Origin: Squalus acanthias
Lineage: Eukaryota
Length of the DNA: 64,000 nucleotides
Reading direction: 5' to 3'
Assembly (NCBI GenBank): GCA_030390025.1
Contig: CM059432.1
Coordinates: 22,322,001 to 22,386,000, forward strand
In this document: positions 1 to 64,000 of the stretch, piece by piece
How the letters are laid out: each line of letters begins with the position of its first letter
How positions within the stretch are numbered: position 1 is the stretch's first letter
The notes under the pieces: model-generated
Database searches by the model: none
Told to the model about the DNA's origin: nothing
The model's input: only the letters and a program-made list of their open reading frames with translations
Program-made: the position numbers and the translations under genes

Positions 1-153
1 TTCTGAGCAGCGGTATTAGTGGAAAACATTTTGCTGTCGCCCCTCTCTATTGCCATGGTGGATTGAGTTTGTAGGAAGCGCTCTGGGAGAAACCATTTTG
101 GGATTTTGAGGAGTTTGATTGGTAAGTTTCCATCATAGTCTGGTCGGGAACTA
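1..153 (-). CDS. Candidate host-gene exon, product unidentified; runs off the window edge
   Basis: Minus-strand acceptor ccttgtttcaccag| at 154-155. The frame is open to the edge (SSRPDYDGNLPIKLLKIPKWFLPERFLQ...) and phase-compatible with the candidate exon 4650-4809. No recognised homology. Confidence 0.25.
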
Positions 154-414
154 CTGGTGAAACAAGGATGAGTTTTGCAAAAATCTTTTTTTTAAATTTC
201 TGCCTTTCCATGTGCTGAATGGAGTGGCTCTGCCCCATGTTTGTATGTAACCAAGTAGGTAGGAACATATGAATGCACTTGACCAGAGAAGACTATTATG
301 GTTCATCAGACTGGTGCTAAAGTCATGTAATTATCATGCACCACTCTTTCACACCCCTTAATCACCTGCTTTCGACAAATTTGCATCGAGCTCCCCTTTG
401 AGTTTAGACATAAT

Positions 415-1649
415 GGGCTAAATGTTAACTCCCAAAAACGGGTTGATTGGTGTCAGGTCAGAGGTTAAAATTTAAAAAATCTGAAACAGGATCGCAACCC
501 GCCTCAAACCTGCCCACTTCCGATTTTAACAGAGGCAAGACAAGGGTCGGGCGACCAATCCGCTCACGGGTGGCGGGTTGGTCATTTAAATATTATAATG
601 AGGCTACCTGCCTTCATTTTAACAGTCATTCTATTATTAACTCATGTTGGCCAGGTTTCCGGAAACCCGGCAGCTGAAAGGAGGTGAGAAGGGCTGAATC
701 CATAAGGTAAGTGCCTTTACAGCACTGCTTGTGGGCCAGGAGGAGCAGGGGTGCTTCCTCCAGGCTGTGTCAGCTGTGGCTCAGTTGGTAGCACACTCGC
801 CTCTGAGTCAGAAGGTTGTGGGTTCATAGTCCCACTCCAGGGACTTGAGTACATCAAGCTAGGCTGACACTACAGTGCAGTGCTGAGGGAGTGCTGCACT
901 GTCGGAGGTGCCGTCTTTTGGATGAGACGATAAACCGAGGCCCCGTCTGCTCTCTCAGGTGGAGGTGAAAGATCCCATGGCACTATTTCGAAGAAGAGCA
1001 GGAGAGTTATCCCTGGTGTCCTGGCCAATATTTATCCCTCAAACAACAAAACAGATTATCTGGTTATTAGCACATTGCTGTTTGTGGAACCTTGCTGTGC
1101 GCAATTTGGCTGCCATGTTTCCCACATTACAACAGTGACTCCACTTCAAAATGTACTTCATTGGCTGTAAAGCGATTTGAGACGTCCAGTGGTCGTGAAA
1201 GGCGCTATATAAATGCAAGTCTTTCTTTTCTTTCAGGCCCAACAAGCTACCCAGTAACCACCCCTCCACCCCGTGCCCACACCCCCCCCCACGATCTGTC
1301 TGCTCCCCCTCGACTACCATTGGACCCCCCCCCCGATCACCATATACTCCCCTGACCACCATTGCAACCCCCCCAACGATCGGGACCCTCCCACCCCCAC
1401 CCCGCGATCGGGATCCCACCACGAGACCTACCTGATCTCCTCATCTTTGGCCTTGTGAAGCAGGCTTCCCGCCTGAAAGGCCTCTAGCCTGTCAATCAGG
1501 CTGCCTGTGGGCGAGAATCTGACAGAAAATATTTAAAGGAGCCCTGCAGTTAAAAACTGCAGGACATTCGGGAACCCCATTCTTCCGGGTTTACTGACCT
1601 CACAACAGCCCCCTCATACGGAACACACCTCTGGGCTAAAATCCAGGCC
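415..1649. mobile_element. Non-autonomous DNA transposon (Harbinger-type MITE), interrupted by a SINE
   Basis: Degenerate ends gggctaaatgtt / aaaatccaggcc. Internal sequence is similar to 52417-53050 (e.g. gggttggtcatttaaatattataatgag, aaggtaagtgcctt). Confidence 0.55.
766..1233 (+). mobile_element. Full-length tRNA-derived Deu-domain SINE (SacSINE1/DeuSINE-like)
   Basis: tRNA-like head (tggctcagttggtagc A box, ggttca...tccc B box), Deu-domain core (gaggtgccgtc...gatcccatggcactatttcgaagaagagcagg), tail ending aaggcgctatataaatgcaagt(cttt)n. TSD caggc at 761-765 and 1234-1238. Confidence 0.85.
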
Positions 1650-1794
1650 AGTCTCTCTCCAGCTGCTCTATTCCAACAACAACAACAACTTGTATTTATA
1701 TAGTGCCTTTAATGTAGTAAAATGCCCCAAGGCGCTTCACAGGAATGCTATAAGATAAAAAAAAATTGAAACCGAGCCACATAAGGAGAAATTA

Positions 1795-3891
1795 GGGCAC
1801 TTAGGGGTAAAAATTGAGTCGCGCCCCATTTGGGGCGCTAACCTCGCCGGGGCACGACTTTTAGCGCCCCGAAAAAATTAGCGGCCCCGCGCCGGAACTT
1901 CAGTGGTTGCGCCCCAAGAGGGAAGCGGGGCGCCACTGGAAGCACCCCGCATCCCTCTTGGGGCGCTGCGAGTGAATATCCTGGCACTACGTGCCGCAGC
2001 GCCACGAGCTGCGGCACATCGCGCCGCGGTATTGCAGGCCTTCCTCCCCTTCTTAAAGGGGAGGGACCCTGCGCAGCGCGAACCGGGGCCCAGCTGGGCC
2101 CCCAGGGATCGGGAGTGCCGGCAAAAGAGCCCGGCACTCAAGAGAAGTGCCGGGCTCTTGGAGCGCAGCCGGCACTTCACGGTGGGGGGGCTTCACGGGG
2201 GCCGGGGGCAGGTGCTGGCAGGCGGCCAGCAACAAAAATGGCCGCCTGCCACCTCCCCTTTAAATATCGCCGCCCCGGCCGCACGTACGCCTCCCTGAAC
2301 CCGTCGGACATAGCGTCTGGCGGTAAATCAGGGGGCGCGACTGAAGATCGCGGCTGGAGCGCGAGCGGGGTGCTGCGCACGGCGATGACGTCATCGCCGG
2401 CGGCGCAGCGCCACAGGGCGCTACTGGCTGGCGCCGCCGCTAACCTCCCGCTGAATTTTTCGGGAGGCGTGGGCGGCGCTGCGCCCGGGCGTTAGCTGCT
2501 TTACGCCCCATTAGCGCCCTCTTAAGGCGCTAACGGGAGGCGCAAGCAGCTGAATTTTTCCCCCTTAGAAACTAATAGTAAGATTGGGCAGAGTCAACAT
2601 GGATTTATGAAAGGGAAGTTCTGTTTGACAAACCTATTGGAGTTCTTTGAGGATGTAACTAGTGGAGTAGACAAAGGGGAACCGGTAGATGTGGTGTATT
2701 TGGATTTTCAGAAGGCCTTCGATAAGGTCCCACACAAGAGGTTGGTGAACAAAATTAGGGCGCATGGAATTGGGGGTAATATACTGGCATGGATTGAGAA
2801 TTGGTTAACAGATAGAAAATAAAGAGTAGGGATAAATGGGTCTTTTTCAGGATGGCAGGCTGTGACTAGTGGGGTACTGCAAGGATCGGTGCATGGGCCC
2901 CAGTTATTCACAATCGATATCAATGATTTGGATGAGGGGACTAAATGTAACATTTCCAAATTTGCTGATGACACAAAGCTAGGTGGCAGTGTCAGCTGCG
3001 AAGAGGATGTGAAGAGGCTTCAAGGGGATCTCGACAGGCTCAGTGAGTGGACGAAAACATGGCAGATGGATTATAATGTGGATAAATGTGAAGTTATCCA
3101 CTTTGGTAGAAGAAACAGAAAGGCAGAGTATTTCCTAAATGGTGAAAGATTGGGGAATGCAGATGCTCAAAGGGACCTGGGTGTCCTTGTACATGAGTCA
3201 CTGAAAGTGAATGTGCAGGTGCAGCAAGCCATTAGGAAGGCAAATGGCATGCTGGCCTTCATTACAAGATAATTTGAGTACAGGAGTAAAGAAGTCTTAC
3301 TCCAATTATATAGGGCCTTGGTGAGACCACACCTGGCGTACTGTGTATAATTTTGGTCTCCTTACCTAAGGAAGGATATACTTGCCATAGAGGGAGTGCA
3401 ACGAAGGTTCACGAGATTGATTCCTAGGATGGCGGGACTATCGTATGAGAAGAGATTGAGTAAACTAGGCCTGTATTCTCTTGAATTCAGAAGAATGGGA
3501 GGGGATCTCATTGAAGCATATAACATTATTACAGGGCTTGATAGGGTGGATGCTGTGAGAATGTTTCCCTTGGCTGGGGAGTCTAGAACCAGGGGCCACA
3601 GCCTCAGGATAAAGGGTAGGCCATTCAGGACTGAGATGAGAAGAAATTTCTTCACACAGAGGGTGGTGAATCTTTGGAATTCTCTAGCCCAGAGGGCTGT
3701 GGAGGCTCAGTCATTGGGTATATTCAAAACAGAAGTCGATAGATTTCTGACTAGTAAGGGCATCAAGGGATATGGCGATAAGGCCAGTGAATGGAATTGA
3801 GGCAGAAGATCAGCCACGATCTCATTGAATGGCGGAGCAGGCTCGAAGGGCCGAATGGCTTACTCCTGCTCCTATTTCTTATGTTCTTATG
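1795..3891 (+). mobile_element. 5'-truncated CR1 LINE (RT and C-terminus with stop codons), with a MITE inserted near its 5' end
   Basis: ORF pieces QHGFMKGKFCLTN...YLDFQKAFDKV, KFADDTK, FFTQRVVNLWNSL. 3' UTR ends in (ttcttatg)n. Confidence 0.92.
1804..2564. mobile_element. GC-rich PIF/Harbinger-type MITE
   Basis: TIRs ggggtaaaaattgag / ctgaatttttccccc with a TTA TSD (1801-1803, 2565-2567). Removing it restores the CR1 codons CAC TTA GAA ACT (HLET). Confidence 0.88.
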
Positions 3892-4649
3892 TCCATCTGA
3901 CCAAAAGCTTGGTCAAAGAGGTAGGTTTTAAGGAGCATCCACACTTTCATTATCCCCCGCCCCCATATAAAATAATTAACTCTAAACTGTTCACCTTTGA
4001 CCTTGAATCCATGGGGTAGATTTTTGTCTTCACCACCTTGGCGGTAATCTGGTAGAGCTGATCGCCCGTTCATTAGAGAACCTGCCTGAAATCAATGGTG
4101 ATCTGCTCTGACAAATTATCACCCAAGTCAAGATATGCCTATTGCAGTACAGTGACCCGACTGCACACAATACACCAGGTGAGGTTAACCCAATGCTCTG
4201 TATAATCTCTCATCACTTCTTGGAATCAATGCTTTATTGCTCTGAATATGTACTCCAAGATCTCATTTGCTCTTGTTACTGCTGCCGCACTCTATGCTGA
4301 TGGTACTACCAGTACCCCAAGATTCCACATCCCATAAGATTTCCATTGCTTATTCCATTTCTTAATCACTTTGTTCTGCGTTAATACTCATTAAAGATTG
4401 GCATTCATCAGCCCAATTTCCCATTTTATCTAAATTTTTCTGTATTTTGACCACTTCTTTGCAACCTACTCCCAGTTTAATTTTGTAAGATTATTATTAA
4501 TTTTGTTCACCCCTATGTTTAGAGAAATAATCTTATTACTTGATCTAACCTTGAGCGGAAACAACAACCACAGAAACTGGTATTACAAATACTAAGCACT
4601 TTATTCAACTGCTGAACAACAATAAGCAACAGCTGTAAACAATACTCAC

Positions 4650-4809
4650 AACTGTGGAGTATGGTTCAGAATGCAATTGACCAGACCGTTTTTCTGGGGA
4701 GGGCCGTGAGTGTCTACTGAAGCGATTCTTCCTTGTCTTCGTCTTTTGCTTCTTCTGATGATATAATTCGCTTTTTTTTGGTACAGTTTTTGAGGTGAGC
4801 CTGGTGAAC
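4650..4809 (-). CDS. Candidate host-gene exon, product unidentified
   Basis: Donor |gtgagt at 4649 and a weak acceptor gctttaaaag|. 160 nt open as (G)SPGSPQKLYQKKANYIIRRSKRRRQGRIASVDTHGPPQKNGLVNCILNHTPQ; phases join to 1-153. Confidence 0.3.
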
Positions 4810-4829
4810 CTTTTAAAGCAATATTCTTT

Positions 4830-5669
4830 GGGGGAAAAACTCGGTTGCTTTGCGCCTCCCGTTAGCGCCTTAATGGGGTGCAAAGCAACCAGCGCCCGGG
4901 CGCGGCGATGTTTGCACCACTCTCGAAATTGACCAGACATTTTGCGGCGGCGCTAAACACTACTGCCACGAGCTCCTGCACCCGCAGATCATGACATCAG
5001 TCGGAGTGTGCAACGCCCCGGTAGCGCCGCGGACCGGATATTGAGTGGCGCCCCCTGCCTTACCGCCTGCCGCTAGCAACGACGGTTGAGGGGATCGTTT
5101 TGCAATCGAGAAGGTACTGGGGAAGAGCTATTTAAAGGCGACCGCTTCCTGCCTTTTTTTGTCTGCGACATTTTTGCACCACACATTCTGAGAGAGAGAG
5201 AGTGAGACTTCTGAAGAGATTCAATGCTGTGTGAAGGAGTTTTGGGTACTGAGCAGCACTTTGCAGGTTCATTTTGATTTGACCTTCCTTGCATTGATTT
5301 AGAAGAGACTATGGGGACTGCACTCTACGCTCTTTCCCTGGTACTCTCCATTGTTCTTTCCAGCAGATTTGATGTACAGGTCTCTCCAGGCCGAGATTCA
5401 AGGCTGCAATGAGCAGGGTGTGGATGGAGAGCAAGATCAACCCTCCCCTTTAAGAACTGGCCGGCGCCAGTGAGTCTGTGTTCCATTGCTGACTGACATC
5501 ACATGAGCTTTGCCAGCGCTCTGAGGTAGCGCCTCGCTCCTCGGCATTAGCGCCTTAAGAGAGGTGTGTAGCGCCTGATTTAGCGCTCCAATCACTTCCA
5601 GGGGCAATAGAAGCCAAGTTTGCAGTCGGAGGCGATAATTAGCGCCAGGCGCTACCGAATTTCTCCCCC
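4830..5669. mobile_element. Harbinger-type MITE (same family as 34497-35389)
   Basis: Ends gggggaaaaactcgg / ccgaatttctccccc with a ttt TSD. Colinear with 34497-35389 along nearly its whole length. Confidence 0.88.
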
Positions 5670-5879
5670 TTTGTGTCTTCTCTGTCATTTTGTTGATGTA
5701 GTGTCCAAAGTTGTGATTTTTTTTCTGTTCTACGTCTGTTCCTTATTTTCTTTAAGCAACAGACAAAAATCTATCCTTTGCGGTTAACTGACAAAATGTC
5801 TGTTCAACAACTTACAGGCTGGGTTTTTTCCATTAGCTAAAAGTTCATCACATTTTAGAAAGTGGCCATGCTAACTTTT

Positions 5880-5932
5880 ACCACAGATGCTGCCTGACTT
5901 GCTGAGTATTTCCAGCATTTTCTGTTTTTATT
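5880..5932 (+). mobile_element. Short Penelope-like element terminal fragment
   Basis: ccacagatgctgcctgacttgctgagtatttccagcattttctgttttt is the reverse complement of the PLE end at ~59608-59657. Confidence 0.7.
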
Positions 5933-5939
5933 AATTAAA

Positions 5940-6420
5940 AAAAAATGATGGGCTATATTGCAAAATGAGTACAATAGACATTGGAGGCAGTGATGCTGAA
6001 GCTGTATATTGCTTTGGTCAGGCCACATCTTGAGTACTGCATTCAGCTCTAGTCACTGATGCGCACGGGAAACATCCCTACCCAGTAAATGATGCAGAGC
6101 AGAGCCCTGAGGCTGATGTCTCGTGTCAAAAGACTGAGGTTTGAGGAAAGATGAAAAGGAAGTGAATATGAGGGTCCCTTATAGAGATATGTCAGATACT
6201 AAGTGAAGTAGGAACAATCAATCCTAAGCACTATATTAAGTTAAACCATGACTGTAGGAGAAGGGGGACACAGGCACAATTTGATAAAAAGGCAAATTCA
6301 GCACTTTTTCAACCAAACAGTGATTAATTCCTGGTATGGTAGGCTAGTTGAGGCAAAATCTCTGGAATCATTCAAGGGATAATTGGATGTTGTGATGGGG
6401 AAACTATAGGCTTCTATAGC
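5940..6420 (+). mobile_element. Old, highly diverged CR1 3' fragment
   Basis: Residual LYIALVRPHLEYCIQ motif (ctgtatattgctttggtcaggccacatcttgagtactgcattcag). Confidence 0.65.
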
Positions 6421-7029
6421 AGATGGGTCAAAGAGCTATAATCACCTATACTTATCTAAGTGATCGGTGTTGTAATAGCAACTTTAAAATAATTTGGTTA
6501 AAAATGGCTAAATTCATGATAAAAACATTTGGAAAAAGTGTTGCCAAAGTATAATTTTTCCCTCAGTAGTTTCCATTACTAGAATTTTCCTTAGCAACAA
6601 CTGGCTTGCACAGACTTACTAGTAATTAGTATGAGAGTAGTCTCTTGTCTTATACATTTGGGACAGACTCAAGATATTACTTAATTATAATACTTCAGTT
6701 TGGCTACAGATCTGTTGGATAAATATTTTCAATTAGATTTCAGAAACAGTGATGTGTAAGAGGATGTTACGAGGCTTCTTCAATTGACGAGAAATGTTAA
6801 AGGGAAATAAATGAAGATTAGTTACCTTGTTAACTATCATTAAGCAATGTATGCTGAGTTAGTGGATCTGTCCATCTAAGGTGCAGAAAGAATGGAAGAT
6901 AGCTGAATGGAGTTTCCAATATCGTTTAGGAATTAAAGTTTTTTTGACAACAACTTGCACCTTTAAAATAGCAAATACGTGAGGGGTACAGTAACTATGC
7001 CAGCAATTCAGAGGGCATAAATTCATATC

Positions 7030-7320
7030 CCACCATGGCAAGTTGTGAAGTCTGCTAATTTGTGGGCTAGCACCATAAAATTATCGTGAATTGCGGTAAA
7101 AACCCAACTGGTTCACTAATGTCTTTCAGAAAAAGGAACAGACCACCACACATGACTCTAGTCCCCACTCTGTGGTTGACTCTTTATGGCCTCTGAAGTG
7201 ACCTGATGTAACTAGCCACGAGTCATTAAGAAGGCCCACCAACTTCTCAGAGGAACTAAGATTGGTTAACAAATGTGGTCTTGCCAGTACTGCCCATATT
7301 CTGAGAGCAGATGTAAAAAG
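7030..7320 (+). mobile_element. Old 3' fragment of a poly(A)-tailed CR1/L2-group LINE (family B) or a derived SINE
   Basis: aagaaggcccaccaacttctcag...ttgccagtactgcccatattctgag resembles the family B tail at ~19370-19470. Confidence 0.45.
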
Positions 7321-7590
7321 AAGATTGATAGAATATTGTGGTCAGCAGTGAATTATGACATATTTGTCACTTATGAGGCTGAACATAAGGTCCTCAGTCA
7401 TTTGAGGATTTGTTTTTAAATTGACAAACGCAGGGGGCCACATACTGAAAGGAGTAGGAGAGAACAAGGTAAATTAATGCTTAGCTGGCATCAAGCGTGG
7501 CTTTTAAAAGCCAGTAGAATATGAAAGATCAGAACAATGAGGGAGTTAAGCAATTCACAAGAAGTTCTGAGAAAGAATGATTTCGAGTAG

Positions 7591-7786
7591 GACACGGAGT
7601 AGAAAGAATACAAGAGAACCTGGAGCTAAAAGAGCAATCAGATGACAGTCTTTTCCTTGTATCGTGTCAAGGAATGTGATAGAGATGTTAGAAGAACCTC
7701 TCCTATATAGAAGTGTTCAAGTATGCGAGATAGTTCATTCACTGCTAATTGTGGCGTACCTTTTAAGTGAGCACAACAAAGAGTGA
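7591..7786 (+). repeat. 196-bp direct repeat, left copy (TSD-like flank of the young CR1)
   Basis: Identical by eye to 10742-10937. Confidence 0.95.
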
Positions 7787-10503
7787 TTACAGAAACATGG
7801 CTGCAGGGTGACAATGCCTGGGAATTAAACATACCAGGTTATTTAACGATCAGGAAGGACAGGAAGGAAGGAAGGGGAGGTGGGGTGGCTATGTTAATAA
7901 AGGAAGGAATCACTGTAATACAGAGTAATGATATTGGGTCAAAAAATCATGATAATGAAACAGTTTGGGTGGAGATAAGGAATAATAAGGGGAAAAAAAC
8001 ACTAGTGGGCGTAGTCTATAGGCCTCCGAACAGTTGCAACTCTGTTGGACGGAGTATCAATCAGGAAATAGTTGAGGCATGTAATAAGGGAACATCTATA
8101 ATTATGGGGGATTTTAACTATCATATTAATTGGACAAATCAAATGGGGCAGGGCTGCCTTGAGGATGAGTTCATTGAGTGTATTAGGGATGGGTTTCTTG
8201 AGCAGTATGTAACTGAACCGACCAGGGGGCAAGCAACCTTAGATCTGGTCCTGTGTAACGAGACAGGATTAATTAAAAATGTCCTAGTAAAGGATCCCCT
8301 TGGAATGAGTGACCATAACATGGTTGAATTCCATATTCAATTAGAGGGTGAGAAGGTTGGATCTCAAACAAGCGTGCTAAGCTTGAATAAAGGAGACTAT
8401 GAAGGTATGCGAGCGGAATTGAGTAGAGTGGATTGGGAAAATAGATTAAAGGGTAAGACGACACATGATCAGTGGTGTACATTCAAGGAGTTATTTTACA
8501 ACTTCCAAAAAAAATATATTCCACTGAAAAGAAAAGGGTGTAAAAGAAAGGACAGTCATCCGTGGCTAAGTAAAGAAATTAAGGATAGTATTCGACTAAA
8601 AACAAGGGCATATAAGGTAGCGAAATCTAGTGGGAGGACGGAGGATTGGGAAAACTTTAAAAGGCAGCAAAAAATAACAAAAAGATTGATTAAGAAAGGG
8701 AAGATAGATTATGAAAGTAAATTAGCAAAAAATATAAAAACAGATAGTAAGAGTTTTTATAGTTATATAAAAAGAAAAAGGGTGGCTAAAGTAAATGTTG
8801 GTCCCTTAGAGGATGAGACCGGGAAATTAATGGTGGGAAATATGGAGATGGCAAAAACACTGAATGAATATTTTGTATCAGTCTTTACAGTAGAAGACAC
8901 TAAGAATATCCCAACACTGGACAAACAGGGGGCTATAGGGGGAGAGGAGCTAAACACGATCAAAATCACTAAGGAAGTGGTACTCGGTAAAATAATGGGA
9001 CTCAAGGCGGATAAATCACCTGGACCTGATGGCTTACATCCTAGAGTCTTGAAGGAAGTGGCGGTAGGGATTGTAGATGCATTGGTAATAATTTTTCAAA
9101 ACTCCCTGGATTCCGCTAAGGTCCCGGCAGACTGGAAAACTGCTAATGTAACACCCTTATTTAAAAAGGGCAGTAGACAGAAGGCTGGTAACTATAGACC
9201 GGTTAGCCTAACATCTGTGGTAGGTAAAATTTTGGAGTCCATTATTAAGGAAACAGTAACAGGACATTTGGATAATCATAATTTAATAGGACAAAGTCAG
9301 CATGGTTTTATGAAGGGGAAGTCATGTTTGACAAATTTGCTGGAGTTCTTTGAGGAAGTAACATATAGAGTGGATAAAGGGGAACCAGTGGACGTAGTGT
9401 ATTTAGACTTCCAAAAGGCATTTGACAAGGTGCCACACAAAAGATTATTGCTTAAGGTAAAAAATCACGGGATTGGGGGTAATATTCTGGCATGGATAGA
9501 GGATTGGCTATCTAACAGAAAGCAAAGAGTTGGGATAAATGGTTCATTCTCAGACTGGCAATCAGTAACTAGTGGTGTTCCACAGGGGTCAGTGCTGGGT
9601 CCCCAACTCTTTACAATCTATATTAACGATTTGGAGGAAGGGACCAAGTGTAACATATCAAAATTTGCAGATGATACTAAGATGGGAGGGAAAGTAGTGA
9701 GTGAGGAGGACATAAAAAACCTGCAAGGGGACATAGACAGGCTAAGTAAGTGGGCAGAGATTTGGCAGATGGAATACAACACTGGAAAGTGTGAGGTGAT
9801 GCACTTTGGCAGGAAAAATCCTAGAGCAATTTATTATCTTAATGGCAAGAAACTGGAGAGTACTGAAGTGCAAAGGGATCTGGGGGTCCTGGTGCACGAA
9901 ACTCAAAAGGTTAGTATGCAGGTGCAGCAAGTGATTAAGAAGGCAAATGGAATGTTGGCTTTCATTGCTAGGGGGATAGAATATAAAAATAGGGAGGTAT
10001 TGCTTCAGTTGTACAAGGTATTGGTGAGACCGCACCTGGAATACTGCATACAGTTTTGGTGTCCTTACTTAAGGAAAGACATCCTTGCTCTCGAGGCAGT
10101 GCAAAAAAGGTTCACTCGGTTAATCCCGGGGATGAGGGGGTGGTCATATGAGGAGAGGTTGGGTAGATTGGGACTCTACTCATTGGAGTTCAGAAGAATG
10201 AGAGGCGATCTTATTGAAACATATAAGATTGTGAAGGGGTTGGATCGGGTGGATGCGGGGAGGATGTTCCCGATGACGGGTGAGACGAGAACTAGGGGAC
10301 ATAGTCTTAGAATAAGGGGCTGCTCTTTCAAAACTGAGATGAGGAGGAACTACTTCACTCAGAGGGTGGTAGGTCCATGGAATATGCTGCCACAAAAAGC
10401 TGTAGAAGCTACAACATTAATTAAATTTAAAACAGAAATAGACAGTTTCCTAGAAGTAAAGGGCATTAAGGGTTACGGGGAGCGGGCAGGAATTTGGACA
10501 TGA
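7786..10503 (+). CDS. CR1 ORF2 (APE endonuclease lacking its N-terminus, plus reverse transcriptase), no stops or frameshifts
   Basis: Motifs ITETW, YRPP, MGDFN, SDHN (EN); KSPGPDG, NYRPVSLTS, YLDFQKAFDKV, GVPQGSVLGP, FADD (RT). The GTG 'start' at 7783 is flanking DNA. Confidence 0.95.
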   Translation: MTETWLQGDNAWELNIPGYLTIRKDRKEGRGGGVAMLIKEGITVIQSNDIGSKNHDNETVWVEIRNNKGKKTLVGVVYRPPNSCNSVGRSINQEIVEACNKGTSIIMGDFNYHINWTNQMGQGCLEDEFIECIRDGFLEQYVTEPTRGQATLDLVLCNETGLIKNVLVKDPLGMSDHNMVEFHIQLEGEKVGSQTSVLSLNKGDYEGMRAELSRVDWENRLKGKTTHDQWCTFKELFYNFQKKYIPLKRKGCKRKDSHPWLSKEIKDSIRLKTRAYKVAKSSGRTEDWENFKRQQKITKRLIKKGKIDYESKLAKNIKTDSKSFYSYIKRKRVAKVNVGPLEDETGKLMVGNMEMAKTLNEYFVSVFTVEDTKNIPTLDKQGAIGGEELNTIKITKEVVLGKIMGLKADKSPGPDGLHPRVLKEVAVGIVDALVIIFQNSLDSAKVPADWKTANVTPLFKKGSRQKAGNYRPVSLTSVVGKILESIIKETVTGHLDNHNLIGQSQHGFMKGKSCLTNLLEFFEEVTYRVDKGEPVDVVYLDFQKAFDKVPHKRLLLKVKNHGIGGNILAWIEDWLSNRKQRVGINGSFSDWQSVTSGVPQGSVLGPQLFTIYINDLEEGTKCNISKFADDTKMGGKVVSEEDIKNLQGDIDRLSKWAEIWQMEYNTGKCEVMHFGRKNPRAIYYLNGKKLESTEVQRDLGVLVHETQKVSMQVQQVIKKANGMLAFIARGIEYKNREVLLQLYKVLVRPHLEYCIQFWCPYLRKDILALEAVQKRFTRLIPGMRGWSYEERLGRLGLYSLEFRRMRGDLIETYKIVKGLDRVDAGRMFPMTGETRTRGHSLRIRGCSFKTEMRRNYFTQRVVGPWNMLPQKAVEATTLIKFKTEIDSFLEVKGIKGYGERAGIWT

Positions 10504-10741
10504 GTCTAGGTTCGGATCGGTCATGGCCCTGTGGGTAGTGGAGCGGGCCCAGGGACTGTGTAGCCTGATTCTGCTCCTATTTTGTGTGTGCAATTCTGTT
10601 AGATGCAGGAGATGGTTCTGTGATAGATAGTAGATTGGCGGTTAGGATCAGATCAGCCATGATCTTATTGAATGGCGGAGCAGGCTCGAGGGGCCGATTG
10701 GCCTACTCCTGCTCCTATTTCTTATGTTCTTATGTTCTTAT
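7787..10741 (+). mobile_element. Young 5'-truncated CR1 LINE
   Basis: Uninterrupted ORF2, a 3' UTR and an (ttcttatg)n tail, flanked by identical 196-bp repeats. Confidence 0.97.
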
Positions 10742-10937
10742 GACACGGAGTAGAAAGAATACAAGAGAACCTGGAGCTAAAAGAGCAATCAGATGACAGT
10801 CTTTTCCTTGTATCGTGTCAAGGAATGTGATAGAGATGTTAGAAGAACCTCTCCTATATAGAAGTGTTCAAGTATGCGAGATAGTTCATTCACTGCTAAT
10901 TGTGGCGTACCTTTTAAGTGAGCACAACAAAGAGTGA
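10742..10937 (+). repeat. 196-bp direct repeat, right copy
   Basis: Identical to 7591-7786 and abuts the CR1 tail. Confidence 0.95.
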
Positions 10938-12212
10938 GCGATACAAAATTATCCTGGCAGCAGTAAAGCTCACTGTGCCTGAACAGTTGAGGAACTTCTC
11001 CACATATTTATTTGACTAGTATTCATTATGTTATTTATTCTGTGCTCCACATCGTAAGATCACAAGGTAACTATGGATGAGGAAAGCCATCCAGCCCATT
11101 TTGATTGATCCATCCAGAAGCATCCTACGGTCCCCACCACGTTCCCCTTCCCCCCACCCGTCATTGCAGCATCAAAATTATGCTTCTTACTAACTGAACC
11201 TGTAAATGAAGAGAAAATGATCAACAATAATGAATAAGGAAAAGCTTTCAGGAGAACCAGCCATGCCTATTCAGTGTGGGTGCCTCCGAATTGACCTCCA
11301 GACAAGCCTTAGCATTGAATTCTAGTATTAAATGGAACCACCATTAGACATCCATGGGCTGCCATTGTAAACTACATGATTGATTCAGTCCTAAGTGAGT
11401 GGAGATTTAAAGAGGCAGGTTTCGATGGAGGGAAAACATGCTATTAGAGTAAGGAAACTCTTACGAGAGGTTCTTCATTTCTAAGCAATACACAGTGGGA
11501 ATTACACAAAGTACTCCCCTCGCATTTAATTATCCTTTGCAAATATTTGGTAAGATGATAACAGGTCAATCTCTTTTGTGGGTCCACGTTCCACTGGTTG
11601 CTATGTGAGTGAAATAATTGCTGCAAGTATAAAATGATCTCTTATACATCACATTTGATACTTGCACTAAATTTATGGTCACATTGCCCCCTCCAGGGGA
11701 AAAAAAGCCCTTAGTGTATTAGCTTTAATGAAGAAAAATGTTTTTGTTTTGTCAGAGGAGGGGGATGTTATGGTCATTAAGATGAGGGATATTGCTGCTA
11801 CTTGTGGCACCAAGTATCAGCCATGAGCACACCATGGCAGGTGTATCATGGGTAAGGTACAGGGTTTAAAGCACTCTCAGCACTTCCCTGAAAATCTACC
11901 TCCACTTATTATTTCCACATCCACCAAAACCAGCCTTGTGGATTCCCTGAATGAGGCTATCAATAAAAGGAGAAAGATTGCTCTGCTCACTACACGTAAC
12001 AACATTGTGAACTCATTTATCAACACTTCCTCTGGTTAAGATTTCTAGAGAAATCATGAATGCATTCTTTTGGAATATGTTTATGATTTGCAATAAGTCT
12101 TAACCAAAGGATGTCTTCATGAGTACATTTACAATGCTACTAGACATAGAGTAATTCTTCCCACCAATGGTGTTATGGAGCTTATTGTCATGTAAATTCA
12201 TATGCAATAAGA

Positions 12213-12660
12213 CAACAACAACTTGTATTTATATAGTGCCTTTAATGTAGTAAAATGTCCCAAGGCGCTGCACAGGAGTATTTTAAGACAAAAACTTTGA
12301 CACCGATCCACATAAGGATAAATTAGGGCAGATGACCAAAAGCTTGGTCAAAGAGGTAGGTTTTAAGGAGCGTCTTAAAGGAGGAAAGAGAGGTACAGAG
12401 GCGAACAAGTTTAGGCAGGGAATTCCAGAGCTTAGGGCCTAGGCAACAGAAGGCACGGCCACCAATGGTTGAGCGATTATAATCAGTGATGCTCAAGAGG
12501 GCAGAATTAGAGGAGCGCAGATATCTTGGGGGGTTGTGGGGCTGAAGGAGATTACAGAGATAGGAAGGGGCGAGGCCATGGAGGGATTTGAAAACAAGGA
12601 TGAGAATTTTGAAATTGAGGCATTGCTTAACCGGGAGCCAATGTAGGTCAGCGAGCACAC
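12213..12660 (-). mobile_element. L2 LINE 3' fragment
   Basis: ORF VLADLHWLPVKQCLNFKILILVFKSLHGLAPSYL...LWNSLP...FKTLLKTYLF and an (aac)n tail. Confidence 0.9.
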
Positions 12661-13200
12661 TAGAATTACATAGCGTATACAGCACAGAAACAGGTCATTC
12701 AGCCCAACTAGTCTGTGCTGGTGTCTATACTCCACACAAGTCTCCTCCCATTCCATCTACCTCATCTCAGCCTTTCAGCATATCTTTCTATTCCCTTTTC
12801 TCTCATGTACTCATCTAGTTTCCTTTAGAAAGCACTTAAGCTATTTCCCTCAAGCACTTCCTGCAGTAACAAGTTCCATATTCTAACCACTCTCTGAGTA
12901 AAGGAATTTTTCCTTATTTCCCTATTGGATTTATTAGTAACTATCTTGTATTTCTGGCCCGTAGTTTTGGATTTTCCCACAATTGGAAACATTCTTTCCA
13001 TATCTACCCTGCCCAACCCATTCATAATTTAAAGACCTCTATCTGGTCTCCTCTTTTCTAATGAAAATAGCCCCAACCATCCTTGTAAATCTTTTTTGCA
13101 CTTTTTCCAGTGCTTCTATGTTCTTTTTAAATATGGAGACCAGAACCTGGTACAGTACTCTGAGTACAGCCTGACCAGGGTCCTATACAAGTTTAACATA
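12661..13200 (-). mobile_element. Diverged CR1 3' fragment
   Basis: GLGRVDMERMFP...FTQRVVRIWNLL and a CR1-type 3' UTR. Confidence 0.8.
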
Positions 13201-13293
13201 ACACTCCCCATCAGCATCAACACTGCACTGCTCTTTAAGCTTTAGATTCTCCCAATGGTAAAGTATTGTAGCCCTGTTTTTTTGGTTAGAGAA

Positions 13294-14229
13294 CGGCCAG
13301 AAATTCGGGTCGGAGGCTTCCCGCGGGTGCAAGCCCCCGACCTGCACTTACCTAGCGCGCCTGCCATTGTGCTGTGGGCCCGCGTGGGATTCCGATCCTG
13401 GGCCTCCTCCAGCTGCCGGTGTGCAGTGCTTGCGTATCCCAGGGGCGCAGTTAGTTTGAAGCGTCCCCTGGGATCACGTGGGCCATGGAGAGCCAATCGG
13501 AGCAGGGAATCTCCATTCATAGATTTGACAAGAAGACCTGTCAGTCTATGAATAGAGATCGGCCCCGAAACCTAACTAAAACTTCAAATATTTTTTTTTT
13601 TAAAATCACATTTTTAAAATAACTATAAATTACATAAATTAACTATTTTAAACAAAAATTTAAATTTTTGAAAAATTAATTACAGTTTTTAATGGGGCTA
13701 ATTCACCACTTACCTTGTTAGGAAGACCTGTCAAATCTATGAATTGAAATCGGCCCCAAAAGAACAGCTAAACTTCAGATAATTTTTTTAAAAAACCATC
13801 ACATTTATAAAATAACTATAAGTTAAATAAATTAACTACTTTAAACAAAAATTTTAATTTTTGAAAAAATTTAAATACTTTTTAACAGTGCTAAAAATAA
13901 ACGTACCTTTCTTTAAAGTATCTAAAAAAGATAAACCTGTTGAAATTTTTTTTAATTATACTTAATTAACCACTTACCTTGTTGAAAACGAGCCCTGCGT
14001 CTCCTTTTTAAAAGCGCAGGTTCTTCAATACTTACCCTCCCGGAGAAACCTGAAAAAAAACCTAAGTTTGCTGCGTGCGTGCAGCCTCTACCACGCTCGC
14101 GGTTCACCTCTGAACCACTCCCTTCACCAGACCGGAAGTTCCGGTTTCCCGCGCATGCGCAGTGCATGCAGGAAACCGGCACTTCAGGAGGCCTGTGTAC
14201 TCACCCGGCAAGTGCCGAAGTTTTGGCCC
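13294..14229. mobile_element. Harbinger-type MITE with an internal ~190-bp tandem duplication (family of 26393-27110)
   Basis: Ends ggccagaaattcgg / ccgaagttttggccc. Colinear with 26393-27110. Confidence 0.85.
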
Positions 14230-14895
14230 AAATTGTGCTCAAATCAGGAGTGAGACTTAAAACCACAACGTTATTACTCAAAGGCAAATACAAGTACTTT
14301 CTGTCCAGTACCTCCCCAAATGACTATTTTTCATGTGGAACCCAGTAACTGATAGGAGACTTTTCTCCATAGAGAGCTTCACAGCCAATATGGATCCTAT
14401 TCGCATCCGTTGCTCTCATGTGCATTCAGCAGGAGTCAACGGATAACAATTAGAAGTAGGGGACCTGCTAACTTAATCTACCCTGCCTAGCCTATCAATA
14501 CTTGTACTATATTATTACATGCCTTGTCACATGGCTTAGCATGAATATGCTCAGTTCAGCTCTGACCTAATAAACAAGCCTAGCCTAGCAACTCATCCTG
14601 TCTCTGTCCTTCATTTGTTCTACCCACACATGTTACATTTTTGGCGACGAGAATGGGATCCCAAAGCCATTTTTAGGGATCATGGAATGACACAGTGTTC
14701 AACCATCGAGTGGAAAAGTTTAAGGTGAATTTGTGACACCTAAACTGAATTTTTTGCAATGTTTTACTGTTAATGCTGATGCAGAATTGTCTGTGCTCCG
14801 CCTTCGCATGTATGTATACACAGCAACAGCAGCGTTGATTCTCACAGGTACATGGGTAGCGTGCTGAGTCACTGTTCAACGGGATCAGGACAATC

Positions 14896-16014
14896 ATGGC
14901 CGTGCCTATGGCATTCATCGGAAGCCTCGGCATGTATGACCAAGCTTGCAAACCATTCAGTTCTTATATTGAGCGGATGGAGATTTTTTTTATGGCCAAA
15001 AATATTATTGAGACTGAAGACACAGATGAGAATGTTCAAGCTCAAAATAAAGTAATTCGTGAACGAAAAAGCAATTTTTCTAATGGAGATCGGGCCAGAT
15101 CGTGCCACAGAAGTGCCAGGCAATGATTATCTCCAACAAGCAGGCGCATGGGAACACCATCACCTCCAAGTTCCCCTCCAAGTCACACACCATCCTGACT
15201 TGGAAGTATATCGTCGATCCTTCATCGTCGCTGGGTCAAAATCCTGGAACTCCCTACCTAACAGCACTGTGGGAGTACCTTCACCACATGGACTGCAGCG
15301 GTTCAAGAAGACGGCTCACCACCACCTTCTCAAGGGCAATTAGTGATGGGCAATTAATGTTGGCCTTGCCAGTGACACCCACATTCCATAAACGAATAAA
15401 AAAAAAATGTCTACAGAACATTGACAAACCTACTCGCGCCAGGGAAAGCGAAGGATGTGTTGTTTGAAGACATTGTCGAGAAACTCGAGGACCTTTTCGA
15501 CCCAGAGCCATTAGAAATAGCAGAGAGCTACAAGTTTGGTACCAGAAACAAAAAACAAAGTGAAACCATCAATGAGTACATTGTAGCTCTTAAGAACCTG
15601 TCTTTGCATTGTAACGTCGGCACATTTTTGTATCGTGCATTGCGAGATAAGTTTGTGTGTGGACTGGTGGATGAGCGCACACAGTCCAAATTACTGAACA
15701 TTCCAAAGCTAACGTTTGACATAGCATGCAAAATTGCTCTATCTATGGAGATGGCATCTAAGAATGCAAGGGAGCTCTGTCCAACTCAAGTGACTAGTGC
15801 AGCTGAGGTCTACAGTCATAAAGCCACCGGCAAACCTAAAGTTGTGAGACCAAGTCAAAAGCATGTCGGTGAGAGCAGTTCAGTGAATTGTTATTGCTGC
15901 AATGGAAATCACTCACCACAGTCCTGCCAATACAGAAATGCAAAGTGTTTTCACTGCCAGAAGCAAGGCCATATTTCAACAGCTTGCAGAGCTAGATCGA
16001 AAGCACCATTCTAG
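14896..16014 (+). pseudogene. gag: Gypsy gag (interrupted by a LINE fragment at ~15103-15407)
   Basis: YIERMEIFF...; YIVALKNLSLHC...ALRDKFVCGL; tandem knuckles CYCCNGNHSPQSC and CFHCQKQGHISTAC. Confidence 0.88.
15103..15407 (+). mobile_element. Family B (CR1/L2-group, poly(A)-tailed) LINE 3' piece with an internal deletion, inserted in gag
   Basis: Matches the tail region of 18815-19472 and 32770-33508 and ends in aataaaaaaaaa. The gag codons GPD|VYRTL resume after it. Confidence 0.8.
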
Positions 16015-16149
16015 TGGCAATGCAAAGCAGTGACAACAAAAGGGAGGCATTCACAATATTGAAGTGAACACACCTGATGTTGAAGAACTAGGCATCTGCA
16101 GTACCTATGCCACTAGCGGCAATGCTAGCAGTCATGAGAAAGACTTCCG

Positions 16150-17710
16150 TACAAAACTTTTGATCAATGACCAATATATTGATATGCGTATTGACACGGT
16201 GGTGGACTGCACTATCATGAGTAAGGACACATAGGAGAGTAAATTTAATCAAATACCACTTACAAAGAGTACCATAGAGTTAAAAACCTACTCCGGAGAA
16301 ATCCTAGAGACATGTGGACAAATGGAATGTACAGTTGAACACAATGGCCAGTCAGTAAAGCTGCCTATTATTATGGTGAGCTACAATAACAGACCAACCC
16401 TCATGAGCAAAGACTGGTTGAAAAAGTTAAAACTAGACTGGAAAAACATCTTCAGTGTAAATGCTTCAAAGAAGCAACTCGACACAATGCTGAACAAGAA
16501 CGAAAGCATGTTCTCAGACAGTTATGTGGGCATCACTGGGTATGATGTGCATATCCGCATCAAGTCCAACACGAAGCCTGTCTATTGTAAGGCAAGGCCG
16601 GTCCCCTATGCGTTGAAAAGTCAGGTGGAAGAAGAGCTAGAGAAGCTAAGAGAGAACGGCGTACTAGTAAAAACTGACAAAAGTGAATGGGCTACCCCGA
16701 TTGTGGTAGTGCCCAAAGCAGACAAAACTGTACGCTTGTGTGGTGACTACAAAGTTACTATCAACCAAACAGTCGACGATGAGCAGTCCCCGTTACCTAC
16801 ATCACAGGATTTGTATGCAGCCCTCTCTGGGTCAAAGGTTTTCTCCAAGCTTGACCTGTCACATGCTTACGCTCAGCTGAATGTTGACAAAGAGAGTCAA
16901 CAGTATCTCACTATCAACACACACAAGGGACTGTACTCATACACCAAGTTGCCGTATGGTGTAAAGTCCTCCCCAAAATGGATAAGATTTTGCAAGGAGT
17001 TCCAAATTGCTTATGCAATCAAGACGATATGCTGATCGCAACAAGCAGCGAGGAAGAAAATCTAGAAGAGTTAGATGTAATGCTTCATTCCCACAATGTC
17101 AAATGGGAGCTGTCATAAGCCACGTAATGGATGACGGCCAAGAGAAATCAATCGCGTTTGCATCGTGAACCCTCACAAAGAGCGAAAGAAACTACGTGCA
17201 AATTGAAAAGGAAGCACTCACCATAGTGTTTGGAATAAAGAACTTCCAACAGTTCCTAATCGGCAGAAAGTTTACCCTGATAACCAATCACAAACCACTC
17301 CTAGCAATATTGGGGCCCAAATCTGCCATCCCTACAATGGCCGTATCAAGAATGCAACGTTGGGCAGTGTTGTTGTCACAATATGACTACACGATTGAAT
17401 ATCGCACTTCAAAGCAAAAAGCAATCACTGATGCCTTGTCCAGGTTGCCACATGAGGACTCGTGTGTTGGGAGTGAAGGTGAGATTTCACACTAGGTGCA
17501 GTTGACAAAGACTTTCCCATGAATGCAACTGAGATTGCAGATGAGACTCAAAAGGACTCGGTACTGAAAAGAGTGGATGAAAACACCTTGAGTGGATGGA
17601 CTGATCAGTGTCTGGACACAGAGTTGAAACCATTCCATAACCGTCGTACTGAATTGTCTTGTGAGCAAGGTTGTATCAGGGGAAACAGAGTGGTGGTGCC
17701 TACTTCTTTG
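16150..17710 (+). pseudogene. pol: Gypsy pol remnants (protease, partial RT, RNase H; integrase mostly deleted)
   Basis: IDT protease-like site at ~16190; SEWATPIVVVPK, RLCGDYK, FSKLDLSHAY, LPYGVKSSP; EKEALTIVFG...TNHKPLL...RMQRWA...DALSRLP. Stops and frameshifts are present. Confidence 0.9.
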
Positions 17711-18814
17711 AGTTCGGAACCAGAACAAAACAGCCTGAAAATTGGTTCAACACCAAAACCTTTTGTAAGGAGATCAGGAAGGCGCCGCAAACCTGTTATT
17801 AAACTGGATTTGTAGTTGATTTAAAAGAAAAAAAGCCAGGAGTTTTTGATATGTGGTACATGTAATGCTGGGAAAGATGGGACCATAGTTTTGTTGTATT
17901 TGAGAGGGGAATACATATTTTTTTTAAGGGGAAAGCAGTTTATCACATGGTTTAGTATGAACTTGCTCAGTTCGCTCTGGCCTAGTAAACAAGCACCTTG
18001 ACTAGCAACTCATCATGTCTCTGTCCTTCATTTGTTCTACCCACATATATTCCAATACTGAAGGCAATTATATTGCTCTAACTATTGCCTGTTTGGAGAT
18101 CAGTTCTCTCAGCACAGACCAGAGTTACAGTTTAAGATTTTCCTAGCCAATATGACTCATTACCTCATTGTGATGAATATATGCCTACTTAGCCATCACA
18201 AGCACTTCAGTGATTTCTCTGCTTACCCTGCGATTTCAAGTTTTTCTTGGATTTTTTCCCCTTCATCCAGGTTATGACTCTGGATGGCACAGATAAGCAT
18301 GCATCTGAATTTAACCCACTCATAAATTTTAATAGAGGGTTCGACTCAAACGTTATGCCTTTCTTGATTAGTCACATATGCAATTCAACTGTGGTAAAAA
18401 CTAAAATAGCTACCTAATAAAAATTAACTCCACTGCAGCAGCTGTTCTTCTTCACTGCCTTAAATGCTTAATTCATTATAATAGTTAATAGGAATGCTAG
18501 TCATTTTCAGTCACTAGATTTATGAGTCAAGACTGTTTTGAAAAAAAGTCTTCATTTTTTTCTGAGTTATTTATTTATTTATTGTTCTTGAGAAACCTAT
18601 GTAGAAAGTTCAAGGCCTGTAGTGCAGGCCACAACCGAGGCTCAAAGAAGAGAAGAGTTGATGAGATAAATTAGGAAGCAGTGATAGCTGGCATCGAGCT
18701 TGTGTTTTAATATCCAGTAGATTGTAAAAAGAAGGAACAGTTGAGGGAGCCAAGAAGCACCACAGTTTTGTGGTCCGATAAAGAATGAACTGGAGTTAGG
18801 AGATAGAATTGCCA

Positions 18815-19472
18815 AATCCCCCAGCGTCATCCTAAGGATCAGCATTGACCAGAAACTCAACGGAACTAGCTGCATAAACGCCATGGCTACTAGAACGCGT
18901 TGGCTATTCCGCAACAAGTGATTCACCTCCTGACTCCCCAAAGCCTGCCCGACACCTACACAGCATAAGTCAGGAGTGTGATGGAATACTCTCCACTTGC
19001 TTGGATGGTTGCAGCCGCAACAGCACTCAAGAATCTCAACATCATGCAGGACAAAGTAGTCTGCTTGATCGACACTTCATCCACCACCGTAAACATTCAC
19101 CTCTCTTCCACTGTGGCTGCAGTGTGTACTATCTATAGGATGCACTGCAGCAACTCGCCAAGCCTTCTTCAGCAGTGCCTACCAAACCTGCACCCTTCAC
19201 CACCTAGAAGGACATGGACAGCAGGTGTATGGAAACACCATCACCTCCAAGTTCCCCTCCAAGTCATTGACATATATCGCCATTCTTTCATCGTTGTTGG
19301 GTCAAACTCCTGGAATGCCCTACCTAACAGCACTTTGGGAACACTTTCACCACACGGACTGTAGCGGTTCAAGAAGAAGGCCCACCACCACCTTCTCAGG
19401 GTAATTAGGAATGTGCAATAAATGTCAGCCTTGCCAGCGATGCCCACATCCCCAGAATTAAGTAAAAAAAAA
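18815..19472 (+). mobile_element. Family B CR1/L2-group LINE 3' fragment
   Basis: VMEYSPLAW...IYRMHCSNSP...WNALPNS and an A-rich tail. Confidence 0.8.
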
Positions 19473-21294
19473 CAAATAGAATACAATTAACTGATTGCTA
19501 ATAACTTGTCATTAATTTTTCAATGAAGATACCCTGATATTTTACAGTTCTTTATTGTATCAAGGTAACTTCCATTCTCACACAGGTCCATTGGAATCAT
19601 TTTGGAAGGAGAATAGCTGTGTCATAGATATGTCAGGTCAGGTGCCGTTTGTGCTGCCATAGATTGGGCCTCAGATGAGGACCAAGATGACCAGCAACAG
19701 CACCAGCGTGAGGACACCACCAAAGACCGCTCCACCTGTACCTGTGCAGGGGCAGATGTGGCCATCGGGAGACGAGGCAGCATGTGTGCTACTGACTAAG
19801 ACTACTGACTGTGGGTGAGAAATCGAAACACTTTGAGTGGAGTCACCGCTTCCATGCCCCCTTTTGTCATCATCCTGCTCATGGCCCAGCCGCACTTCAC
19901 TGCTACCACTGGGCTGGAGAACACTTTGGTGCAGATCAGTGTGGCCCTATAAGGCCAAGGCTAAAGTATCTGTCAATCTTATTTAAGTTGGCAGACATGT
20001 TGGCATCCAGAGTCTGCACGGGCATGAGCATGGGCTCATTTGATTGGAGTGTATGACAATCCATGCCTCTGGCCACTCTAGCCATGGAAGAACGCATGGC
20101 TAAAAATTCCAGTACGCTGGAAACCTGCTAGTAACCGCGACGGCCAAGGCTATTGGCCGCCCGCTGAGAGAGCGCAGCAGCACTGGTATTTTGATGCTGC
20201 CTGCTAATTAACATCAGCGGGGCGTTGATTTTCCGGTGTAACGCGCTCTTTCCAGCGCTAAGCTCAGCAGGAGGTCGAAGGTTGCGTCTGTCTCCCGCTT
20301 GCAGTGAAGGAGAACGGGGAAGAAAGGAGCGAACCTGTCGGCCATGTACGGAGCAGTTGCCGTACTTGCTACAAAAAATATTACCTGCCACCCGATTATT
20401 AACTACGTTTGTTGATTTTTTAATAGTTAATGATGAAATTAATGCATATGCGTTCTCTGCAACACTAATCTTTCCCCACTTTTCTTGAAAGTGTTTAAAT
20501 GTGCAGTAATCATGCCAGCTTTTAGTGGGTCTTGCATACTCGACACAAAATAATTATTTGATAAAAAATTGGTAATGGAATTTTGAATAAATTAATGATA
20601 ATTCCTAAAACTTTTAAGCAGTTGAGTCCAGATTTGCTAGGGGGTGACATTCTGGTGAGACTGTCATAAAGATAAAAGAGATCTTATCAGAGATAATCAT
20701 CAAACATTTCAATGGCGTTCTAGCCAATCTGATGCTCTTTAGGAGTTTTTTTTATTTGCTGGGAATCCACCGAGGGATTTGTAGTTTTGTGCAGGTGTTC
20801 AGTTCTGAACTAAAAGCTTGTTCCACAAGGTTTCACCCATTGATTCACTGACCCACAAACACTGTAGGCCTCCCGGAAAGCCGCCAGAAAATGCAACTCC
20901 CCCCCTACCCCCCCAACACCTCAGCCACCCCCCCCCCACCCCGCCGCACCCCGCCGCACTCCACACTGATGGGCAAAAAATTAAAGTATAAAAGAAGAAC
21001 TTTGGCAAAGGAGGTGTTTGAAATTCCAGCAGCCATTTGAGGTGTTTTCCACTTGTCAGCCTCCATCCTAGTATACGATCTGCCAAGTCATGCCAGTCCT
21101 GGCTGTCTTACATTTGACAGTTGAAGCGTCCCCATGGTTATTAACGCTGCTGAAGGGCTTTAATGGCTGCACGCACAGGCGTGCTTTAGAGAGGGCGGCA
21201 AGAGGAGTGGCGATATCCAAAATGGATGAACGGGCATCAACTCGACGTTATACCGATTGACGTCATGCTCCATTACAATACTTTCAGTGACATC

Positions 21295-22539
21295 ACCCCC
21301 CCCCCGCCTCATGTTTGAGGTGGACTCCTCTAATCTCTCTGCAATTGTGTGAATTTCATTTTGAAGGCCTGTCAGTGCATTGCACATTGACTGCTGCTGC
21401 TGAATAATTCTCCTCTTGATCGACGGCCCCCAAGGTGCAGCATCTATGTCTAGCTGAGCAGACTGTCCACTGCTGTTCCTGTCTCCACCATCTGCTCTTG
21501 CTACTTGTGAAGTGTGAGTCACCAGGTGAAAACCCAACTATCTGCCTTACTGGTCCCACTGAAGTGTGAGTATCTGAGCTGGTGCACGGTCTGCATGATT
21601 CCGGAGATGGTGCACCCTCAGAAGAACTCGGCTCCTCTGAGGAATCGTCGTCAGTGACCTCCACCAACTGTTGCTGCATGCGATAAGGCCCTATGGGAGA
21701 TAAAAGACATGAATTAGTCCTGGCAAGGTAAGAATATGTTGCAAGTTATCATTATGAAGCTTATCATATTTCACTCGCTGTTGAAATCAGGTCAACATGA
21801 CTGAGTGCCGTATGACATGTGGGTGGCTTTTATTTAATTGTGTCACCAGGTAGCTGGGAGCTCCCTGTCTCCCAATCTCCAATGGCCAGGGACGCTGAAA
21901 CTCCACTGACCTCCAGTGCCTCCTCCTCTGCGCTTGTCAGCTGCGAGATGTTTGGAGGGAGCCCTCCGGTTCTCTCCCTCTCCTTGGTGTTCTGTGTTCT
22001 CTTCTCCTGCAAGGAGGGAGAGAAGAGACGTATGAGTGAGTGTAATGGCATGTGTTCATCTGATGGATGGAGTGAATTTGTTGAGTGTGCCTATGAGGGA
22101 GATGCATGACATTGCATAAGGATGAGGGTGAGTGTAAGTGGTGGATGGTTAGATGGGGATGTGAGGAAGTGCATAGAAAGAGAAGGAGGGGTGCACCTGC
22201 TCCCTGGTGTGAGGGGTGATGTGCGGGAGGAGGCTTGAGAAGGCAGAGTGAGGAGGTGGGATGATGCGCACAGCATGATATAGGTTAATGTGCCACGGTA
22301 CTTACCTTTCCTGCCCTGCTAAGGTCATTAAAGTGCTTTCTGCACTAAATCCAGGAGTGTGGCACCACACTCCTGCTGCTGACCTCCTCCGCTACCTCCA
22401 ACCTCGCCTTCTTCGCTGCAGGCTTCTCCCTCCAATTGCTAGGGAAGAGTATCTGTCTCCAATTCCTCACAGCCCCCAGCAACACATCCAGGGAGGTGTC
22501 ACTGAAATGAGGTGCAGCTTTTGCCCGTCTGGATTCCAT
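21295..22539 (-). pseudogene. Spliced Myb/SANT-like DNA-binding protein gene of a Harbinger transposon (exons 22539-22306, 22006-21847, 21690-~21295)
   Basis: MESRRAKAAPHFSDTSLDVLLGAV...W.*CRKHFNDL Myb/SANT-like motif with one premature TAG. GT-AG introns have consistent phases. A TIR-like aaaatcggggcc ends at 22814. Confidence 0.75.
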
Positions 22540-23625
22540 TCTGGCACTTCCTTCTCTTTGGTTCCCAACTCCAAACTCCTTCAACTTGCATGTTTGGAGC
22601 ATCCCTTTAAATACTGGAGTTGAGATCGCGTCATGTGGGCCCACATCACGCCCGCTGCCGCTGATTGGACGGGAAACCCGGAAGTAAAATTATAATGAGG
22701 TGGTTGAGTTAAAAAGCCACTGACAGACACGCTGCACTTACTTCTGGGTTACCCACGTGCTGTAAGAAACCCCACCCCCCACTATCAGCGCGTTGCGGAA
22801 TTAAAATCGGGGCCAAAGTTACAGCCCATTAAAAAGGCACCGCCTGGTATAAAACCAAACCATCCATACCAGAAGAGCTCAGGCAAATTCCCAGCCTGGT
22901 AGCCTATTTGCCATATTTACTGATTTCAGTCAGGGACACTGTTGGGATGTGACAGTTATCCTGATTGCTCCTGGGCTAGGAAGGAGAAAATCACTATTTA
23001 GTAACTACTATTACAAAATACAATATGCAGAATTTAGGTGAGCACAGGGTTGGGTTCGGATGTGATGTCTCCCTTGAGTTTGAGTGGCTTGCCCACTCTC
23101 ACTGCCTTGGGTCTTGCCTGTTGCATGAGGAGCCAGTATGTGGAACTCATGACCCAAAATCATCACCATCTTAGGACAAGAAAGGAGAAAAAACAGAGAA
23201 AAATGAAAACAGGAAAGCTCAATTTAAGAGTTTCTCTTGTAAAATCGCTGGTTTTCATTCTGTCTAAATGTGATACCCATGCCTTTAAGGCATAATCTCA
23301 GAGATTCGCGGTGACTAAAAGTATTGTATTGTTTTAGGTTCAGCATTTTATAATAGACAATAAAATAACATGTTCCATTAACTGGTCTCACACACAGACA
23401 TCATTTGTTAAAAGCTTCAAACAATTCATGCTTTCTTTAAAAAAATACATTACTAAAAGAAGTTGTTAACCCTTAGCTTACATTAAAAAAATTACTGGAC
23501 TAAATGTTTTTGTGTTGACTTAGCCACATTCTATCAAATATTTGGCAATGAGCATTCCGGGATTACTTTATTTCACTATTAATGTGGTTCTGAGTATGTT
23601 TCAATTTGGACAACAAATGACGTCG

Positions 23626-24770
23626 AAAAGAAAAAAGAAAGACTTGCATTTATATTCTTAGACAGTCTTCTTCTTAGGCAGTCCCTCGGAACCGAGGATG
23701 ACTTGCTTCCAAACTAGAAATGAGTTCTCAGGTGACTAATGAGTCCAATGCGGGACCTACAGTCTCTGTCACAGGTGGGGCAGACGGTGGTTGAAGGGGC
23801 GGGTGGGTGAGGTGCTTGGGTTGATGTGCACTCCTTCCGCTGTTTGCGCTTGGCTTCCGCTTGCTCCCGGCGAAGAGACTCGAGGTTTTCGGTGCCTTCC
23901 CGAATGCTTCTCCTCCACTTTGTGCGGTCTTGGGCCAGTGGTCTTGGCAAATGGAATTTAACCCAGGTGTCGGTGGGGATGTTGCACTTTTTCAAGGAGG
24001 CTTTGAGGGTGTCCTTGAAGTATTTCCTCTGCCCACCTGGGGCTCTCTTGCCATGTCGTAGCTCCGAGTAGAACGCTTGTTTTGGGAGTCTCGTATCGGG
24101 CATGCGGATGATGTAGCCCGTCCATCGGAGCTGATCGAGCGTGGTCAAAGCTTCGATGCTGGGGATGTTGGCCTGAGCGAGAACACTGACGTTGGTGCGC
24201 ATAACCTGCCAATGGATTTGCAGGATCTTACGGAGGCAGCATTGGTGGTACCTCTCCAGTGCTTTGAGGTGCCTGCTGTACATGGTCCATGTCTCTGAAG
24301 CATACAGGAGGGCGGGTATCACTACTGCTCTGTAGACCATGAGCTTGGTGCTGGGTTTGAGGTCCTGGTCTTCAAACACTCTCTTCCTCAGGCGACCGAA
24401 GGCTGCATTGGCACACTGAAGGCGGTGTTGGATTTCGTCATCGACGTCTGCCCTTGTTAACAGTAGGCTCCCGAGGTATGGAAAGTGGTCCACGTTGTCC
24501 AAGGCCTGGTCATGGATTTTGATAATCGGGGAGCAGTACTGTATGGCGGGGGCAGGTTGGTAGAGGACCTTTGTCTTATGGATGTTTAGTGTAAGGCCCA
24601 TGCTCTCGTACGCTTCAGTGAAGGTGTTGACGATGGCTTGGAGTTCGACCTCAGAGTATGCGCAGACGCAAGCATCGTCTGCATACTGTAATTCGATGAC
24701 CTCAGGATGTCCCAAAGCGCTTTACAGCCAATGAAGTACATTTGAAGTGTCGTCAGAGTTGTAATGTCGA
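23626..24770 (-). mobile_element. DeuSINE 3' tail split by an RTE insertion
   Basis: aaagaaagacttgcatttatat (to ~23655) and ctcaggatgtcccaaagcgctttacagccaatgaagtac (from 24701) are the reverse complement of the tail of 766-1233. Confidence 0.7.
23666..24700 (-). mobile_element. 5'-truncated RTE LINE (RT C-terminus plus C2H2 finger)
   Basis: ELQYADD...FPYLGS...QLRWTG...CPTCDRDCRSRIGLISHLRTH and an (aag)n tail. Confidence 0.93.
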
Positions 24771-25026
24771 GCTAAATATAAAATTTGTGTTTAGTGCCAC
24801 ATGCTGATGCAGGTCCTATTTGTACTGTGGATGTAACTTCATTAACAGGAGAGATGAGAAAAGTTCCTCCATCACAACTGTGGTCGTGATTTGTTGCAGC
24901 AAGTATTTACTTTCATTCTGATTTGTTCAGATACTTCCACAGCCTCTGGGATTTTTAATGCAAAATTGCAGTACTAGGGCAGCTAATTGCATTAGGGTTA
25001 GTGTAGAAAGGTTACAGGGTTCATTA

Positions 25027-25375
25027 ACAACAACAACAACAACAACAACTTGTATTTATATAGCACCTTTAACGTAGTAAAACATTCCAAGGCGCTTCAC
25101 AGGAGTATTATGAGACAAAAAATTTGACACCGAGCCACATAAGGAGAAATTAGAGCAGGTGACCAAAAGCTTGGTCAAAGAGGTAGGGTTTAAGGAGCGT
25201 CTTAAAGGATAGAGAGAGGTAGAGAGGCAGAGAGGTTTAGGCAGGGAATTCCAGAGCTTAGGGCCGAGGCAACAGAAGGCACGGCCAGCAATGGTTGAGC
25301 GATTATAATCAGGGATGCTCAAGAGGGCAGAATTAGAGGAGCACAGATATTTTGGGGGGATGTGGGGTTGAAGGG
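25027..25375 (-). mobile_element. L2 LINE 3' end
   Basis: (aac)n tail; RSTIAGRAFCCLGPKLWNSLP. Confidence 0.88.
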
Positions 25376-25539
25376 GATGCCATGTTATACCAAATCATGT
25401 TCCTTAGCCATAGCATTAAATAAATATCACTATTAAAGTAGCTAACCACATTGGACCCTTAGGTGCCCATTTTACACCTGTAAAACAGGTGCAGCATGAT
25501 CCAATTTCTAGGCCGAACTCTCCAACACCATGGATTATA

Positions 25540-25830
25540 GGGTCACAGTACTGAGGGAGTGTTGCATTGTTGGAGTTGCTGACCTTTGGATGAGCCATTC
25601 AGCTGTGGCCTGTTCAGACGGAAATAAAAGATCCCATTGCACAATTTGAAGAAGAACAAGGTTCTTCCAGATCCTGGCCAACACTATCCCTCAATCAACA
25701 CATCAAAAAAAACAGATTACCTGGTCATTTATCTCATTGCTGTTTGTGGGACCTTGCTGTGTGCAAACTGGCTGTTGCATTTGCCTAAAAAACAATAGTG
25801 ACTATAGTTCAAAAGCAATTCAGTGATTTT
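25540..25830 (+). mobile_element. Diverged partial DeuSINE
   Basis: cagtactgagggagtg...aaagatcccattgcac...ttgctgtttgtgggaccttgctgtgtgcaaactggctg aligns with ~880-1160. Confidence 0.75.
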
Positions 25831-26308
25831 TTTTCTTTCTATCATACTAAATAATTTTGCCCCCTCTCTTTATTTGACCTGTAGGAAAACCCATCCTCAA
25901 CTGCACAGTTGCTCCGAAGTACATTCAGTTAAATTACTTCATAAACAACATTTTGCGATCAGGCTGTTTATGTACAACACATCTTTTCCACCATGAGCTT
26001 TAATATATTTCAAAATGACAAACATCTGTCTGAAATTGAAAGCAAAGTTATGATAAAGCGTTCCCACTACATGCTTTCAAAGAGGAAGTCTAGATCTTGA
26101 AACTGTGAATTTAATGCCAATAGACTCATAAATAAGGCCAAAGGTTTAGCAATTTCTGTGGAGCGATGCAGTTCCATTCTGAGCACTACTTTTGATTTTG
26201 CTTTTAAAAATATCAAAATTTTCTCTTAAAAGAATCCTCCTCCAATCTTCTCTCCTGATGGTATCCTGGGTTTTGAATATCTAATTTTAAAAATTCCAAA
26301 TTTGATGC

Positions 26309-27300
26309 CCCAACTATGATCAATAGTAGATATAGTAGATCAATTTAACCATTAAGTCACTGGCAAAACTGCAGATGCACTTTCTGCATAATGGGCCAGA
26401 AATTCAGCTTTCCGGCTTCCTGCGGGTGCAAGCATCGCGCGCGTACTTGCCTACCGCGCCTGCCGTTGTGCTTTGGGCCCACGAGGACTTCGGCTCCTGG
26501 GCCTCCTCCAGCTGCCAGCGCGCAGTGCTTGCGTATCCCAGGGGCGCAGTTAGTTCGAAGCGTCCCCTGGGATCATGTGGGCCATGGAGAGCCAATCCTA
26601 ACAGGGCATTTTCATTCATAGATTTGACAGGAGGCCCCAAAACCACACTTAAACTTCAAATCATTTTTTTTTAAAAAACATCACATTTTTAAAATAACTA
26701 CAAGTTACATAAATTAACTACTTTAAACAAAAATTTAAATTTTTCAAAAAATTAATTATACTTTTTAACGGTGCTAAAAATAAACTTACCTTTCTTTAAA
26801 GTATCTAAAAAAGATAAACCTGTTGAAAAAATGTTTAAATTGTAATTAATTAACCACTTACCTTGTTAAAAACAGGCCTTGCGCCTCCTTTTTAAAAGTG
26901 CAGCTTCTCCATACTTACCCTGCCGGAGAAACCTGAAAAAAAAACTAATTTCGCTGCGTGCGCGCAGCCTCTCCCGCGCACGCGTTCGACTTCTGAACCC
27001 CTCCCTTCAGGGGAACGGAAATTCCGGTTTCCCGCACATGTGCAGTGCATGCGTGAAACCGGCACTTCAGGTGGCCTTACGGGTGAGTACAAGAGCCGAA
27101 TTTCTGGCCCAATATTTCTAACGGGCATTGGAGAATGTATAAATTCATGAAATAATGCATCCTTTGTAAAATATTTTATTCAAAAAGACAACGAACAAAT
27201 TGTTTTTTCTCCCAATCTCTCTTCTATTTTGATGTTATTAGATCGAAAAAGTCTTTTTCATTCCATATTTTCACCATATCTCTCAATTCCTTCTTTCTCT
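26309..27300 (+). repeat. Copy 1 of an old ~270-bp local duplication (interrupted by the MITE 26393-27110); copy 2 at ~28868-29138
   Basis: Shared blocks atttaaccattaa.tcactggcaaaa.tgcagatgcactttctgcat and tgcatcctttgtaaaatattttatt. Confidence 0.85.
26393..27110. mobile_element. Harbinger-type MITE
   Basis: TIR gggccagaaattc / gaatttctggccc with an aat TSD on both sides. Confidence 0.9.
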
Positions 27301-27576
27301 CAAATCTGTTACCATGGAGACCACAAGAACAAACTCCACAACATAGTTTCAAAATGGTACAAGAATTCTGGCTTCACTGGCAGTTATGATTGAATTCAAA
27401 GTGAAAGCCAATATATCAAACACAATTGCCGGGAATTTCCTCAGGGAGTTTCTCCCACTCTGCCATCGTACATTTGATAGAAGCACAGCGGAGCCCCGTA
27501 AACAGGAGAAGCCTCCAGGAAATTCCTGGTGAAATGGCATTGTCGGACTATTCGATCATAAAGGGAATCATAGCCA

Positions 27577-28010
27577 AAAGAAAGTGCCTTTCATGACCTC
27601 AGGACATCCCAAAGTGCTTTACAGCCAATGAAGTACTTTGGAAGTGTAGTCATTGTTGTAATATGGGAAACGCGGCAGCCAATTTGCGCACAGCAAGGTC
27701 CCACAAACAGCAATGTGATACTGACCAGATAATCTGTTTTTGTGATGTTGGTTGAGGGATAAATATTGGACAGGACACCGGGAATAACTCCCCTGCTCTT
27801 CTTCGAAATAATGTAATGGGATCTTTTACGTCCACCTGAGAGAGCAGACGGAGCCTCGGTTTAACGTCTCATCTGAAAGACGGCACCTCTGACAGTGCAG
27901 CACTCCCTCAGCACCGCACTGGTGTATCAGCCTAGATTTTTGTGCTCAAGTCTCTGGAGTGGGACTTGAACCCACAACCTTCTGACTCAAAGACTGAGAC
28001 ACGGCCAACA
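27577..28010 (-). mobile_element. Near-full-length DeuSINE
   Basis: Reverse-complement match to 766-1233, including the tRNA head and Deu core. Confidence 0.85.
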
Positions 28011-28074
28011 CAAACCCGATTCTGCCCTCACCAGAAACAGATGCATTTTCCAGCAAGTGTCACTAGATAACAAT

Positions 28075-28790
28075 CTGAAACTGAAATAACAACAGAAAAC
28101 GCTCGGAAAAACTCAGCAGGCCAGGCAGCATCTGTGGAGAGAGAAACAGAGTTAACGTTTCAGGTCGAAGACCTTTCGTCAAAACTGGAAAAAAGCAGGA
28201 AATGAAATAGATTTAAAGCAAGGATAAAGCTGGAGAGGGGATGAAAGAACAAAATGAGAGATTAAGAGACATTAAGAGATAATCAAGCAAGAGGAGGTGT
28301 TAATGTGACAGGTTGAGGCTAAATGAAGTGTGAAATGCACTGGCGAAATGAAGGACAGCTGCCAGCTTCTGGGAGGGTAAAAAAAAAATGGGGGCCAAAT
28401 AAAAGGGTGGATGAAAAAATAAAATATAAATGTGATAGGGGCTGAGGTTATGATCTAAAATTGTTGAACTCGATATTGAGTCCAGAGGGCTGTAGGATGC
28501 CTAAACAAAAAATGAGGTGCTGTTCCTCGAGCTTACACTGAGCTTCCGTGGAACAGTGTAATAGGCCGAGGACGGTGAGGTCAGAGTGGGACTGGAGCGG
28601 AGAATTAAAGTGACAGGCCACCGGGAGCTCGGGGTCCCCCTTACAGACTGAACGGAGGTGTTTCCCCAATGTAGAGGAGACCACATCGTGAGCAGCGAAT
28701 ACAGTATACTAAATTGCAGGAAGTACAAGTAAATCGCTGTTTCACCTGGAAGGGGTGTTTGGGGCCCTGGACAGTGGGAAGAGGGGCAAC
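28075..28790 (-). mobile_element. Penelope-like element 3' fragment (GIY-YIG C-terminus plus a terminal repeat with a degenerate hammerhead at 28150-28186)
   Basis: ELPVACHFNS...KLEEQHLIF.LG.LQPSGLNIEF. Possible 12-bp TSD ctgaaactgaaa at 28075-28086 and 28790-28801. Confidence 0.85.
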
Positions 28791-29516
28791 TGAAACTGAA
28801 ACCGGGCTAATGCTTCACTCCCTACTCCAGGGGCAGCTAACCTGATTTTAGCATCCTTAATACTGCCCCAACTGAGATCAATAGTACACGGGTGATGCAT
28901 TTAACCATTAACTCACTGGCAAAAATGCAGATGCACTTTCTGCATCCTATTTCTAACGGACATTGGAGACTGTACAAAGTCATGGAATATTGCATCCTTT
29001 GTAAAATATTTTATTAAAAAAGACAACTAACTGCAAAGCCCAAATTGGTTTTCTTTCTCCTGAACTCTCTTCTATTTTGATGTTATAAGAACCAAAAAAT
29101 CTTTATTTTCACCATATCTCTTAATTCCTTCTTCCTCTGCAGAAACACATCTAACTCCCTCTTGAACCCATTTATACTGTTTTTGCCGACTTTCTCCTGT
29201 TCTGTCATCTCCTGGATGTGTGAACTCCTTGCTGTGGTATGGTTCCACAGGAGCCTGCCACCCTCAGGTACTTTATTATTTCTTTTTGAGCCTTAACGAC
29301 GACTGTTGGCAGGCTATTGAACTGTGCAGATGAGGAGGTCACAGCCTTGTCTGTTCCTGTCCTCACCTGATATCCATACATATGCATTTCCAACAGGGGA
29401 TTGCAGTCTGGACTCAATATTCTGCTCCCTAATCCTGAGCACTCAACCCAATTATAGAGTCCAAACTGCCATCTACCGGGTTTGTATGTGTCAACTACTC
29501 ACTGATTAAACTCAAA

Positions 29517-30321
29517 GGCCTCGAAATTGGATCTCGCCTGAAACTGGGTACTGGCCTCATTTGTATGTTACAAGGAGCCTGTGGGAGCCAGTCTCTCTCT
29601 TCTCTTAGGCAGTCCCTCGGAACAGAGGATGACTTGCTTCCACATTAAAAATGAGTTCTCAGGTGCCTGACGTTCCAGGTCCCGAACTTCATTTTAGAGG
29701 GTGGAAGATGCCTGTGCGTGAGTTCTTTTAAGGTGGGGTGGCCGTTGCACACCAGCTACCACACGGGCTTGACAGAGCAAGGTCTTGGTCCAATGGCAAG
29801 GGGATCCAAGATGATTGGAGACCAGGCTCTGCTACAATGGCCTAGCACACACACACAAACATACTGCTCAGGGCACTGGACACAGCTCGCCGGACACGGG
29901 AGGGTTGGCGGGGGGGGTGGGGGGGATGGGGAAAAAGATCGGCCGTCTGAAAGGGAGGAGGAGGCGATTGGGAGGGGGGTGTAGTGTTGGCCAGCAGTGC
30001 TTGCCTGCTCCTCCTGGCTCCACATTCAGTAAGTGATGTTTAACTTACCTTCTGAATGGTAGTCTCCAGCAGTCCCTTTAAGGAGCTTTGGTTTGGCTGC
30101 TGTCTGCCTGAGAAAACTGACCGCAGATTGCAAGTCGCAATCCAATTTCGCAAAGGGGCCTAAAACAGGCGTTCGGTCCACGATTTGTATAAGCAATGAG
30201 GTTATCGGCAGTTTAAGATGGGCGCCCTGGACGACGAACAATATGGTGTGTTGCGCACTTCCGGTGCGGACTGAGCACGCGCTGTCGAAAAACGGGTGCT
30301 GCGCAATCAGATTTCTAGGCC
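29517..30321. mobile_element. Harbinger-type MITE hosting an RTE-derived short element
   Basis: Ends ggcctcgaaattg / agatttctaggcc. Confidence 0.55.
29592..29857 (-). mobile_element. Bipartite RTE-derived non-autonomous element (5' UTR and first codons fused to the 3' end)
   Basis: 29666-29857 matches RTE 41460-41648; 29592-29665 matches the RTE 3' end at ~49115-49186. Confidence 0.85.
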
Positions 30322-30879
30322 AACGAGTCATTGAGGAACCTTTATTTAGTAGTCTATTCCACAAGTATAATACCTTTCAAGTGAAATAGTTCCAGCTGAC
30401 TTCCCTAGTTGATCCTGACTTCATAATTTTTAACTTTTGTACGATGATATTTGAACCTTTTAACATAGCGAACAAAATGTCATCAGGTAATGAATAAACT
30501 CATTTTGAGCCATTTGAAGTAGCTTAATGGGTTTTGTGTTGTATATGCCTTCTGTCTGAAGGTGGTATTCCATTAGCTGGTGATTCAGTCTTTGCCTTGT
30601 TTTTTTTAATTTATTTTCCTTTGTGGGTAGTGATTTATTATTTAGGGATGTTGCGCTGGATTATCTGCACCTAAGTGATTGGACGGTGACCTGCCCTGTC
30701 AAATTGACAATGCCAACTGAATAAAAAACTGATTTGATGATGTGTGAGGTGGGTCTGTCAGCAGGCATTGGTCACTATGTTGAGGGGGATAGGCTATGTT
30801 TTTGGTTCTAAATGCCAAAGTTGGCATGTTCAAAATTCTTGGCCCCATTTTACCCCTATACCCCTCAGGTGCTCAACAT

Positions 30880-31899
30880 TGTAAGGTGTTTGGTTTCCTC
30901 GTCCTTACAAGGGTTCTTTGACTGTGGGTTTTACAGGAACAAAATCGTAGATGGCACAAAGGTTTAGGTTCAACCCAAAACTGTTTGTTTATTAAAACCA
31001 GCAAAACACGGACAAAAACCTGTTGAGATTTGGCTGAAACTTACAATCACCCATCCGGCCGGTCGTTACCGTTGTGGATTGTAGGCCTGGATCGGAGATG
31101 ACCTGTCCCCGTCCTCCTTTATCTGACTGCAGCTGCCTACACAGCGCAAACCCCTTGTAGAGTCAACTGAATACTTACAATCACCCGTCCGGCTGGTCGT
31201 GGCCGATGTCGATTACAGGCTGGGGGCTGGAGATGACCGTCTTCCCTTCCTTCTTACACCTGGCTGTAGCCAGAGCTAGCTTCCGAGAGAGAGAGAGAGC
31301 TTCTGAGAGAGCTTCCGAGTGAAAAGCAGAGAGAGCTGAGGTGTGTTTCTTCTTACAGCTCTTCTGTCATGCCTTTTTGAGTCTGGGCCTTCCCCCAACT
31401 CTTGTTTTCAAATACACACCCAGTAATCCAAACCACAGGATGTGTACAGGGCTGGGGGATGGAAGACAATTCTTATCTTGTCTCCTCCGCCCTGTGATAC
31501 ATATTTAATGTAATTTAGTCTTACTGCTGATGTGTTTTGCCAAGGTTAAAGTGTTTTTTCAGGAAGTCCATTGTTCCAGCGAAATTGGCATTGTTGTCTT
31601 ATCCATTGAAGATCCATCAAAACCCATTAAAACACAAAGTCTCATTGTCCAAAGTTAAATCACCTATTCACTGTTAAATCACCTATCGAGACGCTCATTG
31701 TTTCAGTTAAACTCAGAGCATTGTCCAGATGTTAATTTTTCCCATCGAAACCAATCATGATTCAAGGCCTCACAGTTCAATGTCAATGTCCTTTTAACCA
31801 AAGCTTTCATTGTCCAGTATCAATGTGTTCTCCAAGAACTGCAAATATTAACCGTTTCATGCCCTTATGCTGGGGCCAAATGGTTCCATGAAACTTACA
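30880..31899 (-). mobile_element. Solo LTR, 1020 bp (ERV-like)
   Basis: TGTAAG...CTTACA inverted ends, 4-bp TSD acat (30876-30879, 31900-31903), and a minus-strand AATAAA at ~30988. Internal duplication ~31040-31135 vs ~31175-31270. Confidence 0.85.
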
Positions 31900-32507
31900 A
31901 CATTTTCAGTGCATTCTCGCCACTAGCCACCGAAAATGCAGCTACCAGGTAATGAATATAATCTATGAAGCATTTGTGAGGGTGTTGCACGAAAAGTGCA
32001 ATCACCATCGACACTAAACCCCTATTAAACCAGTCGCATCCCTCTGTTATACACCTTAGTTTGTTTTCACGGTTGTGATAGGTCAAGTTATGGAGACCAT
32101 CATGGGGAGTGTCCTCTCCAGAAAGGTGTGACATTAAACTTGGTTTTGCTTAACGATCATCACCTTTCGTTAAATGCGTTTCCAGTACTGTGGATTGCTA
32201 AAATACAGAGTCGCAGGGCTTCTCAGTCATCCTCAGATCTTCCTCCTCCAGGTATTCCCATTGGGATGCCCACCTTCACAGTTCTGGTTCTGGCATCTTA
32301 ATTTGCAACTGACGGAAAATAGAGAGTTGCTGAAAAGTCCAACCATGCCACAATCGAAACCAATAACAAACGCAATGGAAAAATCACAAAAAACGCTGAA
32401 TGAAAAATGGATATTGCGACAGAACAAAGTTCAAATTGCTATTTCCCTTTTAAGAGTGCAATCTTCAAAATTGTTGAAAAACCCTTCTGTGCAGCACCTG
32501 TTATAAG

Positions 32508-32637
32508 CAGGTGCTCAACATTTTCATTGCATTCCCAGCACTAACCACAGAAAATGCAGCTACCAGGTAATGAATATAATTTATGAATCATTAGTGAGGG
32601 TGTTGCACGAAAAGTGCCATCACCATTTACACTAAAC
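32508..32637 (+). repeat. ~130-bp direct repeat; the first copy is 30866-30879 + 31904-32018, split by the solo LTR
   Basis: caggtgctcaacattttca.tgcattc...gaaaatgcagctaccaggtaatgaatataat...cactaaac occurs in both copies. Confidence 0.85.
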
Positions 32638-32769
32638 TTGCTGGCTGGCTGCAAAATGGCACTCTTTGCTCCTTGCACATGCAGGAAACAGGCCTGAGAC
32701 ATGTTCCCCTGATTCTCTTCCCCACTTGCCTGATCAGCATGGGCATATCCTGACCGCAGAAATTCTCCT

Positions 32770-33508
32770 TATTTTTTTAATTCGTTTATGGGATCTGGGC
32801 TTTGCTGGCAAGCCCAGCATTTATTGCCCATCCCCTAGTTGCCCTTGAGAAGGTGGTGGTGAGCTGCCTTCTTGAACCGCTGCAGTCCGTGTGGTGAAGG
32901 TCCTTCCACAGTGCTGTTAGGGAGGGAGTTCCAGGATTTTGACCCAGCGACGATGAAGGATCAGCGATATACTTCTAAGTCAGGATGGTGTGTGACTTGG
33001 AGGGGAACTTGGAGGTGGTGGTGTTCCCATGCGTCTGCTGCCCTTGTCCTTCTAGGTGGAAGAGTTTGCAAGTTTGGGAGGTGCTACCGAAGAAGCCTTG
33101 GCGAGTTGCTGCAGTGCATTTTGTAGATGGTACACACTACAGCCACGGTACGCCGGTGGTGGAGGGAGTGAATGTTTAAGCTGGTGGATGGGGTGCCAAT
33201 CAAACGGGCTGCTTTCTCCTGGATGGTGTCGAGCTTCTTGAGTGTTGTTGGAGCTGCACTCATCCAGGCAAGTGGAGAGTATTCCATCACACTCCTTACT
33301 TGTGCCTTGTAAATGGTGGAAAGGCTTTGCGGAGTCAGGAGGTGAGACACTCGCCGCAGAATACCTAGCCTCTGACCTGCTCTTGTTGCCACAGTATTTA
33401 TGTGGCTGGTCCAGTTAAGTTTCTGGTCAATGGTGACCCCCAGGATGTTGATGGTGGGGGATTCGGCGATGGTAATGCCATTGAATGTCAAGGGGTGGTG
33501 GTTAGACT
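32770..33508 (-). mobile_element. Family B CR1/L2-group LINE 3' fragment
   Basis: ILGVTIDQKLNWTSHI...IYKAQVRSVMEYSPLAW...LHHRRTV. Confidence 0.88.
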
Positions 33509-34480
33509 TATATTGATCTAAAAGTGGCGATGCAGCTGCACACTAAAAAAAAATCAATGGGATTGAAAGAGTATATCCTAAGATTACTTTCAGATATGCC
33601 AAGAGAGCAGGGCAGGACGATACAAGTTCAAGACTGTGAAGGGGACAGTTAGGACGGTAGCTAGGAGGTTACGAGTACTCATGTATTGGCTGTCAGTCCT
33701 GAAATTCCCCTTTAACGTGAACTGCTGTTCTCAATAATAATTTAGATTGTGTGCATAACTGCTAATTGCTTTATATTTGGTATTTGAGAATATCATGAGA
33801 AATTATGATATTAGCTTAACGCTGATGCAGGAACTTTGTGAGAATCTTGCATAATGAAATTTGGGGGTAGAGTGGTTTTCACTGTCAGCTCTGTGATTTT
33901 ACAAGGTTTTGTTAGCTCGTGACTTTGCATTGTTTCCCTTAGATGGCTGGACGTGCTTTTTTGATGTTTCTGTGCTCTTTATTTCGTCACTGCTGTTTCT
34001 ATTTTTGGTGACGCTACTGTGTTGTTTTTCTGCTTTATTTGATTTAAATCTTCCAACCGTTCAGCTTCTCTGCTCACTTTGCTGGATGAACAGTCATGGG
34101 GCACGGATCCAGCATCCATGTGGAGCTGGAGGAGAAAGAGCAGTAGCTTCTAGCTGATAAAATCCGACTCCATTGGATTCACCTGCATTTGCCCTTTTAT
34201 GACTGCCAGCAGGTGTGTTGCTAGTGCTAAAGTGACCACGATATGTCACAGCAGCAGTACTTGAAGAAGCTGCAATTAACTAAGGTTATTGCGAGCTACC
34301 TCCTTCAAGAAGCCCTCCAGCTACGTTCCACTGTTCAAGCTGCAAGGAACTATCAATTGTACCTTTATAGATCTTTTATTCCCCTGCCTGCATTCTGGCA
34401 TCATTAACTGTAAGGGATCCCACTTGCCCTACTCAAGAGACCTGAACACATAAACAAAGTTGACACTTCTGTGCAGTACT

Positions 34481-35873
34481 CATAGATAGAGTCATAGGGG
34501 GAAAAATTCAGTTGGTTGCGCCTCCCGTTAGCGCCTTAAGAGGGCGCTAATGGGGCGCAAAGCATCTAGCGCCCGGGCGCGGCGAAGTTTGCGCCGCTCG
34601 CGAAATTAACTAGACATTTTGCGGCGGCGCTAAACACTACCGCCACGATCTCCTGCGCCGGCAGATCATGACGTCACTCGAGTGTGCAACGCCCCGGTAT
34701 CGCCCCGGAGCGGATATTGAGTGGCGCCCCCTGCCTTACCGCCTGACGCTAGCAACGACAGGTTGAGGGGAGCGTTCTGCAGTCATGAAGGGAAAGGGGG
34801 AGCGCTATTTAAAGGTGACCGCTTCCTGCCTTTTATTGTTGGTGCCATTTTTGAACTACGCATTCTGAGAGAGAGAGAGAGATACTTCTGGAGAGATTCA
34901 ACGTTGTGTGAAGGAGTTTTGGGTACTGAGCAGCACTTTGCAGGTTCATTTTGATTTTCCATTCCTTGTATTGATTTAGCAGAGACTGTGGGGGCTGCAC
35001 TCTGAGCTCTTTGCCTGGTACTCTCAATTGTTCTTTCCAGCACATTTGATGTGCAAGTCTCTCCAGGCCGAGATTCAAGGCTGCAATGAGTAGGATGTGG
35101 ATGGAAAGCAAGATTAACCATCCCCTTTAAGAACTGGCCTATGCCATTGTGTGTGTGTTCCATTGCTGACTGACATTACATGAGCTTCGCCAGCGCTCTG
35201 AGTTAGCGCCTCACTCCTCGGCCTTTGCGCCTTAAGACAGGTGTGCAGCGCCTGATTTAGCGCTCCACTCACCTCCCGGGGCGTTAAAAGTGAAGTTTCC
35301 AGTCAGTGGCGATAATTAGCGCCAGGCGCTAATTTTTTCGCCCGGACGATATTTGTGCCCCAAATGGGGCGCGACTGAATTTTTCCCCCATAGAGTTATA
35401 CAACACAGAAAGAGGCCCTTCGGCCCATCGTGTCCGCGCCGGCCATCAAGCCCTGTCTATTCTAATCCCATTTTCCAGCACTTGGTCCGTAGCCTTGTAC
35501 GCTATGGTGTTTCAAGTGCTCATCTAAATGCTTCTTGAATGTTGTGAGGGTTCCTGCCTCTACCACCCTTTCAGGCAGTGAGTTCCAGATTACAACCACC
35601 CTCTGGGTGAAAAAGTTTTTCCTCAAATTCCCTCTAAACCTCCTGCCCCTTACCTTGAAACTATGCCCCCTGGTTATTGACCCCTCTACTAAGGGGAAAA
35701 GTTCCTTTCTATCTACCCTATCTATGCCCCTCATAATTTTGTACACCTCAATCAGGTCCCCCCTCAGCCTTCTCTGCTCTAAGGAAAACAACCCCAGCCT
35801 GTCCAGTCTCTCTTCATAGCTGAAGCGCTCCAGCTGAGATAACATCCTGGTGAATCTCCTCTGCACCCTCTCC
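34481..35873 (-). mobile_element. CR1 3' end (inserted in a DeuSINE head, itself interrupted by a MITE)
   Basis: LERVQRRFTRML...FFTQRVVVIWNSLP; the tail resumes across the MITE. Confidence 0.88.
34497..35389. mobile_element. Harbinger-type MITE
   Basis: Perfect TIR gggggaaaaattcagt / actgaatttttccccc with an ata TSD. Confidence 0.92.
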
Positions 35874-36676
35874 AATACTGAGGGAGTGCTGGACACCTTC
35901 CATTCTGACTCAGAGCTGACAGTGCTACCACTGACCCAAGCTGACACTGGATATTGAAAATGTTTAAGTTTACATTTTTGCAACATGTAATATTAATAAG
36001 TACAGTACAAGCTTTCATTTGTTGGATGAATTCTTTCCCCTGCCACATTAATGTTTAAATTACTTTTAAATTGAAAGAAAACATAAAGACATTCAATCTC
36101 TATCAACTTTGATTTCTGTAACTCCATTCACTGTATATAATTTACATAAAATAGCCCACATCTTGTCATTTACCTCAAGCAATTAAGCATGGGATGACAA
36201 TGTTTTGACATAGCAGAGGTGGTTTGAACAGATGTATTTCTTTGCAGGATTGGAAGGTCATCATATTTGAAAACCTTCGCCTTGAAACCCATGACTTCAT
36301 TGATTTAGGCATTATTCAGTCTTTATGTTCTATTATATTAGAATTTTATAAGTAATGTATAGAAGAAATCTTTTTTATTTCCATTTAAACTTGCACAGTG
36401 AGCACTCAGAGCAACCTTCAACTCATTTAGTGAAAAAAACCCACATCCTGCTGCACCAAATCTATTGATGAATAGTCGGCATAATGTCAACTGATTAAGG
36501 GCATCCAACTGTAAGGTATGGTAGTCAAGTTGACAGCTCTGACATTGCTGAACACACTAACTGTCAAATAGCTGCAGGCTTCTAACAGCTTATCCTGAAT
36601 GAAAGCTTACAGCATCACTCCTCAAGTAGACCCATAATTGTATAATGAAGATATTTTAGAAAATAAGTATAGACTA

Positions 36677-37376
36677 GGGGGCGAAATTCCCCTCGTTTGC
36701 GCCTCCGGTGGGAGGCGCTAATGGGGCGCGAATGACTTTGCGCCCCACCCCCCAAGGCGATAGCGCGGGAGGTTAGCGGCAGGCATAACCCCCATGACGT
36801 CATCTCCGGCGCAGCGCCCCGGTAGTGCCTCGGGAAGAAAAATTCGCACTGGCGCCCCGCAGCAGCGCGGGGCGATGTTACCGACTGCTGCAGGGGTCGC
36901 AAACACTGTGGCCGGCCGCTCGCGGGGGGGGCAATTTAAAGGCACGGTGGGCAGACCAGCCAAAAAAATCTGCCGAGTTTTAAAATATATTTATTTTCGG
37001 CCACCAGTCGTGGCGTCCATGCCACGATTGGTCAGCCCGGCACTCCTGCTCCCCGGTGGCCCACATAGTTAAAAATAAACCTGCAGAGCTCGCAGCGTGG
37101 GGCCCTTCCCTTTAATGCAGGGAAGAGCCCCTGTAACGTGGCAGTGCCACGCTTGGCCACTTGTGGCGCTGCTGAGCGCTTCGCCCCGGATTGGGACGTT
37201 CCCTGCCTCTTGCACTCCAAGAGGCGAGTGGAGCGCTTGATTTAGCACCCCACTTCCCTCTTGGAAGAAAAAAATGGGAATTTAACTAATGTTTGAAAAG
37301 GTTAGCGCCTGGCACTAACTTTCCAAACAATTTTTACTTATCGCCCCAAATGGCCCTTTAGGGGAATTTCACCCAC
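36677..37376. mobile_element. GC-rich Harbinger-type MITE (inverted relative of 59832-60545)
   Basis: Ends gggggcgaaattcccc / ggggaatttcacccac. Confidence 0.8.
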
Positions 37377-37475
37377 TGTGTTCTTGTGTTGCATAATGAT
37401 CTATTGGAACATTTTGTTAAAGTTTAGGAATAGATGTTGCTATGAGAGTGTGCTATGTCCTGCTCATTGTATAAA

Positions 37476-37651
37476 TGATGTGGAGATGCCGGTGTTGGAC
37501 TGGGGTGGACAAATGTGAGAAGTCAAACAACACCAGGTTATAGTCCAACAGCTTTGTTTGAAATCACAAGCTTTCGGAGCGCTGCTCCTTCGTCAGGTGA
37601 AGTGATTTCAAAGCTGTTGGACTATAACCTGGTGTTGTGCGACTTCTCACA
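37476..37651. mobile_element. Short hairpin-shaped PLE-type non-autonomous insertion
   Basis: TSD attgtataaa(tg) at 37466 and 37652, an internal inverted repeat, and the same left end as 47001-47214. Confidence 0.88.
37564..37600 (-). ncRNA. Minimal type I hammerhead ribozyme motif
   Basis: Minus strand reads tcac-CTGACGA-a-ggagc(agc)gctcc-GAAA-gc-TT-gtga: conserved core, 5-bp helix II, helix I tcac/gtga, palindromic AGCT helix III. Confidence 0.8.
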
Positions 37652-38251
37652 ATTGTATAAATGCCGTATCATATTGTGAGCCTTGGGATTTATCCAATGC
37701 CTTACTGATTCAAAATTTTAAGAGAAAAATATTACCATTTAATGATGCTTGATATGTAAGTACTGAGTAACGGGGATGCCATAGTTGCTTGAGGTGAGTC
37801 AGTCGCCACGTCTGGTTGGGCCATTACTGTGTGCAGATGTTGTAGGTATTATTCTGTAGCGCACCCTGCAACCTGAATAGGCAATGAGTTCACTCTGCTC
37901 CGTTACTGGAAATCAGTTATAGAATGATGTGGGAGTTTGGGATGCTTTACTGGGAAATCTGAAGTACTGAGTTTGAATGTATAATCACGTAAATTAATTT
38001 TTCCACTAGTGTCAAATATAAAGGATAACAACCATCTGATAATTCATGACACAAGCCACAACCTATTGTCCTTTTTTATGCAAACTCTAATCCATGCTTC
38101 GTGATGTTGGCAGACCATAATCCCAATTTGATTGTGCCAAACCAGTTGGTTCAGGAATGGAAAGAATGGATTGAGGTACCACACATTTCTTCTGAAAGAG
38201 GAATAGATACAGTGTCTATGCAATAATTACTGCTTCACTTAGTTGCATTAC

Positions 38252-38471
38252 CTACTTCAAAAGACACTTGAGGATTGGTTTTGGTCTGAACTGTTTGATT
38301 TTGTGTTCTAGTCCTAGGAGCAGCTGAATATGTCTTAGTCCAGCCCAGTATTTTTTGATTCTCCTTTTTTAATCTACTTTGATGCGGAACAGCTATGAAT
38401 ATTTCTGGTTTCAGAATAATATTCCTTTTGGTATTGTCGATACTCTTCAAACCCCAAACCCTAGCCATCAC
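38252..38471 (-). CDS. Candidate host exon (5' boundary uncertain)
   Basis: Open frame in non-repeat-looking DNA (...ENQKILGWTKTYSAAPRTRTQNQTVQTKTNPQVSFEV) ending at TAG|gtaatg in phase 1, compatible with 4650-4809. Confidence 0.2.
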
Positions 38472-40993
38472 TAACTGCTTATTTCCATCTATGTAGCACT
38501 GGCTACCTGTTCCCTTACATCACCCCACTTACACTAAAACCCTCTAGCCACACTTTTATTGGGTCTCTACCTCCATCTGACACAAGCTTCAACTTGTCTA
38601 AAATCACCTCCGTCCTGTCCCGCACTAAGTTCCGCTTGCCTATTATCCCCATTCTCATCAACCGCCATTGCTCCCTGGCTCCCAGTACACTAAATTGACC
38701 ATGAATTCGGTATTCTTGTCTTCATTTATAAATCCTTTCTTGGCTTCAGTGCACCTTGCCAGCTCTATTTTCCATCCTATTCTCTATGGTTCTTTGGCTC
38801 TGAGCCCTCTCCTGCATCCCATTTAGATGGCAGAGTTTCTGCAATATCTTTCCTAAATGACCTTGTCTGTTACTTTTCTGCCTACCTTTATAGGCATCTT
38901 CCAAATCTATCTTTTTGACCATGCATTTGGTTATCTCTCATTGTATAATCTTCTTGTTTATAAAACAGTGTATTATCAGTATGTGCAATTCCATGGAGGA
39001 TCTGCTAACAGCTTTTTAAAAAAATAGAACAAAAAGTACTCAGACTTTGTTTCTCCTTTAATGGTTTTTCTGTAAATTATATATCTGCATTTTCTATTAC
39101 TTTCTAGGCAATGTTCCACTTATTGCAAGACATCTGGCATAACGTAGGGGTCCACATACAGCAAAATCTATGCCAAAGTAGCTTGTGACACCACATTAGA
39201 TTAATGTCTGGTAGAGGTAGAGGAATAGAACTGTTTCTTCCATTAATTGATAACCGTGTTAAAAATTCAGATGCTCAGTGAAACAGCTTTTTAAATCAGC
39301 TTTTCCTTGCTTCTAATTAAATTCACACAACTAATGAAGATCTCGATCCAGATACAAAAAAAAATCTGAGGCATGACTGATGATTGGAAAACTCACGGGC
39401 TGCAGTCAAATAATTACTGGCAAAAGGTTTGCAATGAGCCTGCAAGAGAAATATGCAGTGATGTTGCTTAAATGAGCTCTGGGACATACATTACTGATAC
39501 ACCAGATCTGGCAGAGTTGCGACATCTTGTGATTTCTCTCCTGATAGCCTGTCTGTTCTACGTTTAAACATCTGCTTGATATGTTCTCATTAAGTTCTTA
39601 AAAAGCTTCAGGAATCTCCAAATAGTCTTGAGGGCAAAGTGTTCTGTGAAAGGCCTGATTATTTGAGGACACCAATTGTCTCTGCCTTTTAGTATCATGA
39701 TTACTTTATTCTTAAGGAATGATGACTTTTGCACAGTAGCACAGATGGGCTTTTCTCTTTACAAATTGTGGGCTTCTTATGTTTTTAATATTTATGGCTG
39801 TATGAATATCATATCAAAGTCCATGTGAGATCAGGGCATTGCTAATTTGTCACCTATAGATAAAGATGTAGTTTAAAAATGACTTTCAACAGTGTCCGGT
39901 CATGAAAGGTTAACATATTCATGCAACATTTCTGCATCCACTAGTTTAACCAACTCACTGGACCATTTATTAAAATGGGTTAAAGCCTCAGGTAAAATTG
40001 CAGAGGAACTCAAATGAACACGTTAAGCTTTTATCACCGAAAGCACTTTCTAGCCATATATTCTTATGGGCATGACAAAGGCACTGCATATGTTGTAGAT
40101 GAAGATTGTTTTTCAGAAACTGCCCTTTGATTACAATGTTTAGCATAGTCCATTCTGCACTGAATCTTCAGCAATATCAGTCAATCTTCATTCTAACACT
40201 TCAAGGCAGATTTTCCAAGATTTGTGCCTCTTCTGCCTAAATGTTGGGCACAGCTGACTTTGCCAGTTCTTCTGGGTTAAGCCTACTTTGATAAACGTGG
40301 TGAGCTCCTAGTCTGAATATGGCCTCTTCTTATGAGTTCACAAAGGCAGGCACAGAATGTCTGGCACTGCTACAAATCTTAAGGGGCTGCAGCATGCATT
40401 TAAAAACATTTGGCAGCTTAAAAGTAGATGGCTGTACGTGCAGAGGAATAAGAATCTTGGCTGTCGAGGCTGTTTTGTCGTGAAGAATTTTTCTTGGCTT
40501 TCAAAGGGGTGTGTTGGGTAAAAGTAAAGGATGGCAAATCCAGTGGACGGCATCACAAATACGAAGGCAGGAAGCAGATTCCGTGGGCATGTGATGCAGG
40601 AGTACAGAGCCTGAATCCACTGGGCAATGCAGCAAAGTACTGAAATTGTTCAGGTCCCATTGCCATTCATTGGAAAAGTGACGAAAGTTTTGGTCATGCA
40701 TTATTCACTTGTTTGATATTTATATGGGCAACACATTGACTGATATTGCAGATAATCCCTATGCCAGCCTGGAAGGAACCAAAGTCAGAAAGGTTGAGAG
40801 CAGTGGCACCTTGATTGCAAGCTACAAGTCTATATGTTGCAAGTTTGCTGCAGATGCTAAAGCTCTGTAAATGTTTCCCTGTTGACCCAGAAACTGAAGA
40901 GGCAGGTATCCTCAGTCATTGCAAAGTTGCTGTGCTGAAGTCTACAGATATGGTTGGTGGCATAATGGCAGATGTAACAGACTCAGTCTGGAG

Positions 40994-41459
40994 TCTGTGA
41001 TCTCCCTGCTATCTGTGATCTCCCTGGTGCCTCTGCTGTCTTGGTGCCTGTGATCTCCCTGGTGCCTGTGATCTCCCTGGTGCCTCTGCTGTCTTGGTGC
41101 CTGTGATCTCCCTGGTGCCTGTGATCTCCCTGGTGCCTGTGATCTCCCTGGTGCCTCTGCTGTCTTGGTGCCTGTGATCTCCCTGGTGTCTGTGATCTCC
41201 CTGGTGCCTGTGATCTCCCTGGTGTCTGTGATCTCCTGTTGCCTGTGATCTCCCTGGTGTCTGTGATCTCCCTGGTGTCTGTGATCTCCCTGGTGTCTGT
41301 GATCTCCCTGGTGTCTGTGATCTCCTGTTGCCTGTGATCTCCCTGGTGTCTGTGATCTCCCTGGTGTCTGTGATCTCCCTGGTGTCTGTGATCTCCCTGG
41401 TGTCTGTGATCTCCCTGGTGTCTGTGATCTCCCTGGTGCCTCTGCTTTCTTGGTGTCTG
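40994..41459. repeat. Minisatellite with ~18-bp unit CTGTGATCTCCCTGGTG(T/C); continues, more diverged, at 49187-49325
   Basis: Directly visible tandem array with variant units (cctctgctgtcttggtg, ctgtgatctcctgttgc). Confidence 0.95.
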
Positions 41460-41867
41460 GTGTGTGTGCTAGGATGTTGTAGCAGAGCCTGGTCTCCAAT
41501 CGTCTTGGGTCCCCTTGCCATTGGACCACGACCTTGCTCTGTCAAGCCCGTGTGGTAGCTGGTGTGCAACAGCTATCCCACGTTAAAAGAATTCACGCAC
41601 AGGCATCTTCCACCCTTTAAAATGAAGTTCAGGACCTGGAACGTCAGGACCCTCATGGACAACCCCAACAGTGACAGACCGGAACGCCGTACTGCTATCA
41701 TTGCCCGGGAGCTCAGATGTTTCGACATTGACATCACCGCCCTAATTGAGACTCGGCGGGCAGAGAAAGGCCAGCTCAAGGAGCAAGGCGATGGTTACAC
41801 CTCCTTCTGGAAAGGCAAACCTGAAGAAGAACGCCGCCTACATGGGGTAGACTTCGACATAAAAAAA

Positions 41868-43281
41868 TGTACCAGTTGGACTGAAAGGATTATTCCTAGT
41901 CCTAGCCCTTTTCGGGCTACCCCGGATCAGGCATATTCCCCAGACGTTCACCTTCAACTAAAGTTAGAGGTAGCAGATCCTAAAGACGCTTAATTGGGTC
42001 TAAAGGTCCAGACTATCTCTCCCTAAAGGAAAGGAACGACCTGAAGATGTTACCGTCCTCCAGATAGCACTTTTAATAAGTTTAGCTAGACTGTAACGTT
42101 CCGGATATTATGAGGGTCCGGAAAACTCCTCCAGAATTCTGCAACTCCTCACCAAAGAGTGTACAGAGATTGAGTTTGCGAGTTTGATACAGAAGTACTA
42201 TTTGAGACAATTCTAAAAAAATATAGATTTATTCAAGAACCGACATGTAGTTTACAGTTGGTGATTCAGTCGCAACATTAACAGTTCCAAAAACAGAAAA
42301 CTTACAATTCTTATCATCAGAGATCCTTATTCTCAAATCTTAACTTCGTTACATTTTTACATTTCTTACTTAGTCTTATTCCAGGATATCCACCAAAATC
42401 AAATACCTTTGATTCCCGAGACTTAAATAGTTGAAAACTTACAGAGCTTGCCTCTGAAGTCTGAGAACCGCTTTGCCCCTTCAAGCGAATTCTGTCTTCC
42501 TCTTTGAAAGTTCTATATTTATACCCTTTTTTCAGTGGTATGTCCTTTGAAGTTTTCTGCTGATGTAAGCTAATTATCTCTAGTCATTTTTCTGTTGACC
42601 CCTTCTATTCTTACAATTAGTTCAGCTTGTAGCTTGCAGAATTGTGTCTCTACCTTTAGGTGTTCAAAACATATCATAAAAAACGATTGTAACAGATGTA
42701 TCTATTTGATGCCATTCTTAGCAAGGTCTTCTATTCATTCTTAAGTCACCTCAGCTGGTTGTATTACAGACTTCGTTTCTCCTAGGTGTTCCAAGTTCAA
42801 CACAAAAACAATGTGATGGCTGTTGCATCTATTGATGTCAAAGTTATGAAAGTCTTCTGTTTGTAACTTTTTACAACATGTAAATTAAAAACACTTCAAC
42901 CGGGTATACCATTGTCCCCCTAGCCACCTCAACTGGTTGTATTAAGAATTATGTCTCCTGTCTTTCATTTGATGTCATATTTATGAAGGCATATGTTTCT
43001 TTAATTTTCTGTGATTAATTTCGAAGTGTTGGTTTATATCACTTTAACCAGGTATGGTATTGTCTTTTTCCCAAGGCTTCAGACTTTTGGGAACCTCTAA
43101 CCTTCTGCTTCAATAGGGCTATTGTTTCAGTGTCAACAACTTGTCTTATCTTAAAAGCCTGTATGGTGTTTACAGCTTTTCATTGTTGAGGCTTTCAGAT
43201 TTCCAAGCCCAGTTTGTCATGTTTTAATCAGAATTCTTTCATAGGATGGTGTATTTTTCTGAATATGGCTATTCCTTCACA
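41868..43281 (-). mobile_element. Long solo LTR-like insertion (~1.4 kb)
   Basis: Interrupts the RTE EN region and has TG...CA ends. Minus-strand TATAAATA at ~42515-42523 and AATAAA at ~42228; repeated blocks in the upstream part. No TSD visible. Confidence 0.7.
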
Positions 43282-46200
43282 GGGCGTCTCAGAGACTCTC
43301 ATGACTCTTCGGCTCACCCTAGCCTGGAACCAGTGCGCTACAGTCATCAGTGCGTATGCCCCACTGGAAGCCACAGACGAGACCAAAGAGGAATTCTACT
43401 CCAGCCTCGAACAATCTCTGTCCCGAGTCCCAATGGGCGACAAGCTGATCTTCCTTGGCAACTTTAATGCCAGAATTGGAAAGGACACAGACCTCTGGGG
43501 AGGTGTGATCGGCAGAGAGGGGGGAAGTGAAAGCATCCTCCTGTCGAAATGCTCAGAACATGGCCTTGTCATAACCAACACCTTGTTCCATCAGAGAGAC
43601 AAGTACAAGGCTTCATGACAGCACCCTCGCTCCAAGCACTGGCATCTGCTGGACTGCGTCATCGTCCGAGCGAGGGACCACAAGGACGTCCGCATCACCC
43701 GCGCCATGACAGGAGCTGACGACTGCTGGACATCTCCATCAATATAGCCCCTAAACAGCGGCAGCAACAGAAAAAATGCCACAGGAAAATCAACGCTGGA
43801 GCACTCAAAGACCCCTGCTAAGAAAGCCCTATTCAGCCTGCGCCTCACAAACAACCTGATGACTCCCACTGATGCAGAGACACAGAGTGTCCACAGCACC
43901 TGGTCGGCGCTCAAGGCCTCCATAATCAGCACCTGTGAAGAGAGGCTTGGTCACTCGACCAGGAAACACCAAGACTGGTTCGACGAAAATGACTAGGAGA
44001 TTCAGGAGCTAATAAGCCGCAAGCGCAAGGCATTCCTGATCTGGAAACAGCAACACAACTCGAGAGCAAGAAAGCAGCTCTACAGACGCCTGAAGGCTGA
44101 GGTCCAACAAAAAACTTGCGACCTAAAGAACAGATGGTGGGTGGAGAAAGCGTAGGAGATCCAGCAGCTAGCCGACAACCACGACGTGCGTGGATTCTTT
44201 AGTGCAGTTAAGACCACCTACAGCCCAAGCACCCAAGGTCCTACCCCACTGCGGGCCAAGAACGGAGAGGTACTCATCAAGGACAGAGAGGGAGTCATTG
44301 CCCGCTGGAAGGAGCACTTCGAAGATCTCCTTAACTGAGACTCTGTCTTTGACGCGAGTGTCCTCAACTCCATCCCGCAGCATGCTACCCGCCACCATCT
44401 CAGCACAACCCCAGCCCGGCATGAGGTTGAAAAGGCCATCCGACAACTGAAGAACAACAAGGCCTCAGGAGCAGATGGAATCCCCGCCGAGGCATTAAAG
44501 CATGGCAGAGAAGCACTACCGGCACGAATTCATGAACTCATTTCTCTTATCTGGAAGGAGGAGAGCATGCCAGGGGACCTCAGAGATGCCGTAATTGTGA
44601 CCATCTTCAAGAAAGGTGACAAGTCTGATTGCGGTAATTACAGAAGAGTTTCCCTACTGTCTGCCACAGGGAAAGTCATTGCAAGAATCCTCCTCAATTG
44701 CCTTCTCCCAGTGGCCAAAGAGCTCCTCCCAGAGTCGCAATGCGGATTCCGCCCACTAAGGGGCACAATGGACATGATCTTCACCGCGTGTCAATTACAA
44801 GAAAAATGCAGCGAACAGCACCAACTGCTGTACATGGCCTTCTTTGATCTCACAAAGACCTTCAACACTGTCAACCGTGAGGGATTATGGAGTGTCCACT
44901 CAAAAGTTTGACGCCTGCTTCACGATGACATGCAAGCCGTGATCCTGACCAATGGTTCCACCACAGACCCAATTCATGTACGGACCGGGGTCAAGCAAGA
45001 CTGTGTCATCGCACTAACGTTCTTCTCGATCTTCCTTGCTGCAATGCTCCATCTCACCCTCAATAAGCTCCCCGCTGGAGTGGAGCTAATCTACAGAACA
45101 AACGGGAAACTCTTCAACCTCCGTCGCCTCCAGTCCAGATCCAAGGTCGTCCTATCCTCTGTCGTGGAATTACAGTATGCAAACGATGCTTGCGTCTGCG
45201 CTCACTTGGAGGTCGAACTGCAAACCATCGTCAACACCGTCACTGAAGCATACGAGAGCTTGGGCCTTACACTAAACATCCGTAAGACAAAACATCCGTA
45301 ACAACCTGCCCCCACCACATCGTACTGCCCCCCAATGATCAAAATCCACGACAAGGCCTTGGACAACGTGGACCACTTTCCATACCGCGGGAGCCTACTG
45401 TCAACAAGGGCAGACTTCGATGACGAAGTCCAACACCGCCTTCAGTGTGCCAGTGCAGCCTTCGGTCGCCTGAGGAGGAAAGTGTTTGAAGACCAGGACC
45501 TCAAACCCGGCACTAAGCTCATGGTCTACAGAGCAGCAGTGATACCCGCCCGCTGTATGCCTCAGAGACATGGACCAGGTACAGCAGGCACCTCAAAGCA
45601 CTGGAGAGGTACCACCAACGCTGCCTCCGCAAGATCCTGCAAATCCATTGGCAGGATAGGCACACCTACGTCAGTGTTCTCACTCAGGCCAACAACCCCA
45701 CCATCGAAGCTTTGACCACACTCGATCAGCTCCGATGGACGGGTCACATCGTCCGCAAGCCCGATACGAGACTCCCAAAACAAGAGCTCTACTCGGAGCT
45801 CCGACATGGCAAGAGAGCCCCAGGTGGGCAGAGGAAACACTTCAAGGACACCCTCAAAGCCTCCTTGAAAACGTACAACATCCCCACTGACACCTGGGAA
45901 TCCCTTGCCCAAGACTGCACAAAGTGGAGGAGAAGCATAGAACATAGAACATGGAACAGTACAGCACAGTACAGGCCCTTCAGCCCTCGATGTTGTGCCG
46001 AGCATTGTCCGAAAACAAGATCAAGCTATCCCACTCCCTATCATTCTGGTGTGCTCTATGTGCTTATCCAATAACCGCTTGAAAGTTCCTAAAGTGTCCG
46101 ACTCCACTATCACAGCAGGCAGTCCATTCCACACCCCAACCACTCTCTGAGTAAAGAATCTACCTCGGACATCCCTTCTATATCTCCCCCCATGCACCTT

Positions 46201-47000
46201 ATAGTTATGCCCCCTTGTAACAGCTACCTCCGCCCGAGGAAATAATCTCTGAACATCCACTCTATCTATCCCCCTCATCATCTTATAAACCTCTATTAAG
46301 TCGCCTCTCATCCTCCTCCGCTCTAAAGAGAAAAGCCCTAACTCCCTCAATCTTTCCTCATAAGACCTCCCCCCCAAACCAGGCAGCATCCTGGTAAATC
46401 TCCTTTGCACTCTTTCCAATGCTTCCACGTCCTTCCTATAGTGAGGTGACCAGAACTGCACACAATATTCCAAATGTGGTCTCACCAAGGTCCTGTACAG
46501 TTGTAGCATAACCTCACGGTTCTTAAACTCAAACCCCTTGTTAATAATTGCTAACATACTATAGGCCTTCTTTACTGCTCTATCCACTTGAGTGGCAACC
46601 TTCAGAGATCTGTGGATATGAACCCCCAGATCCCTCTGTTCCTCCACGTTCCTCAGAACCCTGCCGTTGACCCTGTAATCCTTATTCAAATTTGCCCTAC
46701 CAAAATGAATCACCTCGCACTTATCAGGGTTAAATTCCATCTGCCATTTTTCGGCCCAGCTCTGCATCCTATCAATGTCTCTTTGCAGCTTACAACAGCC
46801 CTCCACCTCATCCACTACTCCACCAATCTTGGTGTCATCAGCAAATTTACTGATCCACCCTTCAGTCCCCTCCTCCAAGTCATTGATAAAAATCACAAAC
46901 AGCAGAGGACCCAGCACCGACCCCTGTGGCACACCGCTGGTAACTGGTCTCCAGTCCGAAAATTTTCCATCCACCACCACCCTCTGCCTTCTATGAGATA

Positions 47001-47214
47001 TGATGCGGAGATGCCGGTGTTGGACTGGGGTGGACAAAATTGAGAGGTCGCACAACACCAGGTTATAGTCCAACAGTTTTATTTGAAATCACAAGCTTTC
47101 GGAGCTATCGCTCCTTCCTCAGGTGAAGTCTCACCTGAGGAAGGAGCGATAGCTCCGAAAGCTTGTGATTTCAAATAAAACTGTTGGACTATAACCTGGT
47201 GTTGTGCGACCTCT
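47001..47214. mobile_element. PLE-type non-autonomous insertion with a perfect 84-bp inverted repeat
   Basis: Arms 47043-47126 and 47131-47214 with loop agtc. TSD (tct)atgagata at 46990-47000 and 47212-47222. Splits the CR1 codons WLSHR|RQR. Confidence 0.93.
47131..47168 (+). ncRNA. Minimal hammerhead ribozyme motif (mirror copy on the minus strand at 47089-47126)
   Basis: tcac-CTGAGGA-a-ggagc(gata)gctcc-GAAA-gc-TT-gtga; predicted cleavage after CUU at 47164. Confidence 0.8.
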
Positions 47215-49379
47215 ATGAGATAGCCAGTTACTTATCCAATCGGCCAAATTTCCCTCTATCCCACAACTCCTTACTTTCTTCATGAGACGACCATGGGGAA
47301 CCTTATCAAACGCCTTACTAAAATCCATGTATACGACATCAACTGCTCTACCTTCATCTACACACTTAGTTACCTCCTCAAAGAATTCAATCAAATTTGT
47401 TAGGCAAGACTTACCCTTCACGAATCCGTGTTGACTATCCCTGATTAAGTTGCCTCTTTCCAAATGGTCATAAATCCTATCCCTCAGGACCTTTTCCATT
47501 ATCTTACCAACCACCGAAGTAAGACTAGCCGGCCTATAATTACCAGGGTGATTCCTATTTCCTTTCTTGAAGAGAGGAACAACATTCGCCACTCTCCAGT
47601 CCTCTGGCACCATCCCCGTGGACAGTGAGGACCCAAAGATCAAAGCCAAAGGCTCTGCAATCTCCTCCCTTGCCTCCCAAAGAATCCTAGGATATATCCC
47701 ATCTGGCCCAGGGGACTTATCAACCCTCAGGTTCTTCAAAATTGCTAAAACATCTTCCCTCAGAACATCTACCTCCTCCAGCCTATCCACCTTTATCACA
47801 CTCTCATCCTCAAAAACATGGCCCCTCTCCTCGGTGAACACTGACGAAAAGTATTCATTCATCACCTCTCCTATCTCTTCTGACTCCATGCACAAGTTCC
47901 CACTACTGTCCTTGACCGGCCCTACCCTCACCCTGGTCATTCTTTTATTTCTCACATAAGAGTAAAAAGCCTTGGGGTTTTTCTTGATCCGACCCGCCAA
48001 GGACTTCTCATGCCCCCTCCTAGCTCTCCTAAGCTCTTTTTTTTAGCTCATTCCCTGCTACCTTGTACCCCTCAATCGACCCAACTGAACCTTGTTTTCT
48101 CATCCTTACATACGCTTCTTTTTTCCTCTTGACTAGACATTCAACCTCTTTTGTGAACCATGGTTCTCTCACTCGGCCATTTCCTCCCTGCCTGACAGGG
48201 ACATACCTATCAAGGACACGCAGTAATTGCTCCATGAAAAAGCTCCACTTTTCGTTTGTGCCTTTCCCTGATAGTTTCTGTTCCCATCTTATGCTCCCTA
48301 ATTCTTGCCTAATCGCATCATAATTACCCCTCCCCCAATTATAAACCCTGCCCTGCCGTATGGCCCTATCCCTCTCCATTGCAATAGTGAAAGTCACCGA
48401 ATTGTGGTCGCTATCTCCAAAGTGCTCTCCCACATACAAATCAAACACTTGGCCTGGTTCATTACCCAGTACCAAATCCAATGTGGCCCCACCTCTTGTC
48501 GGCCTATCCACATATTGTGTCAGGAAACCCTCCTGCACACACTGTGCAAAAACTATCCCATCCGAACTGTTTGACCTATAAAGGTTCCAATCAATATTTG
48601 GAAAGTTGAAGTCACCCATGACAACTACTCTGTGACCTCCACACCTATTCATAATCTGCTTTGCAATTTCCTCCTCCACATCTCTATTACTATTTGGGGG
48701 CCTGTAGAAAACTCCTAACAACGTGACCGCTCCTTTCCTATTTCTAACTTCAGCCCATATTACCTCAGACGGCAGATCCCCCTCGAACTGCCTTTCTGCC
48801 GCTGTTAAACTATCCTTGATTAACAATGCTACTCCTCCACCTTTCTTACCACCTTCCCTACTCTTACTGAAACATCTATACCCCGGAACTTCCAACAACC
48901 ATTCCTGTCCCTGTTCTAACCATGTCTCCGTAATGGCCACCACATCTGGGAAGGCGCCGAACACCTCGAGTCTCTTCATCGGGAGCAAGCGGAAGCCAAG
49001 CGCAAGCAGCGCAAGGAGCGCACGTCAACCCAAACACCCCACCCACCCGCCCCTTCAACCACCGTCTGACCCACCTGTGACAGAGACTGTTGGTCCCGCA
49101 TTGGACTCATCAGTCACCTGATAACTCATTTTTAATGTGGAAGCAAGTCATTTTCGGTTCCGAGGGACTGCCTAAGAAGAAGAAGATGGTGTCTGTGATC
49201 TCCTGGTGCCTGTGATCTCCCTGGTGTCTCTGATTTCCTGGTGCCTATGATCTCTTGGTGCCTATGATCCCCGGGTGCCTGTAATCTCCTGATTCGTGTG
49301 ATGTCCTGGTGCCTATGATTCCTCTGGCATGCTTTCTTTCATCTGTATCACTTCAACCATGAAATTTTGTATTTGACAA

Positions 49380-49533
49380 CACTTTAAAATCTATTTCTTT
49401 GATCAAGCTTTTAATTACCCTTACTAATATCTCTTTCTTTGGCTCAGTATCAATTTTTGTCTGATCAAGGTTCTGTGAAGTACCTTGAAATGTTTTTCTA
49501 TATTAAAGGTGCTATATAAATGCAAGTTGTTGT
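49380..49533 (+). mobile_element. Diverged L2 3' end
   Basis: tttgatcaagctttt...aaaggtgctatataaatgcaagttgttgt. Confidence 0.7.
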
Positions 49534-49989
49534 AGTATACCTGCTGCTGATTTTCTCAGACCAGTATGTATGGGGTACAATGCAGTATCAACAGACTATA
49601 TCATGTCAGCTATAAAGTATCTCTACTAAGATTTTATGTTAAGATAATGTAAAAATTGAGTGCCTGCTTTCTCCTTATATTAAAAAGATTCCATTTGAAG
49701 TCTTAAAAGTTCCAATGCACTGCCTGGACATATTTTCAACTGTGGGGTTGCACCAAACTGTAGTTATACTGCAACTAGTGCAACCTCAAAGTTAACTATC
49801 CTCCTGTTTGTGGGTTAGGTATGAAATTCCACTTGTTTTTAATGCCTTTCACAATCAGATCGCCATGTGACTCCCAGCATCAATGTGCACCCACAATTTA
49901 TCACTATGATTTGAGGCAGCAACTATGTCAACATTCAAGATTAGATTGCATAGATGGATAAATTTCAAGGTACTAAAGGTAAAGGTCAA

Positions 49990-50190
49990 TCAACATCACT
50001 AAAAGCAGCATTATCTGGCCATTATCCCATTGCTGTTTGTGGGAGCTTGCTGAGCGCAAATCTGCTGCCGCGTTTCCTACATTACAACAGTGACTACACT
50101 TCAAAAGTACTTCATTGGCTGTAAAGCGCTTTGGGACATCCTGAGGTCGTGAAAGGTGCTATATAAATGCAAGTCTTTCTTTTTTTCTTT
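49990..50190 (+). mobile_element. DeuSINE 3' half
   Basis: Matches ~1055-1233 with a (cttt) tail. Confidence 0.8.
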
Positions 50191-50829
50191 AAAGGGGAAC
50201 AGAGTAAATGTGATTATTACTATTTGCTTGTGTGGATAGTAAATGCGATACAAACTATTTGGGCCAAATGGCCTGTTCCCATGTTGTAACCTCTATGTAT
50301 TTCTATATATATTTCCATGTATAACTGTGACCTAAGCAAGCCAAGACTAAACCATACAAAATAATCAGGGATATGTAACAAAGGGAGTTAAAATAACAAA
50401 AAAGGAGATGGGAGGACTCTTAAAAGTGAAGAAGGAAACATTAATTAGAGGAGAAAAAAGAGCTCTTGTCTGTCCAAATTTAAATTGATATTAAATGAAA
50501 GAGGCTAACAATAAAAGAGGGACCACAAGCATGTAGCACATTACAAAATTGAAGGAAAGTGTTTAGAAGGAGAATGAGGAATAAGATGGTAATTCTTTAA
50601 ACTTATATATTTGCTATCAAGTTGACATAATCAGTTAAATGGAAGCATGGATTACAATAAAAGAATACAACAAATATTGTGGGTAAAGGGTAGTGTTGTT
50701 AGTCATAGTGAATCTGACAATCAACAAAAAGATAGACATATCCTCAGCGGGACAGTTGTCAGTGCCAATTTGGATAAAAGTCTGTAACTGCAAAGAGTAA
50801 GAACCTAACAGAGGGAGCTGCAGTAACTT

Positions 50830-51999
50830 CCATGGGAAAGTAATCAAGTTGATGTGGAGATGTTTGAGGAGATTAGGAGGGGGCTTCTGTGAAAAGGAGG
50901 ATGTTACCCATGGGTGACTTTAATTATCCTGAATTAAAGTGGATGGAATGGAAATTACTTTCCCATGGAGGGAAATTCATGATGCTAGTGGAAAACAGCT
51001 TATTGACTCAGCAACTAAATCTAGAGACAAGGGCAGAGGCCATACAGGATCTAATATTTACCTATGAATCTGAGAAGGCCAGCAGCTTAGAGGCTAGCGA
51101 AAACGTAAGCAGCAACCACTTTTTGTCACTGGTTTTTAAAGTGTTGCAGAAGAACGAAAAAACAACAACACAATGAAAATACTAAAATCCATAAGAGCAG
51201 ATTTTACTGCCAGCAGAGAAATGGTGGATTCATAGGAAAATAATAGATATATAATGTCAAGGGGCATATAGGGTAGGATAAGGCAGAAAAGGGAAGCTTA
51301 TGCCAGATACCGAGCGCTCAATACTGCAGAAAGCCTAGAGGAGTATAGAAAGTGCAGGGGTGAAATTAAACAGGAAATTAGGAAAGTAAAGTGAGGCATG
51401 AAAAAATATTGGCAATTAAAATCAAGAAAAACCCAAGGATGTTTTATGAATACATAAAGAGCAAGAGGATAACTAAGTAAAGAATAGGACCTATTAGAGA
51501 ACAAAAAAGTAACCTGTATGTGGAGGCAGAAGACGTGGGTATGGTTCTTAATGAATACTTTGCGTCTGTCTTCACAAAAGAGGGGGACAATGCAGACATT
51601 GTAGTTAAGGAGGAGGCGTGTGAAATATTGGATGGGATAAACATAGTGAGAGAGGAAGTATTAAGGGGTTTAGCATCTCTGAAAGTAGATAAATCGCCAG
51701 GCCCGGATGAAATGTATCGCAGACTGTTAAGAGAAGCAAGAGAGGAAATAGCAGAGGCTCTGACCATCATTTTCAATCCTCTCTGGCTACAGGTGTGGTA
51801 CCAGGGGACTGGAGGACTGCTAATGTTGTACCGTTGTTTAAAAAGGGAGTAAGGGATAGACCGAGTAATTACAGGTCAGTCAGCCTAACCTCGGTGGTGG
51901 GCAAATTATTGGAAAAATTTGTGACAGACATTATTAATCGTCATTTAGAAAGGCACGGATTAATCAAGGACAGTCAGCATGGATTTGTTAAGGGAAGGA
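50830..51999 (+). mobile_element. CR1 ORF2 fragments (very old EN piece ~50830-51200; younger linker/RT piece ~51280-51999)
   Basis: MGDFNYP...DLIFT; LNEYFASVFT...KSPGPDEM...NYRSVSLTS...SQHGFVKG. Confidence 0.8.
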
Positions 52000-52297
52000 C
52001 ATTCAACGGATCATCCTCCGCCATTTCCGCCACCTCTCATTGTTGAGCAGTTATTGTGAACAATTACCGTGCATTTACTATCCAAACACTCTTATTGAGC
52101 AAAGACAAAAACAGTCCTACCAATATTAACTCTTACAATATTAATTAGCCCCAGGAGTGTGAACAATATTCTTGTTGCCTCACATAGCTATCACTTCTGG
52201 ATGGTGTCTGTAGTGGGATAAGTCAATTTGGTGGTTTAGAGTTAGAGAAATATGCAGGAATTAAAAAGAAAATGGACAGATCAAAAGCAAACATATT

Positions 52298-53284
52298 GGC
52301 CGGGATTTTGTCTTAATAATAACGGTGAGGCTGTCAACACTCACCGTTATAATGGAGTAAATCGGACATCAACTTATAGAGTATGCACATGTGCAGTTAA
52401 ACACGGAAAACCGTAAGTCCAAAAATGGGTGGGTTGGGGTCGGGTGAGATGTAAATTTTTTTAATGAAGGCGGGACAGGGGGTGGGTTGGTCATTTAAAT
52501 ATTATAATGAGCATCACATTTAGCTTCCCTTACAGGTTTAACCCTGGCCGGCCGAGTTTCCCAGGCCTCGGAAAACCCAGCAGCTCAAGGGAGGCGAGGA
52601 CAGATTCGGAGAAAAGGTAAGTGCCTTTGCAGCAATGCTTGTGGGCCTGGAGGAGCAGGAGTGCTTACCTGCTTCCTGGGATCACACCACCCCCTCAGTC
52701 GGGGATCGGAGCCCCCCCACCTCCCCTACCGGGCTTGGGACACCCCGGAATCAGACACCCCTTCCCATCGGGGTTAGACACCCTGCTGGGGTCACGGTTT
52801 GCCCTCTCCCCCCCCCCCCCGAATGCTCCCACTAGCAGCTGCAGGCTCCTTACCTGAGGCTGCAGCCTGCTCCGGAGTGCTCCCCGCCCGACTGGAAGCC
52901 AAGCCTTTCAATCGGGCTGACTTCTGGGCGCGGATCCTGTCAAAAAAAACTGAACGCTGTGGAGTTAAACATTCGGGGAAATCCGGGCTTTAGAGTTTCC
53001 CGTCGGAAACTCCGCCCACCCCCCCGCACTCGGAAAACCCGCCCCTGTCAATATCGGGGCTTGCGTGTCTCAGTGAGGATTCTTAATTCTGATTGGTTGA
53101 AGAGCATCGCTGTTTCTTGACCTGCTCACAGACGCCACAGACACCCTTTAGAGGGCGCCATGCTGGATCAGACGGCGGATTAGAGCACGTCTCCGCTCAG
53201 GAGCCCGTGAAAACTTTGTGGGCAGCTGTCAGTGTCGTGAACGGCAAGCGCCATTCCTTTGTCGCTGACCGCAAAATCCGGGCC
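52298..53284. mobile_element. Harbinger-type MITE with a second MITE (~52417-53050, family of 415-1649) nested inside
   Basis: TIR ggccgggattttg / caaaatccgggcc with an att TSD on both sides. Confidence 0.75.
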
Positions 53285-53383
53285 ATTAGGTTTAGTGACT
53301 GATGTGAGTGTAGGTTAGGTGACTACATTTGGACAAAATGGGTTCAAACTGTGTCTAGAATAAACAGAACACAGAAAAATATT

Positions 53384-54105
53384 GGCCTAGAAATTGCAGT
53401 TGGAAGGAGTACCTCCGGAGTATGCCTCCAACCCGCGAAACATTTATGAAATTACCTGCTGGCGCCCAGGCTGTGAAGAGTTGCGGTCTCAGGCCTTGAG
53501 GCGGAGGACACTGTAATGGCTCACCGATCCCAGGGACACAGGCGGTTCGGAAAGGTATCTGGGGTCACGTGGGCCCGGTCCTCCAATGACAAAGGAGAAT
53601 TCCATTGCAATTATTTTCGAAGGGAATCCCCTAATAATATGCAATGGAATCCCGAATTCGAATAATTATACAATGTGCAGAATTGCAATTTTATTCATGA
53701 GCTCCTTCATTGCACCAACCTCAATGAAAATTTAATTTTTTGATAATAATGTTAAACATCATTAAGACTAATCCAAGCCAATATTTGCATAAACTCATTT
53801 AATAAAGTGTATGTGCATAATTTTGGATTTTTAAATGTTATATTTAAGCCTTAGATATCCCCTATGCCTGCTTGCATCAATCGTAAGACTTACGTGGGCA
53901 ATTGCTGGCCAGTCACTGGGCAAAGAGCCCAACTCTGTGCCAGCCATTGCTTTTTCGGAGCCCCCGCGGCTGGGATGTCAACGCGTACGCAAGCGCGTGT
54001 GGAAACCCTGGAACTTGCGGGGTTCGCCGAGAGTTCGCCGTCAATGTATCAGGAACTTTTTTTCTGTGACGTACTTTCAGCTTTAAAACTTTACATTTCT
54101 AGGGC
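53384..54105. mobile_element. Harbinger-type MITE
   Basis: Ends ggcctagaaatt / atttctagggc. Shares the gggtcacgtgggcc motif with the 13294/26393 family. Confidence 0.6.
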
Positions 54106-54284
54106 TCTCCGAGTGTAATTGCGTTATCTTGGAAAGGAAGTTAATAAATGAGCCGCCTTATAGCTTAACCGCAGGGTTCTGCTGTCTATGAGACTCTGTT
54201 GAAATTAGCACACCAGCACGAGCTCCACTTGCTTCCAAATCTTCTTTGCAGCTATTTACATAATCGTTCACATTTTCCTGACAG

Positions 54285-54331
54285 GAGCTGCAAAAGTCGA
54301 GCAGTCACGTAACCAGTCTTACAAAGGCAAG
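54285..54331 (+). other. Candidate small internal exon (47 nt; alternative acceptor at 54252 gives 80 nt)
   Basis: cattttcctgacag| ... GCAAG|gtgagta consensus splice sites in non-repeat-looking DNA. Confidence 0.3.
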
Positions 54332-54981
54332 GTGAGTATTTCAGGTCTTTAATGCTGGAGGCATTGAAAGTGCCACTTACTGGCACAATAGCATTTTTTA
54401 AAACATATATATTTTGGACATGAGGGGCCTTTAAATTTGATCATACTACACCTGTTTAACAGGCATAAAACGGGCTTCTAAGGGTCCAATATGGCAGGGG
54501 ACATGCACGCTCTCATTTCACACTGGAAGTGCGCCGCCCGACTTATTGGAATGAGCTCCTCCGTAGATATCCAGGGCTGTGGGAGCATTAAAAACGCTCA
54601 TTTTAATATTTAAATAAGGGTCCTACGCTTGTTGTAGGAGCCTTTTGTAAAATTGGTCTGGCCCAGCGTATGACTCGTCATGTGATAAATTTGCCCAACA
54701 AATCATGGTGCTAACAGGCAGTAAAGACCCTGTCCAGACCTGTCAGAATTTTATATGTTTCGATGAGATCCCCTCTCATTCTTCTATACTCCAACGAGTA
54801 TAAGCCCAATCAACCCCATACAGATTAGTTGCTGGTTTGTCTTCTTAGGCTACTGGTTAACTACTGGGCCTTTTTTTTGGTGCTATTTTCTGAGTTCAAC
54901 AACTGAGTTCCTACTTCTTTTACAACTTTTTGTTGGCGCTGGACTGCTTTGGTCTGCCTTCAAAACAGCTTTATTGCAGTC

Positions 54982-55610
54982 ATGGCTGTTCTGGCATGTC
55001 TGACTTTCGGGCTGGAGGAGGAAGGAGCAGCCAAGGAGACAGGAGAAAGCAGTAGCAGCTGGGAGAAGAGGTGGGGAGGCCGTTGACACTGCTCAGGAGG
55101 CGAGACCTTCAGCAAGACTATAGGGAGCACTTCTTATACCTCAACTTTACTGAGGAGCAATGCGTCCAGTACCGTGCTTCACCAAGGAAGCTTTCACCGA
55201 GCTATAGCAACTTCGAACCAGGGCATGGAAACTACTGCCTGTGGCTGTCAAGGTCCCCATGGCACGTAAGTTTTTATGCAACGGATTACTTCCAGGCTGC
55301 ACCAGGTAACATCAGCAACATCTCTCAGTTTGCTGTATCAAGGAGATCACCAGGAAGAACACCTACATCACTTTCCCAGTGAGCAAAGCAGGACGAAAGT
55401 GCACTAGGCTTCGCCCACATTTAAGCTTGCCCAGGATCCAAGATGCCATAGACTGCACCCATATTGCCTTACATGTTCCCCATCACCATCCTGGTATCTA
55501 TCTGAATAGAACAAGATTCTAATCCCTCAGTGTCCAGCTTGTTTGCAACCACAGGCAGTGCATCATGCAAGTCTTTGCCCGATTTCCTGGCAGCATCCAC
55601 TCTCAGGATG
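54982..55610 (+). pseudogene. Degenerate Harbinger (HARBI1-like) transposase N-terminal half
   Basis: YREHFLYLNFTEEQC..., FYATDYFQAAPGNISNISQFAV, AIDCTHIAL; parallels 57727-57050. Confidence 0.8.
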
Positions 55611-56128
55611 ACAGTATTCGTCCTCCCACCACTGCCATTCCGCCAGTGCCCTTGCTTTTGCCTGTCAGCCAGCCCGGATTCTTGCCGCCCATGCTGAGGT
55701 GGTGCAGTCCGAAGCCTGGCCTTTTAGGCCCAGAGCTGCTCGAGGTTGCCCTCCAAGGCCATCTGCAGACTCACCCACTGAAAGTCAGCAGCCTTCCACC
55801 AGCTGCAACCACTGGGGTAGCACTGCGTAGGAGCACTAGGATAAGCAATGGTACACGGAAGTTAGGCACTAAGGGAATGCACAAGGGTGATTAGCTGACT
55901 TTGGAATGCAATATTGGATTGTTTGATTTCTAAATTTGGTTTGGAATGTTTGTTTTGTGGCGGCTTTTATTGTAGCATTATGGCCAAGAGGACATTGTGA
56001 TGGTAACAGAGGGAGGTAATGTGTAGGACTGTTGGTGAATGGATTAAGTGGAGCTGCATTCACTGTTACCGCAGTTGAATGAGTCAATCACAGACAGCCA
56101 GCCAGAAAGGGGCTGTGTTGGATGCCTC

Positions 56129-56656
56129 CAGTTCTGGTCTCCTTACCTAAGGAAAGACATACTTGCCTTAGAGGGAGTGCAGCGAAGGTTCACTAGACTG
56201 GTTCCTGGGATGAGGGGATTGCCCTATGAGGAGAGATTGAGTAGACTAGGCTTATATTCTTTGGAGTTCAGAAGAATGAAACATATAAAATTCTTAAGGG
56301 GGTTGACAGGGTTAATGCTGGTAAATTGTTTCCCCTGGCTGGGGAATCTAGAACACAGGGTCAAAGTCACAGAATAAGGGGTAGGCCATTTAGGACTGAG
56401 ATGAGGAGAAATTTCTTCACTCAAAGGGTTGTGAATCTTTGGAATTCTCTACCCCAGAAAGCTGTGGATGCTCAGTCGTTGAGTATATTCAAGACGGAGG
56501 GCGATAATTTTTTGGGAATTAAGGGAATTAAGGGATATTGGGATAGTGCGGGATGGTGAATTTGAGGTAGAAGATCAGCCATGATCTTGCTAAATGGCAG
56601 AGCAGGCTTGAAGGGCCAAATGGCCTACTCCAGCTCCTATTTCTAATGTTCTTATA
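56129..56656 (+). mobile_element. CR1 3' end inserted into the Harbinger element
   Basis: QFWSPYLRKDILALE...FFTQRVVNLWNSLP and a 3' UTR. Confidence 0.9.
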
Positions 56657-56659
56657 TTC

Positions 56660-57727
56660 TTCACCCTCCTCTTCCTTCTCCTTCTCCTCCTCCTCAGCTC
56701 TTAGTTGTATACGTGCTGGCAAAGGCTGTGCCTTCATGATGACGAGGTTATGGAGCCTGCAACAGACCATGATGAATCTTGAGATGCGTTCTGGCGGGTA
56801 TTGCAAGGCTCCTCCAGAGCGGGCCAGGCAACGGAAGCATTATTTGAGCACGCCATGGTCTGCTCTATCAGATTCTGTGTGGTAGCATGGCTTTCGTTAT
56901 TTGCATGCTGCCCACTTGTGCTTGGGTTGCGCACCGAAGTCACACACCAGGTGGTCAGCGGATAGCCCTTGCCACCCAGTAGCCACCCTCTGGTTTGTCG
57001 CGGTGGCTCAAATGCGGATGGTACAGCGAACTGCCGCAGAATGAAGGCATCATGACTGCTGCCAGGATACCGAGCATTGACCTGCATGATGTGCTGAATA
57101 TGGTCGCACACCAGCTGGACATTCAGGGAGTGGAATTCCCTTCCGGTTGCGATACATCTCCAAATCCACATATGGCACCCGCAAAGCAATGTGTGTGCAG
57201 TCAATAGCACCCTGCACCGTGGGGAAGTTTGCTGTCCTGGCAAAGCTGTGTGCTCGCTGTGCAAGAGAGAATGAATTATATTCAGCTCTCTTTGCATACA
57301 GAGCCTCAGTGACCTCCCTTATGCAACAGTGCACAGCGAACTGGGAGATGTTCGAAATATCGCCTGCTCCAGCCTGGAAGGAGCCCGCGCATAAAAAGTT
57401 TATGGCTACACTCACCTTGACAGCCACTGGCAATGCTATCCTTGCCCGGCTCTGAGGCTGCAGGTTTGCCTGCAACAGGTGGCAGATTTCCAGGTGCACC
57501 TTCTTAGTGAAGCGGAGATGTTGCATACACAGCTCCTCGCTGAGGTAGAAAGAGTTATGGAAAGAGAATTGCTCCCTGAAGATTCTGGGTGGATTTGGTC
57601 TCTTGCTGAGAGCTCTTCTCCCCCTCCTCCTCCTCACTCTTCGAGCAGCTTGTCCTCCTCTGTGTCACCTCTGCTCATTCCCCCTATCATGCTGCAGGCC
57701 AAGGGGGATACACACTACTGCACTCAT
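56660..57727 (-). pseudogene. Harbinger DDE transposase (HARBI1-like), frameshifted
   Basis: LSEELCMQHLRFTK...GSFQAGAGDISNISQ...GAIDCTHI...YPGSSHDAFIL...WLLGGKGYP (catalytic D changed to G)...NLIEQT. The element end is near 58219. Confidence 0.88.
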
Positions 57728-58229
57728 GTCTGGGAGCAACTAGTCTGAGCAGAAACCTTGAAGTTACCTGCCACACCACTCCCTGGAGACCTCAGCAACT
57801 TCAAATAAGACACCAAACCAAGAAACACCTCTACAAACTCAACAGGAGCCAGTAGAAATCAATCATGAACTATCCTGAAAGCAGGTGATGATCCCTTTAC
57901 ATAGCACAGCTGAGACGTCCTTCCTGCTGCTGAACGAATGTTCAGCTGTGTGAGGTGATGAGAGGGCGCTCGCTCCAGCGTTGAGGTCGAAAATGGCAGC
58001 GCGGGTGTCAAATCAGCGGTGCACGCTGATTGACGTCATGACCTGCGTACTCTGCATCGTTCCTGCACACGCTCCGAGCGCCCACGCTATCGATCTACCC
58101 AAAATGGCGTCCAGCGCAGCCCACACCAGAAGTGTACACGTGCTCCTCGGACGCCATTTTAAACCCAAATCGGCACCCGTAGAGCTGAAAAACCGGGTGC
58201 TACAGAGCCGAATTTAGCCGCAATCCTCT

Positions 58230-58450
58230 CCAGAAATGGCTCATGACTCCTGTCAGTAACCTGGGCACAGCTGCAGAGCTGGCCTACAATGAGAGCCATG
58301 CCGCCACCAGAAATGTCATCGAGCAGACTTTCAGCATGCTCAAGCAACACAACAAGAGGGGGAAGAGGAGCAAGAGGGAGAGCAGAAAGAGGAAGAAGAG
58401 CCGTACGAGGAGGAGGAGCTTCGACCGCCAGTGCTCCTAGCTGCCAGAGC
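58230..58450 (+). pseudogene. Short Harbinger transposase C-terminal fragment
   Basis: YNESHAATRNVIEQTFSMLKQ. Confidence 0.7.
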
Positions 58451-58459
58451 TCTTCTTTT

Positions 58460-58735
58460 TAATTCAGGATTCGGGATATGGCGCCAGAAATTATTGCCCA
58501 TACCTAGTTGCCCTTGAGAAGGAGGTGCTGAACCTTCTTCTTGAACCGCTGCAGTCCATGTGGTGAAGATACTCCCACAGTGCTGTTAGGGAAGGAGTTC
58601 CAGGATTTTAACCCAACGACAATGAAGGAATGGCGATATGTGTCCAAGTCAGGATGGTGTGTGGCTTGGTGCTGATGGTGTGCCCATGCACCTGCTGCCC
58701 TTGTCCTTTTATGCGGTGGAGCTCACGGGTTTGGA
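58460..58735 (-). mobile_element. Family B LINE 3' end
   Basis: Matches 32790-33080. Confidence 0.8.
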
Positions 58736-59572
58736 AGATTATCGTTATACTTACATTTTATTTACAACAGAGTAGTGCTTCTGCCACGAGGCAGTACACT
58801 CCACCCATCTGTTATTTTACTGACTTAAAGGCTGAAGAGTATTGTGGCTCCACAGAGACTTCTCAGACTTTTTCAGTGCAAAATATGTTTGTACATTTTT
58901 TATTTTGAATTAGTACAGAATTTTCAAAAGTTGGTTTTGCAATATTACAGCCTTGTAATATGCTTATGAAGGTTTTTCTTCGTGGCACAGAAAATATGGC
59001 TTATTTAATAAGTCTGGGAACATCATTCTAAAGCTTTATATTGAGTATTGCATTCAGTTCTGGTCACCAAGCACAAAACAACATTCCAAGCCCTGGAAGC
59101 GGTGCAGAGAATGGCCACTGAATCCCTAGAATTGGAGGGCTATATAATGAGGAAAGGTTAGAAAACTTGAGGACTTCAACTTTGAAAGGCAATGAATGAG
59201 AAGTAACCTTATGGAGGTATATCAGATACTGAATAGAAGATAAATGCTATTTCAAGCTATCTCAAAATCAACATGGGGACAAGGTGTGTCTGAGAAGGCC
59301 AATAAGTGTCTCGCTTTATAAATTACAGATTTCTGTTGCAGTGTCTCAGTTGCTAAGTTCATTGCCCAGTCAGCAGCTGACCCATACAGAACAAAAAGAT
59401 CCCAGGTTTGATACCCGGTCTGTATTCAGCTAGTTTATCTTTAATAGGGTGATCGTAGGTTTGTAACAATTGGATAGAGGGAGGACATTTAGCTATTGTT
59501 CTTGTTCCTGATCAATGGTTAGTTGCTCCTCTTGGTAGATGCCAGAAGAAATAGAATACAACTCAACTATAC

Positions 59573-61465
59573 AAAAGCAAAATACTGCGGATGCTGGAAA
59601 TCTGAAACAAAAACAGAAAATGCTGGAAATACTCAGCAGGTCAGGCAGCATCTGTGGCGAGAGAAGCAGAGTTAATGTTTCAGGTCGATGACCTTTCGTG
59701 AGAACTGGAAAAAGTTAGAGATGTAACAGATTTTAAGCAAGTGCAGGAGCAGGGAAAGGCGGGGAGGGCAGGAAAGAACAAAAGGAAAGGTCTGTGATAG
59801 GGTGGAAGGCAGGAGAGATTAAATGACAAAAGGGAGACATTCCCTTTTGGGGCGCTAAGTGAAAAATGTTTGAGAAGTCAGGTGCTAACTTTTTCAAACA
59901 TTTGAGAAATTCCCATTTATTTGCTCCAAGAGGGTAGTGGGGCGCTAAATCAAGCGCTCCACTTGGCTCTTGGAGCACAAGAGGCGGGGAATGTCCTGAT
60001 CCGAGGTGAGGTGCTCAGCAGCGCCACAAGTGGCCATGCGTGGCGCTGCCGCGTTGCAGAGTCTCTCCCCTCAATTAAAGGGAAGGGCTCCCGGCTGCGA
60101 GCTCTGCATTTTTTTGGGCATCTGCTGGAGCACTGGGGCGCAGGAGTGCCGCGCGATCAGCTGAGTGCCGGGCTGACCAATGGCGGCACTCAGCACGTGT
60201 CCGGTGCTCAGATTTTTTTTTATTTCGGCGATTTCTTTCATGTCGGCCGGCCACCGCGCCTTTAAGTTGCGTCCCGTGAGCGGCCGGCCTCATTGTTCAC
60301 GACCCCTGCAGCAGTCGGTAACATCGCTCAGCGCTGCTGCAGGGACACGAGGAGCAATTTTTCTCCCGGGGCTGCGCCCGGAGATGACATCATGATCTCC
60401 GGGCGCAGAAGATCGGGGCGATAACCGGTAGCGCCGCCACTAACCTCCTGCGGAATTTCACCGGAGGCGCGGTTGGGGGCACAAAGCCATTTGTGCCCAG
60501 TTAGCGCCTCCCAGCGGAGACACTAACGATAGGAATTTCACCCCCAAAAGGTATGACAGTGCAAAGCAAAAGGAGATGGTAATGGGACAAGTAAAGAAAC
60601 AAAAGACGAATCTAGAAGAGGTGTAAATAGGTATAGCAGAATCATCAACAGCTGCCATCTGAAAAAATAGGAGCAGAGGTTATGGTCTGAAATTGTTGAA
60701 CTCGATGTTGAGTCCAGAAAGCTGTAAAGTGCCCAACAGAAGAATGAGGTGCTGTTCCTCGAGCTTGCGTTGAGCTTTGTTGGAACAGTGTAAGAGGCCG
60801 AGGATGCTGAGGTCTGTGTGGGAATGGAGTGGAGAATTAAAGTGACAGGCGACCGGAAGCTCGGGGTCACGCTTGCAGACTGAACGGAGGTGGTCCGCAA
60901 AGCGGTCACCCAATCTGCATTTGGTCGCCTCAATGTAGAGGAGCCCGCATCGTGAGCAGCGAATACAGTATACTAGATTGCAAGAAGTACAAGTAAATCG
61001 CTGTTTCACCTGGAAGAAGTGTTGGAAGTGTTGCATCTCCTGCGCTTCCACAGGAAGGTGCCGTGGGAAGGGGAGGGGGTGTTGGGTGTGATAGAGGAGT
61101 GGACCAGGGTGTCACAGAGGGAGCAGTCCCTTCGGAATGCTGAAAGGGGAGGTGAGGGAAAAATGTGTTTGGTGGTGGGATCACGCTGGAGGTGGCGGAC
61201 ATGGCGGAGGATGATCCGTTGCATGTGAAAGCTGGTGGGGTGAAAGGTGAGGACAAGTGGAACTCTATCATGGTTCCGGGAGGGGAGGGGTGGGGAAGGG
61301 GTGAGAGCAGAAGTGCAGGAAATGGAACTGACACAGTCGAGGGCCATGTAAACGATGGTAGAGGGGAATCCTCGGTTGAGGTAAAATGAAAATATATCGC
61401 AAGAACTAGTATGGAAAGTGGCCTCATCAGAACTGATGCGACAGAGATGGAGAAACTGGGAGATT
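59573..61465 (-). mobile_element. Penelope-like element 3' part (RT C-terminus, GIY-YIG endonuclease, terminal repeat with a degenerate hammerhead at 59670-59706)
   Basis: SQFLHLCRISSD...RGFP...RVPLVLTFHP; FTCTSCNLVYCIRCSRCGLLYI.ATK.RLGDRFADHL...GLNIEF. Confidence 0.9.
59832..60545. mobile_element. GC-rich Harbinger-type MITE inside the PLE 3' UTR
   Basis: Right end ggaatttcaccccc with aaa flanks. Reverse complement of the 36677-37376 family. Confidence 0.8.
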
Positions 61466-61486
61466 TGGTCACCGACCTGAAACATT

Positions 61487-62060
61487 GGCCGGAATTTTCT
61501 CAAGGGAGGTGGGCTGGGGGCGGGGGGCCTCTGAGGCAGGCGGGAAACCCGGGAGGCCCGACTTTAACGGCAGGGCCTGATTTGAATGTGAGGCCTCGGA
61601 TTCCTGCCCGCAGCCAGTCAAATTGAGAGGCTGGCTGGCTGCGGGCAGGTAGGCCTCAGATGTGAGGGGTCAGTCCAGGGGAGGGGTGGGCGTCGTCAGG
61701 GATCGTGGGGTGTGGGGGGGGGATTGCGGTGTCGGCATGGTCGGGGATGATGGGGGTTTAGTCAGGGATCGGCATGTTCGGGGATCGGTGGGGGGCAGTC
61801 GGGGATCGGCATGGCAGTCTAGAGCAGGGGCAGTATCAGGGATCGTGGGGGGAGTGGGTCGGCCAGGGATCGGGTGGATCGGGGATCGGAAGGGGGTTGG
61901 AGTATCGGCTGGGGAATGTCGGGGATCGTGGGGGATCGGCCGGTGATTAGCGGGGGGGAGAGAGGATCGGAGCCAACCACCAGAGGATTGTGGCTGGCCT
62001 CAGCATCATTGGTGGGGTGGGGTGTAAGCTTCGCAAAATTCCCCAGAAACTCATATAGAA
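61487..62060. mobile_element. Partial MITE-like GC-rich element with a G-rich (gggatcg)-type low-complexity tract
   Basis: Starts ggccggaattttc, like the other MITE ends; no partner end found. Confidence 0.4.
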
Positions 62061-64000
62061 CCCTAAAAGGGGTGAATTTTGGATTTTTCCTACAAATTTG
62101 GGATGATGGGACATAAGTGAAGTGATTTGAGGTAAAAAAAACCCTCAGTTTTGGACATTTTAAAGATCAGGGAAGAAAAACACTGAGGAAAAATGACTTT
62201 TGAAAATGACTATTGGAAAAAAAGCACCTTTGCGAAGGGGTGTGGCGAGGCAGTGGACAGCTTTTGGCATCAAGCTGTCTGGAATTTGTTTGCACTGCAA
62301 TCCAGGCAGGAGGAGGAACCTCACCCAAAACCTCACAACACATCCAAAATTGAATAATTCAAGACACCTTTTGAATATCCCCAGGCCCAAACAGGATGCC
62401 AGAAGCCTGTAAACAATAAAACATCTAGTACAGCCATTACTTCATCAATAAACAATCAGCCAGGTATCTATAGGGACAAGATTTGACACGTAGATAAAGG
62501 CCCTGCCTAAATGGAGACATCAGAAGCCATCAGGACAATTTAACACCAAGTTAAAACCATCAAAACTTAACAAGCCCGCAAAACTAAGACAATGGAATAA
62601 ACAGGCCTCAACTGAAACCTAAATCACTTCAACACGAAACCGATTTAGGAAAGGGGTTTTGGCGCGAAAAAGACAAAGGGCTGGTTTGTCATTGACCCGT
62701 GGAGGTGGGTTTGGAGGCGTGTGGGGGGTTAAAATTGCGAAAACCGGCGGGCGGGCACAAGTCCGCCTCCATCCCGCCTCCACGCAATTTTCATTAAATC
62801 GTGTCTGCTGGTCCCGCCTCCGTCCCGCCTCTAAGAGGCGGGATAGGCTGTTAAGGCCCTTAACAAGCACTAAATTGCCTCAATAATGCCATTTTGAAAG
62901 GCCTTTGTGATTTTAACCCTTGTTCTACTTGAAGCACGCCTGTTCTGAACCACGAATGTGAAACCTGGCGGGAGCACATTTGGATAGCTGACTATGGCTG
63001 GCCAGGTTTCACATTTGGCTGGCTGGCTATGGGGATGCATATATGGATAGCTATGTGGATGGATGGAGAGGAGACATATCTGGGAGTGGTGGTGTAAAAA
63101 TATCTGGGAGCAGACTTAGGACTGCTGCTGCTCATTTTGCGGGTCCTCTCACAGCAAAGGCCAGGCAGTCTTTGAAGACCTTCAATGCAGCAGCAATGAT
63201 GACATCATCAAAGGCGACTTTCAGACTGAAAACACTAATTGGTTCATGGGTTCCCACATGCTGGAACTCAATTACCCAATTAGGTGAAAATTGTATCAAT
63301 CTCCCACATCCAATTGCAGTCGGGTGGATAACACGAAAAGTGGATGACACGACCCCAACCCGCCCCAGTATCAAAATCCAGCCCAAAGGGTCTGAACAGT
63401 ATAATTGAGGGCCTAAACCCCTAAGAAACTCTCTCTCAGCTCTGTTCCAGTTGCAGCAAGTTCCAGCAAGACACTACCAGCCACACGACACGAGCAGGAG
63501 GAGGAGAGAAGCAGCAAGGCCACGAGGCAGACCCGGGGCGAGATCGGAGGCAAGGACAGACTAGGCCAGGCAAGGGCTAGAGCTGAGGCCACTGGGAGCG
63601 AGTCGGCATCGCTCAGCACACGGTCTAGCACTAGCAGCCACTAGCCAAGGTCACTGGAGGCTGGGAGCGAGTCGGCATCGCTCAACCCACAGTCCAGCCC
63701 CAGAAGGTACCGCCCCGACAAGCCTCCAACGCAACAAAACTCGACGACCAGACCACCATCGCAGATTTCACAGACCGGTACCACGTGGGGACGGCAGGCC
63801 CCAAAGGACAAAAAGAGAGTACCTCAAAATCGCAATCAACTTACCTGGCTGGATTTCGCACTGTCAAAACCCCTGTTTGGTGAGCATTATCCCTGATCTC
63901 CTGAAACCAAAACCTTGCTAGATAGTGGGATTTTTGGGAGGGATAAGGGTTTTTCGTATATTGTCATTCTCCCTCGCCTGTGCCGTGTGTTCCCCAACCT

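Follow-up and report, generated by a model that had tools for sequence, protein, structure and literature searches.

A truncated CR1-type element between two copies of one host segment

The window, that is, the whole 64-kb stretch of DNA that we analysed, contains no N and carries a CR1-type LINE of 2955 bp at 7787-10741 on the plus strand. The DNA probably derives from a cartilaginous fish. The element is truncated at its 5' end and lacks the 5' UTR and ORF1. What is left of ORF2 (7786-10503, plus strand) comprises 905 stop-free codons and a stop, and encodes an APE endonuclease, whose start is missing, followed by a reverse transcriptase, as in the CR1 clade. This remnant matches PF03372, PF14529 and PF00078 in Pfam, and the Atlas clusters closest to it carry the same domains. 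An earlier note on this DNA had described the ORF as intact. The run of stop-free codons agrees with this description, but the start is lost and PF03372 is matched only from profile position 36. Since the copy begins inside the endonuclease domain, without 5' UTR, ORF1 or the start of ORF2, we regard it as young but non-autonomous, with an ORF that is open rather than intact.

A 3'-terminal stem-loop is predicted at 10677-10715 (plus strand), and also in an older copy that ends at 3892. Folding of 10642-10742 gives a z score of -1.83, with 6 of 200 shuffles as good, and the older copy gives -1.57. The element ends in an octamer tail of three TTCTTATG units (10719-10742, plus strand), the last G of which is common to the duplication described below. 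Alignments also revealed that the terminal hairpin-and-tail module has a second, degenerate copy further upstream within the 3' UTR (10506-10600, plus strand), which is about two thirds identical to 10642-10737 and folds no better than shuffled sequence (z 0.00). A single module, without the upstream copy, is present in the older relatives at 2583-3892 and 56123-56661 of the window, and the doubled module is probably a trait of the master copy of the subfamily. The predicted hairpin, with a stem found in two copies at modest z scores, and the octamer tail are likewise features of the CR1 clade. In addition, we take the C-terminus of the ORF2 remnant to resemble that of vertebrate CR1 ORF2. We call the element CR1-type, as its placement in CR1 rather than in a sister clade (L2, Zenon, Rex1) is based on the tail and on this presumed C-terminal likeness. 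A 3' hairpin and an octamer microsatellite tail, without poly(A), are described as the end structure of CR1 (PMC4316615).

The CR1 family to which the element belongs is abundant and young. Among 489 aligned contigs, 179 are at least 99% alike, and in one public run (X1, see below) the summed depth of the family is about 5e5 against 12 for the flank, a value that is not a true copy number. Over the 114 positions of 7787-7900, the focal copy departs from the majority of the family only once, and it has a rare letter of its own at 7864. Two exact-pattern scans of metagenome contigs gave no locus with a copy of the family; one locus with a 22-base match was taken as chance.

The element lies between two copies of a 196-bp host segment, one at 7591-7786 and the other at 10742-10937, both on the plus strand. 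The copies agree at 196 of 196 bases and the exact match stops at both edges; the computed chance of a 196-base match within 64 kb is about 1e-109. The left copy adjoins the LINE at its truncated 5' end, and the right copy adjoins the third TTCTTATG unit, so that direct repeats flank both ends of the element, as is required of a bona fide target-site duplication (TSD). There are no extra nucleotides at either junction, and each shows a one-base overlap. At the 3' junction, the G that opens the repeat doubles as the final letter of the third tail unit. At the 5' junction, the repeat closes with an A at 7786, where the CR1 family carries an A as well. This A is the only target base that matches family copies extending upstream of the truncation, with loose ends at this position in all four of the runs compared. 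With one base common to the element at each junction, the duplication measures 194-196 bp, outside the typical CR1 TSD peak of about 3-5 bp. The observation that started this work, namely two identical copies that abut the 5' junction and the tail exactly, is thus confirmed, with the length refined to this range.

In contigs from public runs, the depth of the segment equals that of the flank over most of its length, with small bumps at 7560-7599 and 7620-7699. Hence, the segment is not part of a repeat family, and its single-copy depth rules out an LTR, a transduced flank or a part of the element. An LTR- or TRIM-like element was also rejected, as the segment ends GA...GA instead of TG...CA, is single-copy over most of its length and has no third copy within the 64-kb window. 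We found no long ORF crossing the duplicated segment. The repeat most likely represents a genuine duplication of single-copy target DNA, coupled to the insertion and formed as the element landed.

Other CR1 copies and repeat pairs in the window

The empty site could be deduced from a host repeat for only two other CR1 copies in the window. The CR1 at 45936-48946 (minus strand) lies inside an RTE element, an intact version of which is found at 23870-23940, and duplicated 0-3 nt. The CR1 that ends at 3892 lies inside a SINE as part of a compound insertion and shows no duplication at its 3' junction. The statement that the other CR1s of the window duplicate at most a few nucleotides therefore holds for both assessable copies. 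A long TSD is found in neither of the two, and as both belong to other subfamilies they provide no test of the focal one. The truncation of the CR1 at 45936-48946 falls about 8-12 nt upstream of the position that corresponds to that of the focal copy, which may be either chance or a truncation hot spot. The same copy contains a palindromic insert of 172 bp at 47043-47214. The SINE, at 1679-3939, is split by the compound insertion, which consists of another element at about 1800-2570 and of the older CR1 ending at 3892.

Several repeat pairs of the window were considered as further long duplications. The pair 14524-14637/17940-18054 was rejected because it represents the LTRs of a Gypsy-type element, with TG...CA in the left copy and a purine tract before the right copy. 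This element (14524-18054) is decayed, its short LTRs are 86% identical, and it is interrupted by a dispersed repeat at 15139-15405. The pair 49505-49527/50152-50174 was also discarded, as the two look like copies of a short repeat tail, whose family likeness we assume. The direct repeat at 31898-32019/32516-32637 is 122 bp long and 90% identical, with an interior of 496 bp, and may represent either a long duplication of greater age or a small element of unknown type. Neither a LINE tail nor a long ORF was found inside this repeat pair (31898-32637), and a short hairpin adjoins its second copy. At 13532-13885 there is an old tandem duplication with a period of 193 bp (1.8 copies, 83%), a size close to that of the focal duplication; the repeat that holds it has another copy near 26394-27077 without the tandem duplication. 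Finally, a minisatellite with units of 17-18 bp occurs at 40988-41459 and at 49187-49327, the two being about 80% alike.

The insertion site in public runs and the age of the duplication

Four of 24 listed public runs, all available as contigs, were compared with 7320-7900, which comprises the left flank, one copy of the segment and the start of the CR1; runs with small word shares were left aside. The runs correspond to two samples of organism A (X1 and X5, from two studies) and to organisms I and K, and 95, 55, 97 and 95% of them was read. In all four, contigs follow the window as far as 7786 and then run into arms of 1300, 285, 1269 and 120 letters, respectively, that are unlike the CR1 start. 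In both samples of organism A, a single contig shows 0 differences in 467 bases (7320-7786) before it enters its arm of 1300 or 285 letters without CR1, and the contig that spans the segment in X1 is unbranched and 1987 nt long. The contigs of organisms I and K also reach 7786 and run on for 1269 and 120 letters. If the arms of 1300, 1269 and 120 letters are taken as right flank following one copy of the segment, they end at 12237, 12206 and 11057, which are the edges of the next repeats; the arm of 285 letters would end at 11222, where no repeat edge is discernible. This assignment is based on length, orientation and record coordinates, and not on the letters of the arms; the loose-end rows listed number 24, beyond which there are 101 more. 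From the geometry of the contigs, organisms I and K appear to carry the segment once, so that the single copy would be ancestral. In both organisms, the match of the contigs breaks off at 7602, which lies 11 nt within the segment. This break suggests that an indel separates I/K from organism A near the later insertion site.

No contig that bridges 7786/7787, as one from the filled allele would, was found among the 32 pieces listed, beyond which there are 2130 more. Likewise, the depth at 7760-7779 is that of the single flank contig alone in all four runs, with no sign of a filled junction. The simplest reading of these data suggests that both samples of organism A lack the insertion, which would then be polymorphic or private. 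However, a path from flank through segment to flank also exists in the filled allele, because the k of 31 is smaller than 196, and the samples of organism A are thus no proof of an empty allele. Short junction paths beside a very deep repeat may have been pruned by the assembler, and pruned contigs could look alike. In this sense, the earlier proposal of a possibly polymorphic insertion is favoured by the lack of a CR1 junction contig in two samples that are conspecific or nearly so, and falls short of proof because pruning could hide the junction. The single-copy empty allele, which the note had recommended looking for, appears to be present in the relatives I and K, while X1 and X5 are ambiguous, as pruned junctions could give the same contig.

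The same contigs bear on the age of the duplication. In organism I, 7 of the 89 positions of the segment that could be compared depart from the window; in organism K, 14 positions over 189 do so, and there is also an 8-nt gap. Hence, the segment of the relatives is about 8% apart from the window, whereas the two copies in the window differ at 0 of 196 positions (95% upper bound 1.5%); at a divergence of 4%, such identity would have a probability of about 3e-4. Barring gene conversion, the duplication therefore arose long after the split between I/K and the window lineage, in good agreement with the very recent insertion that had been proposed.

Origin and precedents of the long duplication

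Our preferred reading, to which we give about an even chance, is that one recent CR1 retrotransposition duplicated its own target by using a host-made break about 195 bp away from the priming site. The bottom strand at the left edge (7590/7591) would prime reverse transcription, which would start at the octamer tail and come to an early stop within the endonuclease region. The end of the cDNA would then be joined to the top-strand 3' end about 195 nt downstream (7785/7786), and not at the usual 3-5 nt. This second end would most likely be a break of host origin, for instance a lagging-strand junction left unligated, a nick from repair or a stray nick, and not a cut that the element had measured. 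The 195 bp between the breaks would be unwound and filled in on both arms. The abutment is precise, with the repeat beginning at the tail end and stopping at the 5' truncation. We infer the ancestral single copy, the target-primed reverse transcription (TPRT) and the origin of the second break. Priming by the endonuclease is assumed, since target and tail overlap by a single base at the 3' junction and the site does not start with TTCT, the start preferred by a bird CR1 (PMC2612034).

The duplication might instead have arisen by restart of a replication fork without a second nick, the main rival of our reading, which we take seriously and yet hold to be unlikely. The stalled nascent bottom strand would prime the CR1 cDNA, which would re-engage the template 195 nt back and recopy the segment, giving the same structure, a tandem duplication with the CR1 at its junction that is still coupled to the insertion. 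Fork restart requires no unwinding of 195 bp and agrees with the weak match between target and tail. Moreover, exposed replication ends have been named as possible primers (PMC5223499), and the old tandem duplication at 13532-13885, with its 193-bp period, may be faintly suggestive of such events. On the other hand, the one-base overlap at the 5' junction is scant for re-annealing, and the complete 3' end with its intact tail is like that of ordinary TPRT. One locus cannot separate TPRT with a distal break from fork restart, or from insertion at a resected break.

Zero divergence would also be produced by an assembly artefact, in which merged filled and empty haplotypes or overlapping contig ends had caused the segment to be written twice, and the filled junction is absent from the public contigs compared at the site (among the pieces listed, in four runs). 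Against this, the window is free of N, a merge would have to set the exact tail end against the segment start, and the rare letter at 7864 indicates that the element is no plain family consensus; we consider an artefact improbable. The abundance and youth of the family would be in line with a pseudo-TSD, that is, two independent same-strand family insertions that lay at opposite edges of the segment on different haplotypes and were joined by unequal crossover, and an origin of long TSDs by recombination has been discussed for HERV-K (PMC5488345). This scenario has only a slim chance in our view, as it requires two segregating insertions within 196 bp plus a crossover, and an allele with an insertion at a single edge is absent from the four runs compared. 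Slimmer still is the chance that a tandem duplication came first and that the CR1 later landed exactly on its junction. The final sequence would be identical, but the relatives appear to be single-copy, an unbranched contig crosses the segment in X1, and the CR1 would have had to strike a very young duplication at a single base out of about 400.

A retrotransposition that captured a distal host-made break would have precedents in other retroelements. TSDs of L2 elements peak at 3-5 bp and those of CR1 are said to resemble them closely (PMC4245944, citing Ichiyanagi and Okada), and coelacanth CR1 TSDs measure 2-10 bp in the rows shown (PMC4255032). For L1, TSDs longer than 100 bp are reported for up to 10% of the events in HeLa cells and for 57-91% in NER-deficient cells, a distal unrelated nick being blamed (PMC5223499), and long L1 TSDs have been linked to 5'-truncated copies (PMC2912911). 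ZfL2-2, which is CR1-2_DR of the L2 clade (PMC4245944), gave one of 25 inserts with a TSD of 1228 bp in wild-type DT40 cells (PMC2666801). In Dualen-4b_cRei of Chlamydomonas, more than half of the insertions have TSDs of more than 50 bp, with a median of 900 bp (PMC9977147), and R9 of bdelloid rotifers has a TSD of 126 bp (Gladyshev and Arkhipova 2009, cited in PMC9977147). Finally, HERV-K (HML-2) has polymorphic sites with TSDs of 250 and 111 bp (PMC5488345). The rarity implied by the earlier note was thus overstated, since long TSDs have been published for several retroelements, including a CR1-group relative. In the literature searched, which was mostly open-access, we found no report of a long TSD of a germline CR1, and PMC13343379 yielded nothing on TSD length. 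The primary genomic survey of CR1 junctions is reportedly that of Ichiyanagi and Okada from 2008, which may include counts of long TSDs for CR1.

Of these elements, ZfL2-2 is likewise an APE-type LINE of the CR1 group with a usual TSD of a few bases and a rare, far longer one; it was an engineered element in cultured chicken cells, whereas the focal copy is natural and assembled. In the human L1 events, too, the insert is 5'-truncated and flanked by a long exact duplication, which is attributed to a distal nick, but they differ from the focal copy in their clade (L1), their poly(A) tail, a modal TSD of about 15 bp and their origin in cultured cells. R9 is likewise a non-LTR element with a TSD of more than 100 bp in a natural genome. 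It is specific for rDNA, its endonuclease is restriction-like, and its long TSD is described as characteristic of the element; the other assessable CR1s of the window, in contrast, have 0-3 nt. Dualen-4b_cRei provides de novo LINE insertions with long flanking duplications, as in the focal copy; in contrast to the latter, it has both APE and RLE endonuclease domains and long TSDs in most insertions. HERV-K (HML-2) is a germline case of similar length against a short normal TSD, with the same pseudo-TSD caveat as the focal copy, but it is integrase-based and does not use TPRT. That an integrase-based element nevertheless has long TSDs suggests that the host, and not the nuclease of the element, can set such lengths. 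Altogether, the focal insertion is a singular one that acts like the long-TSD outliers of L1 and ZfL2-2, and nothing at the locus speaks for membership in a class, such as R9 or Dualen, that makes long TSDs as a rule.

A length of 196 bp resembles a nucleosome repeat or an Okazaki fragment, a likeness that derives from a single value. We regard it as highly doubtful that TSDs of the subfamily, or of the germline of the lineage, show a second mode near 150-200 bp, with cDNA ends captured by Okazaki junctions or by nucleosome-spaced linker nicks. If this were true, long TSDs would form a length peak that is missed by survey limits of about 30 bp, and would offer a natural view of how the second strand is joined in LINE integration. 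No peak is apparent in the long TSDs of the publications cited here, which range from 111 bp to more than 1 kb, and TSD length was limited to about 30 bp in two surveys (PMC2912911; PMC13320814).

As a single locus, the insertion is an anecdote, and its value lies in the genome-wide survey of TSD lengths that it suggests; a length peak in such a survey, if found, would raise the importance of the focal case. Pipelines limited to 30 bp class such insertions as homology-mediated variants. In addition, long direct repeats may permit the precise loss of an element by recombination, which would mimic a never-filled site in presence/absence markers. Breakage and joining of the second strand is the least understood step of LINE integration. 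In this regard, the focal insertion indicates that the long-TSD route of cultured cells also works in a vertebrate germline, in a clade whose normal TSD is 3-5 bp.

Follow-up and report, generated by a model that had tools for sequence, protein, structure and literature searches.

A 214-base hairpin in the Squalus acanthias genome as a short Penelope-like insertion, and a two-strand priming model for its inverted repeat

What is the small palindromic insertion that interrupts a LINE in the genome of Squalus acanthias, and how did its two arms come to face each other? The window, meaning the whole stretch of 64,000 nucleotides analyzed here (assembly GCA_030390025.1, contig CM059432.1, positions 22,322,001 to 22,386,000), holds at positions 47001-47214 a 214-base insertion that the original prediction, made from the letters alone, had read as a retrozyme-like, non-autonomous element with back-to-back hammerhead ribozymes. 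We therefore asked whether the hairpin is a ribozyme family of its own or a by-product of a larger element.

Within the insertion, two arms of 84 nt (47043-47126 and 47131-47214) are 100% complementary across a gap of 4 nt, a perfect inverted repeat of 84+84 bp with a predicted fold of -173.8 kcal/mol (z = -27 against 200 shuffles). A direct repeat of 11 bp (46990-47000 and 47212-47222) brackets it, and the final 3 bases of this repeat overlap the inverted arm, which explains the duplication range of 8-11 bp given at the outset. Pfam RVT_1 halves flank the insert, Exo_endo_phos lies upstream, and leaving out the 222 inserted bases gives a host frame that is open for 599 codons, so that the hairpin insertion is the recent event. 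From its motifs we take the host LINE to be of CR1 type. An insertion with a perfect inverted repeat and a target-site duplication inside a LINE ORF2 was thus borne out, and the proposed extent of the hairpin was correct for 47043-47214, the inverted repeat, while 47001-47042 lies outside it as the 'tail' of a Penelope-like element (PLE). In element numbering, where +1 is the A of the ACTTCAC that precedes the hammerhead, the minus strand of the window reads +4..+87 inverted, then one extra G, then +1..+129. The forward arm spans the predicted transcription start (+1 being an inferred start) to the A of the ATG of the element's ORF, and the outer end of the inverted arm falls within the +86 to +103 cluster formed by 52 sister copies. 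The features are as follows.

46021-48042, minus strand: host LINE ORF2, split in its RT domain (RVT_1 on both sides; frame open without the insert).
46984-46988, minus strand: right half of the dyad target, GGCAG (CA at +3,+4).
46989-47000, minus strand: target-site duplication, tail side, 12 bp of the original site (repeat search; insertions at homologous LINE sites).
47001-47129, minus strand: forward arm, element +1 to +129 (matches locus L061 at 4453-4581).
47001-47042, minus strand: PLE 'tail', 42 bases of the forward arm beyond the reach of the inverted arm (sister-copy comparison).
47089-47126, minus strand: minimal type I hammerhead motif, predicted cut between 47093 and 47092 (sequence).
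47130, minus strand: extra G at forward-arm position 0, untemplated by the element (position 0 is T in sister copies).
47131-47214, plus strand: inverted arm, a second copy of element +4 to +87, head-to-head with the forward arm (84 nt, 100% complementary).
47131-47168, plus strand: minimal type I hammerhead motif, predicted cut after 47164 (sequence, with helices I and II laid out; architecture as in the available text of PMC4209133).
47212-47222, minus strand: target-site duplication, inverted-arm side (11 bp, 3 bases common to the arm).
47223-47227, minus strand: left half of the dyad target, CTGGC (TG at -4,-3).
37466-37663, unstranded: second hairpin insertion, more diverged and from a related PLE subfamily, flanked by a 12-bp duplication of its own (37466-37477 and 37652-37663).

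The inverted arm of the second hairpin begins near +38. Elsewhere in the window lie an APE/RT LINE ORF2 with 910 open codons (7771-10500, plus strand), presumably a young CR1-type copy by its motifs; a broken-up LTR retrotransposon-like element seen as zinc-knuckle and RT fragments (15400-17032, plus strand); RT fragments from a different LINE family (44339-46071, plus strand, and 23717-24721, minus strand), which we take from its motifs to be RTE-like and of which one bears a zinc finger at its C terminus; and tandem repeats of one 17-18-bp unit (40988-41459 and 49187-49323), the latter sitting just upstream of the ORF2 of the host LINE.

A search of the 3.7-Gb genome for an autonomous PLE with the terminus of the hairpin found one. 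There were 386 exact matches to the tail of longer copies, some 3138 bp apart, which place the parent element elsewhere in the genome as 3138-bp units in tandem. Its ORF encodes 892 amino acids with RT and GIY-YIG domains and is open; among 13 ORF starts in six fetched stretches, five gave the full 892 amino acids, three ran off the stretch, and five met an early stop. The protein matches RVT_1 and, at the cut-off, GIY-YIG; a CX4CxxC linker and two Cys between the GIY- and YIG-like motifs can be read in it. Its nearest named relatives are uncharacterised shark proteins (82-92% identity), and a sequence search found no solved structure related to it at E <= 0.01. The element carries TATATAT at -32, an initiator-like sequence at +1, the hammerhead from +4 to +41 with a predicted cut at +37/+38, and the ATG at +129. 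Counting copies genome-wide gave 6266 exact matches to +28..+114 and 8022 to +58..+114, and the family is also present in contigs of four runs (contigs, none on record as RNA). The very young age and the mobilisation by a PLE RT/GIY-YIG protein that had been proposed are both supported.

By the linker definition in the available text of PMC8557442, the sequence would make the parent an EN+ PLE of Neptune or Nematis type. The features of an EN+ PLE are present, namely a single ORF with RT and C-terminal GIY-YIG, tandem units (pseudo-LTRs) in arrays of 3138-bp period, an inverted 5' copy with a tail at one end, and a minimal hammerhead in the terminal repeat; so are the marks of the Neptune clade, a CX2-5CxxC linker before GIY-YIG and a CCHH motif inside it. 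The family may already have a Repbase or Dfam entry. At locus L063 (G000 C1:223.72 Mb), a near-full-length inverted unit stands head-to-head with a tandem of open units, which is the architecture of the hairpin at kilobase scale.

To characterize the copies, we took the first 100 matches on contig C1 in order, with 28 loci cut by the edge of the retrieved DNA. Forward arms start anywhere from +24 to beyond -1400, a continuum of lengths up to more than 1.4 kb, and the hairpin sequence is the autonomous element's own end, which speaks against the non-autonomous family originally proposed. The top 40 matches to the 214-mer, near-full-length throughout at 94-100% identity, look like a fixed unit because they are ranked by likeness to the query. 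Across 106 distinct hairpin-bearing loci we counted 89 different inner sequences, with no twin of the window copy among them, and in each of 9 groups that share an inner sequence the members diverge at their outer or tail ends. Whether an inverted arm is 50 or 600 bases long, it ends at +86..+103. The hammerhead variant is identical between the arms in 34 of 40 copies (chance 0.14), and in the remaining six the arms differ by one base in five copies and by two subfamily sites in one. Inner and outer ends that vary from copy to copy, together with matched arm variants, indicate that the hairpin is rebuilt at each insertion. With lengths forming a continuum and junctions and ends varying, the copies share no fixed unit distinct from the autonomous element, and the 214-base hairpin is among the shortest copies of an abundant, young PLE and no separate ribozyme family. 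Two unrelated hairpin copies (L202 and L206; G000 C3:121.0 Mb and C1:151.46 Mb) have the same foreign sequence inserted at the same base, at element position about +60.

The ends of the arms follow a simple rule. In 96 of the 100 C1 copies the forward arm stops within +121..+140. An inverted segment is present in 69, of which 52 end at +86..+103 and 3 at other positions, with 14 cut by the DNA edge; no fewer than 17 of the 100 lack an inverted arm within the retrieved DNA, from which we conclude that a one-arm insertion route also exists. The distance from tail end to outer end is 28-48 bases (median 40, 50 copies). Because the C1 sample required a tail, we selected 35 hairpins from the first 50 of 167 located by the centre junction alone. 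Here 29 have one short and one tailed arm, one has two short arms, none has two tails, and five have an interrupted arm, so that 29 out of 30 scorable hairpins combine a short arm, ending near +92, with a tailed arm, ending near +131 (p = 6e-8 if each arm were chosen independently).

Target sites proved equally regular. Duplications were found in 50 of 52 copies (12 bp in 23, 13 bp in 13, 14 bp in 9, other lengths in 5), and they overlap the element by means of 1.6 and 2.2 bases, where about 0.3-0.4 would be expected by our own estimate, which points to 3' overhangs that pair with the RNA. Around the 12-bp duplication lies a dyad, TG-NN on the left (TG at -4,-3) and NN-CA on the right (CA at +3,+4). 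Both TG and CA are present at 15/20 and 10/14 distinct 12-bp sites in two locus sets (25/34 in total; repeated target sites removed within each set, one site recurring between sets), against a background of 0.5% per position, and G stands at -3 in 65 of 68 half-sites. When any duplication length is allowed, the dyad fits 31/38 and 27/35. A third set gave 9/14 against a background of 1.5%, with 6 of 20 loci yielding no measurable duplication; given the 5/14 misses in this set, the motif is a preference and no strict site. The window's own insertion site fits it, and at least four further insertions (L009, L068, L160 and L209) struck the homologous LINE site, with the same 12-bp duplication in the first three. 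A LINE-family hot spot was also seen, with 9 of 50 sampled duplications coming from one site in both orientations, as a symmetric cut would give; copies there include L080, L084, L097, L106, L127, L129, L131, L133 and L144.

We read the hairpin, with a probability of roughly 0.8, as a short 5'-truncated PLE insertion in which a predicted dimer cuts a symmetric target 12 bases apart and primes on both strands. The process starts from an element with an open RT/GIY-YIG frame and thousands of near-identical ends. The dyad pattern TG-NN, 12 bp, NN-CA is seen in the genomic targets, and the element's own enzyme would be what selects it. To judge from the overlaps of 1-4 bases at the inner ends of the duplication, the 3' overhangs would pair briefly with the RNA and, in keeping with the two observed start positions, would prime near +131 and +92, most likely on the same RNA molecule; the tail would be the gap between the two priming sites. 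Both cDNAs may then extend toward the 5' end of the RNA and join 3' to 3', often via 1-5 shared bases, and fill-in of the joined cDNAs would give the head-to-head repeat. A weaker last step would set the length: a template that starts at +1 would leave about 130 bases, hence a hairpin of about 215-225 bp, and longer or full copies would need a read-through transcript of the tandem.

Structure prediction of a homodimer of residues 1-480 scored 0.37 against 0.05 for the best of 3 controls, with pLDDT of at least 63, runs that agree in at least 30% of contacts, and an interface at residues 42-80, a helix. This mark is reached by 21/30 solved homodimers and 0/23 single chains (17/29 and 0/30 for eukaryotes), and the model supports but does not show dimerisation of the PLE protein. 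We slightly favor a more specific form, in which the element is a sequence-preferring dimeric retro-integrase whose two GIY-YIG domains read the dyad halves (TG-N16-CA) and whose two RTs prime about 40 bases apart on one RNA. If true, one geometry would account, across Penelope-like elements, for the one-sided tail and the inverted pseudo-LTR as well as for the requirement of tandem templates. Some observations temper the model: PMC11167929 sees no difference between top and bottom strands in start sites and an AT-rich (ATT) preference, so the rule may not be general, with the caveat that one target in vitro could not reveal whether sites are paired within an individual insertion; and locus L095 has arms from different subfamilies (two linked differences), which implies two RNA templates or later recombination and counts against priming on a single template.

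The alternative that survives best accepts priming on both strands and departs from the model at +1, where it takes the pile-up of ends to come from cDNA annealing at a self-complementary stretch and the extra G or C to be random addition. We regard it as the less probable version, though a serious one. The pile-up is strong in a mixed sample, where 31 of 93 copies have 5' ends in -2..+11 (2.4% per base against 0.2-0.8% elsewhere), but modest genome-wide in the window's subfamily, where 73/348 ends lie near +1 against 36/275 in the next 14 bases (p = 0.011), an excess of only 1.6-fold that speaks for annealing. Positions +2..+16 are indeed partly self-complementary, and 24 of 52 centre junctions overlap by 1-5 bases. 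On the other side stand TATATAT at -32 and the initiator-like sequence at +1, the blunt +1/+1 joins in 15 of the first 50 centre junctions, and the one-base centre junctions, 10 of 14 of which carry G or C in place of the template's T (60 of 61 copies running past -5 have T at position 0). The pile-up, the TATA-like box, the blunt joins and the extra G or C suggest that the first 130 bases of a capped transcript are copied, and the extra G at 47130 is possibly a copied 5' cap; this capped-transcript origin of the short length is weaker than the remaining steps.

Priming on both strands fares better against a single cDNA, primed at the tail and then folding back on itself to make the inverted arm. 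Fold-back accounts for the identical arm variants in 34/40 copies and for short palindromes at some centres. Against it stand 17 of 52 inverted arms that exceed the forward arm on the 5' side by more than 10 bases and so hold sequence absent from it; 12 of these are clear (up to 270 bases) and five are borderline through a parsing offset, and the clear cases would stand unless the forward arm was trimmed afterwards. The inner ends of the two arms correlate (rho 0.72, n = 52). Fold-back also explains neither the fixed stop near +92 nor the dyad target, and we judge it improbable.

Still less probable is the published ascription of the head-to-head repeat to self-priming on an antisense transcript, followed by insertion (PMC3846280, in its available text). 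The head-to-head orientation and the junction palindromes suit it, and TATATAT can be read both ways, but it predicts neither the overlaps of 1-4 element bases at both ends of the duplication, nor the one-short-one-tailed rule, nor ends at the two sites that bound the tail, as priming on sense RNA gives in vitro (PMC11167929). A non-autonomous hairpin family, with transcripts that the PLE protein would copy whole in trans, is largely refuted: the uniform best 40 matches and the centre sequences shared by several copies are what it would produce, but the former reflect ranking by query likeness, an unselected sample gives a length continuum, inner sequences are nearly as many as loci with the shared groups varying at outer and tail ends, and short and long inverted arms alike stop in the same place.

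The hammerhead itself is real as a motif. Each strand carries one copy of UCAC-CUGAGGA-A-GGAGC(GAUA)GCUCC-GAAA-GC-UU-GUGA, a match to the architecture in the available text of PMC4209133, so the minimal type I assignment of PLE kind stands and the predicted cleavage after 47164 was placed correctly. The 'back-to-back' description held insofar as each arm has one motif; they lie on opposite strands, so that a single transcript holds only one. The core C-Y-G-A-N-G-A is kept in all 91 of 100 sampled copies that span it, with the 3' half of the hammerhead imposed by the search pattern and hence no conservation test of that half, and helix II variants among copies retain Watson-Crick or G-U pairing. 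U4 is changed to C in 3/91 copies of the C1 sample and in 6/23 extra copies; carriers are L167-L169, L181, L183 and L188, and L080, L087 and L119. The spread of this subfamily hints that an intact core is perhaps dispensable for mobility.

In the native context of +1..+140, helix II is predicted to form with p about 1.0, and helix I to form in part, with p about 0.5. Forcing the hammerhead helices inside the hairpin costs 60 kcal/mol, with a helix II probability of about 1e-16, and in the window copy the hammerhead is thus a passenger, predicted to be unable to fold. The proposed switch between self-cleaving and double-stranded states fails for the same reason, and also because the antisense arm is transcribed first from either strand and only one sense core is present. 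Searching Rfam returned no hammerhead match among 20 matches at E <= 10, with only sub-threshold microRNA-type hairpin hits, which the long duplex explains.

We also considered a footprint of hammerhead cleavage at copy ends, since 4 of 23 extra copies begin at +36..+39, next to the predicted cut. Genome-wide exact counts for starts at +30, +34, +38 and +42 are 6384, 6541, 6678 and 6837 (steps of 157, 137 and 159); they rise evenly with no step at the cut (+38), so the footprint was rejected, as was cleaved RNA as a major template. A master locus carrying hammerheads in close tandem was likewise rejected, the full element having promoter-like sequence and no second ribozyme upstream of +1. The ribozyme reading adds little beyond published work: minimal hammerheads in PLE repeats, opposite-strand pairs included, are in print (available text of PMC4209133), which removes the novelty claimed for the ribozyme.

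More broadly, the inverted pseudo-LTR, tail, duplication, TATA/initiator and hammerhead are all already described in the accessible portions of PMC3846280 and PMC8557442, the latter calling the origin of the tandem and inverted PLE structures undefined. In the full-text literature available to the search we found neither a PLE dyad target consensus nor a two-strand account of the inverted repeat, and the available part of PMC12910113 held nothing on Penelope target sites. The dyad site and the rule of one start per strand would be the new part; architecture and ribozyme are known. The two-strand model offers an account, open to testing, of how the PLE inverted repeat and 'tail' arise, with sharp predictions of site, stagger, and two start positions, one per strand, and the family offers thousands of nearly unmutated insertions and open frames to express, which opens the insertion question to direct tests. 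A small RT-endonuclease that favors a dyad and primes inside its RNA would also be of interest for gene writing. In annotation, hairpins of this kind score as precursors of microRNAs or as pairs of ribozymes, and we advise masking them as PLE ends. The window hairpin is an ordinary product of a known class, and the family is an unusually clean record of PLE insertion.

How does this compare with known systems? In L1 twin priming, both target strands prime cDNA and a 5' inversion results; the inverted part of an L1 copy comes from upstream of its forward part and repeats none of it, whereas the inverted arm of the hairpin duplicates the forward arm and begins at a fixed site. Inverted repeats of Penelope are reportedly mentioned in a Xenopus genome paper as siRNA-like hairpins. 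Animal non-LTR retrozymes, as far as the available texts of PMC7229834 and bioRxiv 2026.07.22.740005 describe them, resemble the hairpin in being small, non-coding, PLE-related and equipped with a type I hammerhead. They are head-to-tail tandems with at least two sense ribozymes, whereas the hairpin is a single head-to-head pair with one ribozyme per strand that is not copied as a unit; no tandem repeat was found at the hairpin site, with one sense core per strand, and the label 'retrozyme-like' therefore does not apply.

The hammerheads of metazoan PLEs in the available text of PMC4209133 share with ours the CUGANGA/GAAA core, an unpaired base between 9 and 10.1, the G10.1-C11.1 pair, palindromic 15.2-16.2, a short helix I and a fast-changing helix II. 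They too occur as opposite-strand pairs, 100-700 bp apart, whereas the window's two motifs lie about 45 bp apart inside a perfect duplex, with CUU as the cut site. The Neptune clade (Arkhipova 2006, as given in the available text of PMC8557442) matches in its single ORF with RT, CX2-5CxxC linker and C-terminal GIY-YIG, and in tandem units, 5' truncation, an inverted 5' copy, a one-sided tail of 30-40 bp and a terminal-repeat hammerhead. Targets differ: Neptune and Naiad use microsatellites such as (TA)n (same text), and the shark family uses the dyad TG-N16-CA with a 12-bp duplication.

The closest experimental counterpart is PAc, the Poseidon element of Anolis carolinensis and the one PLE to have been reconstituted in vitro (PMC11167929). 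There, both strands are cut and extended, two internal RT start sites bound the tail, a dimer is predicted through an N-terminal helix, and insertion proceeds without need of hammerhead cleavage and with no RNA ends at the cut, all in likeness to the shark element. PAc is without the Cys linker as a clade mark, prefers ATT and starts 111-118 bases into the ORF, with no strand assignment of start sites and no link to the inverted repeat reported (PMC11167929); the shark element, in contrast, starts at the ATG and about 40 bases before it, one site per strand.
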